Made by a program: the position numbers and the translations under genes
Notes under the pieces: model-generated
Databases searched by the model: none
Told to the model about the DNA's origin: nothing
What the model saw: the letters and a program-made list of their open reading frames with translations, nothing else
Origin: Naegleria gruberi
Lineage: Eukaryota
Reading direction: 5' to 3' (one strand)
Length of the DNA stretch: 64,000 bases
Assembly (NCBI GenBank): GCA_000004985.1
Contig: GG738847.1
Shown: piece by piece, positions 1 through 64,000 of the stretch
Numbering within the stretch: position 1 is the stretch's first letter
Layout of the letters: every line of letters begins with the position of its first letter

Positions 1-1
1 G

Positions 2-172
2 CCATACCTTTTAGGTGAAAAAACATTCACCAGATATGTATTTACTGTTCGTGTTACCACTGAAACAACAAAGGAACCTAAACTCAAATTCACTATTATC
101 AGAGTTACTCCAATTGACTATGCCAGAGAAGCTAAAAGCATTTTGAGCTTGATTAGAGATTACGATATTTAA
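2..172 (+). CDS. 3' end of an unidentified protein-coding gene (partial; last 56 codons, TAA stop at 170-172)
   Basis: The open frame runs in from the window edge (..PYLLGEKTFTRYVFTVRVTTETTKEPKLKFTIIRVTPIDYAREAKSILSLIRDYDI*). Its codon usage matches neighbouring genes. No family recognised. Confidence 0.35.
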   Translation, partial: PYLLGEKTFTRYVFTVRVTTETTKEPKLKFTIIRVTPIDYAREAKSILSLIRDYDI

Positions 173-258
173 ATTCTTGGTTTTGTTGGCTTGTACCCTT
201 CAATTCTACAAGAATTTTTTGTACATACACTTCTCTTTTCATTAATAAATTATTCACT

Positions 259-3200
259 TCATTTATTTGAGTTGCTTGGTTGGTCGGTTGTTGCCTGAGC
301 TGGTATGGTTACCAGGTTGGAAGGAGTTGCAACAACAAAACATTCATTAAAGCAACTATCCACTTCATTCATATCGAAATCGTCTGCAATAGCATCTGAC
401 CATTGTTGGAATTGTTTCGATACTGAAACAACATCTTCCTTTAGGTTTTTGATTGCCCTTCTGCTCAATCCTGTTCTCTGGAGTGATTGTACTCCTGTCT
501 TCATTCTACTTGAATACATGATAACAATTTTGGTAAAGAGAGACTTTAAATCGTTTGGATGTGTGCTAAGGTATGACTTTAGAACCTTGTACACTGACAA
601 TAATGCTTTAAGGATAGCTCCAAATGGAGAATCCTTTCTTTGTCCTCCATCCCAATCAAACTTTACAATTTCCTTAGCATGACCTTCTAAAACATCTTTC
701 ATAATATCAAACAGCTTTTGGAAAATTGATTTCTTGTGTTCTTTTAGATCAGTGAGTAGATTATCAAATTTTGATAATTTTCCTTTCAAATATGAATCTG
801 CATTTTCGATATAAATTTTAACTTGTGTTAGGAATGCAATTACTGCTCCCAATACTTCATATGTGAGAACTAAATGTTTGGCTGTAATAGTTTTCAAACC
901 AGATTTTGAGTTGATGGCTCCAGCTTTTAAAATCAAATTTTTTACATCAATATTAAAAGTCTTTGATTATGAATTAGAAAATTATAAGAAGAAAAATCAA
1001 CATACTCCATACAAGTTACATATTCTTGTGCTTAATTCTAAACTGTTAATAAACTTTTGATGTTCTGGTGATAATAGATCTAGGAAATTCTTTGTCATTC
1101 TTACCAAGTGTAAAAAACTGGAACAGATTGGAAATTTCTCGTTGACTATTACTATATATTTGCTCTCAGATGTAGATGATTGAGATTCATCATTGAGGAC
1201 GCTCGTTGTTATGCTATTTACAGTCTCTTGATGTTTTGGCTGAATATTTTCAACCCAAATCCAATTCTCCTTTTCCAAAACTGATTTTATAATATCCAAG
1301 TGTTGCTTATCGAACTCATCCAAAAATGTTTTACCAACTGCTTGAATAGTACTTTTCAAAAAATTAATCTTCTTTCCCATAATTTTTTCACTAGTTTCTA
1401 TAAAAGTGAAACAAATATCCATAAACGTGAGTAATTCTGTTTTTGTGCTATTTTTAACAAGTGTCACTTCTCCTCTCAAAGATACAATCAATGAAAGTCT
1501 ATTATGAATTATTTCTGTAATTGTTGAATTAATCTTCTCAAATTCTCGTAATACGTAGGATGCTTTTGATTTTTCCTTCTCATTAACATCCTCCAATAAG
1601 TGGAATAAAACTACCATAATATCAGCACTCTTTTGGAGAAGGGACAGCCCTACAAAGACTAGATCTCTAATCAGTGATATATACTGATCAGTGGTTATTG
1701 CTCCTAATTGTTGTGTATTTTTGGAACTCAAGTATTTTGAACCACTATTTTCTGTTGAAGAGCTGTTGGAGGTTTTTAAATTTGGTGCATTTCCACCAGC
1801 AGTGTTAGGTTTGGATTGGGAAAGTTTCTTATCAATTGTTGAAGCAAGCCTCTCGTTCAGGAATGCCAGTAATTTTTCTCTGTATTTGTGAATAACAAAC
1901 TGTGTGTCAGTAACAACAATGATTGGTTTTACAATGCTTTCAAACTCTGCTTGTAAATTTTCTCTCGATTGATTATTCTCGGTTAATGTCTTGATAAAAT
2001 CTTGCAAAGATTCATTGGGCTTCTTTGGATCTTCGAATAAGGATATGTATCCTTCTATTAATTTGGAAATAAATAAATTTTGTGCTTTGGATTGAATTTC
2101 TATTGTCTTTTCGTTTAGTTTCTCTGGTAAATTTCTGAAGCACTTCAAGCTAGCAAACTCTGTTTTGATGACCTCTCTTGTTTCATTGATGAGCTCCAAA
2201 GCAGAGAGGAAATCATTGCGTTCAATCAATTCATCAATTATTTCTTGACCTTGTTGAATGGCATAAATTACTTTGTACATTTCTAGAGTTTTTTTAAGAT
2301 TCTTCCTTCTCCTTACAAGGGAAGTGACCTCCAGTGGTGTTTTAGATGATATATTGTCGATATCTTTGATTTTTTGACGTAGCTCCTTCACTAGAGGAAT
2401 AGCTACTTGTAAGTCATCATCTAACTGATTATATTGGAAGAAGGCATCAAAAATCTTTGAGGAACGGAATGTTATGTGTTGAATTAGTAAAATTTCAGTC
2501 TTGTCGAGGTAATGTGAAATTTTTTCTTGAAAAAGTAATGATGTCGACATGGCTTCCTCAGAGAAAATTTCTTGAAAAGTTTTGACATTTCCCAAATCAA
2601 ATCCCTCTTCAAAATATATTGCAGGTATCATTTCTCTATTAATTGCAATATCCATAGCAAAGGTACTTTCTAACTCTGACTCGTAATAGTTTGATTGAAT
2701 ATTTGGTTTGATTTTACTCTTCTCGTAGTTAATGTACAATTCTTCGATTCTGTCCAAGTATGAACTAATGTCTTTATCGGTCAATTCAATATCTGGTAAT
2801 TTAGTTGGTTCTACATATTTTTCCTTGTCACCATATCTATAATAATCTCCAATAGAATCAATCCATGAATAATTTTCCTATTAATGTCAAATTAATTATT
2901 TCCTACTGAAAAATACATACGTCATATTGTTCATTGATTATAGATGAGAAATTCTGACAAAAATTCATCGATTGAATAAACCTCAGCTGTTCCAATTGTG
3001 CTTCCCTAGACAAATTTGGCATTGAATTTGTTTTTTTATGATCACTGTCATCAGAGGGCGTAGCACTCAATGAATATAGATTAGGTACACTCGGAGATCT
3101 AATCCTATCATCAGAAGGTGAAGAAAAGTAGTTATCAAAATTCGGTGATGCAATTTTATCGCATGCTTTGCTGTTTTTCATTTCAAGCTTTGTAGGTATG

Positions 3201-3382
3201 GAATTATCACCATAATCCGATAAAGAATCCTCTCCTTCACTAACAACTTCAATATCCTCATAAAGTGAATCCATTTGCATTTGTATTTCATTACGATCTT
3301 GTTCACTCACAAGTTTTTTCTTTATAATTCCACTTTCCACTTCCGAAAGATGTTGATGATGAGATCCATCATCGTTAGACAT
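259..3382 (-). CDS. Vps54-like GARP-complex subunit. Three exons: join(3382..2921, 2877..1006, 960..259), about 1011 aa.
   Basis: Three same-strand ORFs (2903-3382, 997-2784, 259-936) are linked by two short introns in compatible phases. Intron 1 is 2920..2878 (43 nt, donor GAC|GTATGT, acceptor TAG|GAA, phase 0). Intron 2 is 1005..961 (45 nt, donor GGA|GTATGT, acceptor AAAG|ACT, phase 0, internal CTAAT). The ATG is at 3382-3380 (MSNDDG..). The downstream ORFs lack an ATG; their M is a TTG artefact of the ORF track. The central region resembles the Vps54 N-terminal/helical domain and the C-terminal exon resembles the Vps54 C-terminal domain. The family assignment is from memory and not verified. 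Confidence 0.5.
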
Positions 3383-3417
3383 TTTTTTAAACTTGAAGAT
3401 TTTTCAATAAATATTTA

Positions 3418-6192
3418 TTACATCACACAACACTTCCATCGTTTCTTCTTCTTTTTCTTTGATTCTTCGTTTGGTGTATTGTTTGGAGTTGGTGTTGTTT
3501 CGATAAGATACTTGTTTCCTTTTCCATTGTTGGTTGTGTTTTGAGCAGAGACAAACAACTTGTCCTTTGGTTGCTCAATATAGTCAATATCTGTTTTTGG
3601 TTCTCTGCCGGAAGTATTCTCTTCTATTGATTCTGTGTGAGAATTGAGATCCTTAGTGTTGCTGGTTTTCACAGGGTCACTTGACAGAGTGTCAACTAGT
3701 TGAGTATTTGAATTGTTTCTGATTGGGAGTGCTATTTTTTTAGAACTGCTGTACACAACTTTTGGAGTTCTATCAGAGAGTTGAGGTTCGTCTTTAGTTT
3801 CCTCATTTTGATCTACTTGCTCGTGTGTCTGTGACTTGGTTTCAACTACAATAGAGGTGTAAGTCAGAGTTGATCCACTGTTAGGTGTTTCATGGTATCT
3901 AGATGAAATGTTTCCAAAGGTTCTTGCTGATATTGGAGCTTTGTGCTTGTCCTCTATTGGAGTCACCATTGGTGGGACAAAGTAACCCTTCTCGGATAAA
4001 GACCCCTTATCGTATCTAGAGAAAATTAAAGAGTAAATTTTAAATACTTCCTCTTTCTTCAAAGTTTCACAGTTTGCCAAACCTAATTTGCAAATTGACT
4101 TGGTAAATTGAACATCGTCAATGTTACAAATGAAGGCCAATTTTCTTGTCATGTGAATGTTAACTGTTTTGGATACTGAAGATTTGCTCGAGACAGGCCT
4201 ACAAAATTCAAAAAGGGTGTCTCCAAAGGTGTCAAGAAAGGCAGCAAGTTTTCTGCATATTTGAGATGATATCAAACATAGAATCATAAACACAGATTCT
4301 TTAGAAACAGCTCCACAACTCTTTACATCCAAGAAATCAAAAAAGTCCAAACAATTAAACTCACACCAGTGATCCAAGAGGTCGTCTGAATATTTACAAG
4401 CAAGTTGTAGAAAGTATTGAACTATTTCGCAAAAAGCTTCTTCATATATAACACAAGAGTTTGTTTTCAGCTTGGCCAATTCATCTCGTCTTGATTTTTC
4501 ATCAACACTTGAATAAATATCTTCAATTTCCTGTTCTTGTTGTTCACTAATCCACAGACAAAATAATTTGTATAGCTTCTCGCTCTCATACAGAATGCAC
4601 GTATGACTTCTGTCTACCATATTCCAAAATTCTTCTTTGTTTTCTGTTTGTAAAGTGCTTCTTGAAGACTTGGAGAAGCTCTGCTGGAGTGTGGCTATTT
4701 CCTTATCTTCAAAGTTTTTATATTCTTCTATCTCATCATAAATACTGCTTTGTTTCGACCTAGAGGTGGAGAGTGAAGATTCTTCGCTGTGATTTGGTGA
4801 GGTAATTAAGGATGGTTTTGGACTAGTCGATGCTTGTGAGGGAGACCTATTGAAAATAACATCCTCCACTACAGGTCTTGCACTAAGAATTTCTACAGAA
4901 TCAGTAACACTAGGTTTTGTTGGAGTACTGTCTTCGTGATGTTGCTCCAACACAATGTTTGAAGTCCTTGGAGTGGCCTTCTTGGAAGGCCTTGGAAGAG
5001 TTGTTGAGCTTGTTATTCCTCCATGGAGAATATTCGATTTTTTGGTTGATTTTGGGCTGGTGGATGCTGTAGGTCCAGTGATGTTTGTTTTTACAGGTGT
5101 CACAGTCACAATATTTTTCTTAGTAGTGACAACGGGCTCAGATGTGACAGTTCTTACTGGTGGTTTTTTAGGGACATTAAGTGGCACAGTACTTGGAAGC
5201 ATGGGAGGAGTATTATTCGTTATACTACTCAGATTGAGGGTAAGGTTAAACTTTTTGGCAATACTAGAAGATGATGAAGGTGTTGTCGGTTTAGTTTCAG
5301 GAACAATAAAGTCCTCATCGTCATCGTCATCGTAAGTATTGGAGATAAGCAGAGAATTGAATTGAGATGATGTAGAAGAGGTTGAACTCGTACTTCTTGA
5401 CGAAGAGGGTTGTGATGAGCTAAGAGGAACACTACCTATCAGTAAACTATTGGCTGGAGATGGAACAATGTCTTTCACCTTTGTTGATTGAGGCCTAGAA
5501 GAAATTTGTCTGGTTGGAGTGATCGGTGAATGAACTGATACATTACTTCTTGCTGAAAGAGTATTAGAATTTCTGGCACTGTTAAGCAATCCTCTGGCAG
5601 AGGGTGTATTTGTAACAACCTTAGCAGTGGCTTTGCTTGGTGTATAAACTGGGAGACTTTGTTGAGAAGAACTTCTCAGGTTTGGAACTGGTGGTTTTCT
5701 GAAGGATGATTTTGTTGTAGTAGAGGTTGTTGTTGAGGTTTTAGACGATTCTAATTGAGCTGATTTCCTTTGTGATGTCCCTATCGTTGTTCTTGCTGAA
5801 TGAAGGGATGTTGTAGATGTAGTGGAAGCTATTGATGAGGATGAGCCCGAACTTAAAAGAGGTCTACTAATGACTCCATTTTGACTATTGGATGACTTGT
5901 TATTTGAGGTTGTTTTTGTTGTAGTGGAGGAGGTAGTAAGAGTAGATTTTGGAGTTGTTGCTGAATGAGCTGATGAGGTGGATTTTACAAGGGATTTTGG
6001 GGTTACGGATTTCATGGGTGAAGGTTTAATAGATTTTGATTCCATCATTGAAGTATTGGAGAGTAAAACTGATGAAGAGGAAGATTGTTTTGAAATGTTA
6101 TTGCTGTTGTGTACTGGTGTATGATGATGACCAAAAAGCACTTGATAGGGAGGTGGTATACTTGATTGGATTGTTGCAGTCTCCGCCATCAT
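3418..6192 (-). CDS. Ser/Thr-rich low-complexity protein (924 aa). It has a structured Cys-containing C-terminal region and a polybasic CaaX tail (..KKKKKKRWKCCVM*).
   Basis: Intronless ORF with ATG at 6192-6190 and TAA at 3420-3418. The N-terminal ~450 aa are S/T/P/N-rich (mucin-like or disordered). The C-terminal ~250 aa are Cys/Leu-rich. The last residues, KKKKKKRWK-CCVM, form a classical polybasic region followed by a CaaX prenylation box. Confidence 0.6.
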   Translation of the reverse strand: MMAETATIQSSIPPPYQVLFGHHHTPVHNSNNISKQSSSSSVLLSNTSMMESKSIKPSPMKSVTPKSLVKSTSSAHSATTPKSTLTTSSTTTKTTSNNKSSNSQNGVISRPLLSSGSSSSIASTTSTTSLHSARTTIGTSQRKSAQLESSKTSTTTSTTTKSSFRKPPVPNLRSSSQQSLPVYTPSKATAKVVTNTPSARGLLNSARNSNTLSARSNVSVHSPITPTRQISSRPQSTKVKDIVPSPANSLLIGSVPLSSSQPSSSRSTSSTSSTSSQFNSLLISNTYDDDDDEDFIVPETKPTTPSSSSSIAKKFNLTLNLSSITNNTPPMLPSTVPLNVPKKPPVRTVTSEPVVTTKKNIVTVTPVKTNITGPTASTSPKSTKKSNILHGGITSSTTLPRPSKKATPRTSNIVLEQHHEDSTPTKPSVTDSVEILSARPVVEDVIFNRSPSQASTSPKPSLITSPNHSEESSLSTSRSKQSSIYDEIEEYKNFEDKEIATLQQSFSKSSRSTLQTENKEEFWNMVDRSHTCILYESEKLYKLFCLWISEQQEQEIEDIYSSVDEKSRRDELAKLKTNSCVIYEEAFCEIVQYFLQLACKYSDDLLDHWCEFNCLDFFDFLDVKSCGAVSKESVFMILCLISSQICRKLAAFLDTFGDTLFEFCRPVSSKSSVSKTVNIHMTRKLAFICNIDDVQFTKSICKLGLANCETLKKEEVFKIYSLIFSRYDKGSLSEKGYFVPPMVTPIEDKHKAPISARTFGNISSRYHETPNSGSTLTYTSIVVETKSQTHEQVDQNEETKDEPQLSDRTPKVVYSSSKKIALPIRNNSNTQLVDTLSSDPVKTSNTKDLNSHTESIEENTSGREPKTDIDYIEQPKDKLFVSAQNTTNNGKGNKYLIETTPTPNNTPNEESKKKKKKRWKCCVM

Positions 6193-6268
6193 GCCATTTT
6201 TTGAAAGTGCCTAACGTCCCCCAACAACTCAGTTATAATTATTATTTGTAGAGAGAAAATAATCGTAA

Positions 6269-6281
6269 TGGCGCCAAAAAA
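6269..6281. promoter_or_regulatory. E2F-type motif TGGCGCCAAAAAA about 80 bp upstream of the ATG of the CaaX-tailed gene (6192)
   Basis: GGCGCCAAAA. Its reverse complement TTTTGGCGCC matches TTTSSCGC. Confidence 0.3.
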
Positions 6282-6435
6282 CAATTCTGAACACTAGGGT
6301 GAGCTAATAAGGTTTTGGTACTTTCGTGTTGCTCTCTGCGCTATCTCTCTAGATATAAGAGTTGAGGGTAGTCTTTTTACGAGACGCACTTGAGGTAACG
6401 ATTATGAGACGTAATTTACTAAATTAATGCAATAT

Positions 6436-9400
6436 TTATTCAAAAAGGTTGTCCACATCTGCCTCTTCATGATTCTCTTCCTCAGTGCTACTACTGGCTA
6501 GAACTGTTGGCTTAGATGGTTCCAATGCTGTTTGAGAGGAAGCATCTTCCATCATACTGAAATTCAAAAAGTGATGAGGACGATGGACTTCATGATAAAA
6601 TTCCTTAGGAACTCCAAGAGTTACGCCATATTCCATATTTTCAGTATGACCATAGCCCATAAAGAAGTAATTCCAAGAACCTTCGTCAGGAACCATAAAG
6701 AATCCCATATAAGATTCTGACAAAATAATTTGGACTCCCTCATAGAAAGCAGCATGATTGAATCCTTGTGGTTCATCACTGAAAATATCCTTATTCTTTC
6801 TACCCCAGTCAAAACCTTCTGGTGTTAACTTGTGTGCAGTAAGATTGCATGAACCAGGAGTAATTTGACAGGTAATAGTAATGGTCTTTTCACCATCCCA
6901 AGATTTGTGTTGGTTCATAACTTTGGAGTGGAATGTGACATCTTGAGGGGTGAGTCTGGTATGACTTGCAGAAGCAGGTTGAGTGTGAATCCAACCAAGT
7001 GGTTCCAATCCTGACAAAATGTCATGTTCTGGTAATTGTTTTGGAACAGCTACAGTCTTATGTGATCCTAATTGAGGAACCAAAACGATACAGTGGATTT
7101 CTTTAACCTTAGGATTGTCTTCAGGAGATTTACCATAACAATAACCCATTACTTGAGTTCTCAAATCTGAAATAGAAATAAACTTCTTCAAAATATTCAT
7201 TGGAAGTACAAAGTCATAGGCGCTCTCAGCAATATCTTCTTGTTCAATGAAAATACGTTTTGTTCTGATTTGAAGATTAGGAGCAGCAATAGCTCTCATT
7301 CTCCAATCGGTCTTACTACTGAATGTTTCTTGTTCGTATGGTGTATTGGTAACAGTAATAATCTCTTCACCATATTGGTTAATCTTTTTGGTTGTGATTG
7401 TGGTGAGTTGGGTGGCTTCTTTTGCCTCTTTCTCAATTTCAGCAATTTGTTGTTGTTGAACTGATGGTGGTGCAATATCCATACCAAGAATAATATCACG
7501 AACTTCTGATTGAGTCAATGATGTAACCTTGACATTGTTTCGTTTACCATAATTTGACAAGATTAAATCTTTCAGAGCAACTTCAACTTTCACCCAAGTT
7601 TGATCGTCCAAAGTTGGCCAAACATGGTGAGGTTGTGTGATGGTTGTCTTGCTTGGTCTTAAAATCATCTTTGTCTTATCAGGGTTAACATCAAAGGCAC
7701 GTAAGGTCAAGATCAATCTGAGGAAGGCTGTGTATGAGTTAATTGATTCACGCCAATCATCATAAATATTGAATACCAACATTTTTGGCTCAGTTGCCTT
7801 CATTACCAAGTCATTGAATTTGTCAATCTTGAGAATTGATTGGAATGGTAATTTCAATTCACTTCCCTTGATAACAATATTAGGGAAGTCCAACAAGTGA
7901 ACTTCTAATGGATCAAGCAAACCCTTTCTAGTAACAATAATTTGTTTTGGTTGTTCTTCAACTGGAAGTGATCTAATCAAACTTGTAACTTCTTCAGCAG
8001 TCTTCCATTTGGCCAATTGGCCTTTACGCTTTTGGCCAGCCCATACACTTGTGTGAATAATCTTCAAATACAATTGACCAGTCTTTGGATTGAAAATATA
8101 AATAGCACCATTTACAGGTTTTGAAGTAGAGTTACCTTCACTAGTTTGGTGAATAACTACACGATAAACATCTGAGTCATCAACAAACCAAATGGTTTGA
8201 TTACTAAACAATTCACCATAGTTTTGACTGTTCAAATATGGTTCAGTTGGTTCAGAAGAGTACAATTGCAAACCCTTTCTGATACGTTCTCTGAGGACAT
8301 AAAGAGCAGGATTGGCTTTCATAATTTTAGCCATAGCCTTACGAATGAGAGGCTTGGATCCGTGGAACCAACATCCATAAGCTGACATGTAGTTATAAGC
8401 TAAATCAATACCGATCAAGACACCAGTTGGAGATGGATAGAATGAAAGATTATCATTAGAATATTCCAAGAACTTGGATCTAGAATATCTTTCAATATCA
8501 TGAGAATCAAAATCACCCCATCTCAATTGAACGTCAATCCAATACTTATTAGAACTAGAGTCATAGGTATCGTTTGGATCTGTCAATAGAGAAGGTTTAG
8601 TAATTTGCCACTTGTATGCAGCAAACAATAAAACATCTGCACAAGAAGAGTTCATCTTGTAAGACTTTCTAGGATGGATTGTTTCCTTTTGTACTGTTTG
8701 AATTTGAAGAGTATCAACTTGTTGATCGAATACTTGACAAAGATCCCAAACTACACTTTCATGGATCTTTTGCCACAAGTGAGCTCTGAAGATTTGAATC
8801 AATGAAATCTTGAGGGTTGGAATCTTACCATGCATGAAAATACCTGTCAAATCCAATTGAACTTGGAAACCAACATAGACATTGGCACGGTTAATAGTTG
8901 GAGACCACCACAAGGTAAATCTTCTGTTTGGAATTTGGTTCAAACCTGAACGCTGAGCATTTGTAAGCTTTTTAAACTTCATACTTTCTTCAAACCCACT
9001 TGCACGTTCCCAGAAAAGACCTTCCCAAGTAACAAAGTAAGTACCCTTGAACAAACTGTGTTCCAAAATACATTCTACACCACCAAGGGCTTGAATCATG
9101 TCAGTTCTATAGTTATTCAATGACCAAAGTTTACCATCATGTCTAGTTTGAGTCCACCAGAAAGGATTTTGTTTAAGTACTTGATAAGCCTTGAATTCAT
9201 TTCTGACTCTCCAGCCCTTATCATAGGCGAGAATGTGTCTGTCCTTTTGGAAAAGTGTATTAATTCTAGGAATACCTCTATCCCAAGAATCTTCCAAGTC
9301 TTCAAGTCCTAACTTTCTATTCTTTTCAAGAGCTTCTCTTCTCTTGGCTGCATATTCTGCCCAAACACGTTGAGAGTCAACAAATTCTGATTGCCAAGGT

Positions 9401-12400
9401 TGGAGATATCTATAAAGATTAGGAATGAGTTGACCTTCATCATGACTCATACCAGAACGGAAGTGAGTTATACCTGTATCAGTTTGCTTGGAATATTTGA
9501 GATCAGATTGTGGAATGAGTACGTGACCCATAGAAAGCATACCTAAACCACCCAATTCTTTTGGAGTATAGAATACAACAGGAGGGAATCTGGTAGGCAT
9601 CTTTGAGTTGAGGCCAATCTTGATTCTTGTTTGAATCTTATTTTCACATTTTACGAGAAGGTCAAGCATTTCTTGTGTATTAACAACAGCTTCACGGAAA
9701 TAAGTCATCAATCCAATAACAGCTGTGTTCCACTTGTTAACAATCTTGGTAAAGGTTGTAGAACCAGAAGCCATAAGAATCATTCTAATACGATTTTCAA
9801 ACTTTCTCATAGATTGTTCACTAACCTTCAGGTAGGCTTGGGCTGTTCTTTCCTTTGTGATTTCATTTCTCAAATCCCAAACACCATCCTTTGAGGTAAC
9901 AAATTGTTGAGAAGGAGCACGAATCTTTGGTAATACTCTAATTTCAAATCCAGACATACTGAATAACAAGTTAGGATTATCCTTACTGTAGACAGAGACA
10001 AATGAATCTTGCCATTTCAAAGTAGTGAGAGATTTTGGCAATCTATTAGTAATTTCCCAGAAAACAGCTCTTCCAAGGTTAACATCGTGTTTCATAAGTC
10101 TCATACGACCATCCCTTGGCCAACATTTCTTATTGTTGTATCCAACAATATTTTCATTGTTTGGATCAGGATGTTCAGTGAGGTATTTTTGAATAAGTTC
10201 ACGAGCCTCTTCATGAGTAAATTTGAAAAGTATATGGAACTCATCGATATATCTCGAGTATAATCTTATTGGATTGTTTGATTCTGTTTGTAAGTCCTTG
10301 TATGTAAGGAAAATATTTGGTTCTCTTGCAGGACCAGCTATTTCACTTGCTCTATCCAATCCAAGCATTAAAATATCCAAAATGAGACAATAGTATTGAG
10401 AAATAAAAGATGAAAATTGAAGACCTCTGATCAAACCATACATGTTCACGTGACTCATATCTTTGAATGTTAGAGTAACGTTGTTCTTGGCACACATATA
10501 ATCAGCAATATTACTGTCAACCACAAGTCTCAATAAACGGTTCAATAGAATTGGATCTATCTTTTCCCAAAGTTTATCAAACTTGGCTTGCATCATTACA
10601 ACACATTCACCATTTGAAGTTTCCCAAACATCTGACAGATTGTTAATAGCTTGGCACCACTTGTAAATAAGAAGTGGAGGTGGTTCAGAGTCGGATGGTT
10701 TAATCCAGTTAGGGAATAATCCTCTCTTGTCAGCTTCATACCACAAATATTGATCCAAGTAAGCATCGGTAATCTTTTCCATTGGTTCAACATCATAGAC
10801 AGGAATGAGATGGCTGTACAAATCCATATACTCGATAGACACTTCTTTGAAAGTTCTTTGTAAGAGTAAATGCTTCTTGATTCTAGTCAAGGCCTCATGT
10901 GGATTGTTATAAGCTTGTTCAATTAGACCAAGTTCTTCACGTTGTGAGTGGTTCAATCTACTCTTTACACTGTAAGCTTCTTTCAATCTTTCCAAAGCTA
11001 GAATAAGTAATTTGGTATCGTGCTTGTACGAAAGAGGAGGGAAAGGAATTGGTGCAAACTTTCTGCTTTCCAACCAGTGAACTGTGGCTGTATAGATAGC
11101 AACAGCTTCTTCTGAAGTAACATATGGACCATCTTTCATATAGTTATGTTGTCTCTCTTGTTCATCCTTCAGGTAGAGACGAGTGAGTCTTCCAAGATTC
11201 TTCTTACTGACAGTCTTATCAACAGTTACACCACGTTTAATACGTTCTCTATTATAGTGGGCAACATTGGTCCACCAGTCAGCCTTGGACTTTACATATC
11301 TCAATATCATATTTTCAATTGGAGAAGGAAGACCTGGAACTTTCCAAGGAATATTGGCCTTCCAACAACGCCAAGCTTCACTCAAGTGTTGCAAGACAAC
11401 TCTAGCCTTATTTTCTCTAATACCTTCAGGCATCATATCAAGAATATCATGCAAAACAGCTGCTCTTAACTCAAGATCAAAGTGAGATTCAACACGTTGT
11501 TTTGTGACAGATTTGGCTGTACCCTTATTTTGTCTTCCTTCAAATTGTTTGGCAAGCAAATTACCTAACCATCTTTCAAGAAGTGGTACAATACCACGCA
11601 AGAAGAATAACCAAACCCTCCAAGCAGGAGCCCAGAAACCACATCCAGGACCCTTATCAACTCCACCAGAATTAAATCTATAATAAATTAAGTGTTTCAA
11701 ATCTTTACACATTCTGATTTGTCTCATAAGTCTGTACTTGTAACGATACATGCCTGTAAGTTGGCCTACATGAGTGAAAATGTAATGCAAACCATCAGCA
11801 AGTTGGTATGCTTCAACATTACCCATTCTATATTGTACATGTGAGTCAACAACAAGTTTTGTCAATCTTAAAATTTCACGACAAAGGTGGAAAGCATTAC
11901 CGAATCTAGATTTTTTACGTTCCTTAGTTGTAAGTGTCTTGATTGGTTTCAAGTTAAAGTTATAATCCAAGTGCAAATAATTTAAATTTTTTCTGTGAAT
12001 TAATAAATTGAGCATATTGAAACCTTGTCTACAAACTTGTAAACCAGCTTCAACCCAATCAATCTTAGTAGTTTTGAAAAATTTGGTATTTTTGAGGGAT
12101 TTAAAGAGATTTCTCTTTGTTTGAGCCTTAGAAGGTTGATGATGTAATTCGTTCAATATGTAACATTTGAGAAGTTTTTGATAACTGACTCTAACCTTGA
12201 CAGGATGTTCAGGATTAGCATGTTCACGATACCATGATTTTACGAGAGGAATATCTTGTGCTCTTTTCATCTTTCCTGAACGATGACAGAATGGACTTGG
12301 AGCCCAATACAAATCAATACCTTGTTGAGTATACGGAGTCCAAAGTGGTTCTTCATCTAAAAGAGGAGAAACATCATCTGGAAGTACAAATACATCTCCA

Positions 12401-13706
12401 TCTCCACCAATATCTTCATATTCAAATTCATTATGTTCTTCGTCATATTGAGATTTGTATGATGAAATTGGGTTAATAGAGTGATGGAATTCAAAAACAT
12501 CTGCATCCGGATCTTCTGATTTGTTGAATGTTAAAAGTGGATGTCTATAACTGGAAAGTTCTACCTTTCTTGGTCTGTCATTATAGAGATGAGGGAATGC
12601 AACCTTGTATTCAGTTCTTACTTTTTGTCTGATAATAATTTTGTGAATATCATTAAATTCATTCCAATCCTCATCCTCTGCATCAACATCTCTGAAAAGT
12701 GGTTCAAACTTTGGTCCACCAGGGAGTGCCATATTTAATGCCTTACTAGTTTTGAATGCTTCTTTATCGAATAAATAGAAATAATTTGGATCTACAATGT
12801 CACTTAACAATCTTTCAGATAATCTGTAAAGGTTAGTCAGGATTGGTAAATTGAGTCTCCACTTCTTGTAACTACTTCCATTTACAAAGTTATTAATGTG
12901 TTCAATGAGAGGCTTATTTTGATAAAGCCAATCAAGTACAGCTAATCTTCTTCTGGATCAAGAGTCATTCTGATAGCTTCTTGAGGTTCTACTCCAAGAA
13001 TATTGCCACCATAATCAATTGGTGGTTCTTCGTCATCAAATGGTGGAAATCTCATTCTTCTGAAATGTTTTCTGTCCTTCTTTTCTCTTCTCATTAAAAT
13101 CCACATGGTTGCCCATTGTGCAAGGTAAACAGGTTCTATTACTCTAGGAATTTCATTCACAAAAGTAATGGCACCAGTGACATGATACAATACTTCAACT
13201 TCTCTCTTTTCTTCCCAAGGCATTGGCATATTTTCCAAAAGTTTGAGTACTGCATGTGGAATGTATTTTAATGCTCCAAGATAAACTCTCTTATCTCTTC
13301 TAAATTTTCTATTAGACATATCACCATGTTCCTTGATAATTTCTCTTAAAAGTTCTGGAGGCTCAATCTTGTTAATATTCTTCGCATTCTTTGATAATCC
13401 ACTTGATCCATTTGTTTGATTGATATTTTTAAATCTTCTCTTGTTAAATTTAATCCAAGCTTTTGCCTTTTGTTCTGTTGCTGTTGATGAAGATGTTGAT
13501 GATGAATTCTGAGTATTTACTCCTGGTGGCAAATTAGGAGTAGTACCAGTTGTTGATGGTTGTATTTTAATTCCAGGTGGAAGCTTTACTCCAGGAGGTA
13601 AATTAGGACGGCCTGTGCTACTACCTCTACCAAGAAGATTTTCTTGATTATTATCTTCCTCGTCATCATCATCAAACATCCGAATATGATCGTTGTTTGG
13701 TATCAT
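6436..13706 (-). CDS. prp8: Pre-mRNA-processing factor 8 (Prp8, U5 snRNP core). Intronless, about 2,380 aa. The frame is broken by an apparent 1-nt frameshift at about 12942-12945.
   Basis: ORF 12942-13706 gives the Prp8 N-terminus (..[56 protein letters not shown]). ORF 6436-12810, extended upstream in frame to 12942, gives [23 protein letters not shown].. through to the C-terminus (..[11 protein letters not shown]). Together they align across the full length to Prp8 with no gap other than a -1 frame change at GAAGAT|TAGCTG. ATG at 13706-13704; stop TAA at 6438-6436. Confidence 0.9.
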
Positions 13707-14273
13707 TTTGTTGTTGAATTAAATAACAAGGCTCGTTTTTAAAATTTCCTCTCTACAAAAACAAGCACAATGCTTTTTAATTTTTTTTAAATATTTTTAT
13801 ATTTAATTTTTGATTAAACGCTTTTTCTTCACCTTCAATGTGTATTGATGCAATTTCGACTGGTCTGTTGAAGCTTGAAGAATAATTATGAAGAGTTATT
13901 TCCGATAGAATTTGAAACGTTGAAACTTCCCTGTGAAATTGGATTCCCCTTTGATGGATCCCTTTTTTTTGGAATGTTAAATGTATCTTTCTTAGTTTCT
14001 TCGACCATTGAATAGGCAGTTGATCAAGCTAATTTAATGCTTTTTGCAAACAGAATAAGGATAAACAATAAGGTGGTTGCTATTTTATTTTTTACAGTAA
14101 TAAGGGCTATTATTTACATTGATCAGAATATATTCGAATGCTCCTCGAATGTAGGAGTAGAATAAGTTAACTGATCATTCTCTCGTTTAATTAAACAATC
14201 TCAAAATATTTGATCCTGTTTCATCTCGCATGCTATTATAATTTGTAATTTTCAATTCAATTGAAACAACAAT

Positions 14274-14516
14274 TTAAGGAAGGGCAAATTCATCATCCAT
14301 TAGAAAATCCCTATCTTCTTTCGACTCTACTATTTTACTACTCCAATTCTGTACCATTGATTGAAGTCGTTGTGTATTGTCCATTATTGTGGAGAGAAAA
14401 TCATTGTCTCCAATAATTGAGAAGCCCTCATCCCTACAATCGGATAAATAATAAGAGTCTTCATCGAGTTTTGGTGATGATTTGCTGTCTCTCTTGCCGT
14501 AGTCAGTTGCTCTCAT
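14274..14516 (-). CDS. Small acidic hypothetical protein (80 aa from the first ATG: MRATDYGKRDSKSSPKLDEDSYYLSDCRDEGF..DDEFALP*)
   Basis: The first in-frame ATG is at 14516-14514; the ORF-track start at 14549 is TTG. TAA stop. No family recognised. An E2F-like palindrome lies about 100 bp upstream. Confidence 0.3.
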   Translation of the reverse strand: MRATDYGKRDSKSSPKLDEDSYYLSDCRDEGFSIIGDNDFLSTIMDNTQRLQSMVQNWSSKIVESKEDRDFLMDDEFALP

Positions 14517-14618
14517 ATTGATTTGTTTTTTTAATGTTTGTTTTTCCAACTCAAAGCCTGGTTCATTGAAATCTTTAAAGAGTTTTCCATATGAATGAAT
14601 TTATTTACATTTTTACAA

Positions 14619-14631
14619 TTTTGGCGCCAAG
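14619..14631. promoter_or_regulatory. E2F-type palindrome TTTTGGCGCCAAG about 100 bp upstream of the small acidic ORF (14516)
   Basis: A GC-rich dyad matching the E2F consensus TTTSSCGC on both strands, in an otherwise AT-rich spacer. Confidence 0.35.
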
Positions 14632-14756
14632 TGCAAATTGTACAAAGAAGCGGGAGTTGCCAATTCAAGTATTGAATTTACTTTCAACAGGTAGACATGT
14701 GACTAGTTCAATAACTTTATATTTTTTATATACAAATAAATACACTTATTTACAAG

Positions 14757-15926
14757 TTAAATAGCTGTTTTACAAATAGGACATTGATTCCTCATTCTCA
14801 ATGCTTGGAAAACACAATCACGATGATATTTGTGTAAACATGTTGGTAGAGTACAAACTACATCCCCAGATTCATACTTGCTCAAACAAATACAACAAGA
14901 TTCTTCTAAAAGACTTCTTCCTAAATTTTCAGAGCAATAAGGCACAGATGAATCTTGTTCATTGTTTGCACTTGAATTAGCTCCATTGGTAGGAACTCCA
15001 GTGTACAGCTCTGAATCATCATTGGAATGTTCTACAGCTGAAAGCGGAGGTATTCTGTATACTGTTAAACGTGAAAGAGTGTTTTCTGAAACACCTCTAG
15101 GTTCAGCATGATGCCCATCTAATTGTAAAAGAGTATCATAATCATTTGCATTAAAATCTCTATCAATCATCATTAATCTCAATGAATTGACATCCATTCC
15201 ACGGCTCTGTAATAATTCTAAAAGTCGTTGATTTCTTTCAGAAATTTCCTCTCCTTCCCAATCATCATGTTCTCCTTCATAACGAGCAAGTCCATACTTT
15301 AACATGTAATATTTGAGATTTCTGATCAAGGTGGATCTATTATGATTTAAACATAATGCGAGAAGTCTCTTTCCCCACAAACACGTACAACAAAAAGCAA
15401 TGCATGAAAACAAAATTGCATTCGGAATTGTGAGTGTGTAGAGTAAAACAGTTCGAAAACTGTTTGCGTTTGAAGTATCAGAAGAATTTTCCTGTCCACT
15501 ATCGGATGATGATGAGGATGGTTTAACAAAAGCTGCCACAAGTATAAAGTGAATAGCAATAATTATGATAAAAAGAATCGATATTACCATTAACACCACA
15601 ATTCTCCTTCTTAAATTCGGATTTAGATTTGAAAATGGGAATGGAGATCTTGTTTCTGTAGCTTGTTCTGGTGTATCATTAATAGCTGGTGTTGGTGTAT
15701 CGATATTATTAGAATTATTATTACTACTTCTATTCCATGAGAAGAATTGTCGGAGTGATTGAAATCTACTTGAATTGTTGTTATTATTATTTGCGACAAA
15801 AGATTGATATTCATCTTCTTGGGTGTGATTATTATTATCTTGTTCATCATCAGATTCTGTGAGTTGTACTCGAACTCCACGATAGGGATGAACAGGATCA
15901 GCCACACCACCGTTATTTGAGGACAT
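14757..15926 (-). CDS. Membrane-anchored RING-H2 zinc-finger protein (putative E3 ubiquitin ligase), 389 aa
   Basis: ATG at 15926-15924. Two hydrophobic segments (IVVLMVISILFIIIIAIHFILVAAF and TVLLYTLTIPNAILFSCIAFCCTCLWG). C-terminal RING-H2 signature CCICLSKYESGDVVCTLPTCLHKYHRDCVFQALRMRNQCPICK. Confidence 0.7.
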   Translation of the reverse strand: MSSNNGGVADPVHPYRGVRVQLTESDDEQDNNNHTQEDEYQSFVANNNNNNSSRFQSLRQFFSWNRSSNNNSNNIDTPTPAINDTPEQATETRSPFPFSNLNPNLRRRIVVLMVISILFIIIIAIHFILVAAFVKPSSSSSDSGQENSSDTSNANSFRTVLLYTLTIPNAILFSCIAFCCTCLWGKRLLALCLNHNRSTLIRNLKYYMLKYGLARYEGEHDDWEGEEISERNQRLLELLQSRGMDVNSLRLMMIDRDFNANDYDTLLQLDGHHAEPRGVSENTLSRLTVYRIPPLSAVEHSNDDSELYTGVPTNGANSSANNEQDSSVPYCSENLGRSLLEESCCICLSKYESGDVVCTLPTCLHKYHRDCVFQALRMRNQCPICKTAI

Positions 15927-16541
15927 TTTTTTGTATTGGAAAGAACTTGCTGATTGGTTGTTTGAAGATATTAATATTTAACGTGAGGTGACTACGATTG
16001 ACCTAGATGGAATCAAACAATGAGTAAAACAACTTGTTTTGATACCAAATGAAACAAAATTTTAAAGATTTTTGAAAGAAAAGTGTTGTCACTTCCATTA
16101 CTCAAAATTTATTCCACAAAACTTAGAAATTTATCCTTATTCACCATTGATTCAAAGTTGTTTGAATTTTTATACTTGAAACAAATGAAATCGAGTAATA
16201 AGTAAAAATAAAACAAGAGGCGATTCTTTCTTGTTTGGATTAGTTTCTAACTTTTTCGAGGATTTCAACAAAAACCAACGTTGAACTTTTTCCACTCAAG
16301 ATTAATTAAAATGCATTTTCAATGATGTAAATTATGAAGGATAGATCTGGAAGACCTGCCTCTTCTGTACAACTAGTAGCAATAGTGATCCCATAAGACG
16401 ATTTGCAATTGTGGCAGAATTCCACCAGAAGGAATTCAATACATCTTCATAAAGAATGAATAAACCATAGTACCAAAAGGCACATCATTGAAAATACTTT
16501 AATTAGCTTGTTTAAAATGAATAATTAAAAACTTTGAAAAA

Positions 16542-17135
16542 ATGTCTTTAAATCAAACAAATAACACAACACTCGTCACTCAACCATTGTTCGGAGGAGC
16601 AATGTGTATTGATTTACCATCAAGCTATTTGGATTCTTCAAATTTTAGAGAAATTCCCGATAATCAGGAAGTTTGGACTGATAACTTGGAAGTGCCTTCA
16701 CAATCATCACAATCATCAAGTTGTCCTTCAGTAATTATTGAAATTCTCGGAAGGTGTGAGGAGCCAAACCAAAGTGTGACATCATTCATGTTCGACGATT
16801 TGGCCACTGCTAACCATGTTGCACCAAATGATCGTTCCTTCTTATTCGAATTTGATGATACTACAATGACAAAATCTACCAATTTCCCAAATGCCGATTT
16901 TGCTGCTGGTGGTATTGGACAAATGAAAGTGGAAAAGAATAGAGATTTGGATTTGGTAACAGTATTTGTTTGGGTTTTAAGATTGAAGGAAATTGATACT
17001 GACATTCTCATCACTCTCAATGATCCTTGTATTCAATATTCTAATGCTCAAGAAGCCACACAATCACCTCGATTCCAATTATTCTCAAAAATTATCAGAT
17101 CCTTAAAGGTTTTGGACTGGGGATTATTTTGTTAA
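16542..17135 (+). CDS. mog1: Mog1/RANGRF-like Ran guanine-nucleotide release factor (Mog1/PsbP fold), 197 aa
   Basis: ATG at 16542. The N-terminal LFGGAMCIDLPSSYLDSSNFREIPDNQEVW.. region resembles the Mog1p family. Confidence 0.55.
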   Translation: MSLNQTNNTTLVTQPLFGGAMCIDLPSSYLDSSNFREIPDNQEVWTDNLEVPSQSSQSSSCPSVIIEILGRCEEPNQSVTSFMFDDLATANHVAPNDRSFLFEFDDTTMTKSTNFPNADFAAGGIGQMKVEKNRDLDLVTVFVWVLRLKEIDTDILITLNDPCIQYSNAQEATQSPRFQLFSKIIRSLKVLDWGLFC

Positions 17136-17281
17136 TCTGATTCATAAAATGTCATCACATCTAGTTCAATTATTTCATCATCCACATAATTGTTTCAATT
17201 AATCATTTGAGAATTTGTGAAATTTAGAATTAAATAATTTGTAAATAATTTTTTTTTAGGATTTTATCAAAATTTAGAAAT

Positions 17282-18487
17282 TTAGAGTTCGTCGTGATCG
17301 GCCTTCTTTTCTTCGACTGGCTTTTCTTCTTGCTTCTTCTTTTCTTCTTCTTCTCTCTTCTTTCTTTCTTCTTCTTCCTTGGCCTTCTTGGCAGATTCAA
17401 TCTTATCGAAAGCTTCCTTTTCCTTCTTGGCACGTTCAACAACCTTTTGAACAGCTTCGTTGGCAACATCCAAATCATCAGTAACCATAATGTTATCAAA
17501 GATAGTACCAGCCTTAACTTGCCAGATTTCAATACCAGCATATTCAATATCGTTATACTTGGCAACATCTTCATCGAAAGCATAATCTGGGTTAGCAATG
17601 AGTGGAGCAGACCATTCACCCTTGTAAGCTGGGTTAGGGATCATTCTAGCCTTCCATTCACCCTTGTATTCTGGGTTTGGAATTTGAGGAGCTTCCCAGG
17701 CACCATCTTCTTCTTCGTCCCAGTTTTCTGGCTTCTTGGCTTCTGGATCAGAAATATACTTTGGTTGATCCCAGTCTTCTGGCTTCTTATCAGTTTCATC
17801 AACAATTTCCTTTTCATCAACCCAATCAGCTGGCTTCTTGGCTTGTGGATCTGGAATATCCTTTGGTGGCAAAAAGTCCCAATCATCATACAAACTTCCG
17901 CTTTCCTTCTTTTGACCATCAATTTGGACTTCATAGGTAGCATCAGGATTGATAATAGCAGTGTAAATGTGAGTGAGTTGATCAGTTTCACATGGAACAG
18001 TCTTCTTCCACAACAAGTTCTTACCCTTGTAGTTGAAGATGAAGTGAATTCTTCTAGTAGCAGAACCACAGATATCAGGACCGAACATAATTCTATATTC
18101 AGTGTCATCCTTGAAGTTTTCTTGGCTAGCACCAGTTGGCAAGAACTTTAAGTAAGCACCACCACAGTCAATGCTTTGTGGATGTTTAGTGGAGAATTGA
18201 ATAACGAGTGGCTTATCACCTCTAGAGACGGCTGGTTTATCGAATCTAGCAGAGATTGAGTAGTGTCTAGCATCTTGACCAGTTTGAAGACCCTTGTCTT
18301 CTTCAGCATCACCGTACCATTCACCGGCAGTGTGTTTCCATTCACCATAGTTATCCTTAGACTTGCTCTTAACCCATCTGGCTTCATATCCAGCATGGAA
18401 AGGTTCATAGAAGAAAGTTTCAGCTGAAACTATAGCAGCTACGCTCAACAAGAGAGCAGCTAACACGATATGTTTAGTTGTAAACAT
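17282..18487 (-). CDS. crt: Calreticulin (ER lumenal lectin chaperone), 401 aa, with a C-terminal HDEL retrieval signal
   Basis: Has a signal peptide (MFTTKHIVLAALLLSVAAIVSA) and the calreticulin N-domain (KGLQTGQDARHYSISARF, IDCGGAYLKF, IMFGPDICG). The P-domain repeats (PxxIxDPxAxKPEDWDx and GxWxxPxIxNPxYK) are present. The acidic K/E-rich C-domain ends in ..HDEL*. ATG at 18487-18485; TAA stop. Confidence 0.92.
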   Translation of the reverse strand: MFTTKHIVLAALLLSVAAIVSAETFFYEPFHAGYEARWVKSKSKDNYGEWKHTAGEWYGDAEEDKGLQTGQDARHYSISARFDKPAVSRGDKPLVIQFSTKHPQSIDCGGAYLKFLPTGASQENFKDDTEYRIMFGPDICGSATRRIHFIFNYKGKNLLWKKTVPCETDQLTHIYTAIINPDATYEVQIDGQKKESGSLYDDWDFLPPKDIPDPQAKKPADWVDEKEIVDETDKKPEDWDQPKYISDPEAKKPENWDEEEDGAWEAPQIPNPEYKGEWKARMIPNPAYKGEWSAPLIANPDYAFDEDVAKYNDIEYAGIEIWQVKAGTIFDNIMVTDDLDVANEAVQKVVERAKKEKEAFDKIESAKKAKEEEERKKREEEEKKKQEEKPVEEKKADHDEL

Positions 18488-18625
18488 TTTTTTTGGCTGT
18501 TGTTTGTGATTGACGCGCTGTGGTGAAAAGCCTTGTAGAATTTATTGTGTTCCTGTGTGGCTTTAAGTTCCCGTTCTCCTTCTCTCTCTTGAACGAACGA
18601 TCTTGCATTAGAAAATGAAAGGGCA

Positions 18626-18635
18626 AACACGTGTT
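18626..18635. promoter_or_regulatory. Perfect 10-bp palindrome AACACGTGTT (CACGTG core) about 140 bp upstream of the calreticulin ATG
   Basis: A single occurrence in the calreticulin 5' flank. An ACGTG/CCACG-type core is used by UPR transcription factors in other eukaryotes. Confidence 0.25.
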
Positions 18636-18961
18636 CGAGCTAACTTTGTTTGGGTAACAAGTTTACAAAACCATCTTCCGAGAGGTTATTCCGATATTTT
18701 GCTGCTTACATGTTATCCACACAATAGCCAATATCAATAAAATGTTTCAATTCAATATCTATGTATTGTCAGATTGAAGAAGTTGCTACTAATAATAACT
18801 ATAAACTTATGATTTATTTGAACAATTAGCCAGATGATCTTCTGCTTTTTTCATAATTTGGTTGATAACCAGCATCCGAACAAGCTCTGTTGTTTGAGTC
18901 ATTGAAAATGATATCCTAAAGTTAATTGATTAATTGATAATGGACAACAATGGGATTGAAA

Positions 18962-19465
18962 CTATTCGTCAAAATCTTCAAAATTATCATCCATATCATT
19001 TTCCACTTGGATTATCAAACTACAATTATTACAATTGATGTTATAGGATTTGAAACATCCACCATCTTGATTTTCATTTGAATCGTTAAGCACATCTTCC
19101 ATATGAATTGTGTACTCTCCACCACACCTACATTTATGAGTACAAACATCCTCATCTTGGTCATATTCCATTTCAGATAACAAAATGTAATCGGAAATAT
19201 TTCCCACCAACTGTTTCTCCAAATTATACTTATTTAAATGATATTCTCTATCGTACTGCCTCTTCTTCTTTGGATCTCTCAATAATTCGTAAGCTTGTTG
19301 AATTTCAATAAATTTCGTTTCTTCTTCATCGAGACCATTATTTTCCGAGAGATTTTTTCTATCGGGATGGTATTTGAGTGCAAGAACTTTATACTGTTGT
19401 TTGATATCATTCAATGATGCTTCGGTTGTTAATCCGAGAGTTGAATAAGGGCATAATTTACTCAT
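18962..19465 (-). CDS. dph4: DnaJ (J-domain) plus CSL-type zinc-finger protein: diphthamide biosynthesis protein 4 (DPH4/DNAJC24-like), 167 aa
   Basis: N-terminal J domain (YSTLGL..YKVLALKYHPDR.. with the HPD motif) followed by a C-terminal CSL zinc finger (CTHKCRCGGEY..CNNCS). ATG at 19465-19463. Confidence 0.7.
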   Translation of the reverse strand: MSKLCPYSTLGLTTEASLNDIKQQYKVLALKYHPDRKNLSENNGLDEEETKFIEIQQAYELLRDPKKKRQYDREYHLNKYNLEKQLVGNISDYILLSEMEYDQDEDVCTHKCRCGGEYTIHMEDVLNDSNENQDGGCFKSYNINCNNCSLIIQVENDMDDNFEDFDE

Positions 19466-19649
19466 TTTTTATTCTTCAATTTTAAAAAAGAACTTTAATG
19501 ATAAATAATTTAAATATTAATATATTTAAATATTTGTTATATTTCTAATATATTTAAACATTGAAAGTAATTAGTAATTAAAATGTCATACATGTTCAAT
19601 TAGTAATTAAAATGTTATACATGTTCAATTTTATTTAATATTTAAAAAA

Positions 19650-20513
19650 ATGTCATCATCAGCAAATGGAGCAAGTGGTGGAGGTGGAACCATGATGGCT
19701 GCCAAATATGAACGTAATCAGGAGGCTACAATATTTGTGGGAAATTTGGATCAACAAGTTGATGAGGAATTATTATGGGAATTGTTTGTGCAGATGGGAC
19801 CTGTTGTAGATGCTAAAATTCCACGTGATCGTATTACTAATACACACTCTGGTTATGCCTTTGTAGAATTTAAACATGAACATGATGCTAATTATGCCAT
19901 TCAAGTTATGAATCAAATTAAATTATTCGGAAGACCAATGAAATTAAATCGTTACGATCAAGATAAATCAGCAAAGAATTTGGATGTTGGTGCCAATTTG
20001 TGGGTCGGAAATTTGGATCCTGTTGGAGTCAGTGATGAAGGTATTTTGAGAGAATTATTTGGACAATTTGGTGTCATGATACAAAATACACCAAGAATTC
20101 AAAGAGATCCAGAAACAATGGAAAGCAAAGGGTTTGCTTTTGTATCATATGACAATTTCGAGTCTGCAGATGCTGCCAAGATGCATTTGAATGGACAATA
20201 CATTTCTGGTAAGCCAATTATTGTAGAGTATGCCTTTAAACCAAATTCAAGAGAAAGATATGGTAGTGAAGCTGAAAGAGAATTAGCTGCCAAGAGACCA
20301 ATTACTGCTCAACAACAACAAATGAGATTGAATCACATGCAACAACTCCAAGCTCAACAAATGCTTGCATATCAAGCTCAATTACAACAAGTTCAGCAAC
20401 AAGGTGGAGTTGTTCTAATGATTCCAGCCAATCAAGCTGGAGCTGGTTTTCCAGTTGTCCAAGGAGTTATGCCACAAAATATGGGCCATTATTACGGAAA
20501 TATGCAACAATAA
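19650..20513 (+). CDS. sf3b4: Splicing factor 3b subunit 4 (SF3B4/SAP49/Hsh49). Two RRMs plus a Gln-rich tail, 287 aa.
   Basis: RRM1 is EATIFVGNLDQQVDEELLWELFVQMGPVVDAKIPRDRITNTHSGYAFVEFKHEHDANYAIQVMN. RRM2 is ANLWVGNLDPVGVSDEGILRELFGQFG..SKGFAFVSYDNFESADAA. Both are characteristic of SF3B4. ATG at 19650; TAA stop. Confidence 0.85.
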   Translation: MSSSANGASGGGGTMMAAKYERNQEATIFVGNLDQQVDEELLWELFVQMGPVVDAKIPRDRITNTHSGYAFVEFKHEHDANYAIQVMNQIKLFGRPMKLNRYDQDKSAKNLDVGANLWVGNLDPVGVSDEGILRELFGQFGVMIQNTPRIQRDPETMESKGFAFVSYDNFESADAAKMHLNGQYISGKPIIVEYAFKPNSRERYGSEAERELAAKRPITAQQQQMRLNHMQQLQAQQMLAYQAQLQQVQQQGGVVLMIPANQAGAGFPVVQGVMPQNMGHYYGNMQQ

Positions 20514-20662
20514 TGAGTATTTTATGGAATTATTCAAAGCAGAATGTGAATTGTACAATGATTTTCACCCTTTTTGAGAGAACGTGATACAAGTTCATTA
20601 GGTTGTTTGCACTAAAAAGAAATAACATATGCACTTGATGTGAAGCAAAATATGAAATAAAT

Positions 20663-22061
20663 TTATCTTAATGTTACTGGCAACTGTTGTGGAACTGCTT
20701 CTCTCAACTTGAATTGGATTTCATCAATTTCTTCATTGGTCAAACTTCTTTCCATACTTCTGTACATGATACGATAACATTTGCTTCTCTTTCCAGTCTT
20801 TGGATGAGTGAAATCATCAACAATGCTAACATTTTCAGCCAAATCTCCTGCTAATTCTCTGACAATTTCATAGAAATCATTGTCACTATAGTTGGAGTCA
20901 ACCCACATAGAAATATCCTTATAACATCCAGGGAATTTAGAAATTGGTTTGAATTTGGTATTCAATAATAATTTAGGACTATTCACAATTTCTTGTGAGA
21001 ATTGTGAGAGGAATCTAGCATCTTCACTCCAGAAAAGTCTAATATCAGGAATATCGAACAAAATCATTGCCAATCTTTCCAAACCAACACCGAAAGCATA
21101 ACCAGTATATTCGTTAAGGTCATACTTGGCATTAAGCATAATATCCTTCTTAATTAATCCACAACCCAAAACTTCCAACCATTTTCCACGGAAATCAATT
21201 TCCAATTCAATACCTGGATCCACAAATGGGAAATAATCAGAATTCCAACGCATAGTAACATCTCCAAAGAGAGCTCTAGCTAATCCTTCCAAATCATTCT
21301 TCAATTCTTGAATACAATAATTTTCAAATGCAGCTTGAATTTCTTCCGATGATTTTTGAGAAACATCAATCTTTGTTAGTGCATCGGATTGTTTTCCTGT
21401 TACAAAGTCAACCTTTCCACTATTAACCAATTCAATAAAATCCTTCTTACGGAAAATTTTAACACCATCCATTTGATGGAAAACTGGATAGTGAGTAGCA
21501 TCGACATCATCACGTCTATAAACATCACCAGCAACAAGGAAGTGTTCGTGACCCTTTTGTAAAATTTCAACTTGGTGGGCTGTTGTGTGAGTTCTCAATA
21601 AATGTAAGCTATCATAATAGTATGTATCAGTTGGTTGACGAGAAATGTGATCGGAAGGGAAACACAGGCTTTCAAAGTTTTGAACAGTTGTTACTTTTGG
21701 ATGGAATTCATCGAAAATTTGAACCTTTCCATTATCTAATTTTCAATTCAATAAATTTAATTGTTCCAATAAATCACCTACCTTTGGCTGCCTTTTCAAT
21801 AAAGTGATTTTGAATAATTGTCTTGATAATACACAAAGGATGATTATCCTTTCTATATAAATTTCTTCCGATTTTAGCATGGACAGAAGGAGGTATGTTA
21901 GACTCTTTAATTTGAACATAAATTGGAACTTCCGACAAGGTCTTTTGATTTGTATTAAAATTTCTAAAATTCTTATTGATCATCATCAAGGAAGGTGGAG
22001 TCATCACCTTGCTACTATTCTTAACAAGAAGTGAACGAATGGCTTGAGATTGGCGCAACAT
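20663..22061 (-). CDS. Mitochondrial phenylalanyl-tRNA synthetase (FARS2/Msf1-type, single chain). Two exons: join(22061..21782, 21735..20663).
   Basis: Exon 1 (MLRQSQAIRSLL.. presequence-like, ..HPLCIIKTIIQNHFIEKAAK) ends in phase 1 at donor G|GTAGGT. The intron is 21781..21736 (46 nt). The acceptor TTAG|AT restores ..DNGKVQIFDEFHPKVTTVQNFESLCFPSDHISRQPTDTYYYDSLHLLRTHTTAHQVEIL.., matching FARS2. ATG at 22061-22059; TAA at 20665-20663. Confidence 0.8.
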
Positions 22062-22425
22062 TTTTTTAAAATTGAAAATACGATTTTTGTTATCTTTTTT
22101 GTTGGGATAAAATCTATTTGTTTTATTATTGAATTCAATTAACAATTTTGTAATAATTTATATGATTGATTTGGAAATACTTGCATTGTTTTTCATTCTT
22201 GAAATTTGCTTCTATTTTTCTTTGGGATTAATCAAAAACTCTGTCAGAAAGCCAACAAGTTGTCTGGGTTTGTGTTTAAAGTCTAATTACATTTGATTTG
22301 GATTATATTTTGGCAAAATCCCATAGAAAATCTCTTCCTCCAGAGGTGATAGATAATGCATTCTCTGATTCAGAAATTATCTCTTCTGTGAATGCATTGA
22401 CCAATCCGACCAATTATGTCTCTTG

Positions 22426-23397
22426 ATGTTTACATCTCTCAACATTTTCACAAGATTTGCAATTGTTCACAAGTTTGCATTGAGGGCAGTTTTAAAGAAT
22501 GAACATTCTGAGAATCACACAACCGAAAAGAAAATGACAATGCTTTTGAATGAATACATACGAAATGTTGAAACAATCAGACAACAGAAGAATAATAAAG
22601 TAAAGAATTTTGTCTATGACGAATTCATGTCAGATACAACAATGAGAAATTCAGGGAAGGTCTTTTCTTTCAGTTCCAATCCTGATGAGAGTGCTCTCTA
22701 TTCAGTGATGAGAGTTGTCTCTGAGAAATCCTCGATGGGAATTGATGAAATGAAACGTAGGTTCTTAAATCCAATTATTCGTCTAAATTTGTTTGAAATT
22801 GAATATTTATTATGAACAGATTTATTACAAATATTTAAGAATGCAAGTTCAGATAAAACAGCTGATGGTCTAATGGACAAAACAAGTTTTTACAATTTCA
22901 TTGATACTTTTGGAATAACATGCTATGTGAAGGAACAATTGTTTAGAGTGTTTGACCAAAACAGAGATGGTTATCTTGATTTGCAGGATTTCTCAATTGG
23001 TTTGAGTATTTATATGAATGGTAAATTTGAAGAAAAGCTAAAATGTAAGTTTACAATATTTGTAATACTCAATTGTGTCTGTTCTCAGTAATTTTCCAAC
23101 TGTTAGATGTTGACAGGAGTTGTAATATTCAAAGAGAAGAAGTTAAAAAAGCATTACGAGTTGTTTTTTCAGCAGGCAAACATAAAATCTCAGATAAGGA
23201 GTGTAAGTCTTATTTATATCATTTTGATTGAAACTAAACTGATGAATCTAGTGGAATGTAAAGTTGAAGCAACCATGAGAACGTGTGATGTTAACGGGGA
23301 TGGTTCAATAGATTTCTTTGAATTTAAATCTGAATTTCAGAAATCCCCACACATGGTCAAACTTTTCAACTATATTTTTGTAAATACTCTTCATTAA
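22426..23397 (+). CDS. EF-hand calcium-binding protein. Four exons: join(22426..22756, 22820..23044, 23089..23202, 23252..23397).
   Basis: Introns are 22757-22819 (63 nt, GTAGGT..CAG), 23045-23088 (44 nt, GTAAGT..CAG) and 23203-23251 (49 nt, GTAAGT..TAG), all phase 1. The spliced product carries three EF-hand loops: DQNRDGYLDLQDF, DVDRSCNIQREEV (in a frame absent from the ORF track) and DVNGDGSIDFFEF. The first exon and start codon (ATG 22426) are the least certain part. Confidence 0.5.
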
Positions 23398-23491
23398 ATT
23401 ATTGTAAATATTGTAAATAATTCAATCATAGGATTCAAGATATATCGGAATTAAAATTGATTGACCAAATTTGATTCTTCAATCAAAAAAA

Positions 23492-24037
23492 ATGGAATCA
23501 CAAAACAACTCGTCATCTTCCTCACTCAAACAACCAACTCCTTCAAATCGGAATGAATCAAGAGAATCAAAAAGAAGAATAGAATTTGAATCAGCTGAGG
23601 ATATTAGCAATTTCTATCTGAAAAAGACAGCTTTTCAATTGAATGATATTTTGAAATGTGTGGAAGATACTCACTCCCGATATGAATGCAAAGAACAAAT
23701 CCAAGCTCTCTCAATGAATTTGTATAACTATCGATCAGAAGTGAGCAAATTTGTTGAGAAATCATCACTGCTTACCAATCCGAATAATTTACTCTTTCCA
23801 CCTCAAATATTTTCACCTCCAACAATTGTATATAGAGAATATAAAGGCGATTCCAATAGTCCTGAATCCATTCATACAAGATTTAAATCATTTAGTGACA
23901 ATCGTACTATGAATAATTCAGCTTATAATCCTCATGATGAAAATACACCTTTGAATATGTTTCAATCAGTTGCTGATGGTGTAATCAGAGTTGGAAGTTC
24001 ACTGATTAGAAAAATTATTGGAAGAGGTGAGGATTGA
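23492..24037 (+). CDS. Hypothetical protein (181 aa; MESQNNSSSSSLKQPTPSN..)
   Basis: The first ATG is at 23492; the ORF-track start at 23471 is TTG. No domain recognised. Confidence 0.35.
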   Translation: MESQNNSSSSSLKQPTPSNRNESRESKRRIEFESAEDISNFYLKKTAFQLNDILKCVEDTHSRYECKEQIQALSMNLYNYRSEVSKFVEKSSLLTNPNNLLFPPQIFSPPTIVYREYKGDSNSPESIHTRFKSFSDNRTMNNSAYNPHDENTPLNMFQSVADGVIRVGSSLIRKIIGRGED

Positions 24038-24318
24038 TTTTTTAGCTCTCTGCTTAATTGTCTCACCTCCATCATTTTCAATACTGATGTAATTTTATAA
24101 ATATTAATAAAGCATCACATCAACATTTTGAAATAATTGATTTAGAAGAATGGGTTTATTGAGGTCGGGTTCATCACAAGATTTGTTTAATAATATGAAC
24201 AACAAAAATTCTTACTTGCTCTAACTTCTTTGTGTGACACAAACAAAAACGGAACCAATCTAAAAATAAATAATATTTAAATCTGATTACGAGTTCAAAG
24301 AATACTTTAATTAAAAAA

Positions 24319-25609
24319 ATGCAAATCACCTTCAAGACAGTCCTCAAGAGACAATTTACTCTCGAAGCAAATCCAACAGATACGGTACGTGTTATTTGAT
24401 GAAGGCTTTGAGATTAGACTAACAACATTGTATTTTCTTTTTAATCCATCATCTCTACACCAATATCATTTGTTATACATTATATTTTGAACCAATCAAT
24501 ATCTAAACAATAATTAGATCAAAGTATTGAAACAATCTGTTGAAGATGCCACAGAATACAGTTCTAATGGAATGAAATTAATTTATGGAGGAAAGGAATT
24601 AGCTGATGAACAATCCATTGAATCAGCCAATATTCAATCCAATGTTGCTGTCATTGTCGTTGCCAAGAAGAAGCAACTTGCTGCTCAAGTTAAGAAGAAG
24701 GAAGAAGAAACAACACCACAACCAACCACTACTGAACAACCAAGTTCCGAATCTACTCCAGCCACTACTACTACCACTACTCCTTCAACAACTACTCCAG
24801 TCACTACAACCACTACTACTCCTTCCACCACTCCTACTACTGCTACAACAACAACTACAACAACAGAACAACAAAATATCCCAGGTGGTCCTGGATCTCC
24901 GGAATATGATGAAACAGTGCAACAATTTTTGGAAATGGGCTATGATAGAAATGATATTGATGAGTGTATGAAGGCTTCATTCTATGATAGAGCTACTGCT
25001 GCTGAATTCCTCATTTCTGGTATTCCTGAAAATGTCAAGCAAATGATGCAAGAAAATGGTGGTAATTTACCTACTCCACCACAAGGAGGTAGTCTTGCCT
25101 CTGCTCTTGCTGGAAATCAACAAGGATTCAGCTTGCGTGATTTGTTCACCCTTTCACCACAACTTAACAATTTGAGAAATGCTATCAGACAAAATCCAAC
25201 TTTGTTACGTGAATTCTTGACACACGTATCACAAGTTAGTCCGGAATTGTACCAAATCATTCAATCTAATCCTCGTGAATTTTTGGAAATTATTAATGAA
25301 ACTGGTCCAGTTACTGGAACTACTGGAACTCAACCACAAACTACTCCAACTACTACTACTGGAGGTGAACATCCACCATCTGGTGAGGAACTTCAACAAC
25401 AAGCACCACCAGGAACAATTTTCATTTCTCAAGATGATGAACGAAAGATTAACGAACTTGTTGGTTTAGGATTTACAAAGAATGAAGCCATTCAAGCCTA
25501 TTTGGCCTGTGATAAGAATCAAGAAATGGCTGCTAACTTGCTCTTTGAAAATCGTGATCGTGGTTTTGAGGATGACAGTGATGATGAGCAAGGAATGCAC
25601 GATGAATAA
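24319..25609 (+). CDS. rad23: UV excision repair protein RAD23 (UBL, UBA1, XPC-binding, UBA2). Two exons: join(24319..24384, 24518..25609).
   Basis: Exon 1 (MQITFKTVLKRQFTLEANPTDT) is the start of the ubiquitin-like domain. It has a GTACGT donor at 24385; the intron is 133 nt with acceptor TTAG|ATC at 24517. Exon 2 continues the UBL (IKVLKQSVEDATEYSSNGMKLIYGGKEL..) and then a Thr/Pro-rich linker. After that come UBA1 (EYDETVQQFLEMGYDRNDIDECMKA), the XPC-binding domain (..LRNAIRQNPTLLREFLTHVSQVSPELYQIIQSNPREFLEII) and UBA2 (DERKINELVGLGFTKNEAIQAYLACDKNQEMAANLLF). Confidence 0.85.
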
Positions 25610-25630
25610 ATTTTCTCTATAACTTGTATT

Positions 25631-26941
25631 TTATTTAACAATGACCATTTCAATATTTTCAGCAGACCGTATTTTAACTTTCTTTTTTTTTGATCCTACA
25701 GAGAGGAAATCTTCATCTGATTTCTTATTGACTTGCAATTTAACTTGGCTTCTTTTCTTTTGTTCTTGCCATTTGAGGTGAGGTTTGGATTGGGCTGAAA
25801 CTTCTTTGTCGTCTGGTGTTAGCACTGTAATTTGAACTCCTGAATCATTTTTTTCTTCTGGAGCTATGGGTTTTCTCCTCTTTTTCTTATTCGAAAGAGG
25901 ATTTAATACTAGGAGATTGTTATCTGCAGCAGGCAACGCTTGTTGTTGATTATTTGGATTTTTTTGTACAAGGGTGGATGTTGAGGATTCAGATTCTAAC
26001 AATTTGCTATTAATTTCTTGTCTGTGGTTAGTTCCATTAATAACAACGTTTGAGGTTGTCAAAGTGGGTTGTTGACTTACTTTAGATTCTTCTCTTCTAT
26101 TGGAAGATGATGATGAATTGTCAAATTTAGAGAACTCTAAGTTGGTTCGACTCTTAGACCTACCACTCTCTCCACTATCAGCTTGATTGAGTCCAGTTCT
26201 TGAGCTAGATCTGTTCATTGAAGATGATTGATCAAGACCATTACGAGAGCTTGAACGGTTCATTCCATTGGACTTTCTTTTCGATTCTTCTTTCGAAGCC
26301 TTCGCCTTTTTCATTTGATCCTTAATGATTGAATCCTTATCATCCCTAGGCCCCTTTCTCGTTGATGATGCAACTTTCATTTTGGCTGCAGGCATTCTAT
26401 GTAGAATTTCCTCGTGAGACTTTCCCAATGAGGAGCTCATCAAGATTTGTTTGTAAGCATCTTCTATACTCAAACCGTCCGTAGTTATACTGGCTGGTTT
26501 TTCAATTCCAACTGGAATGTCCAATTGTTTTATACTTGTGGCTGGGACAAGCTCTGATTTTGCCCTTCTTCGACTGATTCGACTATTCATGGAACTCATC
26601 GAGCATGTTTCATCATCTTGATTAGGTTGATCATCATCGTGTGCCAGGGAATGATTACTCCTCAGCTCATCTTCCAATTGTTTAATAGTTGAATCTAGGT
26701 GTTGACTATATCTTCGAGCAGAGAGTCTGAGAGAGGTTGGTGGGCCGTTTTCATCCTTCGGTGTCTCTTCTTGTTTCTTACTTGATGTTGCTGCACTATT
26801 CTTCTTCTTTGATGATGATTTGCTTAATTGTTTGGGCTCAGAGGCAGAGCGTCCTTTTCTGCCATGATCGTAGGAATCTGATAATGACATGGGATTATCA
26901 TCATGGGATGCTTTTTGAGAACGAGAAATAATTCCTCCCAT
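25631..26941 (-). CDS. Ser-rich low-complexity protein with an N-myristoylation-type N-terminus (MGGIISRSQ..), 436 aa
   Basis: ATG at 26941-26939. The N-terminus is MGxxxS, consensus for N-myristoyltransferase (Gly2, Ser6). The remainder is S/K/N-rich without a recognisable domain. Confidence 0.5.
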   Translation of the reverse strand: MGGIISRSQKASHDDNPMSLSDSYDHGRKGRSASEPKQLSKSSSKKKNSAATSSKKQEETPKDENGPPTSLRLSARRYSQHLDSTIKQLEDELRSNHSLAHDDDQPNQDDETCSMSSMNSRISRRRAKSELVPATSIKQLDIPVGIEKPASITTDGLSIEDAYKQILMSSSLGKSHEEILHRMPAAKMKVASSTRKGPRDDKDSIIKDQMKKAKASKEESKRKSNGMNRSSSRNGLDQSSSMNRSSSRTGLNQADSGESGRSKSRTNLEFSKFDNSSSSSNRREESKVSQQPTLTTSNVVINGTNHRQEINSKLLESESSTSTLVQKNPNNQQQALPAADNNLLVLNPLSNKKKRRKPIAPEEKNDSGVQITVLTPDDKEVSAQSKPHLKWQEQKKRSQVKLQVNKKSDEDFLSVGSKKKKVKIRSAENIEMVIVK

Positions 26942-27631
26942 GATTGGTTGTTAGTTTTGTGGTGATGGGGTGTGCTTATTTGTTGTTGGAATAAGATGGA
27001 TTATTTAAATAATTTAGGGAAGGGTGATGATGATGTTATTATTGCTGTTGTGATTAATTATTGAGGCTCCTGCATACGACGAAATCGCTCATGTAGCAAA
27101 TAATTTGATGGTGGTGCTGATAGCAATTCTCAGGGGGTGTGTGGTTGTTATCTGTCTATTGCGTTCTTCACTATATCCAATTACCGTAGATTCTTTCTCT
27201 GGAGAGAATGAGAAGTTACCTGTAGGTCCTTTTTATTCAAAAACTGGTTCGTCATGTTCTGTCAAACTGTTCACAATGAGGTTTTCTCTCTCCCATGTAT
27301 TTGTTTGATGAGAGAGATACTGGTGTACTATCGGCTTATGTAACGACTGCTATCTTGATTGATTGTGTTGTTGTAGATCAGACCAAATAAAGTTGTTAAA
27401 GGATCTCTTGATCACCTTATTAGTGAGATAAGGAGGATACGCATTTGGGGTCAGAATCAAAGAGCTTTTGAATGGTAAATCAAAAGGATCATTATTGGAA
27501 ATAATTAAGGTCAAACTCAGATCGCCAATTCATCTTATATTGGTACAATACCATCAAATAATAAATTATTCAAATCATTGATGATTGTGTTGATTTATTA
27601 TTAGAACTTTCAAATTAAGATTTTAAAAACA

Positions 27632-27985
27632 ATGAAAAAAACAGCATCAAATCGATCTTCTCATAATAATAGCAGAAGAGAACTATTTCAGGGAGTGGAA
27701 AACTATGAATCGGAAATTGCTCTCCATCGTGACCAACAGGATGAAACCACCAAAATGAAGTTGGATTTAAATAAGGGCCTTGATGAAGCATTGTCTAAAT
27801 TGGATTTAATGAGGGAATTGGTTGTCGACATGAAGGAGGATCTTAATGAACAAGAGAAACAAATTGAGGAGGCAGAACGAGAAGTACATATGAATGTGGA
27901 AAAAGTGGCTAAAGCAAACAAACAAGTGGAGAAGGAAACAAGTGGTACCTGGTTTACATCATGGCTTAATAAATTCTTTGAATAA
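27632..27985 (+). CDS. Small coiled-coil protein (117 aa), unknown function
   Basis: ATG at 27632; TAA stop. Central heptad-like region ..LDLNKGLDEALSKLDLMRELVVDMKEDLNEQEKQIEEAEREVHMNVEKVAKANKQVE.. Confidence 0.4.
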   Translation: MKKTASNRSSHNNSRRELFQGVENYESEIALHRDQQDETTKMKLDLNKGLDEALSKLDLMRELVVDMKEDLNEQEKQIEEAEREVHMNVEKVAKANKQVEKETSGTWFTSWLNKFFE

Positions 27986-27999
27986 ATTGTAAATATTTA

Positions 28000-29397
28000 T
28001 TACATTCTACGCTTATTTGAACTGGATCCAGCTTGAGTACTAAAATTAAAACCAGTACCAGTATTTGCCGTATTGGTGGTTGGTGTTCCAAATGCAAAAC
28101 CTGTGGTGGTTGTTCCTGTTGTGGCAGTATTGGTGAGTCCAAATCCTGTATTTGTTGTTCCCAAGTTAAATCCACTTGTATTAGTGGTAGGTTGAGTTGT
28201 GGTAGAGGTGGTTGGTTGAGTTGTTGGAATATTGAGACCAGGCAGAGAGGAAGAATTCGAAAGTTTTGAATAATTATAAGATGGTTTGGATGTCTTGGAT
28301 GGTTCTTTGAAAGGATCACCTCTAATTTGATAGGTACGAATATATTCATCTCTCAACTCATTAGCCTTTTCATGCAACACAGATAACCTAGCAGCAGCAT
28401 TGAAAAAAGCTTGTTGTTGTGAAACAATTGTTCCTTGAAGTAATTGACCAAATGGTAATTGATAAGCCTCACTGTGTGAAAGAGTTTGAGCGACATCTTC
28501 AATTTGCTTCCAAATTTCTTGCATTCTTTGTTCCAATTTTTGAGCTGTATTGATGAAATAGGTCGATGAATAGTTTGGATCAGTGTTGGTGTAGGCTGAT
28601 CTGAGCTTGTTAAAATTATTTTGAGCTTGTTCTGCATTCTTTGATTCGACCAATACATCATGTTTAATTCTTTCCACATTATCCTTTGCTCGTGTGATAT
28701 TTACTTTAGATGTATTAATTTTCTTTTCAACTCTTTCAATTTGTCTCTTTAACTTGTTCAAATCGCTCGAATTTTCTTGTTGTTTAACAATATCCATAGC
28801 ATTTCTTTTAGTTTCGGTCTTTTCCTTTTCAAATTGTTCCCATTGTTTTTTCATTTGGTCTGGAAGTTTTTGGAATTGTGTTTTTGGAGTGATTGGTTGT
28901 TGTGGTGTGACTGTAGCATTTGTTGTAGTATTATTATTTGTGGTGGTGAGATTGGTAGTATTTGTTGTTGGGGCTGTTGATCCTCCAAAATTAAATCCAG
29001 TTGTAGGAGCTGTTGTTGTGGTATTAGTTGTTGTTCCTGTGGCACCAGTAGTTGTAGGGGCTGTTGTTGTACCACCAAAATTAAAACCTGCTCCTGTTGT
29101 TGGCTGTGTTGTGGTGGTTCCTCCAGTAGTAGAAGGGGTTCCGAATGAAAATCCTCCAGTTCCACCAGTTGTTGTTGTGGCTGTAGTCCCTGTTGTTGTA
29201 GGGTTTGTTGTACCACCAAAATTAAATCCACCAGTAGTTCCACCAGTTGTTGTTGTGGCTGGTTGTGTAGTATTTGCTCCAAAAGAAAATCCTCCTCCTC
29301 CTCCTGTGGTGCCACCAGTAGTTGTTGCAGTTGTTGTTGAAGCAGGTTGTGTAGTTGCACCACCACCTCCACCAAAATTAAAGGTAAAACCTGACAT
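28000..29397 (-). CDS. FG-repeat nucleoporin (Nup58/Nup49-like: FG repeats at both ends flank a central coiled-coil), 465 aa
   Basis: ATG at 29397-29395 (MSGFTFNFGG..); the ORF-track start at 29445 is TTG. The N-terminal ~190 aa have GFNFG/GFSFG repeats in a T/G-rich background. The central ~200 aa are a helical Nsp1-C/Nup58-like region. The C-terminal ~60 aa have GFNLG/GFAFG/GFNFS repeats. TAA stop at 28002-28000. Confidence 0.65.
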   Translation of the reverse strand: MSGFTFNFGGGGGATTQPASTTTATTTGGTTGGGGGFSFGANTTQPATTTTGGTTGGFNFGGTTNPTTTGTTATTTTGGTGGFSFGTPSTTGGTTTTQPTTGAGFNFGGTTTAPTTTGATGTTTNTTTTAPTTGFNFGGSTAPTTNTTNLTTTNNNTTTNATVTPQQPITPKTQFQKLPDQMKKQWEQFEKEKTETKRNAMDIVKQQENSSDLNKLKRQIERVEKKINTSKVNITRAKDNVERIKHDVLVESKNAEQAQNNFNKLRSAYTNTDPNYSSTYFINTAQKLEQRMQEIWKQIEDVAQTLSHSEAYQLPFGQLLQGTIVSQQQAFFNAAARLSVLHEKANELRDEYIRTYQIRGDPFKEPSKTSKPSYNYSKLSNSSSLPGLNIPTTQPTTSTTTQPTTNTSGFNLGTTNTGFGLTNTATTGTTTTGFAFGTPTTNTANTGTGFNFSTQAGSSSNKRRM

Positions 29398-29600
29398 TTT
29401 TTTTGATTCGACTAATTGAAATTCTCGTGGAGGGAATTTTATCAAAATTAAAAGGGAGTGTACTCACTGATAATAAGTGTTGTTCCTGTATCATTCCTTG
29501 ATGTGATGATAGATTGCTAATTATTAACTATTAAAAATTATTATTGCAAAGAAAAGTAGAATTAAATTTTGATTTTGAAGAAAATAAATTTAGAAAAAAA

Positions 29601-30774
29601 ATGTTAGAAGAAAAGAATTCATGTTGCTCGGAGGAAGATTGTGCCGAATGCAGGGAGGAGGATGAAGAGGAAAATATTGAACCTTATTTATTGATGGATG
29701 AAGTGAATCAATGTTCTATTTCAAATTGGTATTATTTATATGATGGAAAGACAAATCCACAAATTACACCAAAGAGAATTACAATTCTTTCGAAATTAAT
29801 TTATTTAAATGATGATTTTATTGAATATTTGAAACATGATGGTGTGGTGTTACCGGAATCGATTGATAACATTCAAAAAGTTCCAAATTTTGACAGTGAC
29901 AGCGATGAAGAGGAGGAGAAGTATAAGGAAGTACAAGAAAAGAATGAACAAGATTCGGATGAGGATGATTATCAAGTTCCTGAATTTACGTCTTTACAAA
30001 TGGAAATTGCAAGTGCAATTGAGGAGTATGAAGAAGTTTTCCCTAAAATGAATTGGAGCGCACCAAAAGATGCTCAATGGATGCTCAGTGATTCCAAATT
30101 ACTGAGATGTCAAACAGTTTCTGATGTTTTCCTCGTTTTGAAGAGTTCTTCTTTCGTTACACATGACGTTCAGCAAGCTTACAACAATTGCACTGATTAC
30201 ACCCCTGAAAAGGAGGTCAGAAGAGTATTGGCTTTGAGAAAATGGTATGATGTTAATCCTTCCATGGAATTCAGATGTTTTGTAAAGAATAGAAATTTGA
30301 TTGGTATTTCACAGAGAGATATTTCAAACTTTTACAGCTTCTTGGTTTCAGACAAGGATATGTATAGAGAAAAATTAGTTGGATTTTGGGAAAAGTTTAT
30401 CAAGAATTCATTCCCACTTGAGAATTGTAAGTTACATTATTCGAATATCATTATTAGAATATGCTGCTGATTGAATAATATATTTAACAGATACTGTTGA
30501 TTTATATATTAGTAGAACTGGACCAGTTTTCATTGTCGATTTCAATGTTTATGGCCCTCCAACTAGTCCACTTTTATTTGCCTCTTTCAAGAAGGGTCAT
30601 TTGGCTTCTGATTCTACTGAATTAGAATTTAGAATTATTGAAACAGATGCAGGTGTAATGAGACCTAGTTTCAAGATGTACACTGGTGTTCCAATGGATT
30701 TCTTCTCTGTCGAAAATGCTCAATCCATGCAAGACTTTATTGAAAAGCAACAAAAGTTCCAATCAAACGAATAA
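29601..30774 (+). CDS. cdc123: Cell division cycle protein 123 (CDC123/D123). Two exons: join(29601..30426, 30491..30774).
   Basis: Exon 1 has the CDC123 hallmarks (..NQCSISNWYYLY.., ..VFPKMNWSAPKDAQWM.., ..EFRCFVKNRNLIGISQRD..) and ends in phase 1 at T|GTAAGT. The intron is 30427-30490 (64 nt, ..TTAACAG|). Exon 2 reads ..YTVDLYISRTGPVFIVDFNVYGPPTSPLLFASFKKGHL.. to a TAA stop at 30772-30774. ATG at 29601 (first ATG; the ORF-track start at 29544 is TTG). Confidence 0.75.
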
Positions 30775-30859
30775 ATTTCTACGTTTTCATCGACAACTCA
30801 GATGAGCCAATACGTGTTTTCATCAATTATTACAATTAATTTTTTGATTGTTAAAAAAA

Positions 30860-31276
30860 ATGTCTGAAAACGTTGCTTCACTGTTGGAAAAACTTGTTCA
30901 AAAAGAAGCTGAACAAAAACAAAGAATCAGCAACCTCCGACAAGAATTGGATGATTTGGCGGATACTGAAAAAAACTCTACTAAAATCAAATACTTGCAA
31001 TCACAAATAGAAAAGTGTGAGGAAAAAATTAAGAATTTAAATGTGGATATTTCGAAATATAGATGGGAAAATGCCAAGACTGGTATTTTCAGTCTGGTTG
31101 CACTTTTGGCAATTGTTTTATTGGTTTTAGTGATGGGAGATCAATTAGGTTATTTCTCTTTACCAAAACTTATTGAATCATTATTTGAAACTAAGGAAGT
31201 TGATGTTAATGATCAAATTAGAGAAATGATGAGACAACAAAGAGAGGAATTCGAATATGGAATGAAGAATTATTAA
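30860..31276 (+). CDS. Small coiled-coil protein with one predicted transmembrane helix (138 aa)
   Basis: ATG at 30860 (MSENVASLLEKL..). Coiled-coil N-terminal half followed by the hydrophobic segment GIFSLVALLAIVLLVLVMG. TAA stop. Confidence 0.4.
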   Translation: MSENVASLLEKLVQKEAEQKQRISNLRQELDDLADTEKNSTKIKYLQSQIEKCEEKIKNLNVDISKYRWENAKTGIFSLVALLAIVLLVLVMGDQLGYFSLPKLIESLFETKEVDVNDQIREMMRQQREEFEYGMKNY

Positions 31277-31345
31277 TAATTGAATTTATTTACCAAAATT
31301 TTGAAAAACTATGAGCAAGGAAATTGTAAATATATAAACTCGAAA

Positions 31346-32513
31346 TTAGTATTTTATTATTGCCATGACCTGAGCTTGATTAGATTGAGGATGGAAGGAT
31401 ATGAAGTTGTCACCCACTGATTTGGCAACACTCTCCACATATAAAAGAGCCTTTTTAGCATATTCAATCACATCTGTAAAAACAAACATTGAGTAAGGTT
31501 TTGCATTGGTAAATAATTCTCTGAAAAAGATTCCATCAGCTTGTTTTGTGAGATGTGATGTTTCATTGCAAACATAACTGAAAAGGAAAATATCATAGTG
31601 TTGAACTCTATCTTTGAGAGCTCTATTCAGAGAATTTTCCAATCCTTTTGTCACGTCACATCTGTTGAAATCCAACCTCAAACTATCTTTGGTGAGCTCC
31701 TGTAAACGAGGAAGATAATTTTTCCAATTCTTTTCCAAATCATACAAATCACATGATATTTCACTTCCCTTCTCGAATATTTTGTTCAACATACTTTCTC
31801 TCAAAACCACAAATGCAGCAGAATCATTTCCAGGTCCACCACCAATCGAAGCAACTCTAAGAAATCTCTTTTTCAAGTCAATTTTCTCTATTGTGAATTC
31901 TCTAGGAATAATAACTGGTTGTTGTTTGTGTGTATTTGTTGAAACTTCCTCGTTTGTGTAATATTCATCATGATATACATCTTCCTCATCAGCAGTCTTA
32001 TCCACAATTAACTCATTACAACTCGATGATAATACTAATGAATAGGTCATTAATTCAGAAAATTCACTCGCATTATACTCCTTCTTACTCTTCTTTTTAT
32101 CATTCACCAACTTGTTAAACTTATCCAAAATTGTCTTTTCATTATATTCCTGTTTTTTCCTCAGTGCTGTCACACTCTCCACTCTCCACAATCCACTCAG
32201 TACGTTATACATCAGCAAGGCTCTCTTCTTGAATTTACTATGATAATATTGATAGTGCAAGGCTGTAGAGCTGAATTTAATTCCCTTCGTGTCTGCACTC
32301 GTTGATAAGAGTTTCATTTGTTCGTGGGCAGTTTCCGTCTCTTGAATAGTGAAAGGTTTGCCATCATTTTGTCTGATGACTTCTTCAAGAATACTCACTT
32401 GTGCATTGTCGAACCATTGGGCTATAGGATTTTTCAAATTTTGATATTTAATGGTTCATCATCGGAATGTGAAAATACATACTTGATGATTTGGTATTCT
32501 TTTGTTTAGACAT
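31346..32513 (-). CDS. Putative SAM-dependent methyltransferase-like protein. Two exons: join(32513..32483, 32421..31346).
   Basis: The long ORF (31346-32437) has no in-frame ATG near its 5' end. A 31-nt first exon (ATG 32513-32511; MSKQKNTKSS) with a GTATGT donor at 32482 is followed by a 61-nt intron ending TATAG at 32422. This joins in phase 1 to ..TQWFDNAQVSILEEV... A Rossmann-like glycine motif, LRVASIGGGPGNDSAAF, suggests a class I methyltransferase fold. The family call is tentative. Confidence 0.45.
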
Positions 32514-32729
32514 TTTTTTTAATAAGAATAATTGAAACAAAGTTTTGTAAAGGAACAAAAGGCAAAAGACTACAGCACCACAGGTTCCCAAGTAATGATG
32601 TGGCTCGATGTTGCTCAATTTCTCGTGTGGTGAAAGAAGCCTTAATTTATGAATTATATCTTAGAAAGAAGAGAAATTAGTACTAATGTTATCACATTAA
32701 GTAATCATAACTTATTATGTAAGCAAGAA

Positions 32730-32802
32730 GCCGACATAGCTCAGTTGGGAGAGCGTAAGACTGAAGATCTTAAGGTCCCTGGTTCGATCCCTGGTGTCGG
32801 CA
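32730..32802 (+). tRNA. tRNA-Phe (anticodon GAA), 73 nt; CCA not encoded
   Basis: GCCGACATAGCTCAGTTGGGAGAGCGTAAGACTGAAGATCTTAAGGTCCCTGGTTCGATCCCTGGTGTCGGCA. It has a 7-bp acceptor stem (GCCGACA/UGUCGGC), D-loop AGTTGGGA, anticodon loop CTGAAGA, T-arm GGTTCGATCC and discriminator A. It is closely similar to canonical eukaryotic tRNA-Phe and is followed by a T6 run. Confidence 0.95.
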
Positions 32803-32804
32803 AA

Positions 32805-32810
32805 TTTTTT
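32805..32810 (+). terminator. Pol III terminator (T6 run) immediately downstream of tRNA-Phe
   Basis: TTTTTT begins 3 nt after the tRNA discriminator base. Confidence 0.6.
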
Positions 32811-32955
32811 CTTTATGTATTTCATGATAACTAAAGTGTTTTAATTACATTATCATCGAAAGTTTCAAAATAGAAGGTTGTGAAATAGTTAAATTTATTT
32901 TGTTATTAATATTTCTCACTTATTACTAAGAGTGTGAGCAAATGCCAAAATTAAT

Positions 32956-33924
32956 TTACAAGGAAGGTTTGACGATTGGCTTTGATGACTTCTTGCATGT
33001 CTTTCTCTTGATACAAATCTTCTTCTTGATTGACTTGCAACACTTCTTCTTTCCACCAACAAATTTGAATTTCTTACAAATTTTCTTACCCTTTGAACGT
33101 TTCAAACACTTCTTATAATACTTCTTCTTGATACATCTTGGAGGAATGATAATTGACTTGGCACAATACTTCTTCTTTTGATATTTGACACATTTGGAAA
33201 CAGTCTTCTTGTGCTTACAGAACTTGATGGTCTTATGCTTGGCACAGAAGAATTTCTTCTTAATGAGACAACACTTCTTAACTGATTTTCTCTCCTTACA
33301 ATATTTAACCTTCTTATACTTGGCACATTTCTTAGCCCATGAAACTATCTTGCACTTTTTAACATATCTACATTTGGCAACCTTCTTATTGTAGGAATCA
33401 ACAGTGTACTTGTCGCAAACCTTCTTCTTTTCACACTTCTTGATTGGAACCTTCTTGAATTTCTTGCAGACCTTCTTAAATCCCTTCTTGACACACTTGT
33501 TAATAATCTTGTGTTTGGCACAGAATTTCTTGAAGCCCTTCTTGATGCAAATCTTCTTTGTTCCATAAGAATCACAAACTTTCCAATACTTCTTCTTGGC
33601 ACATCCAACTACTTTGTATGCATGCAAGACGCATTTCTTTGTTGGCTTGCTATACTTGTCACATTTGGAATATTTCTTATGTTTGAGACATTTGCCAGCA
33701 CCGACAATGGCATATTGATCACAGACTTTCTTTTGACCAACGAGTTTGTGCTTTAAACACTTCTTAATCCACTTGTGCTTTAAGCATTTTCTCTTACAAA
33801 TCTTTGGCTTGTGATACTTGTCAACAACGACTGGAGGTTTAGTTTGATAGCTGTCACTTGCTTGAACAGAGAGGATGGCAAGCAAGAGTAGAATTGCAAT
33901 TGAAAAGATTAGATTTGCTTTCAT
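32956..33924 (-). CDS. Secreted, extremely Lys- and Cys-rich repetitive protein (322 aa, roughly 31% Lys, 14% Cys, predicted pI well above 10). No recognisable domain.
   Basis: ATG at 33924-33922; TAA stop. The N-terminus is a signal peptide (MKANLIFSIAILLLLAILSVQA). It is followed by reiterated motifs KCLKHK (x3), CAKHK (x2), KKGFKK[FV]C (x2) and FCKHKK, with Cys spaced every 5-9 residues. The antisense ORFs 33102-33326 and 33345-33608 are artefacts of AAG/AAA codon bias. Confidence 0.6.
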   Translation of the reverse strand: MKANLIFSIAILLLLAILSVQASDSYQTKPPVVVDKYHKPKICKRKCLKHKWIKKCLKHKLVGQKKVCDQYAIVGAGKCLKHKKYSKCDKYSKPTKKCVLHAYKVVGCAKKKYWKVCDSYGTKKICIKKGFKKFCAKHKIINKCVKKGFKKVCKKFKKVPIKKCEKKKVCDKYTVDSYNKKVAKCRYVKKCKIVSWAKKCAKYKKVKYCKERKSVKKCCLIKKKFFCAKHKTIKFCKHKKTVSKCVKYQKKKYCAKSIIIPPRCIKKKYYKKCLKRSKGKKICKKFKFVGGKKKCCKSIKKKICIKRKTCKKSSKPIVKPSL

Positions 33925-34240
33925 TTTTTGTTATTGGATGGAATAGTTCAACAGAAGGGTGCTAATTTAAACCATTTCTAATAGTTTTTCATTTGGAACA
34001 AGCTCAAAAAGTTAGATGTAAGGTTCCAAATTTGGATAGAAAACTGATATCCATACGAACTTGAACTAATTCAATTTACTAATTTACAATTACCTAATAC
34101 TATTCAAATATCAACTCATACTTCAAATTTAAAATTTCTCAAAAATCAACAATTCAGAGCAAGAAAGTTAATAATGTTGACGAATCCAAACAATAGATTG
34201 GTTTATAAAAAAGAACATTACCATTCGTTAAAGAATTCAT

Positions 34241-37200
34241 TTATTTACTCAGAAAAAGAGAATATTTGATGGAAATATTGGTGTGCATTGAAGAAAGTTT
34301 TGTTCCTTCATCAGGAAGCTTGTCACATTCATCAATTACCTTTTGAACTAGATGGTGGATTGAAACATCCTTATTTCTCGTACTTTTCGCCTTGAGAGAA
34401 CTCTTGGAAATGATTAACAAATGAACAATGCTGTCCATAGAAGAAAGTCTCTCAGCAAATGATTCCCAATATTTTTCCATATTGTAATGAACACTGCTCA
34501 ATCTTCTCATACTCAAAAACTTGGATGTACTCTTCTCAGTTGAAGAAGGAGAAGAATAAATAGATGCTGTGGAAATAGCTAGTGGATTATTGGCAGTAGC
34601 ATCAATTCTTGTTAAATTTTGTGAAGTTCTTGTAATTTCTTGTTGATTCTTCTTCTTTGCTTCCAAAATCTTCTTTTGAAGTAGTGGATCACGAATATCT
34701 TGTTCTTCAATTAGTAAATCTTTCAATCTTTGTATTGCTACATAGAGTGCTGTCTCTCCATATAAATTAGTTTTCTCAATTGAATATCTGTAATGTCTTG
34801 GATCTAGTCTTCTCTCCTTCAAAATAAATGAACTATTTTCATGATGTGCTTGATCCTCTTCACTGCTTTCATTGATGGTTGGTCTTCTCCTTCTGAAAAA
34901 TCTACCAGATCTCGGCTCTGAATCCCTTGGAGTTTGTTGATCTTCAGGTGTAGTAGCACTTTGAGATCTTCTTGGAGTTTTGATGAGGTTGGAGAGTTTT
35001 TCAAATCCTTTTTTGAATCTGGCAGTACCTGGGCTTTGTTGAGGACTTGGTTGTGGCGAAATTTTCTTTTCAATTAATGAAACTTTCAACTGTGGAATAT
35101 TCACTCTGCCACTATCTTGTAATGATGTAGATGTTCCACCAAGTTGGAAAGCAAGTTTGGCATTAGAAGGAAAGACTGTAGTATTAATGTCAGAGTCACT
35201 TGAGGACATTTGCTTTGAAACAGCTGTCAATCCCAAATCTGAAACATCCGTAGCTGAACAATCAGTATGTCTTCTGAAAGGAACCAGAGTTCTTCTCTTT
35301 TGTTGAATATCATCTTGATTCTCAGTGGCAACTGAGAGGAATAGCTCTACAACATTCGAATTATTAAACCAACATGCCAAGTGGAGTGGAGTGAATCCCT
35401 CATACTTGTCTGGTTCGTAAAATAATTTCTGATAGAGATCTTCTGGCAGTGAGAGGGCACATAAATGTAAGAATACAACATTATTGGACATGGCTGCCAG
35501 ATGGAACAAGTTCAATCCATGAGCAATAGTCTTGACAGTACAACATGCCTTATAATCAATTTCATTCAAGAGGTATAACCACACTCTCATATAATTCTTT
35601 CTTTCAGCATCAGTTAAATCCTTATTCCAATTTCTAGAGTTGGTTCTAATGAATTTTTCCAGTGATCCCAATGGTGAATTTGGATAATAGGAAGGTTGAT
35701 ATCTCTCCAAGAACTCATCAGTCTCCATCTTGTCATTGTAATGCACAGAAAGAACACTTCTCATTAGAGCAGTTAGACCATTATCATCTCTCATATTGGC
35801 AAAAGTAATTGGCTCTGTATAGAAATCAATTAATAATTTCACAATTTCTGGATATCCTTTTGATGCTGCAATATGAAGTGATGTGACTCCAGAATCTCTC
35901 TTCTTGAGGGTAGGTGAAACCCCCAACAAGATCATTGTTTCTATGGATTTGTAATCTCTAGCATCTGCAGCCAAGTGAATAGCTGCATTACCATAGGTGT
36001 CCTTTCTGGCCCAGTCCAACTTTTTAACACCTGTTTTGGAGAGAGCCGTCAAGAGCATTGTCAAAACATCACAATTTCCTTTTGTGGCTGCTACATGAAG
36101 AGCTGTTCCTTCAATCTTGTTTGTGTAATTGAGATTAATGTCAAACTTGCTCAACATCAGTGCAACAACCTCAACTTGATTATATTGAATTGCTATCTGA
36201 AGTAATGAATTACCATTATGATTATCTCTTATATTGTTCACATTTGTATCATCGAGAACGCACTCCAACAATGCAACACAACCACTCTTAGTAGCATGAA
36301 TGATAATGTTAGAGTTCTTAGCTACTTCTGAAAGTGGAGTCAGCTTGGGAATGTAAAATGATAGAGATGATCCAACTTGTTTCAGAGGAGTACTCACGCT
36401 TATTGGTGCAGCTCCCTTTGTTGGTGTTGATGGATCTTTTAGAGCAGAGGCTGCTACCTGATTAGAAAAACTCAATAAATTGGAAGAGGAGGCTGCCTTG
36501 ATATGAATTGGAGAATTGGTGGAGGAACCTCTTCCAAACATGAGTTTAGTTGGAGTGTGAGGTGATTTGAGGTGTTCTACTAAGAGATCTGTTGCTGGTT
36601 TTGAAGCTTCTAGAGTAGGCACAGGTTTCTTTTGAGGAGAGAAGGCCAATCCATTATTATCCACTGCAGGTATTGGGCTTATTGGATTGATAGAATAATT
36701 GGTAGCACTTGCTGCAACACTATCACTAATGTGATGTTTGATATCGACAACAAAATCTTGGTGATGTGAAAATGATGAAGCTGCCATTGAATTGCTTCTT
36801 CTCTTTCCTTGGGCAGCTCTTTGTTTGGTATTCCTTCTTCTGGCTGTTTTGTTTCCCTGCTCATTGATGTGATTTGTAATTGAGGTCCCAACTCCAACTA
36901 TTGCTCCATAAACTGCTCCAATATCAATACGAGGTGTCAGTAAATCGTGATCATTATAACTTGTCACACTTGATATCGATCTAACAGAAATCATTCCATC
37001 ATGATGGAAAGGATCAGATTCATCCATAGAATTTTTAAAATTCAAATTGAGTGGATACTTTCCCTTTTCTGAATGAGATGGGGGGTGATCTGTTGTTGGA
37101 TTACTATTTACTCTATGATGTTGTGGTTTGTTATGTGCTGGTGATGTAGGGTATGAATGAGAATTATCTGTTATCACTGAAACTGCTGATAGAGGTGTTG

Positions 37201-38413
37201 GGCTATTATTAGTAGTATTAATGGTTGAAGTTGGAGCCACTATATTATCATTAAATACTGATATCTTTACAGGTGACAGAGTTGGTGAGGCAGTTAAATT
37301 GATATGAGAAAATGAATTATTATGATCATTGATTGGGGAAGACACTCTATGAATGTTGGAAGAAGGAGGGCTTGTTGTAAGATTAGAGGAATTATTTTGA
37401 GTTGGTGATGATACATTGGAGGAATTAGTTGGTGGTGGATTTGTTGCTTTTTGAATATTATTACCAATTTGATAATTGTTATCATTATTGAGAGGTGCTG
37501 AACTATTTGGAGAGGTTACATTAGTGGTTTTGGAGGATGAGGATGGAGTTGATACATGATAGAAAGATTGAGATTTCTGATTTAACAATTGAGAGGATGA
37601 AGTGTTAAAATTCACAGGCACTCTTCTACCATTAATAATGGCAACATTATTACCTGACAGTGAGGAAGGGGTGGATGGAGTTTTCATTGCATAATCTATT
37701 GCTCCACCATTGCTGGGTTTTGGAGTACAGACAATATCATTGTCCCAGCCCTGATTGTTTCGTTGTGGTTGTAGTGGTGATTGCAAATCGTGTAAACCAC
37801 TTGTAGGAGATACAAGTCTTTCTGCCGAAGGTGTCGATGGAGTTGGATAATTACTGGCATATCCTAGTCTATTGTTGTGTAATTTTGCCTCTCGTTCCAT
37901 AGTTTCATGAATTTGTTGTTTCTTCGTTTGGACATGATTCAAATAGTTTGCCAAATGCTTGAACATTTTCCCAGAAAGTAGTTTCCCATTATTATTCGAA
38001 TCTTCATGTGGTGAAGTTAGAGTATTGAGACTGGATGTATCATTGGAGCTTCTTGGTGTGATATTGTTTGAACTTCGTGGTGTGGATGGAGTTGTTGACA
38101 TTCCTCCAACAGATGAATTACATGAAGTGGGCGACAGGGCATTATTCCTCATCATGAAAGGCACATGTTGTTGTGATTGTAATGTTGGTTTAAATGTTGA
38201 AGTGCTATTATTACTTCCATTATTATTTGAATTATTATTCCTATTATCTCCATGTTGTTCTTGTTGTTGCTGCTGCGGTAACGAAGAATAGGATGAAGGA
38301 GAGAGAATGATGGAACCACTATTATTGTTATTATTAATTATGGAGGATGAAGAAGTTGTTGATTGAATGGTTGCCGAAGTTGTGGAAACCGTTTGAAGAT
38401 CAATACCATCCAA
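34241..38413 (-). CDS. Large ankyrin-repeat protein with an N-terminal N/S/Q-rich low-complexity region. 5' end unresolved.
   Basis: The ORF is 1390 codons. Ankyrin repeats include ..GNSLLQIAIQYNQVEVVALMLSKFDINLNYTNKIEGTALHVAATKGNCDVLTMLL.. and ..GNAAIHLAADARDYKSIETMILLGVSPTLKKRDSGVTSLHIAASKGYPEIVKLLI... The top of the ORF is TTG, not ATG, and the frame stays open only to 38512 with no ATG. The true start is either an internal Met or an unrecognised upstream exon; a possible acceptor is CTCCTTAAAG| at 38441. Confidence 0.55.
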   Translation of the reverse strand: MDGIDLQTVSTTSATIQSTTSSSSIINNNNNSGSIILSPSSYSSLPQQQQQEQHGDNRNNNSNNNGSNNSTSTFKPTLQSQQHVPFMMRNNALSPTSCNSSVGGMSTTPSTPRSSNNITPRSSNDTSSLNTLTSPHEDSNNNGKLLSGKMFKHLANYLNHVQTKKQQIHETMEREAKLHNNRLGYASNYPTPSTPSAERLVSPTSGLHDLQSPLQPQRNNQGWDNDIVCTPKPSNGGAIDYAMKTPSTPSSLSGNNVAIINGRRVPVNFNTSSSQLLNQKSQSFYHVSTPSSSSKTTNVTSPNSSAPLNNDNNYQIGNNIQKATNPPPTNSSNVSSPTQNNSSNLTTSPPSSNIHRVSSPINDHNNSFSHINLTASPTLSPVKISVFNDNIVAPTSTINTTNNSPTPLSAVSVITDNSHSYPTSPAHNKPQHHRVNSNPTTDHPPSHSEKGKYPLNLNFKNSMDESDPFHHDGMISVRSISSVTSYNDHDLLTPRIDIGAVYGAIVGVGTSITNHINEQGNKTARRRNTKQRAAQGKRRSNSMAASSFSHHQDFVVDIKHHISDSVAASATNYSINPISPIPAVDNNGLAFSPQKKPVPTLEASKPATDLLVEHLKSPHTPTKLMFGRGSSTNSPIHIKAASSSNLLSFSNQVAASALKDPSTPTKGAAPISVSTPLKQVGSSLSFYIPKLTPLSEVAKNSNIIIHATKSGCVALLECVLDDTNVNNIRDNHNGNSLLQIAIQYNQVEVVALMLSKFDINLNYTNKIEGTALHVAATKGNCDVLTMLLTALSKTGVKKLDWARKDTYGNAAIHLAADARDYKSIETMILLGVSPTLKKRDSGVTSLHIAASKGYPEIVKLLIDFYTEPITFANMRDDNGLTALMRSVLSVHYNDKMETDEFLERYQPSYYPNSPLGSLEKFIRTNSRNWNKDLTDAERKNYMRVWLYLLNEIDYKACCTVKTIAHGLNLFHLAAMSNNVVFLHLCALSLPEDLYQKLFYEPDKYEGFTPLHLACWFNNSNVVELFLSVATENQDDIQQKRRTLVPFRRHTDCSATDVSDLGLTAVSKQMSSSDSDINTTVFPSNAKLAFQLGGTSTSLQDSGRVNIPQLKVSLIEKKISPQPSPQQSPGTARFKKGFEKLSNLIKTPRRSQSATTPEDQQTPRDSEPRSGRFFRRRRPTINESSEEDQAHHENSSFILKERRLDPRHYRYSIEKTNLYGETALYVAIQRLKDLLIEEQDIRDPLLQKKILEAKKKNQQEITRTSQNLTRIDATANNPLAISTASIYSSPSSTEKSTSKFLSMRRLSSVHYNMEKYWESFAERLSSMDSIVHLLIISKSSLKAKSTRNKDVSIHHLVQKVIDECDKLPDEGTKLSSMHTNISIKYSLFLSK

Positions 38414-39419
38414 CGAAAAGGGAATTGGTTGTTGTGCTACCTTTAAGGAGAGTCGTGTCGTGCAAATAGTTGGTGTTCCATCATCGTCATTGTCTTCTTC
38501 ATCGAGAATAAATTATTATTATTATCGGTTATTGAAACTCTTGATGATGGGTTATTATTGAAGAGTTTGCTTCTCCCGCCGTTTTAGATGATGAGAGAGT
38601 AGTCTCATTTTCTGAAGAGGAATGTTGCGGTGCGTGAAGGTTATCTGTTAGCACGATTTTGTTATTATCTAATGAGAGTGTGTTATTATTATTGATTTTT
38701 GGTGCTGATGATGGTGAAAGAAGAAGAAGGTGTTGTTGATGAATTTGTTATTGTCTTCTGTCCACTACTTAGAATGGGGTTTAGTGAGTCCATCAATAAT
38801 ATTTTGTTATCACTTCCACCATTGTCAGCAGGCCAACGTTGCATTTTTATTGATAGCTGACTTTTAATATTGGCAAGAGAACACAAAAATTGACAGTGTC
38901 GGTGCGAACCAATGTGTTGGAAATCATACGAGAGCTCTTTGCCGGTTCCAGCACTTTTCAGTCACAATCAAGATATTTCAAAATCCAAAATGCTGACTAT
39001 TATCCATTGTTTAATTTCCTTAACTAACTTGGTTCTTCATGAATGGATAAAGATCAATAATACATACAAAAGATGAATAAACACTAAACTATTTATTCTA
39101 TAAAGTTTGCGCAGAGCTTTGGATAACAAACCGTTTGTTGGTTATTTATTGTGAAAAGAATTATTAAAAAACAAGTCTCTGCGGATACTAAGTAAGCATA
39201 ATCGGATTAAAGCTCTCGGCACAAGTGGTTGCTCAATATTCCCATCTATCAACCATTGTCAAAATATCGACAAATATTCATATCGCTGTACATTTCAAAC
39301 GGAAACTATTCATGAATAAGATACGCACCAATTCAAAGAGACTTTAAAACAAAATATCTTCATCATCACATCAAGTTTTTCTGAACATCCTCAACAGTAG
39401 GATCATCAAGAATACCAGA

Positions 39420-41804
39420 ATGAATCGTAACATCGATTCCTCTCAAGTACATTTCAGGGCCACCAGCAGTTTGGATACTAGAACAACCCGCCATTTTCCC
39501 TTCTCTCGAACTCATACTGCCAGCCAAAACAAACGAAATAATGATGTACAAAACTCTTTCAATACATCAGCCAGCTATCCTTCCCCTTACAATCCCAATA
39601 AGAATAGTGATCCAAACAGTGTCAATCTATTCAATACACCTCTAAAATCAAAACCAATTCCCAATAATAATAATGCAAATATCTTTCCAAAACTTCCGAA
39701 TGGTAAGGGACAAGCACTCCCTCCTCTTCAAAACAAACCTCCACCAACAACAGCTTCCTCAGGGTCTAGAAAGAAGGATATCTCTTCAACTCTTGATGAT
39801 GAATTTGGTTCATCTGGACCATTAAATGAAATCAACTGGGAGAGAAAGACGAAGAAGAGACTGAAACCAATTTCTGCCTTTATCACTGAAACTATCAATG
39901 CTCAAGTGGCAGAAGAATCTGTAAATAGTTCAATCGTTACAACGGAAGAAGCAAGTAACAATGGAGGGGGAGGCACTTTCCTTACCGAACTCTCAAGATC
40001 AGCCTCTCCTATCGGAATGAATAGTAATAAGGAAAATAGAGTAGAAATTCAATCAAAGACTTTCTTCAAACAAAATCGAGCACCAACCACTAATCAAACA
40101 AATTTGGAACTCTATGTTGAGGATCCATTCGATGTTACTGATAGAAACAGTTGTGTCAAGAAAGCAATTAGTGGAACCATTAGACGTGTAAATATATTAA
40201 CACACAAAAAATTCGAGTATTGGAAAAACAACTCTGATAACAAGTTTGTAGCTTCTGAACTTTTGACCAAGTTTCCTCAACAGGAGCTCGATGCCAGTTA
40301 TCAAAGATCCCTTATGAGTAGGGCTAAGGAGTTAGACGACAGGCCTGATTTCACCAGACAAACCTTGGAACTGTTATTTTTGCCATTTAAAACTTTTGAG
40401 AATAATAATTTAGTGGAAACATCACTCAATCCAGAAGCAGAACAATCAGCTGCTCAAATCAACTCAGATGATGTTCAGAATACAGGTCCAAAGAGGGTTG
40501 CAGATAAAAAATTTGAAGACAAAATAGATGAAGAACTCAAACGAAGTGATGTGGTATTTAAGGAATTATTTACCAAATCCTATCAAATGGCCAAATCAAC
40601 GATAACACATTCTTCAACTCTCAAAAATCCACTAGTTGGTATTTTGGCAGGATCAGACTTCTTACCTGCCTATCAATCCGAATATGTGACAATAGCAAAG
40701 CCAAAAGCAAAGAGAAAGGTGTTAAATAGTGATGTTTGGAGGAATGAATTTCTCGATGCTCAAATCAACCACCAACAAGATTTGCTTAACATTCTGGATA
40801 CAAGATATGGAAATAGATACATTGTTGAACAGTCTCAAATTTATTTGGAAAAGTTGGTTCAAAGATCAGTGAAACGATCTGAGAGATTTGCTCTCAATGG
40901 CCTCAATGAAACTATTCAAAGAAAGCCTGGAGATATAACTTTTGAATCATTTTGGGATAGATACAGTAAAACTTTGGAAGTGGAAAAGACACAATTTTAC
41001 CAGACAGTGCTTTTCTACAGAAGGTTATTGTTTCACTTGGAAACAATTCAAATTCCATCACCCGACAATTCTTATCTGATAAGATTACTCGAGAGTATAA
41101 GATTAAGACTAATTGAGAATCCAAGACAAGAATTGACAAAAGAGCATATTTTCTTTAGTAATATCAAACCATTGGTCGAGGAAATGTCAAGGTTTGATAA
41201 GCTTCATCCTGAAGATGGTGGAAGATTGGATGCATTCTTCAGTAATAGAGAGACCATTAAGGTTATTCAATTTTTTATTGCCGAGCTCAATATTAACAGT
41301 GATGATTTGTTTACAAACTTCTTACTCAAATTGAGAATTAAACATACAAAGGTTCTGGATGAGCTAAGAACCAGGCTTAAAGAAAGAGAAAGACAACAAC
41401 AAGCACTGATCAAGAAGGTTGATCTCTTCCTTGTAGATGGTGCGGAAAAGAACTTTATCAGAGCGATGGTTATGGCTCTCCAACCTCACTCTGCACTGGC
41501 TGGTTCTTTAATTGTGAAGAAGGGTGATACTGCCAATGAAATGTTTTTCATTCTCAAAGGTTTTGTTGAGGTTATCACAGAGGGCATTGATCCAAAAGTC
41601 ATTGCTACATTGGATGAAGGTAAATTCTTTGGGGAGGTTGGTGTCGTTCTCGATCAGACTAGAATGGCCACTGTAAGGGCTGGGTCGCACTGTGACTTGT
41701 TTGTGCTTAGTAAGAGTGCATTGAAGAGAATTGAGGAAGAATTTCCAGAACCTTGTCAAAAGATTAGGGATAAGGCAATTGAAAGACTTAACTCTGTAAA
41801 ATAA
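39420..41804 (+). CDS. Cyclic-nucleotide-binding-domain protein (794 aa), with a single C-terminal cNMP-binding (CAP-effector-type) domain
   Basis: ATG at 39420; TAA at 41802-41804. The C-terminal ~120 aa match the cNMP-binding fold, including a phosphate-binding cassette (..NEMFFILKGFVEVITEG..LDEGKFFGEVGVVLDQTRMATVRAGSHCDLFVLSKSAL..). It has the conserved FGE and the Arg of the (P)R(A/T)AT motif. The N-terminal half is S/N/P-rich. No kinase, cyclase or channel domain is recognisable. Confidence 0.6.
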   Translation: MNRNIDSSQVHFRATSSLDTRTTRHFPFSRTHTASQNKRNNDVQNSFNTSASYPSPYNPNKNSDPNSVNLFNTPLKSKPIPNNNNANIFPKLPNGKGQALPPLQNKPPPTTASSGSRKKDISSTLDDEFGSSGPLNEINWERKTKKRLKPISAFITETINAQVAEESVNSSIVTTEEASNNGGGGTFLTELSRSASPIGMNSNKENRVEIQSKTFFKQNRAPTTNQTNLELYVEDPFDVTDRNSCVKKAISGTIRRVNILTHKKFEYWKNNSDNKFVASELLTKFPQQELDASYQRSLMSRAKELDDRPDFTRQTLELLFLPFKTFENNNLVETSLNPEAEQSAAQINSDDVQNTGPKRVADKKFEDKIDEELKRSDVVFKELFTKSYQMAKSTITHSSTLKNPLVGILAGSDFLPAYQSEYVTIAKPKAKRKVLNSDVWRNEFLDAQINHQQDLLNILDTRYGNRYIVEQSQIYLEKLVQRSVKRSERFALNGLNETIQRKPGDITFESFWDRYSKTLEVEKTQFYQTVLFYRRLLFHLETIQIPSPDNSYLIRLLESIRLRLIENPRQELTKEHIFFSNIKPLVEEMSRFDKLHPEDGGRLDAFFSNRETIKVIQFFIAELNINSDDLFTNFLLKLRIKHTKVLDELRTRLKERERQQQALIKKVDLFLVDGAEKNFIRAMVMALQPHSALAGSLIVKKGDTANEMFFILKGFVEVITEGIDPKVIATLDEGKFFGEVGVVLDQTRMATVRAGSHCDLFVLSKSALKRIEEEFPEPCQKIRDKAIERLNSVK

Positions 41805-41879
41805 ATTAATTTATTTTTAAACTGCAACAACATTAAAATACAATCCCGCTCAAATAAAACTCTAACAACTACAAAAAAA

Positions 41880-42707
41880 ATGAACGTAAAGGAGATGTTT
41901 GATAGTGTGGCCCTCAGCCTCATTGCCTTTCTTGAATCACATGAAGGAGTAAAAAATGTTCAATTATTTGAAACAAAACCAACAGCACAAGCTCAAATAG
42001 ATAATTGGGAAAAAACAAACAAGACACAATTACCATCGGAACTTAAATCATTCTTATTATACTCGAATGGATTTCTTTTAAAATGGAAAATTAGTTTATC
42101 TGATGAAAAGGAAGTTCAGATGGGATACATGTCAATACATTCTATTGAAAAAATTGTGGAAGTGAAAAAGAAGGATGATGACACTGAATCTTCTCATCCT
42201 TTCCATTCCGCATTCGAGCTTAGCAATTCAACAAGTCATTGTAGTGGTAGAGTGTGTTTTGTATATAAGGACAGTCCACAAAATCCTGCTTCGGCTGAGA
42301 TATGGTACCAAGATCTTGGCCTTAATTGGTGGTTTATTTCCAAGACCTTTGTCGAATATTTCAGATTAATGATTCTGCATTTGGGATTACCGAATTGGCA
42401 GATGGTTTTTACTGATACCGGTCTTCCCTCAATAACAAAACAATGGATTCGGTTCTTGTCACCTCAAAGATTAATAATTGATTTGAGCAGAGTATGCTTA
42501 AATAGCGAGTCTCTAATGGAATTACCAGAGGAAAGTATGAATCAATTATTTAGAGTTGAATCCGTTTCCAGACTCAAAGAACTCCAAAACCAAAACAAGA
42601 AAAAGAAGAAGAAGGTTGTAAAAAAGAAGGCAAAGATTGATTTGAAAAAATTGGATGCCATGGCTTCAAAGACTAAAAAGAAAGAAAAGGTTGTAGAGAA
42701 GAAATAG
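41880..42707 (+). CDS. SMI1/KNR4 (SUKH-superfamily) domain protein, TPGS2-like, with a Lys-rich C-terminal tail (275 aa)
   Basis: ATG at 41880. The motif ..LPSELKSFLLYSNGFLLKW.. is typical of SMI1/KNR4-like domains. The C-terminus is ..NKKKKKKVVKKKAKIDLKKL..KTKKKEKVVEKK*. Confidence 0.45.
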   Translation: MNVKEMFDSVALSLIAFLESHEGVKNVQLFETKPTAQAQIDNWEKTNKTQLPSELKSFLLYSNGFLLKWKISLSDEKEVQMGYMSIHSIEKIVEVKKKDDDTESSHPFHSAFELSNSTSHCSGRVCFVYKDSPQNPASAEIWYQDLGLNWWFISKTFVEYFRLMILHLGLPNWQMVFTDTGLPSITKQWIRFLSPQRLIIDLSRVCLNSESLMELPEESMNQLFRVESVSRLKELQNQNKKKKKKVVKKKAKIDLKKLDAMASKTKKKEKVVEKK

Positions 42708-42733
42708 TTTGATTTTACTGTACATTGTGTTAT

Positions 42734-43378
42734 TTACATTTTTTCCATTTGTTCTCGTTCCTCTGAATAACGAATTGAGAGGTACCACTTTTGAGCATGA
42801 CTAGCACATTGTCTTCTACCTCTAGTTTTGACATACTTGGTACTAATCATCTTCCAGTTGTGACCGCATTCCTTTAAGCCCTTCAAAAATCTTTGATGTT
42901 CATCATCTGACCACCATCCAGTATTGAATTGACCCTTTGTAGTGTGCTTCTTCTTCTTTCTAATGACAGGAGTTGTGGTTGTGGTCTTTTTCTTAACTTG
43001 TTTTGGAGATGATTGCTTTTTTGGTTTCTTGACTTCCTCTGATGACGAACAAGAGGAGACTGTTTCATCGTCGTCATGACTATCACTTGGTTGAGTATAT
43101 TCTTCCTCTGCATCTTCTCCAGAATCAGATGAGGTTAAAGGAGAATCCAATTCTTCTTTCTTCTCTTTGTATTCTTTGATTTCGTTTGTTGAAAATTGGT
43201 CTTGCAAGGAATCGATTGATTTTGTTGGACTAGTTAACGACTCGGCATACCATCTATTGATCATCATCTTTCTTGGTTTGGAGATTCCAACACCAGAGTA
43301 TGTACAAGCAAGATCCCAAGCTGTGTTGTTACTGTTTGATTTCGATCCCTTTTGGTGATGGTTGTTGGAGAAGGTCAT
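42734..43378 (-). CDS. Myb-like DNA-binding protein of the SHAQKYF class (single C-terminal Myb/SANT repeat)
   Basis: C-terminal GWWSDDEHQRFLKGLKECGHNWKMISTKYVKTRGRRQCASHAQKWY. This is the SHAQK(Y/W)F signature typical of plant and amoebozoan single-repeat Mybs. An acidic S/D/E-rich linker lies upstream. The first ATG is at 43378 (MTFSNNHHQ..); the ORF-track start at 43591 is not ATG. The N-terminal extent is uncertain. Confidence 0.55.
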   Translation of the reverse strand: MTFSNNHHQKGSKSNSNNTAWDLACTYSGVGISKPRKMMINRWYAESLTSPTKSIDSLQDQFSTNEIKEYKEKKEELDSPLTSSDSGEDAEEEYTQPSDSHDDDETVSSCSSSEEVKKPKKQSSPKQVKKKTTTTTPVIRKKKKHTTKGQFNTGWWSDDEHQRFLKGLKECGHNWKMISTKYVKTRGRRQCASHAQKWYLSIRYSEEREQMEKM

Positions 43379-43938
43379 TGTAAAACTGCTTGTGCCGATT
43401 GATGGTGGTAGATTATTAGTTTGGGAAGGAACATATTGATTAGTTACGGAGCATGATGTAGTTGTGGAGAGGAGTGAGTGGATGTTCCTTTTCACTTCCC
43501 AAAATAATGACTTGCTTTCTTTGTAAATGTCTCTTATTGGACTATGCTTGATGGACAATACAATAATCCTGAAATTTAGGATGAACCTCAAATGAATTCA
43601 TTGAATAATAGGTCATCTTTGCAAAATGTCATCATTGAAAGATGACCTATTGAAAAGTAATGGATCTAGTACTGAAAGAGATCTTTGTTAGTACTAACGA
43701 ATATTCTTTGGACGAATCATTTCAATTAATTGATACAATATAATATTCAAATCTTCAATATTCGAATGATTACGTTTTAACTGAAAATTTCATAAGTCTC
43801 AATTAAATTTTAATACTTTTAATACTTGAACCTTCATTTCACAGTTCACTGTTACAATTCAATTTGAAACTAAACTGTATAAATTTAAAAATAGAACAAA
43901 ATTCATAAAAAATATCAAAATATCAACCTTGAAACAAT

Positions 43939-44677
43939 ATGAAGTCTTCATCATCTTCTAATAGTGGAATTGCATTTGGAAAGGAATCTGTTCTCTTACT
44001 TGAAAATGTATTTTCTGATATTGATCCTCGATTTGTCCTTCAGGTAAGAAAGGGAGATTTGACCATGGAAAAAGTCGATGTCATTGTGAATGCTGCTAAC
44101 TGTAGACTTCAACACATGTCTGGTTTGGCCGGAGCTATTGTAAAGGTATGTATGATCATGATCTGTATTTTAATTTTTTGATTTTATGATGATGCTATGA
44201 AATAATAATAATTAATTCTAGAATGGAGGTCAAATTATTCAGAAGGAAAGTAATAAATTGATTAAAGATTTGGGAAGAGAATTAGAAAATGGTGAAGTTG
44301 TGGAAACAATTAGTGGAGATTTACCTTGTAAAACATTATATCACGCTGTAGGACCTATTTGGAGTAGTAGAAAGGCAAATGATTTCAAAACTCTTGGAGC
44401 TGAACAGGAAGATTTCGAATTGGGAATGTGTGTTGAAGCCTCACTTAATATGGCAGTAGAATCTGGTTTGTCTAGCATTTCTCTTCCTGCCATTTCGTCT
44501 GGAATTTTCGGTTTCCCAAAGGATAGATGTGCCAAGGTATTGTTTAATACGGTGACTGAGTTTTTGAAATCCAACAAGGATAACATTAAGGCCGATCGAT
44601 TTGAGGTCAGATTTACCAACTTTGATGATGAGACATGTAATATTTTCTCTAAGGAATTCAAGAGTAGATTTAATTAA
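43939..44677 (+). CDS. Macro-domain (ADP-ribose-binding) protein. Two exons: join(43939..44145, 44222..44677), 220 aa.
   Basis: Exon 1 (..VDVIVNAANCRLQHMSGLAGAIVK) ends in phase 0 at AAG|GTATGT. The intron is 44146-44221 (76 nt, ..TTCTAG|). Exon 2 (NGGQIIQKESNKL..LYHAVGPIW..ISLPAISSGIFGFP..) completes the macro-domain fold. ATG at 43939; TAA at 44675-44677. Confidence 0.75.
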
Positions 44678-44844
44678 ATATCACCTTATTTATCTATCCA
44701 TAAAAACCTAATAGTACGAAGTTGTCTTTATAATCTTCCTCAATGAGATTGGGTTTATGATCGTGTTTTTTCTCAATTGATAGTCCAACATGAAACTTGG
44801 CCCAATCTCCTCTTCCAATTTGAATTTTGTTCAAGTTAGTGCTC

Positions 44845-45981
44845 TCAATCTTGTGGATTAGTCGTAAACACAACGAATTCTCCAGTATCCAATCGGTAAA
44901 ATGAATGTGTAAAATATTCCATGGCGTATAGCCAGTAAGAGCACAATCCACCTCCGATAGTAGTTGTCCAGTCATACATAATCAAGTGATCATAGTGTTT
45001 TGCAGAGAAATTCTCCTCATCTTCAATTCCAAGAAATTGTCTTCTTAGTTTAGGATAGGTTGTTGGAAGTAATGGATCTGGTGTGTAGGCAAACCAATGA
45101 TGATAGGTAAGAATATCAGAAAACGTTTTCAATGGCTCTAAAATTGAATTATTAAGTGGCGTAAAGTTGAAAACGGATGGATCTGAACGAGTGTGGAATA
45201 TTATCTCATTATAATTAGGTGGAGGTGGGTTATCTGTTCTAAAGGTTTTAAATTCATCCAATATGTTCAATAATAAATCAATAGTTCTCATCTCTTTAAT
45301 AATATCTGTCATGAAGTTATTGACAAATCCATGTTTCTTTGGTGGTTCTGATTCAGAATTGGTTGGAAACATCTTATTCCAAATATTTACAATAAAATTT
45401 GATGTGTTAGGAGTATGAAGCTTTGTGTATGGATCAATTGCTTCATTTGAATAAATAACCTCAACATTTGATGTATAAGCAAAATGAGAGAGGAGGCAAA
45501 ATTTGTGAAATTTCATCATTACATTATTATTCTCTTTCGAACAAAAATCTCTCAACATCCATCCAATAATTCTACATGGTTGAGTGATAGAATATTCCAT
45601 ACATCCCCCATAATTAATAAACTGGCCATAAATCTCATTAGAAAAATCATTAGAACTTTTTAAAACCATTGGGTTGAACAGTAATTCCTTAAATAATTCC
45701 AAACAGGAAACAGTTCCCCTTTTACCCTTAATATAATTTCTAAAATCACCAAATGAGTCCCAAATATTGACAACCCTCACACTCGTACTACCATCATCAT
45801 TATTAATAAATAATTTTTTACAAATATTAAACAATTCATTGGAGTAAATAAAATCATCACATTCTAGGAGTAAATTACATATGTGAGAGTTGACTTGTCT
45901 CAATGAAGCGATCGAGGGCTGATCAAGAAAGATGCAAACTTCAGAGAGCAGAAAGGAATCATACAGTATTTCTCTACCCAT
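44845..45981 (-). CDS. Hypothetical protein (378 aa). Its 3' end overlaps a second same-strand ORF (44694-44975) in another frame.
   Basis: ATG at 45981-45979; TGA stop at 44847-44845. No family recognised. See the finding on the frame-B ORF. Confidence 0.4.
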   Translation of the reverse strand: MGREILYDSFLLSEVCIFLDQPSIASLRQVNSHICNLLLECDDFIYSNELFNICKKLFINNDDGSTSVRVVNIWDSFGDFRNYIKGKRGTVSCLELFKELLFNPMVLKSSNDFSNEIYGQFINYGGCMEYSITQPCRIIGWMLRDFCSKENNNVMMKFHKFCLLSHFAYTSNVEVIYSNEAIDPYTKLHTPNTSNFIVNIWNKMFPTNSESEPPKKHGFVNNFMTDIIKEMRTIDLLLNILDEFKTFRTDNPPPPNYNEIIFHTRSDPSVFNFTPLNNSILEPLKTFSDILTYHHWFAYTPDPLLPTTYPKLRRQFLGIEDEENFSAKHYDHLIMYDWTTTIGGGLCSYWLYAMEYFTHSFYRLDTGEFVVFTTNPQD

Positions 45982-46042
45982 TTTTTTTGATTGTGCATTT
46001 GTAAAATTGATTTAGCATATGTTCTTGCTAAATCAAAAGAAG

Positions 46043-46050
46043 AAAAAAAA
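46043..46050 (-). terminator. Pol III terminator (T8 run on the minus strand) 20 nt downstream of tRNA-Gln
   Basis: Plus-strand A8 at 46043-46050. Confidence 0.5.
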
Positions 46051-46070
46051 TTCATGGCTCGCCACGTTTA

Positions 46071-46141
46071 CCGTCTCGGGAGGAATCGAACCTCCGTCAA
46101 TGGATTCAAAGTCCACTATGCTACCATTACACCACGAGACG
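46071..46141 (-). tRNA. tRNA-Gln (anticodon UUG), 71 nt
   Basis: The reverse complement is CGTCTCGTGGTGTAATGGTAGCATAGTGGACTTTGAATCCATTGACGGAGGTTCGATTCCTCCCGAGACGG. It has a perfect 7-bp acceptor stem (CGTCTCG/CGAGACG), anticodon arm GTGGA-CTTTGAA-TCCAT and T-arm GGAGG-TTCGATT-CCTCC. The GGACTTTGAATCC core is typical of tRNA-Gln(UUG). Confidence 0.85.
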
Positions 46142-46951
46142 AGCACATTTATGATATTTCGATACGAATAATTAACTGGATTGGAACATAAAAGCACACG
46201 ACATTCTTGTTACATATTGAAAAGTAGTGTAGTATCGTCTTCATTTCCCCAATACTCCAAATTGGTAAAATATTTAGTATGAACAACCGTTTCGAATAAA
46301 TTTCTTGCTTAATCACTGATTCAACAAAATTCGGAAAAAGTTACCCAAACATGAACTTGTCCTTCACTGAAATAACGTTGCCAAACGTTCTCCAATTTCA
46401 CTAACGTTACCCAAACACTTTACAATATTCTTACCACACAACACAATAACTCTCAAAAAGAACAATCATCTCTCAAGTGTTCATTCATCTTATGTTTCAC
46501 TTATATATGATGATATCAATATCTTTTTCAATCATTACATATGATATCAAATGATTTGTTTTTATGTAAAAAAAAAGAATTCTCTATATCTCTAGTCATA
46601 AAAGGCGTTTATTCAATGAATATTATGTTTGTTCCTCACTCACTTTTCATTGTTTTATGAAAATGATGAAGGGGTGTTTGAGGTATTTTAATGTTGAATC
46701 TGTTGTGCTGATGAAATTAGGTCCTCACAAATGCCATCATAAACTGCTACAAGTCAGCCATCACTATCCCTTTAAAAAAAACAACTCAAAAAAATTTTCC
46801 AACAACAACTACCCCAATTATCCAACAAATTTGCGAGAGGTATCTCAGTCCCCAGTAAATTTTAGACAACTTTATACATTGGATAATACATCACCTAAAC
46901 TAGACTAATCCTCCCTCACTTTACGAATATATAACATCATCCTTCTTCAAC

Positions 46952-48510
46952 ATGTGCTTTGGAAATTCAGAGAGCAAGAAGCCAGCTACCACCCAACCTA
47001 CACAACCTACACAGCCAGTAGCAGCAGCTAAACCACCTAAAAAGATTCTTCTCGTAGGTGCTGGTGATTCTGGAAAGAGTAAGTAATTATACAAAATGTA
47101 TTGATATGATTCATCACAATTATTGTTTATTCTCTCCACCAAACTTTCTCATGTATTAATTTTGCTCCTTGGTATTGATGATTCACTGAATATGTTTACG
47201 TGATGATACCACAACCTTCTACTATACTTTTTTTGGAAATTTTTGCAATATAATGATAATCATCCTACTATTGACACTTGTTTGCTGTTGTGCATGTGGT
47301 CATGATAATGATATTCTGTTCCTTGATGATGCGAATCGAAACTTTCCCTCCAAATCTTTTCCGTAAATTTTACATATTCATGAAAAATGGCTCAATTTGA
47401 AATGGTGGCCCATGTATGATGAATGTGCTATTCGTACTACTATTTTGATCACAATGCTAATATTGTTGTTGTTGTTGTTATTATTGATGAATGATATGAT
47501 ATTCATCATAATAATAATATTATTGTTATCAAATAATATATAGGTACCATCTTTAAACAAATGAGATTAATCTATAATAATGGATTTACAACTGATGAAA
47601 AGGCTAAAGTTAGACCAATGATCTATGAGAACATTCTCCGTAACATGATGGTTCTTATTCAAGCTACCAAGACACTTTCGCTTCAAATTTCTACAGAAGA
47701 AAATAGAGAACGTGCCGAAAAGATTGAAAGTTTAGAACAAAAGATTCTTCTTGCTCCAGACAGAGTTTGGGATTCTAATTTGGCTCAAGATATTGCTGAA
47801 TTGTGGAAGGAACCAGCCATTCTTCAAGCCATGTCGAGAAGAAACGAATTCCAAATTGAAGATTCTGCTTCATACTACTTTGATAACTTGGAAAGAATTG
47901 GTCTTTCTGATTATATGCCAAGTGAAGAAGATGTCGTCAGAGCTAGAATTAAGACAACTGGTCTTATTGAACAACCATTTACTTTCAAGAATCTTCCATT
48001 CTGTATGATCGACGTTGGTAAGTATTCCGAGTTTATTGAGATATTCTAACAATAATAATAGGTGGTCAAAGAACCGAACGTAAAAAGTGGATTCACCACT
48101 TCCAAGGAGTTGATAGTATCTTGTTTGTTTGTTCATTGAGTGAATTTGACCAAAAATGTTACGAAGATGATACAACTAACAGAATGAAGGAAAGTTTACA
48201 ACTCTTTGCTGATTACATCAACTCAAAGTGGTTTGCCGATACTTTAGTTTATTTGCTTTTCAACAAACACGACTTGTTCTTGAGAAAGATTGAAAATGGT
48301 GCCAGATTAGTTGATACATTCGAAGATTATAAAGGACCAGAAAATGATGGAGAAGCTGCTAAAGATTTTATCAAGGAAACTTACAAGGAAAAGGATACTG
48401 AAAACAGACTCAGAAATGTCTTCTTTGTTACTGCTTTGGATAAAGCCAATCTGAAGGAACGTCTGGAAGAAATTGTTGCTGACATGATCTCTGCTGAGAA
48501 CGATGTCTAA
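46952..48510 (+). CDS. Heterotrimeric G-protein alpha subunit. Three exons: join(46952..47078, 47544..48017, 48062..48510), about 349 aa.
   Basis: Exon 1 reads MCFGNSESKK..KILLVGAGDSGK and ends at A|GTAAGT. Intron 1 is 47079-47543 (465 nt, ..ATATAG|). Exon 2 reads STIFKQMRLIY..RIKTTGLIEQPFTFKNLPFCMIDVG. Intron 2 is 48018-48061 (44 nt, GTAAGT..TTCTAACAATAATAATAG|). Exon 3 reads GQRTERKKWIHHFQGVDSILFVCSLSEFDQ..LLFNKHDLF..FVTALDKANL..*. The P-loop GAGDSGKS, DVGGQ and NKxD motifs are all present. Confidence 0.85.
47463..47486 (+). repeat. (TTG)n(TTA)n microsatellite inside G-alpha intron 1
   Basis: ttgttgttgttgttgttattattg. Confidence 0.6.
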
Positions 48511-48854
48511 GTGAAGGAAGAATAATTTATCACTGCATCTATTTAGAAAATCCTAAACATTCTTGTAATTCATATTAATCCTCACCAATTTTGCATTTCC
48601 ACTCATTATAATCTCACTAAGTTGTAGTTTTAACAATAAAAATCCAAAACAAATTATTTAAAATACCTTTCGTTTTATTAGCCGTTCGCCATTTACAGAA
48701 AAGGTCCTTACTAAACTTTGTTTTTGCCTTTGTGAACTATCAGCAAAAATGTTCTAAAACGATTCTGAGCGTTTTGGGAAATGTTGTCATTAATTAATTT
48801 TGATAAAATGCACCAAAATATACAAATAATTTGAAAAGAATATTTCTAGTTTAT

Positions 48855-51170
48855 TTATTTAAGTTCTGTAACAGCAAGCCCATTCTTGTGAACCAAAGTC
48901 TCTGCATCTTGGACAGCCTTTTTCTTGGCTTCTTGTTGAGTGAAAAGTTTCTTTTGTTTATCTAGAGCCTTAGAAAGATTCTTCTTGGCACTCTTTGTCA
49001 CTTCGACACCATCCTTATCCTTAGTTGGGAGGCCAGTTTCATCCCATTCAGAGAACTGGGAAGCATATTCTCCTTGTTTGAAAAATTCGAGTGGATCAAT
49101 CAATGATGTTTCGTATTCTTTTTGAGCAGTGGCAAGTTTTTCTTCAGATTTCTTGAGAGCATCAAGTTTGGCTTGTTTTTCATTTGCTTTCTTTTCTTCT
49201 CTTTCTCTCAAAAGTTCATTCTTATCGGCCAACTTCCAAGATGTTGTTTCCTTCTTATCTTCTAATCTAATTCCAAGACCTGGAAGAACATCATCTCTCA
49301 AAGAATCACAAGTTTGTAAAATTCTTTGTTCCTTCTTGTCATTCTTGTCACGAGCAATGTTTCTAATTTCAGATCTAAAGTCAGAGAGAGCATTAATGAT
49401 TGGAGCAACATTTTCTTCATAGCTTTCACCTCCAGAAACTGGGAAACCGAATGTATCAACACCATCAACCAAACCAAAAACTGAGAAAATTCTAGTGACA
49501 TAGTAACCAACTTGCTTCAAAAGTGGAACACTTGGATACTTTGGAGCATCAGCACTGTGTTGATCACCTCCTTGTTTGACAAATTCATTGAATTTTTCAA
49601 CATTCTTCTTTTCCAAATAAGTGTTAGTTGCCTTGATCAAAGATTGGAGAGTTATCATACATTTAATGGTATCGAATGAATTTCTCAAAGCAGTATCAAC
49701 GTCAAGTTTGCTCTTTGACAAGGTTTCACTCAATTCAAAATCAGCTTGATCCCATTTTTCAATACTCTTACCAGTCTTGGTAACATAATCTCTGAAAATA
49801 ATCTTTAAATTACCAAAGAATTCTTGGAATGATTTTTCAATAGACTTGGCATATTCCATAGTTGTTTCAGAATATTCCATTTCATCATCAAATTTACGAT
49901 AGAGGAACATCATTCTGATTTGACGAGCAGTGTACTTTTCAAGAGCTTGTCTAATGGTAATAAAGTTCTTCTTTGATTTAGACATGGACATTCCATCAAT
50001 GGACAAGTGACCAGTGTGAAGGAAATAATTGACCCATTGTCTTGAACCAAGATAAGCTTCAGATTGAGCAAGTTCATTATCGTGGTGAGGGAACTTCAAG
50101 TCGATACCACCACAGTGAACATCCAAAGTAGCATCATTAGCAGATCTACCAGCCAATTTAGCAGCTTGTTGAAGTGCATAACAAGCCATAGCACTACATT
50201 CAATGTGCCATCCAGGTCTACCTTTACCCCATTTACTATCCCATTCTGGTTCACCTGGCTTTGAGGTCTTCCACAAAGCAAAGTCCTTCTTTGATTTCTT
50301 TTTAAAAACTTTCTTTTCAGTTTCAGATTCACCTTCACCATCCATCAAACGTTCTTCACAATTAACATTCCATGGTTCCAATTTACCATAAACATGTTTT
50401 TGATTTTGTTGGAAAGCTTCAACATCAAAGTAAACATTTCCACCTTCTTCATAAGCAAAACCATTATCAATAATTTGTTGAATAAAACTAACAACTTCAT
50501 CAATATGTTCAGTAACTCTAACAAGAACTGTTGGTGTCTTGACTTGAAGTTGTTTCATATCTTCCCAGAACAAATGTTCATAATAACGTGGAACAGACAA
50601 AAAGTCTGGTTGAGAAATTAAATCAGCACTCAATCCAGCTTCAACAACAGCATTCACAAGTGCTTTAAATTCATCAAGAATTTGTCCCAATGTAAGTTGT
50701 TTAGCCTTTACCTTTTCTTCTTGATCAATCTTTAACTTTTGTTGCAAATTCAAAAGGTATTCTTGTAATTTACTATTTGATTCCGATGATGGAAGGCTTG
50801 TAAGTTTTTCTAAAAGTGATGAAGCATTATTTTCCAAGGCTACTCTATTACTCTTCTTGATAATCTTATCATCAATATCGGTAATATTTTCAATATAAAT
50901 AACATTAAAGTTGAAATAATCTTCCAAAATTCTGCGAACAATATCAAAACCAACATAGGTTCTGGCATGTCCCATATGACTCCAATCATAAACTGTTGGA
51001 CCACAAGTGTACCAAGTAATGGTATTACTATTGTCTTGTAAGATGAACTTTTCCTTCTGACAAGTCAAGGAATTGTACACTTCAATACCAGTGTCTCTTC
51101 CTTGTGGTTTGAACCATTCTGGTTGTTGTACTGATGGTTTTTGTCCACTTGTTGTTGTTTGTGGTAGCAT
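48855..51170 (-). CDS. Cytosolic cysteinyl-tRNA synthetase (class I) with a eukaryote-type C-terminal K/E-rich extension, 771 aa
   Basis: ATG at 51170-51168. Has the HIGH-type motif (CGPTVYDWSHMGHARTY) and a KMSKS-type motif (GMSMSKSKKNF). The conserved CysRS core (..WHIECSAMA..) is present. The C-terminal ~150 aa are lysine-rich and coiled-coil. Confidence 0.9.
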   Translation of the reverse strand: MLPQTTTSGQKPSVQQPEWFKPQGRDTGIEVYNSLTCQKEKFILQDNSNTITWYTCGPTVYDWSHMGHARTYVGFDIVRRILEDYFNFNVIYIENITDIDDKIIKKSNRVALENNASSLLEKLTSLPSSESNSKLQEYLLNLQQKLKIDQEEKVKAKQLTLGQILDEFKALVNAVVEAGLSADLISQPDFLSVPRYYEHLFWEDMKQLQVKTPTVLVRVTEHIDEVVSFIQQIIDNGFAYEEGGNVYFDVEAFQQNQKHVYGKLEPWNVNCEERLMDGEGESETEKKVFKKKSKKDFALWKTSKPGEPEWDSKWGKGRPGWHIECSAMACYALQQAAKLAGRSANDATLDVHCGGIDLKFPHHDNELAQSEAYLGSRQWVNYFLHTGHLSIDGMSMSKSKKNFITIRQALEKYTARQIRMMFLYRKFDDEMEYSETTMEYAKSIEKSFQEFFGNLKIIFRDYVTKTGKSIEKWDQADFELSETLSKSKLDVDTALRNSFDTIKCMITLQSLIKATNTYLEKKNVEKFNEFVKQGGDQHSADAPKYPSVPLLKQVGYYVTRIFSVFGLVDGVDTFGFPVSGGESYEENVAPIINALSDFRSEIRNIARDKNDKKEQRILQTCDSLRDDVLPGLGIRLEDKKETTSWKLADKNELLREREEKKANEKQAKLDALKKSEEKLATAQKEYETSLIDPLEFFKQGEYASQFSEWDETGLPTKDKDGVEVTKSAKKNLSKALDKQKKLFTQQEAKKKAVQDAETLVHKNGLAVTELK

Positions 51171-51433
51171 TTCTTTTTTTTCAAAGTAATTATTTTTAAA
51201 TTATTATTTTTTTTAATTTTATGTGTTTGGGTGATGGTGCAATTTTGTTATGAAACTTTAAATTTGAATTTCCCATCTAAATTTCACAACTTTCCAAGAA
51301 TAGATCCTGGCTCTTACAATTAAAAAGTACAGTAAGAAGAAGTAATTAAGAAGAAATAGGTTGACATCCAATAACTATTGGAATGATTTCTCTCACTTGA
51401 GACTTTATATAAATTCACACCCCTTAATTATTT

Positions 51434-54400
51434 TCACATCCACATTTCCTTTACAAGTCTTGACATGCCTTTTTCAAATTCTAATAAGAATATTTCCTCT
51501 GGAGTTTTACCTTCGTATTCATTGACAATGATAGGCTGTGGTGGTTCTTCATGTGTAACATTTACAGGAGTAGTTGTCTCAGTAAGTGGGTCATCCTCAG
51601 AATCTTCATCATCAGAAAGTTCAATTACTCTTTGTTCAACAACTGAAGAATTAGCATTATGGCCCTGTTGTTGGGAGGAAGGTTCTGACTTCTTATTGTC
51701 AACTGGTTCTTGTGTTTTGTTTTTGGACTTCTTTGCATCTTGTTGCTGTTTTTTCTTATTCTTGCTCTTGGAACCTTTCTTATTCTTCTTATTTTTCTTC
51801 TTTGGGTCTTCCTTTGGTGCTGTTGGCTGATCTTCTTTCTTTGTGGAATCACCTCTCAACAAATGTGAAATATCCTTCACTATTAATGGTTCATTATAAA
51901 CATTCTTTTGTGGTTTAGGTGGAACAGTATTTGTTGGCTTTGGAGAAGTAATTTTCTTATCATCCACTTGTTGATTATTCTTGCCATTGGCAGATGTACC
52001 CTTCTTGTCTTGGGACATGCCGACGATTCCAATACCAAGTATACCATTCATCAATTTAGAATAAAAGTCCTCATTAAAATCATTTGGAAGTTCTCCCTTC
52101 TTTTTCATTTCCATAAATCTCATAGTTTCCTCCCTAATTATTTCTTCTCTACTATTTCCATTTGATGATGGTTGTTGTGGTGGTTTAATTGATTTGATAG
52201 GTTCTGTCTGGATTGGTTTTGGTGGTTCAGAAACATCATGCCTAGAATCTAAGAAATTCAAAATCTTAAACTTGGTAAATACAAATTCACTAATATTGTC
52301 ACCATAGTCATTCAAGGTGATGTAAAATGTCCTAGCTTTTGCACTGACATCTCTCAGTGCCTCAAATTTACTATTAAATATAATATCTGTTAAAATTTCT
52401 TCACCCTTGTTCTTTTCAAATCTCTTTCTTCCACTCTCAAATCCCAATAATCCAGTCATTGTATTAATTGAATTGTATTGAAGCTCAATCAAGCTCATGT
52501 CAATTCCTGGCTTTCCAAAGGGACTATTAGGATTGGGTACCTTTTTAATAATATCCAATAAAAGCTCCAAATATCCTTTTGATATCAGTGTATTATTCAC
52601 TTGTTCCGAAATTTGTTTTAGTAAGAGAGGTTTTCCCCAACATTCAGGATTTTGACAACTATTACCAATGGTAATAATGGCAAAATTTTTAGCTTCCACA
52701 TCAATAATTTGATGGGAAAGCTTATACAATGCAATTAGTGTCTTTTCATCAGAAACTATTGCTTCCTTGACATCAAAATTCTCCACTGAAAGGTATGCAT
52801 AACATTGGGCAATATATACAGCTTTGACAACTGGCATTCGTTGAACAGCCAATGATCTAGAGACTTGTAGTAATATTGGAGATAGAGCCACAAGTCCATT
52901 CATTTCATAAATAGTTCTGCTAATATCTGAAGAGCCTCCTCTTGCAATAGAAGCAAGAGCAGAAACAGAGGCATCCAAAAGGTCACATAATTGATGATCG
53001 CACTCTCCAATGTCAAGAATTATATAATCGATCAAGGAAAGTTGTTGAATGATTTGTCTTAGAGCATCGCCATCCTCATATTGCACAATTCTTCTCCTGA
53101 GTGAACAATCAGTATCCACACTACACAAATCAGTTACTGCTCTTGTTGAGAAGAGTTTCAATTCTTGATCATCCCACAAACACAGAGAATCCAATATACT
53201 ATCAATACCATTTAAAATTAGAGATCGTTCCTCCTCTTCCTTGAATATTTCCTCCAGAACACTCTTGTTTTCCTTCTTATTTTGTATGTCTATTTTATCA
53301 AAATCTTCTGACATGGCCCTAGAGCATTCATTTACTGCACTAGCAATATAATCTACGAGTAATACTGCGCCCATACTCCTACAATTTATATCAGTGGGAG
53401 ATGAGGCAAGACAATAAATGTCCAAAATATTTAATCCAAAATCATTCTCATCATTTACAAGATCTTCGTCGTAATCGGTAAAGTTTTCAGAATTTTGAAA
53501 TTCCATCTCATTGGATATTTCTTCCATTGAAGGTTTATAACCAAAAACTTCTGCACATTTTTTCTTCTCATACTCCACAATAGATTTAGCATAATAATCA
53601 CAATATTTACAAATATTAACTACTGATTGTTCCAAGGCATCCAAATCACTTTTGGTTTTGTTTTGTTTCTTTGACATTTCATTAATATGATATGATGTTC
53701 CATGTAGAGTTCTCAGGCTATCAAAAACATCCTCCTTACTTCCCAAAAGTAATGTAAAGTCAATATCACACTTGTGTGAATGTCTTCCATTATTATTTTG
53801 ATAATTTTTTTCCTGGGAATCCATTTGTGAATTGATACTGACTTGTTCTAAAAGTGCTGTGAAATTCATATATGCTTCCTTATATTTCTTCATGCATATA
53901 AGAGCATGTCCTTTAATTATATAAGCCTTTTATAATTATTTTGATGAATTTTAAATTGATTGAATAAATATGAATATTAAATATTAATATAATACTTACT
54001 GAATGATAGGAAGAATTTTGTCGCAGAACTGAATCACAATCCACAACTGCTTTAGAATATACATGATGTCCGATAAATGCTATGGCTCTCAAAATATACA
54101 ATGTAAAGGTACAAGGAGAAAGTGGAAGAGAACTTGAAGAACAAGAAATATCATGAAAGCCCAGAGATGAGTGTAAATCCTGCCTATGTTGGTCATCATC
54201 AAAAAGTGTTGATTCCAATATAAAAGGAGGTTCCTGTGTTTGACAATTTTGTAGATCATCCAAGACTCCTCCTTCTTCATCATCCTTCACTATGGTAACA
54301 TATAAATTTTGTTTCAAACCGAGAGAGGTTGTAAAACATCCTATAGCAATTTCATACTTTTGATGATGAAGAAATGAAATTCCTTTAGTGTAGCCTGCAA

Positions 54401-54716
54401 TTATCTTTTTCAATGCAAACTTTTTTCGTTGTTCAAATATTGTGTTTGGTGTGGAATTATCCATTATATTCTGTTGGTCCATATTATCTGTTGATGATGA
54501 CACTACTAGTGATGATGAAGTTTCTATCATTTCTCGAGAAGGTGATGATGAATTTGCCTTTTCATGTTTGGCATTACTATGATTTTGTTGTGTAGTATTA
54601 TTATTATTATTTGATGATGTACTATTCTTTCGTTTTGGTGTTTGCTTTTTCGATTTCTTCTTATTTGCATCACCTTTTTGTTTTGATGATGACTTGGAGT
54701 CGGAATTGGATGGCAT
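51434..54716 (-). CDS. Large TPR-containing protein (about 1068 aa): N-terminal TPRs, a central helical-repeat region and a Lys-rich tail. Two exons: join(54716..54000, 53926..51434).
   Basis: ORF 53913-54716 ends ..YSKAVVDCDSVLRQNSSYHS at donor TCA|GTAAGT (intron 53999..53927, 73 nt, acceptor AAAAG|GCT, phase 0). It continues AYIIKGHALICMKKYKEAYMNFTALLEQ.. into ORF 51434-53893. The junction reconstitutes a TPR unit split by the intron. ATG at 54716-54714. Function unknown. Confidence 0.55.
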
Positions 54717-54878
54717 TTTATGTATTTTTTATTCTTGATAACAAAAATTGATGAGGGAAGACATTGCTTTTTGATCTACGGCAATAAGATTGATAATTTA
54801 TTAGTGGTCTTTCATTACTTCATAAACTATATTATAAATTAATAATAATAGCCATTCAATAATTCTTTAAAAGAAAAA

Positions 54879-56276
54879 ATGAGTTTTGATGGTTTTGAAG
54901 AAATTGCAAGCACGTTGATTCAAGCCAATCACGTGAAACAAGCTTTGCAAGCTGTAAACAAACAGCAAAAGATGTACAAAACACTCCTCTCACAAAGACA
55001 ATTACCAAAGGAGGGATTTTCGGATCAACAGATTGAGTCCTTGCTTTCCTTCTTTGCATCAATGGATACGAATAATTATGAAAATCATATCGGAATTGGA
55101 GAAAGAGAAGGAAGAGTGTTTAGTAAATTGGTGGAAAAGAGACACTTCTACCTCAGTCATGGTATTGGAAGATCTGGAGAATTAACATCAAATCAACCAA
55201 AAGCAGCTGGATCCTCTATTATTTTACAGTTGTGTAACTATCTTGTCAATCATGCAATTCAATTAGCAGGATGTAAAAATGTAAAGAAATCAATTGTTGT
55301 GCCAATGTGTACAGGAATGACACTTGCCTTGTGTCTGAGATCCTTGGCCAACAGTTTGGAACAGCCCAATAAGAAGTATGTCATTTGGCCAAGAATAGAT
55401 CAACAATCTGTCCTCAAATCTATTGACACTGCTGGATTTACACCAATAGTCATTGAGAATGTTTTAAATGAGGATGGATCTATTGAGGCAAATCTACAAT
55501 CTATTGAAAGCAAGATACAACAAGTTGGAGCTGAAAATATTTTGTGTGTCTTGTCGACAACAAGTTGTTTTGCACCTCGAGTTCCAGATGATGTTTTTGA
55601 AATTGGAAAGATTTGTTTCAAGTATGGAATTGGACAAGTTGTAAATAATGCCTATGGAGTTCAATCAAAAATAATTATGGAGAGAATTAACAAGACAATT
55701 GCCAGTTCAAAATCAACCATTACTTGTTTCGTTCAGAGTACTGATAAGAACTTTATGGTACCTGTCGGAGGAGCTGTTGTTTCCAGTGGTAGTGATATCA
55801 CCTTTATTGATAAGGTGTCGAAAATATATGCAGGAAGAGCATCCATGACACCAATTCTTGACCTATTCATCACTCTTCTATCAATGGGTAAAGATGGATG
55901 GGAGAAGCTTCTCGCAGAACGAGAGGTGCTATTTCAACATTTTGTTTCTGAGATTGAATCCAAATTAACCAATACCCAATCTAAATTTTCCTTAATACGA
56001 GGCTCTTTACAGAGAAACCAAATTTCATTTGCTCTTTCCATTGATTTACCAAAGGAGGAGGCACTAAAGGTGGGCGTATCGCTTTTTTACAGAAATTGTA
56101 CTGGTCCTCGGGTAGTTCTGAAAGGTAGCTCAAAAACAGTACTCCCCCATCTTTCATTTGTTGGATATGGTTCTCATACTGATTCCTATCCTCATCATTA
56201 CATTACGCTTGCTTGCGCTATTGGTATTGAAAAGGAGGAAATTGAATCCTTCTTAACCTTGCTTAATAAAGTTTAA
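54879..56276 (+). CDS. sepsecs: O-phosphoseryl-tRNA(Sec) selenium transferase (SepSecS/SLA-LP), 465 aa
   Basis: ATG at 54879. There is strong full-length similarity to SepSecS (..GIGEREGRVFSKLVEKRHFYLSHGIGRSGELTSNQPKAAGSS.., ..WPRIDQQS..AGFTPIVIENV.., ..LSTTSCFAPRVPDD.., ..NNAYGVQS..). The PLP-lysine context QSTDKNFMVPVGGAV is present. Confidence 0.85.
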   Translation: MSFDGFEEIASTLIQANHVKQALQAVNKQQKMYKTLLSQRQLPKEGFSDQQIESLLSFFASMDTNNYENHIGIGEREGRVFSKLVEKRHFYLSHGIGRSGELTSNQPKAAGSSIILQLCNYLVNHAIQLAGCKNVKKSIVVPMCTGMTLALCLRSLANSLEQPNKKYVIWPRIDQQSVLKSIDTAGFTPIVIENVLNEDGSIEANLQSIESKIQQVGAENILCVLSTTSCFAPRVPDDVFEIGKICFKYGIGQVVNNAYGVQSKIIMERINKTIASSKSTITCFVQSTDKNFMVPVGGAVVSSGSDITFIDKVSKIYAGRASMTPILDLFITLLSMGKDGWEKLLAEREVLFQHFVSEIESKLTNTQSKFSLIRGSLQRNQISFALSIDLPKEEALKVGVSLFYRNCTGPRVVLKGSSKTVLPHLSFVGYGSHTDSYPHHYITLACAIGIEKEEIESFLTLLNKV

Positions 56277-56520
56277 TCAAGACTACAATATATCTCACAT
56301 CATCCCGCGTACAGTAAGATACATCATTATACTACCGTAATAAATAAAATATTGGTCGGCCGAACTGCAATGATTGTTACCGGAATTTCTACCGGTCATC
56401 GCTCCTTCTATGTGTGACCATTCATGACATTGAGGGGTGTTGTGATGTTCACAAACAGACAAATCCTCAATGTTATTAAGGGCGGCGTAACTAGTTGAGA
56501 GATTCGTTGATAGGAAAAGA

Positions 56521-57030
56521 ATGTCTCAATGTTCTAGTGCTTCATCAGAGAGGTCGTTTGTTATTTCTTCTTCACTTTCAAATCATTGCCAAGCAAGACA
56601 AGAAGAATTTGAAGAAAATCTCGAAGAGAATACTATTATAAGCAATAGTGTAGATTTATTTTCTTCATCAACAACCTTATCAGCGAGCAGCAGAGATGAT
56701 GAGGATACTGATGATGACACTGAGAATGACTTGGATAACGATTCATCATCCACCACTGCTTCCAGTAGTATAGCAATTCCTTCTTCCCCCAAGAATTGTT
56801 ATCAAGATAATTTAATGGGTCCCTTCTCCTTCCCTCCCAAGACAAATATTCGTCATCATGAGCAACAACATCGTCATCGTCGTTCATTCATGAATGCTGC
56901 ATCAGACAATCGCAATACAACAATAACACACGCGTTGAATCATAGACCCTTCATCCACACACACAGAAACAGACCCTCTAGAATATTGGTATTTGATGAG
57001 TACAATAACGGAGATCAAGGGCAGGCTTAA
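56521..57030 (+). CDS. Ser/Asp/Thr-rich low-complexity hypothetical protein (169 aa)
   Basis: ATG at 56521. No domain recognised. It could be spurious or intrinsically disordered. Confidence 0.3.
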   Translation: MSQCSSASSERSFVISSSLSNHCQARQEEFEENLEENTIISNSVDLFSSSTTLSASSRDDEDTDDDTENDLDNDSSSTTASSSIAIPSSPKNCYQDNLMGPFSFPPKTNIRHHEQQHRHRRSFMNAASDNRNTTITHALNHRPFIHTHRNRPSRILVFDEYNNGDQGQA

Positions 57031-57546
57031 TATCCAAAAATCTGTACTGACTCACCTTAATAAGATTCTCAATGGTAGCTTTAAAAATTTTGGAGATTTT
57101 CAGATTCTGACAAAATACTGATACTGATCAAGAATACCTTATTGAACAAATTGAGAAGCCAAATACAAGATTTGATTAAATCACATCTCTAATCAGATCC
57201 TGTTTATTAAATAAAAAAAACAATTTTGAATTAATTTACATTGATTGTTCTTGAATATTGTAAACATCTAGTTCACTGATAATGTTGAAATGATATTGAT
57301 CAATTTGGTTCAAGTAATTGGGTGTTGAGTTTCATGTTTTAGGATAACACTCATTAAAACTTCACTGCACCCATCAAAATTTATTATTTTTTAGTGTGAT
57401 GATGAATGGAAACTCGTCCATCATATCGATGTTGTCATCTAACTTCTGTCAGACATCACTATTCAAAAAAAAACCTCTCTTCACACCAACACCATCGATC
57501 AAGCAAAACTGTTCGATATTTACACAACACAAAATAATAATTCATC

Positions 57547-59836
57547 ATGTCTACCAAACGAGGAAAGGAAGCCATTCTCAAATTCTGTCAACGTGCCTGT
57601 CAAGAACGTGGCGTTGAAGTAAAGAATTTATCAACATCTTTTGCTGATGGTTTGGCATTTGCTGCCATCGTTGATAGTGTATGTATTGATTCTTTTAACA
57701 TTCCCTAACCTTCCTCTTTCACTTTTTTGTATTCTATATATGATTTAACTCTTTCTAACATTATAGCAAAGACCAGAACTCTTGACAAACATGGGTTTAA
57801 CTTTCAAGACCATCCAGGATGATTTTGGTCGTGTTGAAAGACTTCAATGGGCTTTCGATCAAGCAGAACAATTGGGCATTCCACGTCTATTGGATCCAGA
57901 AGATATCGATCCAGAAAAACCAGATGAAAGATCCATCATTACATATCTCTCGGCTGTTTATAAATTCTTTAAGGAAAATGCAGGATCAGGTGCTGCTTCT
58001 TCTGAACAACAAGCCTCCGAAACAACTTCTGCCGCCACTTCTCCAGAAGCTACTGCAGCAGAAACAACACCAATTGAACAACAATCAACTACAGAAGAAA
58101 ATGGCGCCACTTCTACTACTGAAGAGGCTGTGGTTGTAGAACCAACTGCTGCTACTGCTGAAGAGACACCAGCTGCTGTTGTAGAAGAGACACCAGTCGA
58201 ACCAACACCTTCACCAACAACTGAAGAGCAACCAACTGAAGAAACAACTCAACAACCAACTGAAGAAGCTACTGTCGTTGAAGCTGTTGTTGAGTCTGGA
58301 ACTAATGAACTTGTTGCTGAAAAGACTGAATTGACTGATGATGAAAAATTGATTTTACAAGATAATACTGAAGTTCATGTTGATGTTGTTACTCCACAAC
58401 CAAGTGTTGAAGAAACTTTCCCATCTTCTCTTTCCACAACTGCTAGTGCTGGAGGTGCTTCAATTGCTGAAGAGCAATCACTCTCAGAAACTAAATCAGA
58501 TAGCTCATCTGATTCTGAAGAAGAAGAATCTGTTCCTGTTGTTGATAAAAGATCACCACGTCGTGTTACTGAAAGAGTTGCAAGTGTTGTTTCTCAAGTT
58601 ACTGCAACAACTCCAACTAGAGATTGGTCCTTTGATGATTCTGATGATGAGGATAATTCATCTCGTGGTCGTAATACTGGATCTTCATTGGCTTCTCAAG
58701 AAAGAGTTAATGAATTGAGAGATAAGATTGAACAACTCAAGCAAAATGTCAAGCAAGAACAACTTGATAAGGAACGTCTCAAGAAGCGTGAAATGGAATT
58801 GGAAAATGAACTTCAAAAGTATTTGAATGATTTGAAACGTGCTCGTTCTGAAGTTGAAGAAGCCAAATTGCAAGGAAAGCAAGAAAAGGAGTTGGAATAC
58901 GAAGCTCGTCACAAGGTTGAAATTGAAAAGTCTAACCTTTACAATGAAAACAGAAAGTTGTTGGAAACTATTTCTGATTTGGAAAGACAAGTTAGAGAAA
59001 ACCAACAAGGTGAAAAGTCATTGAATAAGGATATTCAAAAATTGCAAAGAACTATTGAAAAACTTCAAGCTGAAAAGAACAGTGAAGTTGAAGACAAGCT
59101 CAGATTGGAAAATGACGTTTCTGATTTGAAGAGACAATTAACTACTGTTACTTCTCAATTCAAGACTTCCCAACAAGTTAGCTCAAATGCTGAACTAGAA
59201 TTACAATCATTGAAGAACTTCTTTGAAAAGGAAAAGAGAAACAGAAAGTTGCTCAACCAAGAAATTAAGGATCTCAAAGGTGAACGTGATGCATTGACCC
59301 TTGAATTGGAAGATGTTCGTGATGAAATTCACAAGTTTGAAATCCGTATCAAGGAAGTTGAAATGGAAAAGGAACAAGAAGCTAGAAAACTCAAAGTTGA
59401 ATTGGAAGAAAGAGTTAATATGGATAATCGTATGAAGCAAATCAGAAAGGACGTTACTGACATGAAGTACAAGGTTGAACAAGAAAGACAAAACGTTCTC
59501 ACTGTTGAAGCTCAAAAACGTAAGCTCGAAGAAGAACTTGCTCTTTCACACACCAAGTATGACCAATTACAACAAGAATTCTCTGCTATGAAGAGAGAAG
59601 TCAAGAAGGCCGAACGTGAAGTTCAAAAGGCTGAAAAGAGAGCTGACACTGAAGAACAACGTTCAAATGAATTGAAGGTTCAACAAAATCAATTGCGTGA
59701 TGAAATTCGTCAATGGAAAGAAAAGGTTACAAAGGCTGAATTCGAAACTGACAAGGTCAAGAGAGAAAAGGAAAGCCTTGAAAGAACTATCAGAGAATTA
59801 GAGTTGCAACTCTCATTCAAATCAAGCAGTTTTTAA
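57547..59836 (+). CDS. Calponin-homology (CH) domain protein with a long C-terminal coiled-coil. Two exons: join(57547..57678, 57767..59836), about 733 aa.
   Basis: Exon 1 (MSTKRGKEAILKFCQRACQERGVEVKNLSTSFADGLAFAAIVDS) is the first half of a CH domain. It ends at AGT|GTATGT; the intron is 57679-57766 (88 nt, CTAAC branch 7 nt before AG). Exon 2 reads QRPELLTNMGLTFKTIQDDFGRVERLQWAFDQAEQLGIPRLLDPEDID.., completing the CH domain. This is followed by an acidic T/E/A-rich linker and ~400 aa of heptad-rich coiled-coil. Confidence 0.7.
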
Positions 59837-59874
59837 ATTTGTAAATCATAAAATGAACCAATATTTTGGTAAAT

Positions 59875-62800
59875 TTATTGTTGTTCTTGATTAAGATTGA
59901 CTTGACGAGCTTGATTTTCATTGATAGAGTAAATATCTACCATTTGGAGTGGAATTGGATTAACTCTACGCTTTGATTCTTGTTCGGTTGGGACTACAAA
60001 TACGCTCTTCTTGCCTTCCTTTGGATCTTCTTTAATTTGAACCTTAATATAATATCCTCCATCCTTATGCTTAACAATATTTGCATGGTGAAGCATTGGA
60101 TCATCAGAAATTTGACCATTGTTAACATAAGGTTCTCTTGGAAGTTGACCAACAGGGAATCTCTCTGGTTTTGGTTTAATTTCACCTCTTGGATAAGCTC
60201 TATTATTTGCAGGTTCAACAGTTGGAGGATAATTTTTAAATGTTGCTTGATTATCACCCGGATATGGATTACTAACGTAATTTGTTCTTGAATCAATATA
60301 TGAAGCATTGTTTCTTGCCTCTGAATAACCATTATTTCTTGATTCTGAATAGGCATTATTTCTAGTTTCAACGTAAGAGTTGTTTACGCGCAAGTTATTA
60401 TTGGCTTGACTATTGGATTGGTATGAACTGCTTTGCATTTGAGTACTTGAAATCTTATTATTCATACCAATATTCAATGTGTTTGGAAGATCAGGTCTAA
60501 CAACAGGTTCTTGAGATCCATCATTAAAGTAAGTCTTATAAGTTGTTTCATAAATACCAACTGTTGAGGCTTTTCCATAGCCTGAATAATCAATTTCAGA
60601 ACTCACATTCTTCAATCTATTTTCAGCAACTTCATTTCTGGCAACATATGTGCTTGCAACTTTTGGTTTTTGATTTTCAACAACAATTGAAACTGGTCGA
60701 ACAATTTCCGGTTTTTGTGGTTGTTCATATACTGGAGGGTCAAATCTTGGAGGACTGATATAATCATTAACTGGAACAACTCTTGGAGGAGTTTCATAAG
60801 AGTTATTATTGGATTGAGCAAATTCATTTCTTTGTCTATTTTCAACAACTCTACTTTCAACAACAGTGGCCTTATTATTATTACTAATACCAACAAAATC
60901 GCCGTCAACTCTCCAAACAGGACCTGAACTGATTGGGAGAGGTTGTTCTTGAGTACCATCATTCTTATAATAGGTCTTGTAAGTTGTTTCATAGGTTCCT
61001 GTTGTTGATTTACCATAGTTAGAATGGTCAATTTCTGTAGAGGAATTCTTCATTCTGTTTTCATTCATAGCATTAACTGATTCAACTCTAAGGTTAAGAT
61101 TGGCTTGTCCTGTAACTATGTTATTTCTATCTTGGACAATTGATCTCTCATTGTAATAGACAATGTCGTTCTTCTTATTGTTATCAACTACGTATGAAGA
61201 ATCTGTTTGATTATTATAGCTGGAAAGTTGAGATTGTTCATGCATGTATTTTTCTTGCATTCTGTACGCATCTCTATTTTCAACATATTCTTCATTAATA
61301 TAAGAATCATTGACAACTCTTTCAGGAATTGGTTGAGGGATTGGTTGAGAAACGACTTGCTGTGTCATAATTGGCTTTGGAATTACAGGAACAATTGGTT
61401 GATGAATGACTGGTTGCGAGTTTGTTTGTGGAGGAGGAACTGAAGATCTATTAACAACTTCAGTAACTCTTGCTGCTTGGTCAGTGTTAACATAGTTCGA
61501 TGAATTGTTATGAACAACTTTTTCGTAGTATCCTTCATGTTGATCATTCATGTCAGTCATTGAAGATTGGTTATGGATAACAGACTTTTCAATATTGACA
61601 CGTCCATTATCATTAACAGTTTTAACAATTTCAGATCTGGAGCCATTATTATCTGTAACAGTTGTCTTGACTGTTTCATAGGAACTGTAATTGTTGTTTT
61701 GTCCACTCTTATTATTGACAACTTGTTCTGTTTCAACAGTTTTAGTTTCCAACTTGACAGCAGTGGTATTAGCACCCTTTGTTATATCAATATTTCTATC
61801 ATTAGAGCTCTTATTAACAACAGTCTTGGTTTCAGACTTAGTTTCAGTTGATTCAACGGACTTTCTATTTTGGTTTGCATTTTCTGGAGGTGTTCTCTTA
61901 ACCTTTTTAGCTTCGGTCTTCTTCTTGGCTTCGGTCTTACTCTTGGCTTCAATCCTACTCTTAACTTCATTCTTAGAATTAGAAGCAACCTTTTGCAAAA
62001 CGTGTTTACTTTCTTCTGTCTTTGGGGATGGCTTCTTAATTAATTGAGGTTCAGATTTAGTCTTCTTAGTTTCAGGAGCTGAAATACTTCTACTTGGGTT
62101 TGCCATTTTAACTGGTTTAGCTTCTTGTCTTTTAACAATCTTCCCAGGTGGTGAACCATTTCTTGCTCTATTGTTTACTGCCTTTACAATTCTTTCATTT
62201 GCTTGCATTCTTTCTTGATTAACATCTTTTTGTTGTTGAAGGAGGTTATTTTTTGATTTACGTTCATAAAAATTGATTTTTCCATTATTATTATTCTTAG
62301 CTTGTTCATTCTTGTTGTGGTAGTGTGTCTTTGTTTCAGTTGTAATTTTGCCATTATCATTAATTTCAATTGTGATTTCAGTTCTAGTACCTCGCTCATC
62401 AGTGATAGTTCTCCTTGTTTCCTTCTTTATAATGTTATGTTCAGAGAATTGATTATTCTTTGAACGATTATTGACAACTGCTTCTTGGTTGTTGTAACTC
62501 TCGTCATAATCTTCAGAACGTTCAACATTAGTTCTTTTTCCATTCACCAATGTACTCTTTTCAACATTAACCTTTCCATTATTATTCACACCCTTAACTA
62601 TTTCTGTTCTTGTTCCATTTTCATCTGTAACTGTACGCTTTGTTTCATAAGTGCTGTAGTTGGAAGATTCTGAATCATTCTTCTTGGCTTTCTTTTCCAC
62701 CACATAATTTTCTTCCTGTTGGTTATTCTTTGATTGGACCTTAATAGGTTTCTTTGGTTTTGGTGGAATGAATTGTGGTTTTTGTTTGACAACCTTTTCT

Positions 62801-64000
62801 TCAACCACATAAGAAGGTTCTTGTTTAACAACCTTTTCAACAATTGTTTCTTGTTGTGGGATGAACTTTGGTTGTTGCTTTACAATCTTTTCTTCTTCAA
62901 CAATTTGACTGTGTTTCTCTTCAGAATGAATTCTTTCGTCATAGGAAGATCTCCTATTAATATTACCATTGTCATTAACTTCCTTTACAACTTCAGTTCT
63001 TGTTCCATTATTATCACTAACAGTTTTAGAAGACTCGAATGAGCTGTAACTTGAACTCCTTGTTCTGGAACCATTAAGCTTATCTTCAGTAAAGTGTTCT
63101 GGAAGAGACAGAATGTTTTTAGATGAGGTGTGCATAGTTTGGTGTATTTCTTGTTTTGGTTCATAGCTATTCTTTGATGTGACGATCTTTTCTTCATCAT
63201 AATCTTCTGTTGCAAAAAGTTGATCTTCAACGCTCTCCTCGACAGCTTCTTGTTCTTTTTCTACAACATATTTAGCAGAATCTTTTCTGATAAATCTTGG
63301 TTCTTCAATATGTTCTTCAACTTCATTTTCTTCGATGTATTGAGATTTTTGCTTAATCAATGGCTTACTTGGTTTTGGAGGGCTAACTACCTTTGGAACA
63401 TGTCTTGGTTCATCTATTAGCTTTTCTTCGACACGTTTTGGCACATGATGAATTGCAGTCTCTCTTGGCTTTGGGCTAACAACCTTTGGAAGATAAACTG
63501 GTTCATCAATCTTTTCTTCAACCTCATAGGAAACGTGTTCGACAGTATCTCTTGGTGAAGGAGAGAATTCATTTCTTTGTCTAACAATTTTCTCTTCTAC
63601 TATTGTTTCTTGTGGTGTTTCTTCTACAGCCTTTTCCTCTACGTGGAGCAATGCCTCTTGGTCATAATGTTGAGTCTCTCCATAGCTAGAAGTTACTCTA
63701 CTCCTGCCAGTGCTTCTTCTTGCAGAAGCATATGATCTTCTGGATGAACATTTGGATTCCTTCTCCTTTTCGGATAATTCAGTCAAGAATGGAGGAGCAA
63801 AGTAATCATCACTAGTGCTTTGTTTTGTAATGAAAGTGCTGTTAAACTCTTCTTGAGCAATTGGTGCAGTGTTCTTTGCATGATTACTAACTGCTTGTTC
63901 TTCTTCAATCATAAAGGATGGTTCGACATATTCTTGCTTTACAACACCAGCCTTCTTGTCATTTTCATAAACACTCTTTTCAATATTAACTTTTCCATTA
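59875..64000 (-). CDS. Large repeat-module protein, partial: at least 1375 aa with its N-terminus beyond the window edge
   Basis: The ORF to 63912 remains open in frame through 64000. The upstream stretch ..NGKVNIEKSVYENDKKAGVVKQEYVEPSF continues the internal repeat, so the nominal M at 63912 is internal. Three reiterated module types are described in the finding. The protein is N/K/E/T/V-rich. TAA stop at 59877-59875. Confidence 0.6.
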   Translation of the reverse strand, partial: NGKVNIEKSVYENDKKAGVVKQEYVEPSFMIEEEQAVSNHAKNTAPIAQEEFNSTFITKQSTSDDYFAPPFLTELSEKEKESKCSSRRSYASARRSTGRSRVTSSYGETQHYDQEALLHVEEKAVEETPQETIVEEKIVRQRNEFSPSPRDTVEHVSYEVEEKIDEPVYLPKVVSPKPRETAIHHVPKRVEEKLIDEPRHVPKVVSPPKPSKPLIKQKSQYIEENEVEEHIEEPRFIRKDSAKYVVEKEQEAVEESVEDQLFATEDYDEEKIVTSKNSYEPKQEIHQTMHTSSKNILSLPEHFTEDKLNGSRTRSSSYSSFESSKTVSDNNGTRTEVVKEVNDNGNINRRSSYDERIHSEEKHSQIVEEEKIVKQQPKFIPQQETIVEKVVKQEPSYVVEEKVVKQKPQFIPPKPKKPIKVQSKNNQQEENYVVEKKAKKNDSESSNYSTYETKRTVTDENGTRTEIVKGVNNNGKVNVEKSTLVNGKRTNVERSEDYDESYNNQEAVVNNRSKNNQFSEHNIIKKETRRTITDERGTRTEITIEINDNGKITTETKTHYHNKNEQAKNNNNGKINFYERKSKNNLLQQQKDVNQERMQANERIVKAVNNRARNGSPPGKIVKRQEAKPVKMANPSRSISAPETKKTKSEPQLIKKPSPKTEESKHVLQKVASNSKNEVKSRIEAKSKTEAKKKTEAKKVKRTPPENANQNRKSVESTETKSETKTVVNKSSNDRNIDITKGANTTAVKLETKTVETEQVVNNKSGQNNNYSSYETVKTTVTDNNGSRSEIVKTVNDNGRVNIEKSVIHNQSSMTDMNDQHEGYYEKVVHNNSSNYVNTDQAARVTEVVNRSSVPPPQTNSQPVIHQPIVPVIPKPIMTQQVVSQPIPQPIPERVVNDSYINEEYVENRDAYRMQEKYMHEQSQLSSYNNQTDSSYVVDNNKKNDIVYYNERSIVQDRNNIVTGQANLNLRVESVNAMNENRMKNSSTEIDHSNYGKSTTGTYETTYKTYYKNDGTQEQPLPISSGPVWRVDGDFVGISNNNKATVVESRVVENRQRNEFAQSNNNSYETPPRVVPVNDYISPPRFDPPVYEQPQKPEIVRPVSIVVENQKPKVASTYVARNEVAENRLKNVSSEIDYSGYGKASTVGIYETTYKTYFNDGSQEPVVRPDLPNTLNIGMNNKISSTQMQSSSYQSNSQANNNLRVNNSYVETRNNAYSESRNNGYSEARNNASYIDSRTNYVSNPYPGDNQATFKNYPPTVEPANNRAYPRGEIKPKPERFPVGQLPREPYVNNGQISDDPMLHHANIVKHKDGGYYIKVQIKEDPKEGKKSVFVVPTEQESKRRVNPIPLQMVDIYSINENQARQVNLNQEQQ

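Follow-up and report, generated by a model that had tools for sequence, protein, structure and literature searches.

The analysed window comprised 64,000 nucleotides of the Naegleria gruberi contig GG738847.1 (assembly GCA_000004985.1). On its minus strand, the gene for the splicing factor Prp8 was laid out in two reading frames that met at a single junction. The N-terminal segment, hereafter frame A, occupied 12945..13706 and ran from an ATG at 13706 to a GAT codon at 12947..12945, giving 254 sense codons. On minus-strand translation, its last residues were LDPEED, after which a premature TAG (12942..12944, minus strand) closed the frame. The rest of Prp8, hereafter frame B, extended uninterrupted over 6436..12942 on the same strand with 2168 sense codons and a stop, beginning with the residues AVLDW. 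On its upstream side, frame B was shut by a minus-strand TGA at 12958..12960, five codons before the junction. Because of this upstream TGA in frame B and the TAG in frame A, any change of frame was confined to 12957..12942. The missing-base site was located at 12944..12945 on the minus strand, where one G (C on the plus strand) was absent between 12945 and 12944, and it lay outside any homopolymer run. An earlier note on this DNA had run frame A from 13706 to 12945 followed by TAG, opened frame B at 12942, and let the two frames share one base. By translation, every one of these coordinates was accurate, the shared base being the G at 12942 that belongs both to the TAG and to GCT, the first codon of frame B (12942..12940).

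In the public gene models of NCBI, the locus is divided between two proteins. Frame A is an exact match to XP_002682559.1 (D2V0Z6, NAEGRDRAFT_62470), a 'predicted protein' of 254 aa. The exact-sequence look-up placed XP_002682558.1 (D2V0Z5), the 'splicing factor Prp8' of 2098 aa, at 6436..12732 on the minus strand. The latter model starts at the first in-frame ATG of frame B (12732), which is found 70 codons downstream of the junction. The approximately 70 conserved Prp8 codons at 12733..12941 on the minus strand (AVLDW...KALN) are contained in neither model, and with the Val codon that was lost, about 71 conserved Prp8 residues are left outside both. This orphaned stretch is continuous and conserved in the conspecific contig described below and in the homologues. 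Consequently, the public N. gruberi Prp8 is truncated at its N-terminus, and the first 254 residues of the protein are filed as an unrelated 'predicted protein'. The window comes from strain NEG-M: four of its ORFs were identical to the N. gruberi NEG-M proteins XP_002682351, XP_002682560, XP_002682570, and XP_002682354, encoded on a contig of 941,567 bp. The exact-product look-up returned no record for the 254-aa ORF, a neighbour of 924 aa, a neighbouring RING protein, and an ORF of 91 aa. Moreover, the repaired protein of 2423 aa was absent as an exact sequence from a collection of 15 billion proteins, and no paper mentioning a Prp8 frameshift in N. gruberi was found in a literature search.

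All eight Prp8 Pfam families were detected above the curated cut-offs and in canonical order, PRO8NT in frame A and the seven others in frame B. PRO8NT covered residues 116–254 of frame A and profile positions 5–143 of 152, breaking off exactly at the premature stop. In frame B, PROCN (4–407 of 407), RRM_4, U5_2-snRNA_bdg, U6-snRNA_bdg, PRP8_domainIV (1–230 of 230), JAB, and PROCT were found, and all but JAB were matched essentially end to end. Across the junction itself, 181 of the 191 Prp8 homologue fragments spanning the site were gap-free over ±10 residues and carried exactly one residue at the lacking codon. Judged on these alignments, such agreement on a one-residue spacing is far beyond chance. 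The residue sits between the ...ED motif and the AV/xV...DW motif of the homologues, where Ala is commonest. As the conserved spacing needs one more residue than the reference supplies, one codon is incomplete and one nucleotide is missing. The earlier note had regarded both frames as colinear with Prp8 and had proposed that one added nucleotide restores the conserved spacing. Both proposals held, the former through the Pfam domain series and the gap-free homologue alignment and the latter through the single residue in those 181 fragments.

The spacing statistics were drawn from word-indexed protein searches in which the repaired junction region and the N-terminal 473 aa served as queries. At least 120 Prp8 matches were listed, all shorter than 1000 aa and at most 71% identical, with no Naegleria sequence among them. 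This search missed the window's own 254-aa model even though the model is in the collection, and it seems blind to long proteins and to proteins of the source genome; no close match in it does not equate to no relatives. In addition, a protein-guided scan of JGI metagenomes yielded 80 Prp8 loci, all at most 73% identical, and no Naegleria relative was present among these 80. At every one of the 80 loci, the tblastn matches took in query residues to the left and to the right of the junction.

Prp8 (PRPF8) of other eukaryotes is a protein of about 2300–2400 aa at the core of the U5 snRNP, and the repaired Naegleria protein has 2423 aa. Like canonical Prp8, it carries the full set of Pfam domains in canonical order and shows gap-free spacing over the junction. 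The identity with oomycete, chytrid, and plant fragments was approximately 70% over the N-terminal 550 aa. Unlike canonical Prp8, the first ~115 residues are of low complexity, rich in Pro, Ser, and Thr, and without a Pfam match. A further difference concerns the repaired position, which holds Val in Naegleria and most often Ala in the homologues.

A conspecific sequence across the junction was obtained from an independent Illumina/MEGAHIT metagenome assembly (ENA ERZ929261, run ERR1078381, PRJEB11402). The contig, k127_522887 (3366 bp, hereafter L002), carries P0200, a near-identical relative of one neighbouring gene. Pairwise alignment gave 99.1% identity over 3.4 kb between L002 and 16124..12742 of the window. 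At the junction, L002 reads GAT-GTA-GCT (Asp-Val-Ala), whereas the window reads GAT-TA-GCT. The alignment placed GAAGATGTAGCTGTA in L002 against GAAGAT-TAGCTGTA in the window, with the G falling between 12945 and 12944; in longer context, L002 has GATGTAGCT, with the extra G at its position 3163, and the window has GATTAGCT. The ORF predicted by a gene caller on L002 opens at the Prp8 ATG and continues without a break for 322 codons, until the contig stops, and it reads ...LDPEEDVAVLDW... across the junction. The added G also stretched the PRO8NT match from profile position 143 to position 151 of 152. L002 covers 966 nt of Prp8, and the sole other difference there was a synonymous AAA/AAG exchange. 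The earlier note's preference for a 1-bp indel error over other causes was supported by a 99.1%-identical sequence that has one extra base at the exact spot and a continuous ORF. The base offered earlier as an example, a T giving D-L-A with Leu, has to be replaced, since L002 has a G that gives Val. A further search for contigs across the site, using an exact DNA pattern with 0 or 1 extra base, gave 0 matches in JGI metagenomes and 0 in GTDB genomes.

The same sample (ERZ929261) supplied a second contig, L001, which was 98.7–99.6% identical to 37554..41867 of the window. By the identity of these two contigs, the sample, although labelled 'metagenome', contains a conspecific N. gruberi strain. 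Apart from the Prp8 indel, 10 indels separated L001 and L002 from the window. Those in ORFs were 3 nt long (38253, 15781-15783, and 15505-15507), and the others were found between ORFs. Indels that were not multiples of three occurred between ORFs at 39142, 38510, 38550, 38720, and 14668, along with one of 14 nt at 13840-13853. This 14-nt indel falls within intergenic or promoter sequence, ~135 nt ahead of the ATG of Prp8. In the ~7.8 kb compared, the Prp8 indel was the only frame-breaking difference. On the evidence of these two contigs, strain variation respects reading frames, but the Prp8 indel does not.

The Prp8 frameshift probably reflects the erroneous loss of one base from the consensus of the NEG-M draft, which we take to be a Sanger whole-genome shotgun assembly. 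According to this explanation, prp8 of the species would be an ordinary intron-less gene, one 2423-codon ORF with ...GAA GAT GTA GCT GTA... (E-D-V-A-V) at the junction, and the DNA of NEG-M itself would carry the G. With the G of GTA left out of the reference, GAT-GTA-GCT would become GAT-TAG-CT, that is, an apparent stop and a change of frame. Automatic annotation would then have split the gene into the 254-aa 'predicted protein' and the N-terminally truncated 2098-aa 'Prp8'. The Prp8 mRNA would be expected to contain the G (...CCAGAAGAAGATGTAGCTGTA..., an ORF of 2423 codons) and to be translated normally, with nothing special happening in the cell. The locus resembles other genes split by single-base indels in draft assemblies, in that the adjacent models lie on the same strand, in different frames, and colinear with one conserved protein. 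Moreover, the lesion is alone in an otherwise intact ORF, and a near-identical independent sequence restores the frame by one base. It differs from such cases in that the error at Prp8 is one we infer and in that the base is located outside a homopolymer. The latter speaks against a consensus error, as false indels in a consensus arise most often in homopolymers.

The possibility that the one-base deletion is real had to be weighed against this explanation. The deletion could be carried by one NEG-M allele, the assembler having picked the defective haplotype while the intact allele supplies Prp8. The same data would be expected in that case as for a consensus error, because the intact version was seen only in another strain (~1% divergent), and a real NEG-M-specific deletion would look identical here. 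The undecayed state of both Prp8 halves fits a very recent lesion, and the position outside a homopolymer is also in favour of a genuine deletion. Naegleria are described as mainly heterozygous diploids with ploidy variation (PMC9928731). NEG-M is a long-propagated, non-haploid laboratory clone, in which a defective allele could be sheltered by an intact one. The earlier note had allowed for a genuine deletion as a recoding event or a pseudogene, but its list omitted the more commonplace case of a defective allele beside an intact one in a non-haploid laboratory strain. By a rough estimate, however, the indel errors in a draft consensus of ~41 Mb should far outnumber the real coding indels that a clonal line gains. 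Furthermore, a null allele of an essential and highly constrained gene is an unlikely target, and no second haplotype was visible within the window. Since the estimated indel errors outnumber real coding indels and a Prp8 null is unlikely, the consensus error is favoured, and a defective allele is considered unlikely. A very young pseudogene, its work being done by another, intact copy of prp8 at a different locus of the NEG-M genome, would account for a premature stop in an indispensable gene, and the window shows only 64 kb of that genome. Nevertheless, this is very improbable because no other lesion was present in 7.3 kb of coding sequence, all domains were retained, and the locus is syntenic with and near-identical to a conspecific contig with an intact gene. 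In place of the several lesions or the relaxed constraint expected of a pseudogene, one lesion and one synonymous difference in 966 nt were found. No second prp8 copy was detected within the 64-kb window, and Prp8 is single-copy in most eukaryotes. The production of Prp8 as two polypeptides, one of 254 aa and one of 2098 aa from the internal ATG at 12732, would match the public annotation, but that annotation is automatic. It would discard ~71 conserved residues, including the end of PRO8NT, although they are perfectly preserved in the DNA and are encoded in one frame by the conspecific strain, and no promoter or re-initiation logic was found. A two-piece Prp8 was rejected, as it would leave conserved codons untranslated, and hardly any probability is given to it. 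A spliceosomal intron at the junction was also rejected, since the frames overlap by one base and leave nothing for splicing to take out. The statement that no intron can explain the junction was thereby upheld, given that no surplus bounded by GT...AG is present, the homologues are gap-free, and one more residue is needed rather than fewer.

In the case of recoding, the deletion would be fixed in NEG-M, and full-length Prp8 would be made either by ribosomes that shift by −1 (or +2) at GAU-UAG or from an mRNA that gains a nucleotide through transcriptional slippage or insertional editing. The stop exactly at the junction and the intactness of both halves are compatible with such a mechanism, and a −1 shift would yield D-L-A with the right spacing. 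However, no X_XXY_YYZ slippery heptamer was found in the last 80 nt of frame A, a shift being possible only within 12957..12942 (TCCAGAAGAAGATTAG), and the P-site GAU cannot re-pair in the −1 frame (AGA). No stimulatory RNA structure was found downstream either: the minimum free energy of the 111 nt there was −17.3 kcal/mol, no better than that of shuffled sequences, which averaged −16.6 (z = −0.23). Conservation of the shift was likewise absent, as the conspecific L002 is in frame. A programmed −1 frameshift site was rejected on all three counts, namely, slippery site, structure, and conservation. Because the strain with 99% identity has an in-frame GTA, any recoding site would need to have arisen within about 1% divergence, and in an essential gene. 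The remaining ORFs of the window are ordinary and long. N. gruberi does not decode by frameshifting in general, because the window contains ordinary long standard-code ORFs, ordinary tRNAs, and a normal intron. Transcriptional slippage is unlikely because the site is not a homopolymer. Insertional RNA editing is not known outside organelles, and nuclear mRNAs are not known to undergo it; the documented RNA editing of Naegleria is mitochondrial and of the C-to-U type. Recoding thus has only a very slim chance of being correct, and if it were true, a heterolobosean would have acquired recoding very recently in a gene essential to its spliceosome. Even taken jointly, recoding, a pseudogene backed by another copy, and a Prp8 made in two pieces are highly improbable.

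Comparison with known frameshifting systems led in the same direction. Programmed −1 frameshifting, as in retroviral gag-pol, coronavirus ORF1a/1b, and bacterial dnaX, shares with the Prp8 junction the overlapping frames, the single product, and the restoration by a −1 shift. Unlike these systems, the Prp8 junction has no slippery site, no stem-loop or pseudoknot signal, and no conservation in the closest relative. In Euplotes, frameshifting is reportedly triggered by stop codons at AAA-TAA/TAG and is mostly +1. The Prp8 junction is similar in having a stop codon exactly at the frame junction, but the preceding codon is GAT and not AAA, and a shift of −1 or +2 rather than +1 would be needed. 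Unlike Euplotes, N. gruberi is a heterolobosean; it uses the standard code, the ORFs throughout the window are long and ordinary, and a conspecific sequence without the shift is available. Since no slippery heptamer, stimulatory structure, intron signal, or spare sequence is present at the site, the frameshift is private to the NEG-M reference record. A sequencing error, or no more than an allele confined to the strain, is its most likely origin, rather than a recoding signal. Because the frameshift and intron requirements fail and the pattern of a draft indel fits, the Prp8 junction is not a real biological feature, or is at most a trivial strain-private allele.

The main value of this result is that of an erratum: a single Prp8 of 2423 aa should merge XP_002682559.1 and XP_002682558.1, with the junction reading ...LDPEEDVAVLDW... 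(LDPEED-V-AVLDW). The junction would be of biological interest only if reads showed that the deletion is genuine and homozygous. Reconstructions of the spliceosome and of LECA routinely use N. gruberi to represent Discoba (e.g., PMC9887622), so that dividing Prp8 in two can distort alignments, the counting of domains, and the assignment of orthologues. Other faulty gene models are on record for this reference: a preprint of 2026 (doi 10.64898/2026.08.18.745565) used a de novo transcriptome of NEG-M to correct the models of eight N. gruberi kinetochore genes. The same preprint described frameshift discrepancies between genome and RNA-seq in another Naegleria assembly.

Elsewhere in the window, a gene for Vps54 of the GARP complex was spread over two ORFs on the minus strand (259..2784), the one at 997..2784 carrying Vps54_N and the one at 259..936 the C-terminal domain of Vps54. 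A short stretch between these ORFs begins with GTATGT near 1004 and has AG candidates near 925-935. In contrast to the Prp8 junction, this gap looks like an ordinary spliceosomal intron. On the plus strand, the ORF at 54879..56276 was identical to XP_002682354.1. As UniRef lists this protein under the name O-phosphoseryl-tRNA(Sec) selenium transferase (SepSecS), the window encodes part of the selenocysteine machinery. An Rfam scan of the window detected only two tRNAs and gave no match near the Prp8 junction. These nuclear tRNA genes, tRNA-Phe(GAA) at 32730..32802 (+) and tRNA-Gln(UUG) at 46070..46142 (−), are placed between protein genes. At 17230..18487 and 28000..29445, several long ORFs overlap in different frames on both strands. 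A strong positive GC skew was observed around 28-30 kb (0.21) and likewise at 4-6 kb and 36-38 kb. Together, the overlapping ORFs and the GC skew suggest compositionally biased or low-complexity coding sequence.

What the first reader, a model, noticed from the sequence alone, without database searches (positions are those of the whole stretch)
32956..33924. Secreted protein of roughly 31% Lys and 14% Cys, built from reiterated KCLKHK, CAKHK and KKGFKKxC motifs, with no recognisable domain
The ORF has a canonical ATG, a clear signal peptide and a TAA stop, so it looks like a real gene. The mature ~300-aa product is an extreme polycation with Cys spaced every 5-9 residues, in motifs I cannot assign to any known fold. 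It is not EGF, defensin, granulin, protamine or histone. Candidate roles are antimicrobial or pore-forming polycation, extracellular nucleic-acid or polyanion binding, a matrix or spore-coat component, or metal binding.
Basis: seen in the sequence. Interest (0 to 1): 0.6.

Follow-up and report, generated by a model that had tools for sequence, protein, structure and literature searches.

The report
Unannotated Naegleria secreted lysine-cysteine ladder protein
This is a real but unannotated gene of the amoeba Naegleria gruberi for a secreted, extremely lysine-rich protein whose cysteines are arranged like a mirror image, which suggests one very long hairpin held together by about 15 disulfide rungs; it belongs to a small uncharacterised family and its function is untested.

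Summary
The ORF at 32956..33924 (-) is real: 322 aa, ATG to TAA, with a signal peptide and an AATAAA after the stop. Lys is 33.5%. Cys is 9.9%, not 14%. Cys recurs mainly every 9 residues, not every 5-9.

The window is the N. gruberi NEG-M reference scaffold, but this protein is missing from the annotated proteome. A 62%-identical metagenomic gene shows purifying selection (pN 0.25, pS 0.82). Codon bias resembles that of calreticulin.

New observations:
- Thirty of the 32 Cys form 15 mirror pairs around a tip at C170/C185 (z about 6 against segment shuffles, in six Naegleria members).
- AlphaFold2 predicts one long beta-hairpin (95-170 against 185-273, pLDDT 70-90).
- The two leftover Cys sit in CC doublets.
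- All 7 Asp lie in D-x-Y motifs.

Best reading (inferred, about 0.4): a roughly 40 nm polycationic disulfide-ladder rod that serves as a cross-linkable extracellular or cyst-wall component. The rivals are an antimicrobial or prey-binding polycation and a polyanion packager. Expression and disulfide mapping were not testable here.

The parts
32956..33924 (-). Complete intron-less coding sequence (322 codons plus TAA) of an unannotated N. gruberi gene
   Evidence: ORF list and sequence. 0/20000 shuffles are stop-free. The exact product is not in the 15-billion-protein collection, while five neighbouring ORFs match N. gruberi EFC entries exactly. There is purifying selection against L004.
33859..33924 (-). 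Signal peptide, aa 1-22 (MKANLIFSIAILLLLAILSVQA|S)
   Evidence: Hydrophobic core with mean KD 2.72, and small residues at -3/-1. It is conserved at the N-terminus of all full-length family members. SignalP was not available.
33799..33858 (-). N-terminal tail, aa 23-42, with two D-x-Y motifs (SDSYQTKPPVVVDKYHKPK)
   Evidence: Homologous tails in relatives carry tandem [VIP]-D-[ST]-Y-x-P units.
33415..33798 (-). N-arm, aa 43-170: 15 Cys (14 inter-Cys segments), mostly nonapeptides C-[ALVI]-K-[KHY]-[KG]-x-x-K-x-C
   Evidence: Cys spacing and 9-mer profile. Mirror pairing with the C-arm. AF2 predicts strand for 95-170 at pLDDT 70-90.
33373..33414 (-). Predicted hairpin tip, aa 171-184 (DKYTVDSYNKKVAK), flanked by C170 and C185 and carrying two D-x-Y motifs
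   Evidence: Best fold-back point in the mirror alignment. The homologous loop is the best point in P0003 as well. It is the non-strand segment between the two long strands in both AF2 models.
32995..33372 (-). C-arm, aa 185-310: 17 Cys, of which 15 are rung partners and 2 are extra Cys in CC doublets (219, 296)
   Evidence: AF2 predicts strands 185-273. This half is 88.8% identical to the C-terminal part of the mis-fused model NAEGRDRAFT_76199.
32959..32994 (-). C-terminal tail, aa 311-322 (KKSSKPIVKPSL). It is not hydrophobic, so no GPI or membrane-anchor signal is evident
   Evidence: mean KD of the last 20 aa is -0.38.
32894..32899 (-). AATAAA polyadenylation-signal-like hexamer, starting 57 nt after the stop codon
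   Evidence: (offset 56 in the downstream sequence), and TTTATT read on the + strand. This is a consensus match only.

Best explanation
This is a genuine gene of Naegleria gruberi that is missing from the reference annotation.

After removal of a 22-residue signal peptide, the product is a secreted polycation with a net charge of about +105. It is built from about 30 degenerate nonapeptides, each ending in Cys.

I propose that the chain folds back on itself once, at aa 171-184. That gives a single two-stranded antiparallel beta-ribbon with arms of roughly 43-170 and 185-310. At about 0.33 nm per residue the ribbon would be about 40 nm long. About 15 cross-strand disulfides would staple it, one rung every 9 residues. 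Hydrophobic residues flank each rung and belts of Lys lie between rungs.

Two further Cys, in CC doublets, have no partner in the ladder, so each rod would be bivalent for intermolecular disulfides. The D-x-Y tyrosines cluster at the two termini and at the tip.

Functionally I commit to an extracellular structural role, most plausibly in the cyst wall. In this reading the rod binds anionic wall material through its Lys belts and is cross-linked into a network through the spare Cys and possibly through Tyr. It would work the way basic, rod-like, Tyr-cross-linked extensins work in plant walls, without being related to them.

Shown: the gene is real, the family exists, the 9-residue period, the mirror symmetry, the D-x-Y rule, and the absence of known relatives.
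Inferred: secretion, the hairpin ladder and the actual disulfide pairing.
Speculative: the wall role and the cross-linking chemistry.

My separate confidences:
- real protein-coding gene, about 0.95;
- secreted or luminal, about 0.85;
- single hairpin ladder, about 0.6;
- structural wall or matrix role, about 0.35-0.4.
For: Gene is real:
- 322-codon ORF, with 0/20000 stop-free shuffles and an AATAAA after the stop.
- Against the 62%-identical gene on metagenome contig L004, pN is 0.253 and pS is 0.816. Differences by codon position are 80/90/167, and 30 of 32 Cys are conserved.
- GC3 is 0.49, AAG is 74% and TTC is 70%. This resembles calreticulin and differs from most neighbours, whose GC3 is 0.21-0.32. 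It suggests selection for efficient translation.

Organism and annotation gap:
- Five neighbouring ORFs are exact N. gruberi EFC entries on a 941,567-bp scaffold, while this product is absent.

Family:
- Relatives match at E = 3.6e-84 to 2e-11.
- Only 21 hits appear in 1.84e9 representatives.
- The named members are N. gruberi NAEGRDRAFT_67458, 64980, 66117 and 76199, N. fowleri FDP41_004030 and N. lovaniensis C9374_009239.
- Cys columns are conserved.

Hairpin ladder:
- The spacing-9 autocorrelation has z = 7.9.
- The mirror alignment pairs 30 of 32 Cys. Irregular segments face each other (6|6, 10|10, 12|12, the 12s both carrying the VG motif).
- The mirror score is 36.0 against 21.7 +/- 2.2 for segment shuffles (0/100 reach it; 0/120). 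The best parallel alignment scores 26.0. z is 5.2-6.7 in six Naegleria members.
- In subfamily B the long segments also face each other (17|18, 13|12). The homologous landmarks (VG.GKC, and the second Cys after the PRC motif) still pair, with 11 rungs on each arm (plus my count from the sequences).
- AF2 with 5 sequences gives strands 138-170 and 185-217 at pLDDT about 90. With 18 sequences the strands extend to 95-170 and 185-273 at pLDDT 70-90.

Structural or cross-linking flavour:
- All 7 Asp are in D-x-Y, against 0.4 expected (0/5000 shuffles). The figure is 8/8 in L004, and the motif is enriched in every Naegleria member.
- Relatives have tandem IDSYKP-type tails.
- There are always two leftover Cys.
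- There is no acidic pro-region and no facial amphipathicity in the 9-mer profile.
Against: - No expression, localisation or disulfide data exist. No paper mentions any family member.
- The overall AF2 confidence is modest (mean pLDDT 68.8, pTM 0.28). Residues 24-90 are below 50.
- I could not inspect the coordinates, so S-S geometry is unchecked. No negative control of AF2 on a scrambled repeat was possible.
- From general knowledge of beta-sheet geometry, cross-strand disulfides strongly prefer non-hydrogen-bonded pair sites, which recur with period 2. An odd spacing of 9 would put alternate rungs on disfavoured sites unless bulges reset the register. A perfectly regular ladder is therefore not expected.
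- A net charge of +105 on a compact ribbon is electrostatically costly without a polyanion partner.
- Mirror symmetry is weaker in the distant members (z = 3.8 and 2.2).
- Nothing links the family specifically to cysts. The wall role rests on analogy and on the lack of other known extracellular structures in Naegleria (my knowledge).
- Neighbouring genes are unrelated housekeeping genes.
Confidence: 0.4

Rival explanations
1. An antimicrobial or prey-binding polycation. In this reading it is a giant relative, in principle only, of the cationic disulfide-stapled beta-hairpin peptides. It would be secreted or delivered to phagosomes of this bacterivorous amoeba, where it binds and permeabilises or agglutinates anionic bacterial envelopes.
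For: - It has a signal peptide, extreme positive charge and a predicted disulfide-stapled hairpin.
- Naegleria feeds on bacteria (my knowledge).
- There are several diverged paralogues per genome, as is common for immune effectors.
- High-expression-type codon bias would fit a constitutive effector.
Against: - It is 300 aa long rather than 16-25.
- It has no acidic pro-piece to neutralise it during export. There are only 9 acidic residues, 7 of them locked in D-x-Y.
- The nonapeptide profile puts Lys and hydrophobic residues on both faces, so there is no facial amphipathicity.
- The Cys scaffold is conserved while Lys content varies from 12 to 33% across the family.
- Pro-rich D-x-Y-x-P tandem tails look structural.
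- The codon comparison shows overall purifying selection.
Confidence: 0.2
2. A polyanion condenser or packager. It would bind polyphosphate, acidic polysaccharide or nucleic acid inside secretory or lysosome-related vesicles, or extracellular DNA, as a counter-ion scaffold rather than as a load-bearing wall element.
For: - Net charge is about +105, with Lys belts recurring every 9 residues (about 3 nm).
- Such a charge almost demands an anionic partner (inference).
- Basic pI is conserved across the family, 9.2-10.7.
Against: - Condensers such as protamines or H1 need no conserved 30-Cys scaffold, no mirror symmetry and no D-x-Y motifs.
- No partner polyanion is known.
- This overlaps with the best explanation, in which polyanion binding is one step.
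Confidence: 0.1
3. A structural rival: the protein is not one long hairpin. The Cys might form local C-x8-C loops between sequence neighbours, or mostly intermolecular bonds in a disordered cross-linked polycation (keratin-associated-protein or protamine style). Alternatively the repeats might stack as a beta-solenoid.
For: - The 9/18/27 periodicity alone would fit a solenoid or local loops.
- An odd rung spacing is awkward for a flat antiparallel ladder (general knowledge).
- AF2 confidence is low for aa 24-90, and the alignments are shallow at 5 and 18 rows.
- The Cys gains and losses near the tip between subfamilies involve sequence-adjacent Cys, so they fit local pairs as well as mirror pairs.
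Against: - None of these models predicts mirror-image placement of the irregular segments, which exceeds every one of 100-120 segment shuffles in six proteins and beats the parallel alignment.
- Arm lengths co-vary between subfamilies.
- AF2 independently gives the same fold-back point.
Confidence: 0.3
4. Not a real gene: a chance ORF or a decayed pseudogene copy of a paralogue.
For: It is absent from the reference annotation. No transcript data were available here.
Against: - 0/20000 stop-free shuffles.
- The frame is intact, with signal peptide, stop and AATAAA.
- pN is far below pS against L004, with an excess of third-position changes and 30 of 32 Cys kept.
- Codon bias is strong.
- The likely reason for the miss is the extreme composition. 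A paralogue was also mis-modelled (NAEGRDRAFT_76199).
Confidence: 0.03

Closest known systems
Uncharacterised Naegleria 'predicted proteins' NAEGRDRAFT_67458 (EFC44692), NAEGRDRAFT_64980, NAEGRDRAFT_66117 and NAEGRDRAFT_76199 (C-terminal half); N. fowleri FDP41_004030; N. lovaniensis C9374_009239
   Same: True homologues, at E = 2.6e-57 for 67458 and 45-88% identity to the closest ones. They share the signal peptide, the conserved Cys columns, the 9-residue period, the mirror Cys pattern, the D-x-Y motifs and a basic pI.
   Different: - The window protein is the most Lys-rich member (33.5% against 12-31%).
- It is not itself in any database.
- None of the relatives has a name, a Pfam domain or a publication.
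Cationic disulfide-stapled beta-hairpin peptides (tachyplesin, protegrin, arenicin; the 'cystine ladder' of theta-defensins)
   Same: The predicted principle is the same: two antiparallel strands, cationic, tied by parallel cross-strand disulfides.
   Different: - These peptides are 16-25 residues long with 1-3 disulfides. This protein has about 2 x 127 residues and about 15.
- There is no sequence relation.
- The rung spacing here is 9 residues instead of 2-4.
- There is no facial amphipathicity and no pro-piece.
- This is a resemblance from my knowledge, not a tested membership.
Extensins and other basic rod-like hydroxyproline-rich wall glycoproteins of plants and green algae
   Same: The proposed working mode is the same: a secreted, Lys-rich, basic, rod-shaped repeat protein that binds acidic wall polymers and is locked in place by covalent cross-links through recurring Tyr motifs.
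   Different: - There are no Ser-Pro(n) repeats.
- The rod would be a disulfide-laddered beta-ribbon, not a polyproline-II helix.
- The motif is D-x-Y, not Y-x-Y or VYK.
- There is no homology.
- Cross-linking here is speculation.
Cys-rich structural proteins that polymerise by disulfide exchange (cnidarian minicollagen Cys-rich domains, insect high-cysteine chorion proteins, keratin-associated proteins) and Lys/Tyr/Cys-rich adhesive or tanned proteins (mussel Mfp-6, trematode eggshell precursors)
   Same: The composition logic is shared: abundant Cys for covalent networks, and Lys plus Tyr as cross-linking or adhesive chemistry.
   Different: No sequence, motif or fold relation was found. None of these has a single mirror-symmetric 30-Cys ladder. 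These are comparisons from memory only.
Known protist cyst-wall proteins (Giardia CWP1-3, Entamoeba Jacob/Jessie/chitinase lectins, Acanthamoeba Luke/Leo/Jonah lectins)
   Same: All are secreted and Cys-rich, which fits the proposed location.
   Different: Those carry LRR, chitin-binding, CBM49 or other recognisable domains. No Pfam domain is found in any of the eight family members scanned here. The Acanthamoeba cyst-wall paper (PMC6541295) mentions Naegleria only in its reference list. I found no Naegleria cyst-wall proteome in the library.

Membership tests
Unnamed Naegleria K/C-rich secreted family (NAEGRDRAFT_67458 and relatives) | Significant full-length sequence similarity to the other members | tested here: met
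   E = 2.6e-57 with 45% identity over 88% of the query to P0003; 88% to the C-terminal half of P0002. In the profile search P0003 scores 8.7e-120, and there are only 21 hits in 1.84e9 proteins.
Unnamed Naegleria K/C-rich secreted family (NAEGRDRAFT_67458 and relatives) | N-terminal signal peptide followed by conserved Cys columns at a spacing of about 9 residues | tested here: met
   Alignments A1-A3 contain 13-14 invariant Cys columns among the 5 closest members. The spacing-9 autocorrelation has z = 7.9.
Unnamed Naegleria K/C-rich secreted family (NAEGRDRAFT_67458 and relatives) | Mirror-symmetric Cys pattern about a central loop, and D-x-Y motifs | tested here: met
   Mirror z is 5.2-6.7 in six Naegleria members. 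D-x-Y is enriched in all of them, with 7/7 Asp in the window protein.
Cationic beta-hairpin antimicrobial peptides / cystine-ladder peptides | Short mature peptide (about 16-25 aa) released from a precursor, often with an anionic pro-piece | tested here: not met
   The mature protein is 300 aa with no acidic region. It has 7 Asp and 2 Glu in total.
Cationic beta-hairpin antimicrobial peptides / cystine-ladder peptides | Antiparallel hairpin tied by cross-strand disulfides | tested here: inconclusive
   This is predicted by the mirror symmetry and by AF2. No coordinates could be inspected and there is no experimental disulfide map.
Cationic beta-hairpin antimicrobial peptides / cystine-ladder peptides | Facial amphipathicity and membrane activity | tested here: not met
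   The 9-mer position profile mixes Lys and hydrophobic residues on both alternating faces. Activity cannot be tested with these tools.
Granulin, EGF, defensin, knottin and other catalogued Cys-rich domains | Match to the family profile or Cys signature | tested here: not met
   There are no Pfam hits at E<=10 for the window protein and none above threshold for seven relatives. A PDB profile search gives 0 hits at E<=1.
Protamines / histone H1-like basic nuclear proteins | Nuclear, no signal peptide, Arg-rich (protamine) or with a winged-helix globular domain (H1) | tested here: not met
   A signal peptide is present, Arg is 1.9% and there is no linker-histone domain.
Extensins / HRGP wall rods | Ser-Pro(3-5) repeats and Y-x-Y / VYK cross-link motifs | tested here: not met
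   There are only 9 Pro and no SPPP. The Tyr motif is D-x-Y. Only the proposed working mode is similar.
Beta-solenoid Cys-repeat proteins (e.g. beetle antifreeze protein type) | Direct (parallel) repeat register with stacked, equivalent Cys | tested here: not met
Known protist cyst-wall protein families (Giardia CWP, Entamoeba Jacob/Jessie, Acanthamoeba Luke/Leo/Jonah) | LRR, chitin-binding, CBM49 or related lectin domains | tested here: not met
   No Pfam domain is found in any family member.
Cyst-wall component of Naegleria (functional class, not a sequence family) | Induced on encystment and physically present in the wall | not testable with these tools
   There is no transcript or proteome access. 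No paper cites any family identifier.

The most novel reading that the evidence does not exclude
The family represents a protein architecture not described before. It would be a single two-stranded beta-ribbon about 40 nm long, a 'giant cystine ladder' with about 15 rungs at a 9-residue pitch, carrying two spare Cys that make each rod a bivalent building block. It would also be the first molecularly identified structural component of the Naegleria cyst wall, including that of the pathogen N. fowleri through FDP41_004030.
Probability: 0.25. Interest if true: 0.8.

Novelty: categorically new. Interest (0 to 1): 0.6.

Why it matters
- **Protein architecture.** If the ladder model holds, this is a new way to build a stiff, nanometre-thin rod from a single chain. 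It would interest structural biologists and protein designers.
- **Naegleria biology.** No cyst-wall protein of Naegleria turned up in any of my literature searches. The cyst is the resistant stage that lets N. fowleri persist in water systems. A family conserved in N. gruberi, N. lovaniensis and N. fowleri would give a first handle (antibody, marker, target) on that wall. If the antimicrobial rival is right instead, it would give a handle on how the amoeba handles bacteria.
- **Annotation.** The case shows that extreme-composition genes are missed or mis-fused by gene callers. With a Lys about every third residue, the protein would also be nearly invisible to tryptic proteomics. Its absence from published datasets therefore says little.

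Tried and rejected
- **Exact-sequence look-ups** of the window product, P0002 and P0003 for genomic context returned nothing. The paralogous loci in N. gruberi therefore could not be read.
- **Paralogue in the window:** none. tblastn of six family proteins hits only 32959-33924.
- **DNA-level tandem repeat:** none in the gene. The nonapeptide repeat is old and degenerate.
- **Pfam** on the protein and on seven relatives gave nothing. The PDB sequence profile gave nothing.
- **Viral origin:** no relative in IMG/VR (the first attempt with A3 had no usable conserved stretch).
- **Literature.** Seven searches were run, covering identifiers, accessions, and Naegleria cyst wall, encystment and proteome terms. 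None found any mention of the family. The old chemical analysis of N. gruberi cyst walls that I remember (Werth and Kahn, 1967) and the 1988 review are not held, so I did not use them.
- **The bacterial promoter/terminator scan** is irrelevant for a eukaryote and was at shuffle level.
- **Gene neighbourhood** gives no functional hint. The neighbours are D123, a Rad23-like gene, a PheRS-like gene, and cNMP-binding, Myb and ankyrin genes.
- **D123 near a distant family member** in L003 looked like synteny, but the two D123 proteins share only 30% over 74 aa. I treat this as unproven.
- **Metal binding** (C-x-x-H occurs 6 times) is rejected as a main idea. In a strand, residues i and i+3 face opposite sides, and secreted Cys at even number are expected to be oxidised. 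This is inference.
Full report
**1. The observation**

The minus strand of 32956..33924 carries an uninterrupted ORF of 322 codons from ATG to TAA.

- Lys is 108/322 (33.5%), or 35.7% of the 300 residues left after the predicted signal peptide.
- Cys is 32/322 (9.9%, or 10.7% of the mature protein).
- The quoted motifs are present: KCLKHK x3, CAKHK x2 and KKGFKK x2.
- Cys spacing is not 5-9. A distance of 9 dominates the inter-Cys gaps. The autocorrelation at lag 9 is 16 observed against 3.2 expected (z = 7.9), with harmonics at 18 and 27.
- Cutting the sequence at each Cys shows about 30 degenerate nonapeptides. Their profile is C-[A/L/V/I]-K-[K/H/Y]-[K/G]-x-[hydrophobic/K]-K-[K/hydrophobic]-C.
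- There is no tandem repeat at the DNA level.
- None of 20000 shuffles of the ORF is free of in-frame stops.

**2. Where the window comes from, and whether this is a gene**

Five other ORFs of the window are exact matches to Naegleria gruberi proteins EFC49815, EFC49816, EFC49817 (calreticulin), EFC49826 and EFC49610. All sit on one 941,567-bp scaffold. The window is therefore the NEG-M reference genome.

The product of the target ORF is not in the 15-billion-protein collection. No gene with this product is on record. The homology search returned no 100% hit. The gene is thus unannotated.

A paralogue was also mis-modelled. NAEGRDRAFT_76199 (P0002) joins a SAM/PB1 protein to a C-terminal 152 aa that is 88.8% identical to aa 171-322 of the window protein.

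Evidence that the ORF is a functional gene:

- A metagenome contig (L004) holds a complete 326-aa gene that is 62% identical. Against it, pN = 0.253 and pS = 0.816 (saturated). Differences by codon position are 80/90/167. Thirty of the 32 Cys align, and both proteins have exactly 32.
- Codon usage (GC3 0.49, AAG 74%, TTC 70%, ATC 42%) resembles calreticulin, a highly expressed type. It differs from most neighbours, whose GC3 is 0.21-0.32.
- The start lies in an A-rich context (ACAAAAAATG), and an AATAAA starts 57 nt after the stop.

No transcript data could be consulted.

**3. The family**

- The word-indexed search found five relatives.
- An exhaustive HMMER profile scan of 1.84 billion representatives found only 21 hits at E<=1e-3.
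- The named members are all Naegleria: N. gruberi NAEGRDRAFT_67458, 64980, 66117 and 76199, N. fowleri FDP41_004030 and N. lovaniensis C9374_009239. All are labelled 'predicted', 'hypothetical' or 'uncharacterized'. The rest are soil or water metagenome fragments.
- Two distant members (P0037, P0038/P0046) are much less Lys-rich (about 13%). One of them carries an extra N-terminal Cys-rich region.
- All members are basic (pI 9.2-10.7). The window protein is the most extreme, with a net charge of +105.
- The Cys columns are the conserved core.
- No member has a Pfam domain. A profile of the family hits nothing in the PDB sequences. There are no relatives in viral contigs. No paper contains any of the identifiers or accessions.

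**4. Anatomy: a mirror-image Cys pattern**

The inter-Cys distances read 4, 9, 12, 11, 9, 10, 10, 9, 9, 9, 9, 9, 11, 6 | 15 | 6, 9, 9, 9, (1+8), 9, 9, 9, 10, 9, 10, 12, (1+8), 6.

Folding the chain at the 15-residue segment (C170-DKYTVDSYNKKVAK-C185) brings 15 Cys of the N-arm opposite 15 Cys of the C-arm. The irregular segments face each other:

- 6 opposite 6;
- 10 opposite 10;
- 12 opposite 12, both carrying a V-G motif (LVGQKKVC and FVGGKKKC).

The only unpaired Cys are the second members of two CC doublets, 219 and 296.

I scored this with a banded alignment of the reversed N-arm against the C-arm.

- The window protein scores 36.0, against 21.7 +/- 2.2 for permutations of its own inter-Cys segments (0 of 100 reach it; 0 of 120 in a first run).
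- The best parallel (direct-repeat) alignment scores 26.0.
- The same holds for P0003, P0025, P0027, P0030 and P0045 (z = 5.2-6.7). It holds more weakly for the distant P0037 (3.8) and P0046 (2.2). These proteins are homologous, so they are not independent tests.
- However, the subfamilies differ by indels, and the symmetry survives them. In P0025 and P0027 the long segments face each other (17|18, 13|12). The homologous landmarks still pair: the Cys of VG.GKC with the second Cys after the PRC motif. There are 11 rungs on each arm in both subfamilies (and my count from the sequences).
- Direct repeats, solenoids or local loops do not predict a mirror pattern. An intramolecular antiparallel hairpin does.

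**5. Structure prediction**

- AlphaFold2 with 5 aligned sequences was poor overall (pLDDT 43). It nevertheless gave two 33-residue strands, 138-170 and 185-217, at pLDDT about 90.
- With 18 sequences the mean pLDDT rose to 68.8. The strands extended to 95-170 and 185-273 (pLDDT 70-90), with small breaks at 118-119, 237-238 and 261-262. The tip and residues 24-90 remained uncertain.
- The strand limits fit i+j of about 353-356, the register deduced from the Cys pattern.
- I could not see the coordinates, so disulfide geometry is unverified.

**6. A caveat on the ladder**

This point comes from general knowledge of sheet geometry. Cross-strand disulfides prefer non-hydrogen-bonded sites, which alternate with period 2. 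A pitch of 9 would put every other rung on the disfavoured site unless bulges or strong twist reset the register. The conserved 10-, 11- and 12-residue segments, the Pro-containing segments and the breaks in the AF2 strands may be such resets. This is unresolved and is the main physical argument against a regular ladder.

**7. Other features**

- All 7 Asp of the protein are followed by x-Tyr (0.4 expected; 0/5000 shuffles). In L004 it is 8 of 8. The motif is enriched in every Naegleria member and absent from the two distant ones.
- The motifs sit just after the signal peptide (SDSY, VDKY), directly after rung Cys (CDQY, CDKY, CDSY), and twice at the tip (CDKYTVDSY).
- Relatives carry tandem units such as KIDTYKPAIDSYKPTIDSYKPKIDSYKP at the C-terminus. 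In a hairpin the two termini lie together, so D-x-Y tyrosines cluster at both ends of the rod.
- There is no N-glycosylation sequon and no hydrophobic C-terminus.
- Each Naegleria member examined has two Cys left over after mirror pairing, usually in CC doublets, at positions that differ between paralogues.

**8. Mechanism**

Shown: a conserved, selected, signal-peptide-bearing polycation with a mirror-symmetric 9-residue Cys pattern.

Inferred: it enters the secretory pathway and oxidises into a single disulfide-laddered beta-ribbon about 40 nm long (about 127 residues per arm at about 0.33 nm per residue).

Proposed: it is an extracellular structural element, most plausibly of the cyst wall. 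The steps would be:

- the Lys belts bind anionic wall polymers;
- the two spare Cys make each rod bivalent for intermolecular disulfides, so that chains or networks can form;
- the terminal and tip Tyr may add oxidative cross-links.

The arguments for a structural rather than an antimicrobial role are indirect:

- there is no acidic pro-piece;
- there is no facial amphipathicity in the nonapeptide profile;
- the scaffold is conserved while the charge varies;
- the Pro/Tyr tandem tails look structural;
- the codon comparison shows purifying selection.

Against the wall role, nothing ties the family to encystment, and I found no published Naegleria wall composition or proteome to compare with.

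I put the hairpin ladder at about 0.6 and the wall or matrix role at about 0.35-0.4. I put the antimicrobial or prey-binding role at about 0.2 and a polyanion-packaging role at about 0.1.

**9. Comparison with known things**

It works, by hypothesis, like two known classes.

- The first is the cationic disulfide-stapled hairpin peptides and the theta-defensin cystine ladder, but scaled up more than ten-fold and without their amphipathicity or precursor organisation.
- The second is the extensins: basic rods that are locked into a wall.

It is a member of neither. The defining features tested (size and pro-piece, amphipathicity, Ser-Pro repeats, profile matches) are not met. It is also not a granulin, EGF, defensin, protamine or H1 protein, nor one of the known protist cyst-wall lectins. 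The only family it belongs to is the unnamed Naegleria one.

**10. Verdict**

The gene is a new, unannotated member of a tiny uncharacterised lineage-restricted family. Its predicted architecture has no described counterpart. The function remains inferred.

Interest is 0.6. It is high for the architecture and for Naegleria cyst biology if confirmed. It is tempered by the complete lack of experimental or expression data.

Noticed in passing
window 32956-33924 (-): The gene is absent from the N. gruberi NEG-M reference proteome, although five neighbouring ORFs match EFC entries exactly. Extreme Lys/Cys composition probably defeated the gene caller.
   Followed up: yes
P0002 = NAEGRDRAFT_76199 (EFC36128), 39.8-kb scaffold: This is a chimeric gene model. 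An N-terminal SAM/PB1 protein is fused to the C-terminal 152 aa of a paralogue, which is 88.8% identical to aa 171-322 of the window protein. The N-terminal half of that paralogue was apparently treated as intron or intergenic.
   Followed up: partly
L001 1743-1786: A 44-nt GTAAGT...AG intron interrupts a family member in a metagenome contig. Prokaryote-style gene calling split the gene into P0005 and P0043. Splicing restores '...KKQH|FCCSYKPVPFCTQFKNLKPKC...', which matches the paralogue P0025. An independent contig (P0026) reads into the same intron.
   Followed up: yes
window 32730-32802 (+) and 46070-46142 (-): tRNA-Phe(GAA) lies 154 bp beyond the 3' end of the target gene, on the opposite strand and overlapped by a spurious 61-aa ORF. 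tRNA-Gln(TTG) lies further on.
   Followed up: no
L003 4825-7053 (P0046) and L003 727-2037; window 29544-30470: A distant 742-aa family member (GC 0.39, probably another heterolobosean-like protist) carries an extra N-terminal region of about 370 aa. That region consists of roughly 45-aa 'CP...CPAGKK' Cys modules with no Pfam match. A D123 gene lies about 3 kb away, as in the window, but the two D123 proteins share only 30% over 74 aa. Conserved synteny is therefore unproven.
   Followed up: partly
window 34241-38413 (-) and L002 1132-2811: The 1390-aa ankyrin-repeat ORF next to the target gene has a long N/S/T-rich low-complexity N-terminal half. It aligns over 343 aa (24% identity, E = 9e-14, including non-repeat stretches) with the ankyrin gene next to the paralogue P0004. 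This could mark an old two-gene duplication or merely reflect the abundance of ankyrin genes. The gene orientation differs between the two loci.
   Followed up: partly
P0042 (539 aa, from the representative library): This protein has about 25 tandem copies of an 11-mer, CDRHKLIGAGH, followed by a non-repetitive C-terminal region that I did not characterise. The unit resembles the window segment C68-DQYAIVGAGK-C79 (E = 1.1e-4). It is probably a translated satellite repeat or a chance match.
   Followed up: no
window 54879-56276 (+): This is O-phosphoseryl-tRNA(Sec) selenium transferase (SepSecS, EFC49610), part of the selenocysteine machinery. Calreticulin lies at 17282-18487.
   Followed up: no
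P0028 (125 aa, representative library; source not looked up): This fragment joins the N-arm up to 'KLVGKKKVC' directly to the tip 'DKYTVDSY...', skipping about 100 residues. It is likely an assembly artefact across the repeated 'KKVCD.Y' motif, though a genuine short isoform cannot be excluded.
   Followed up: no
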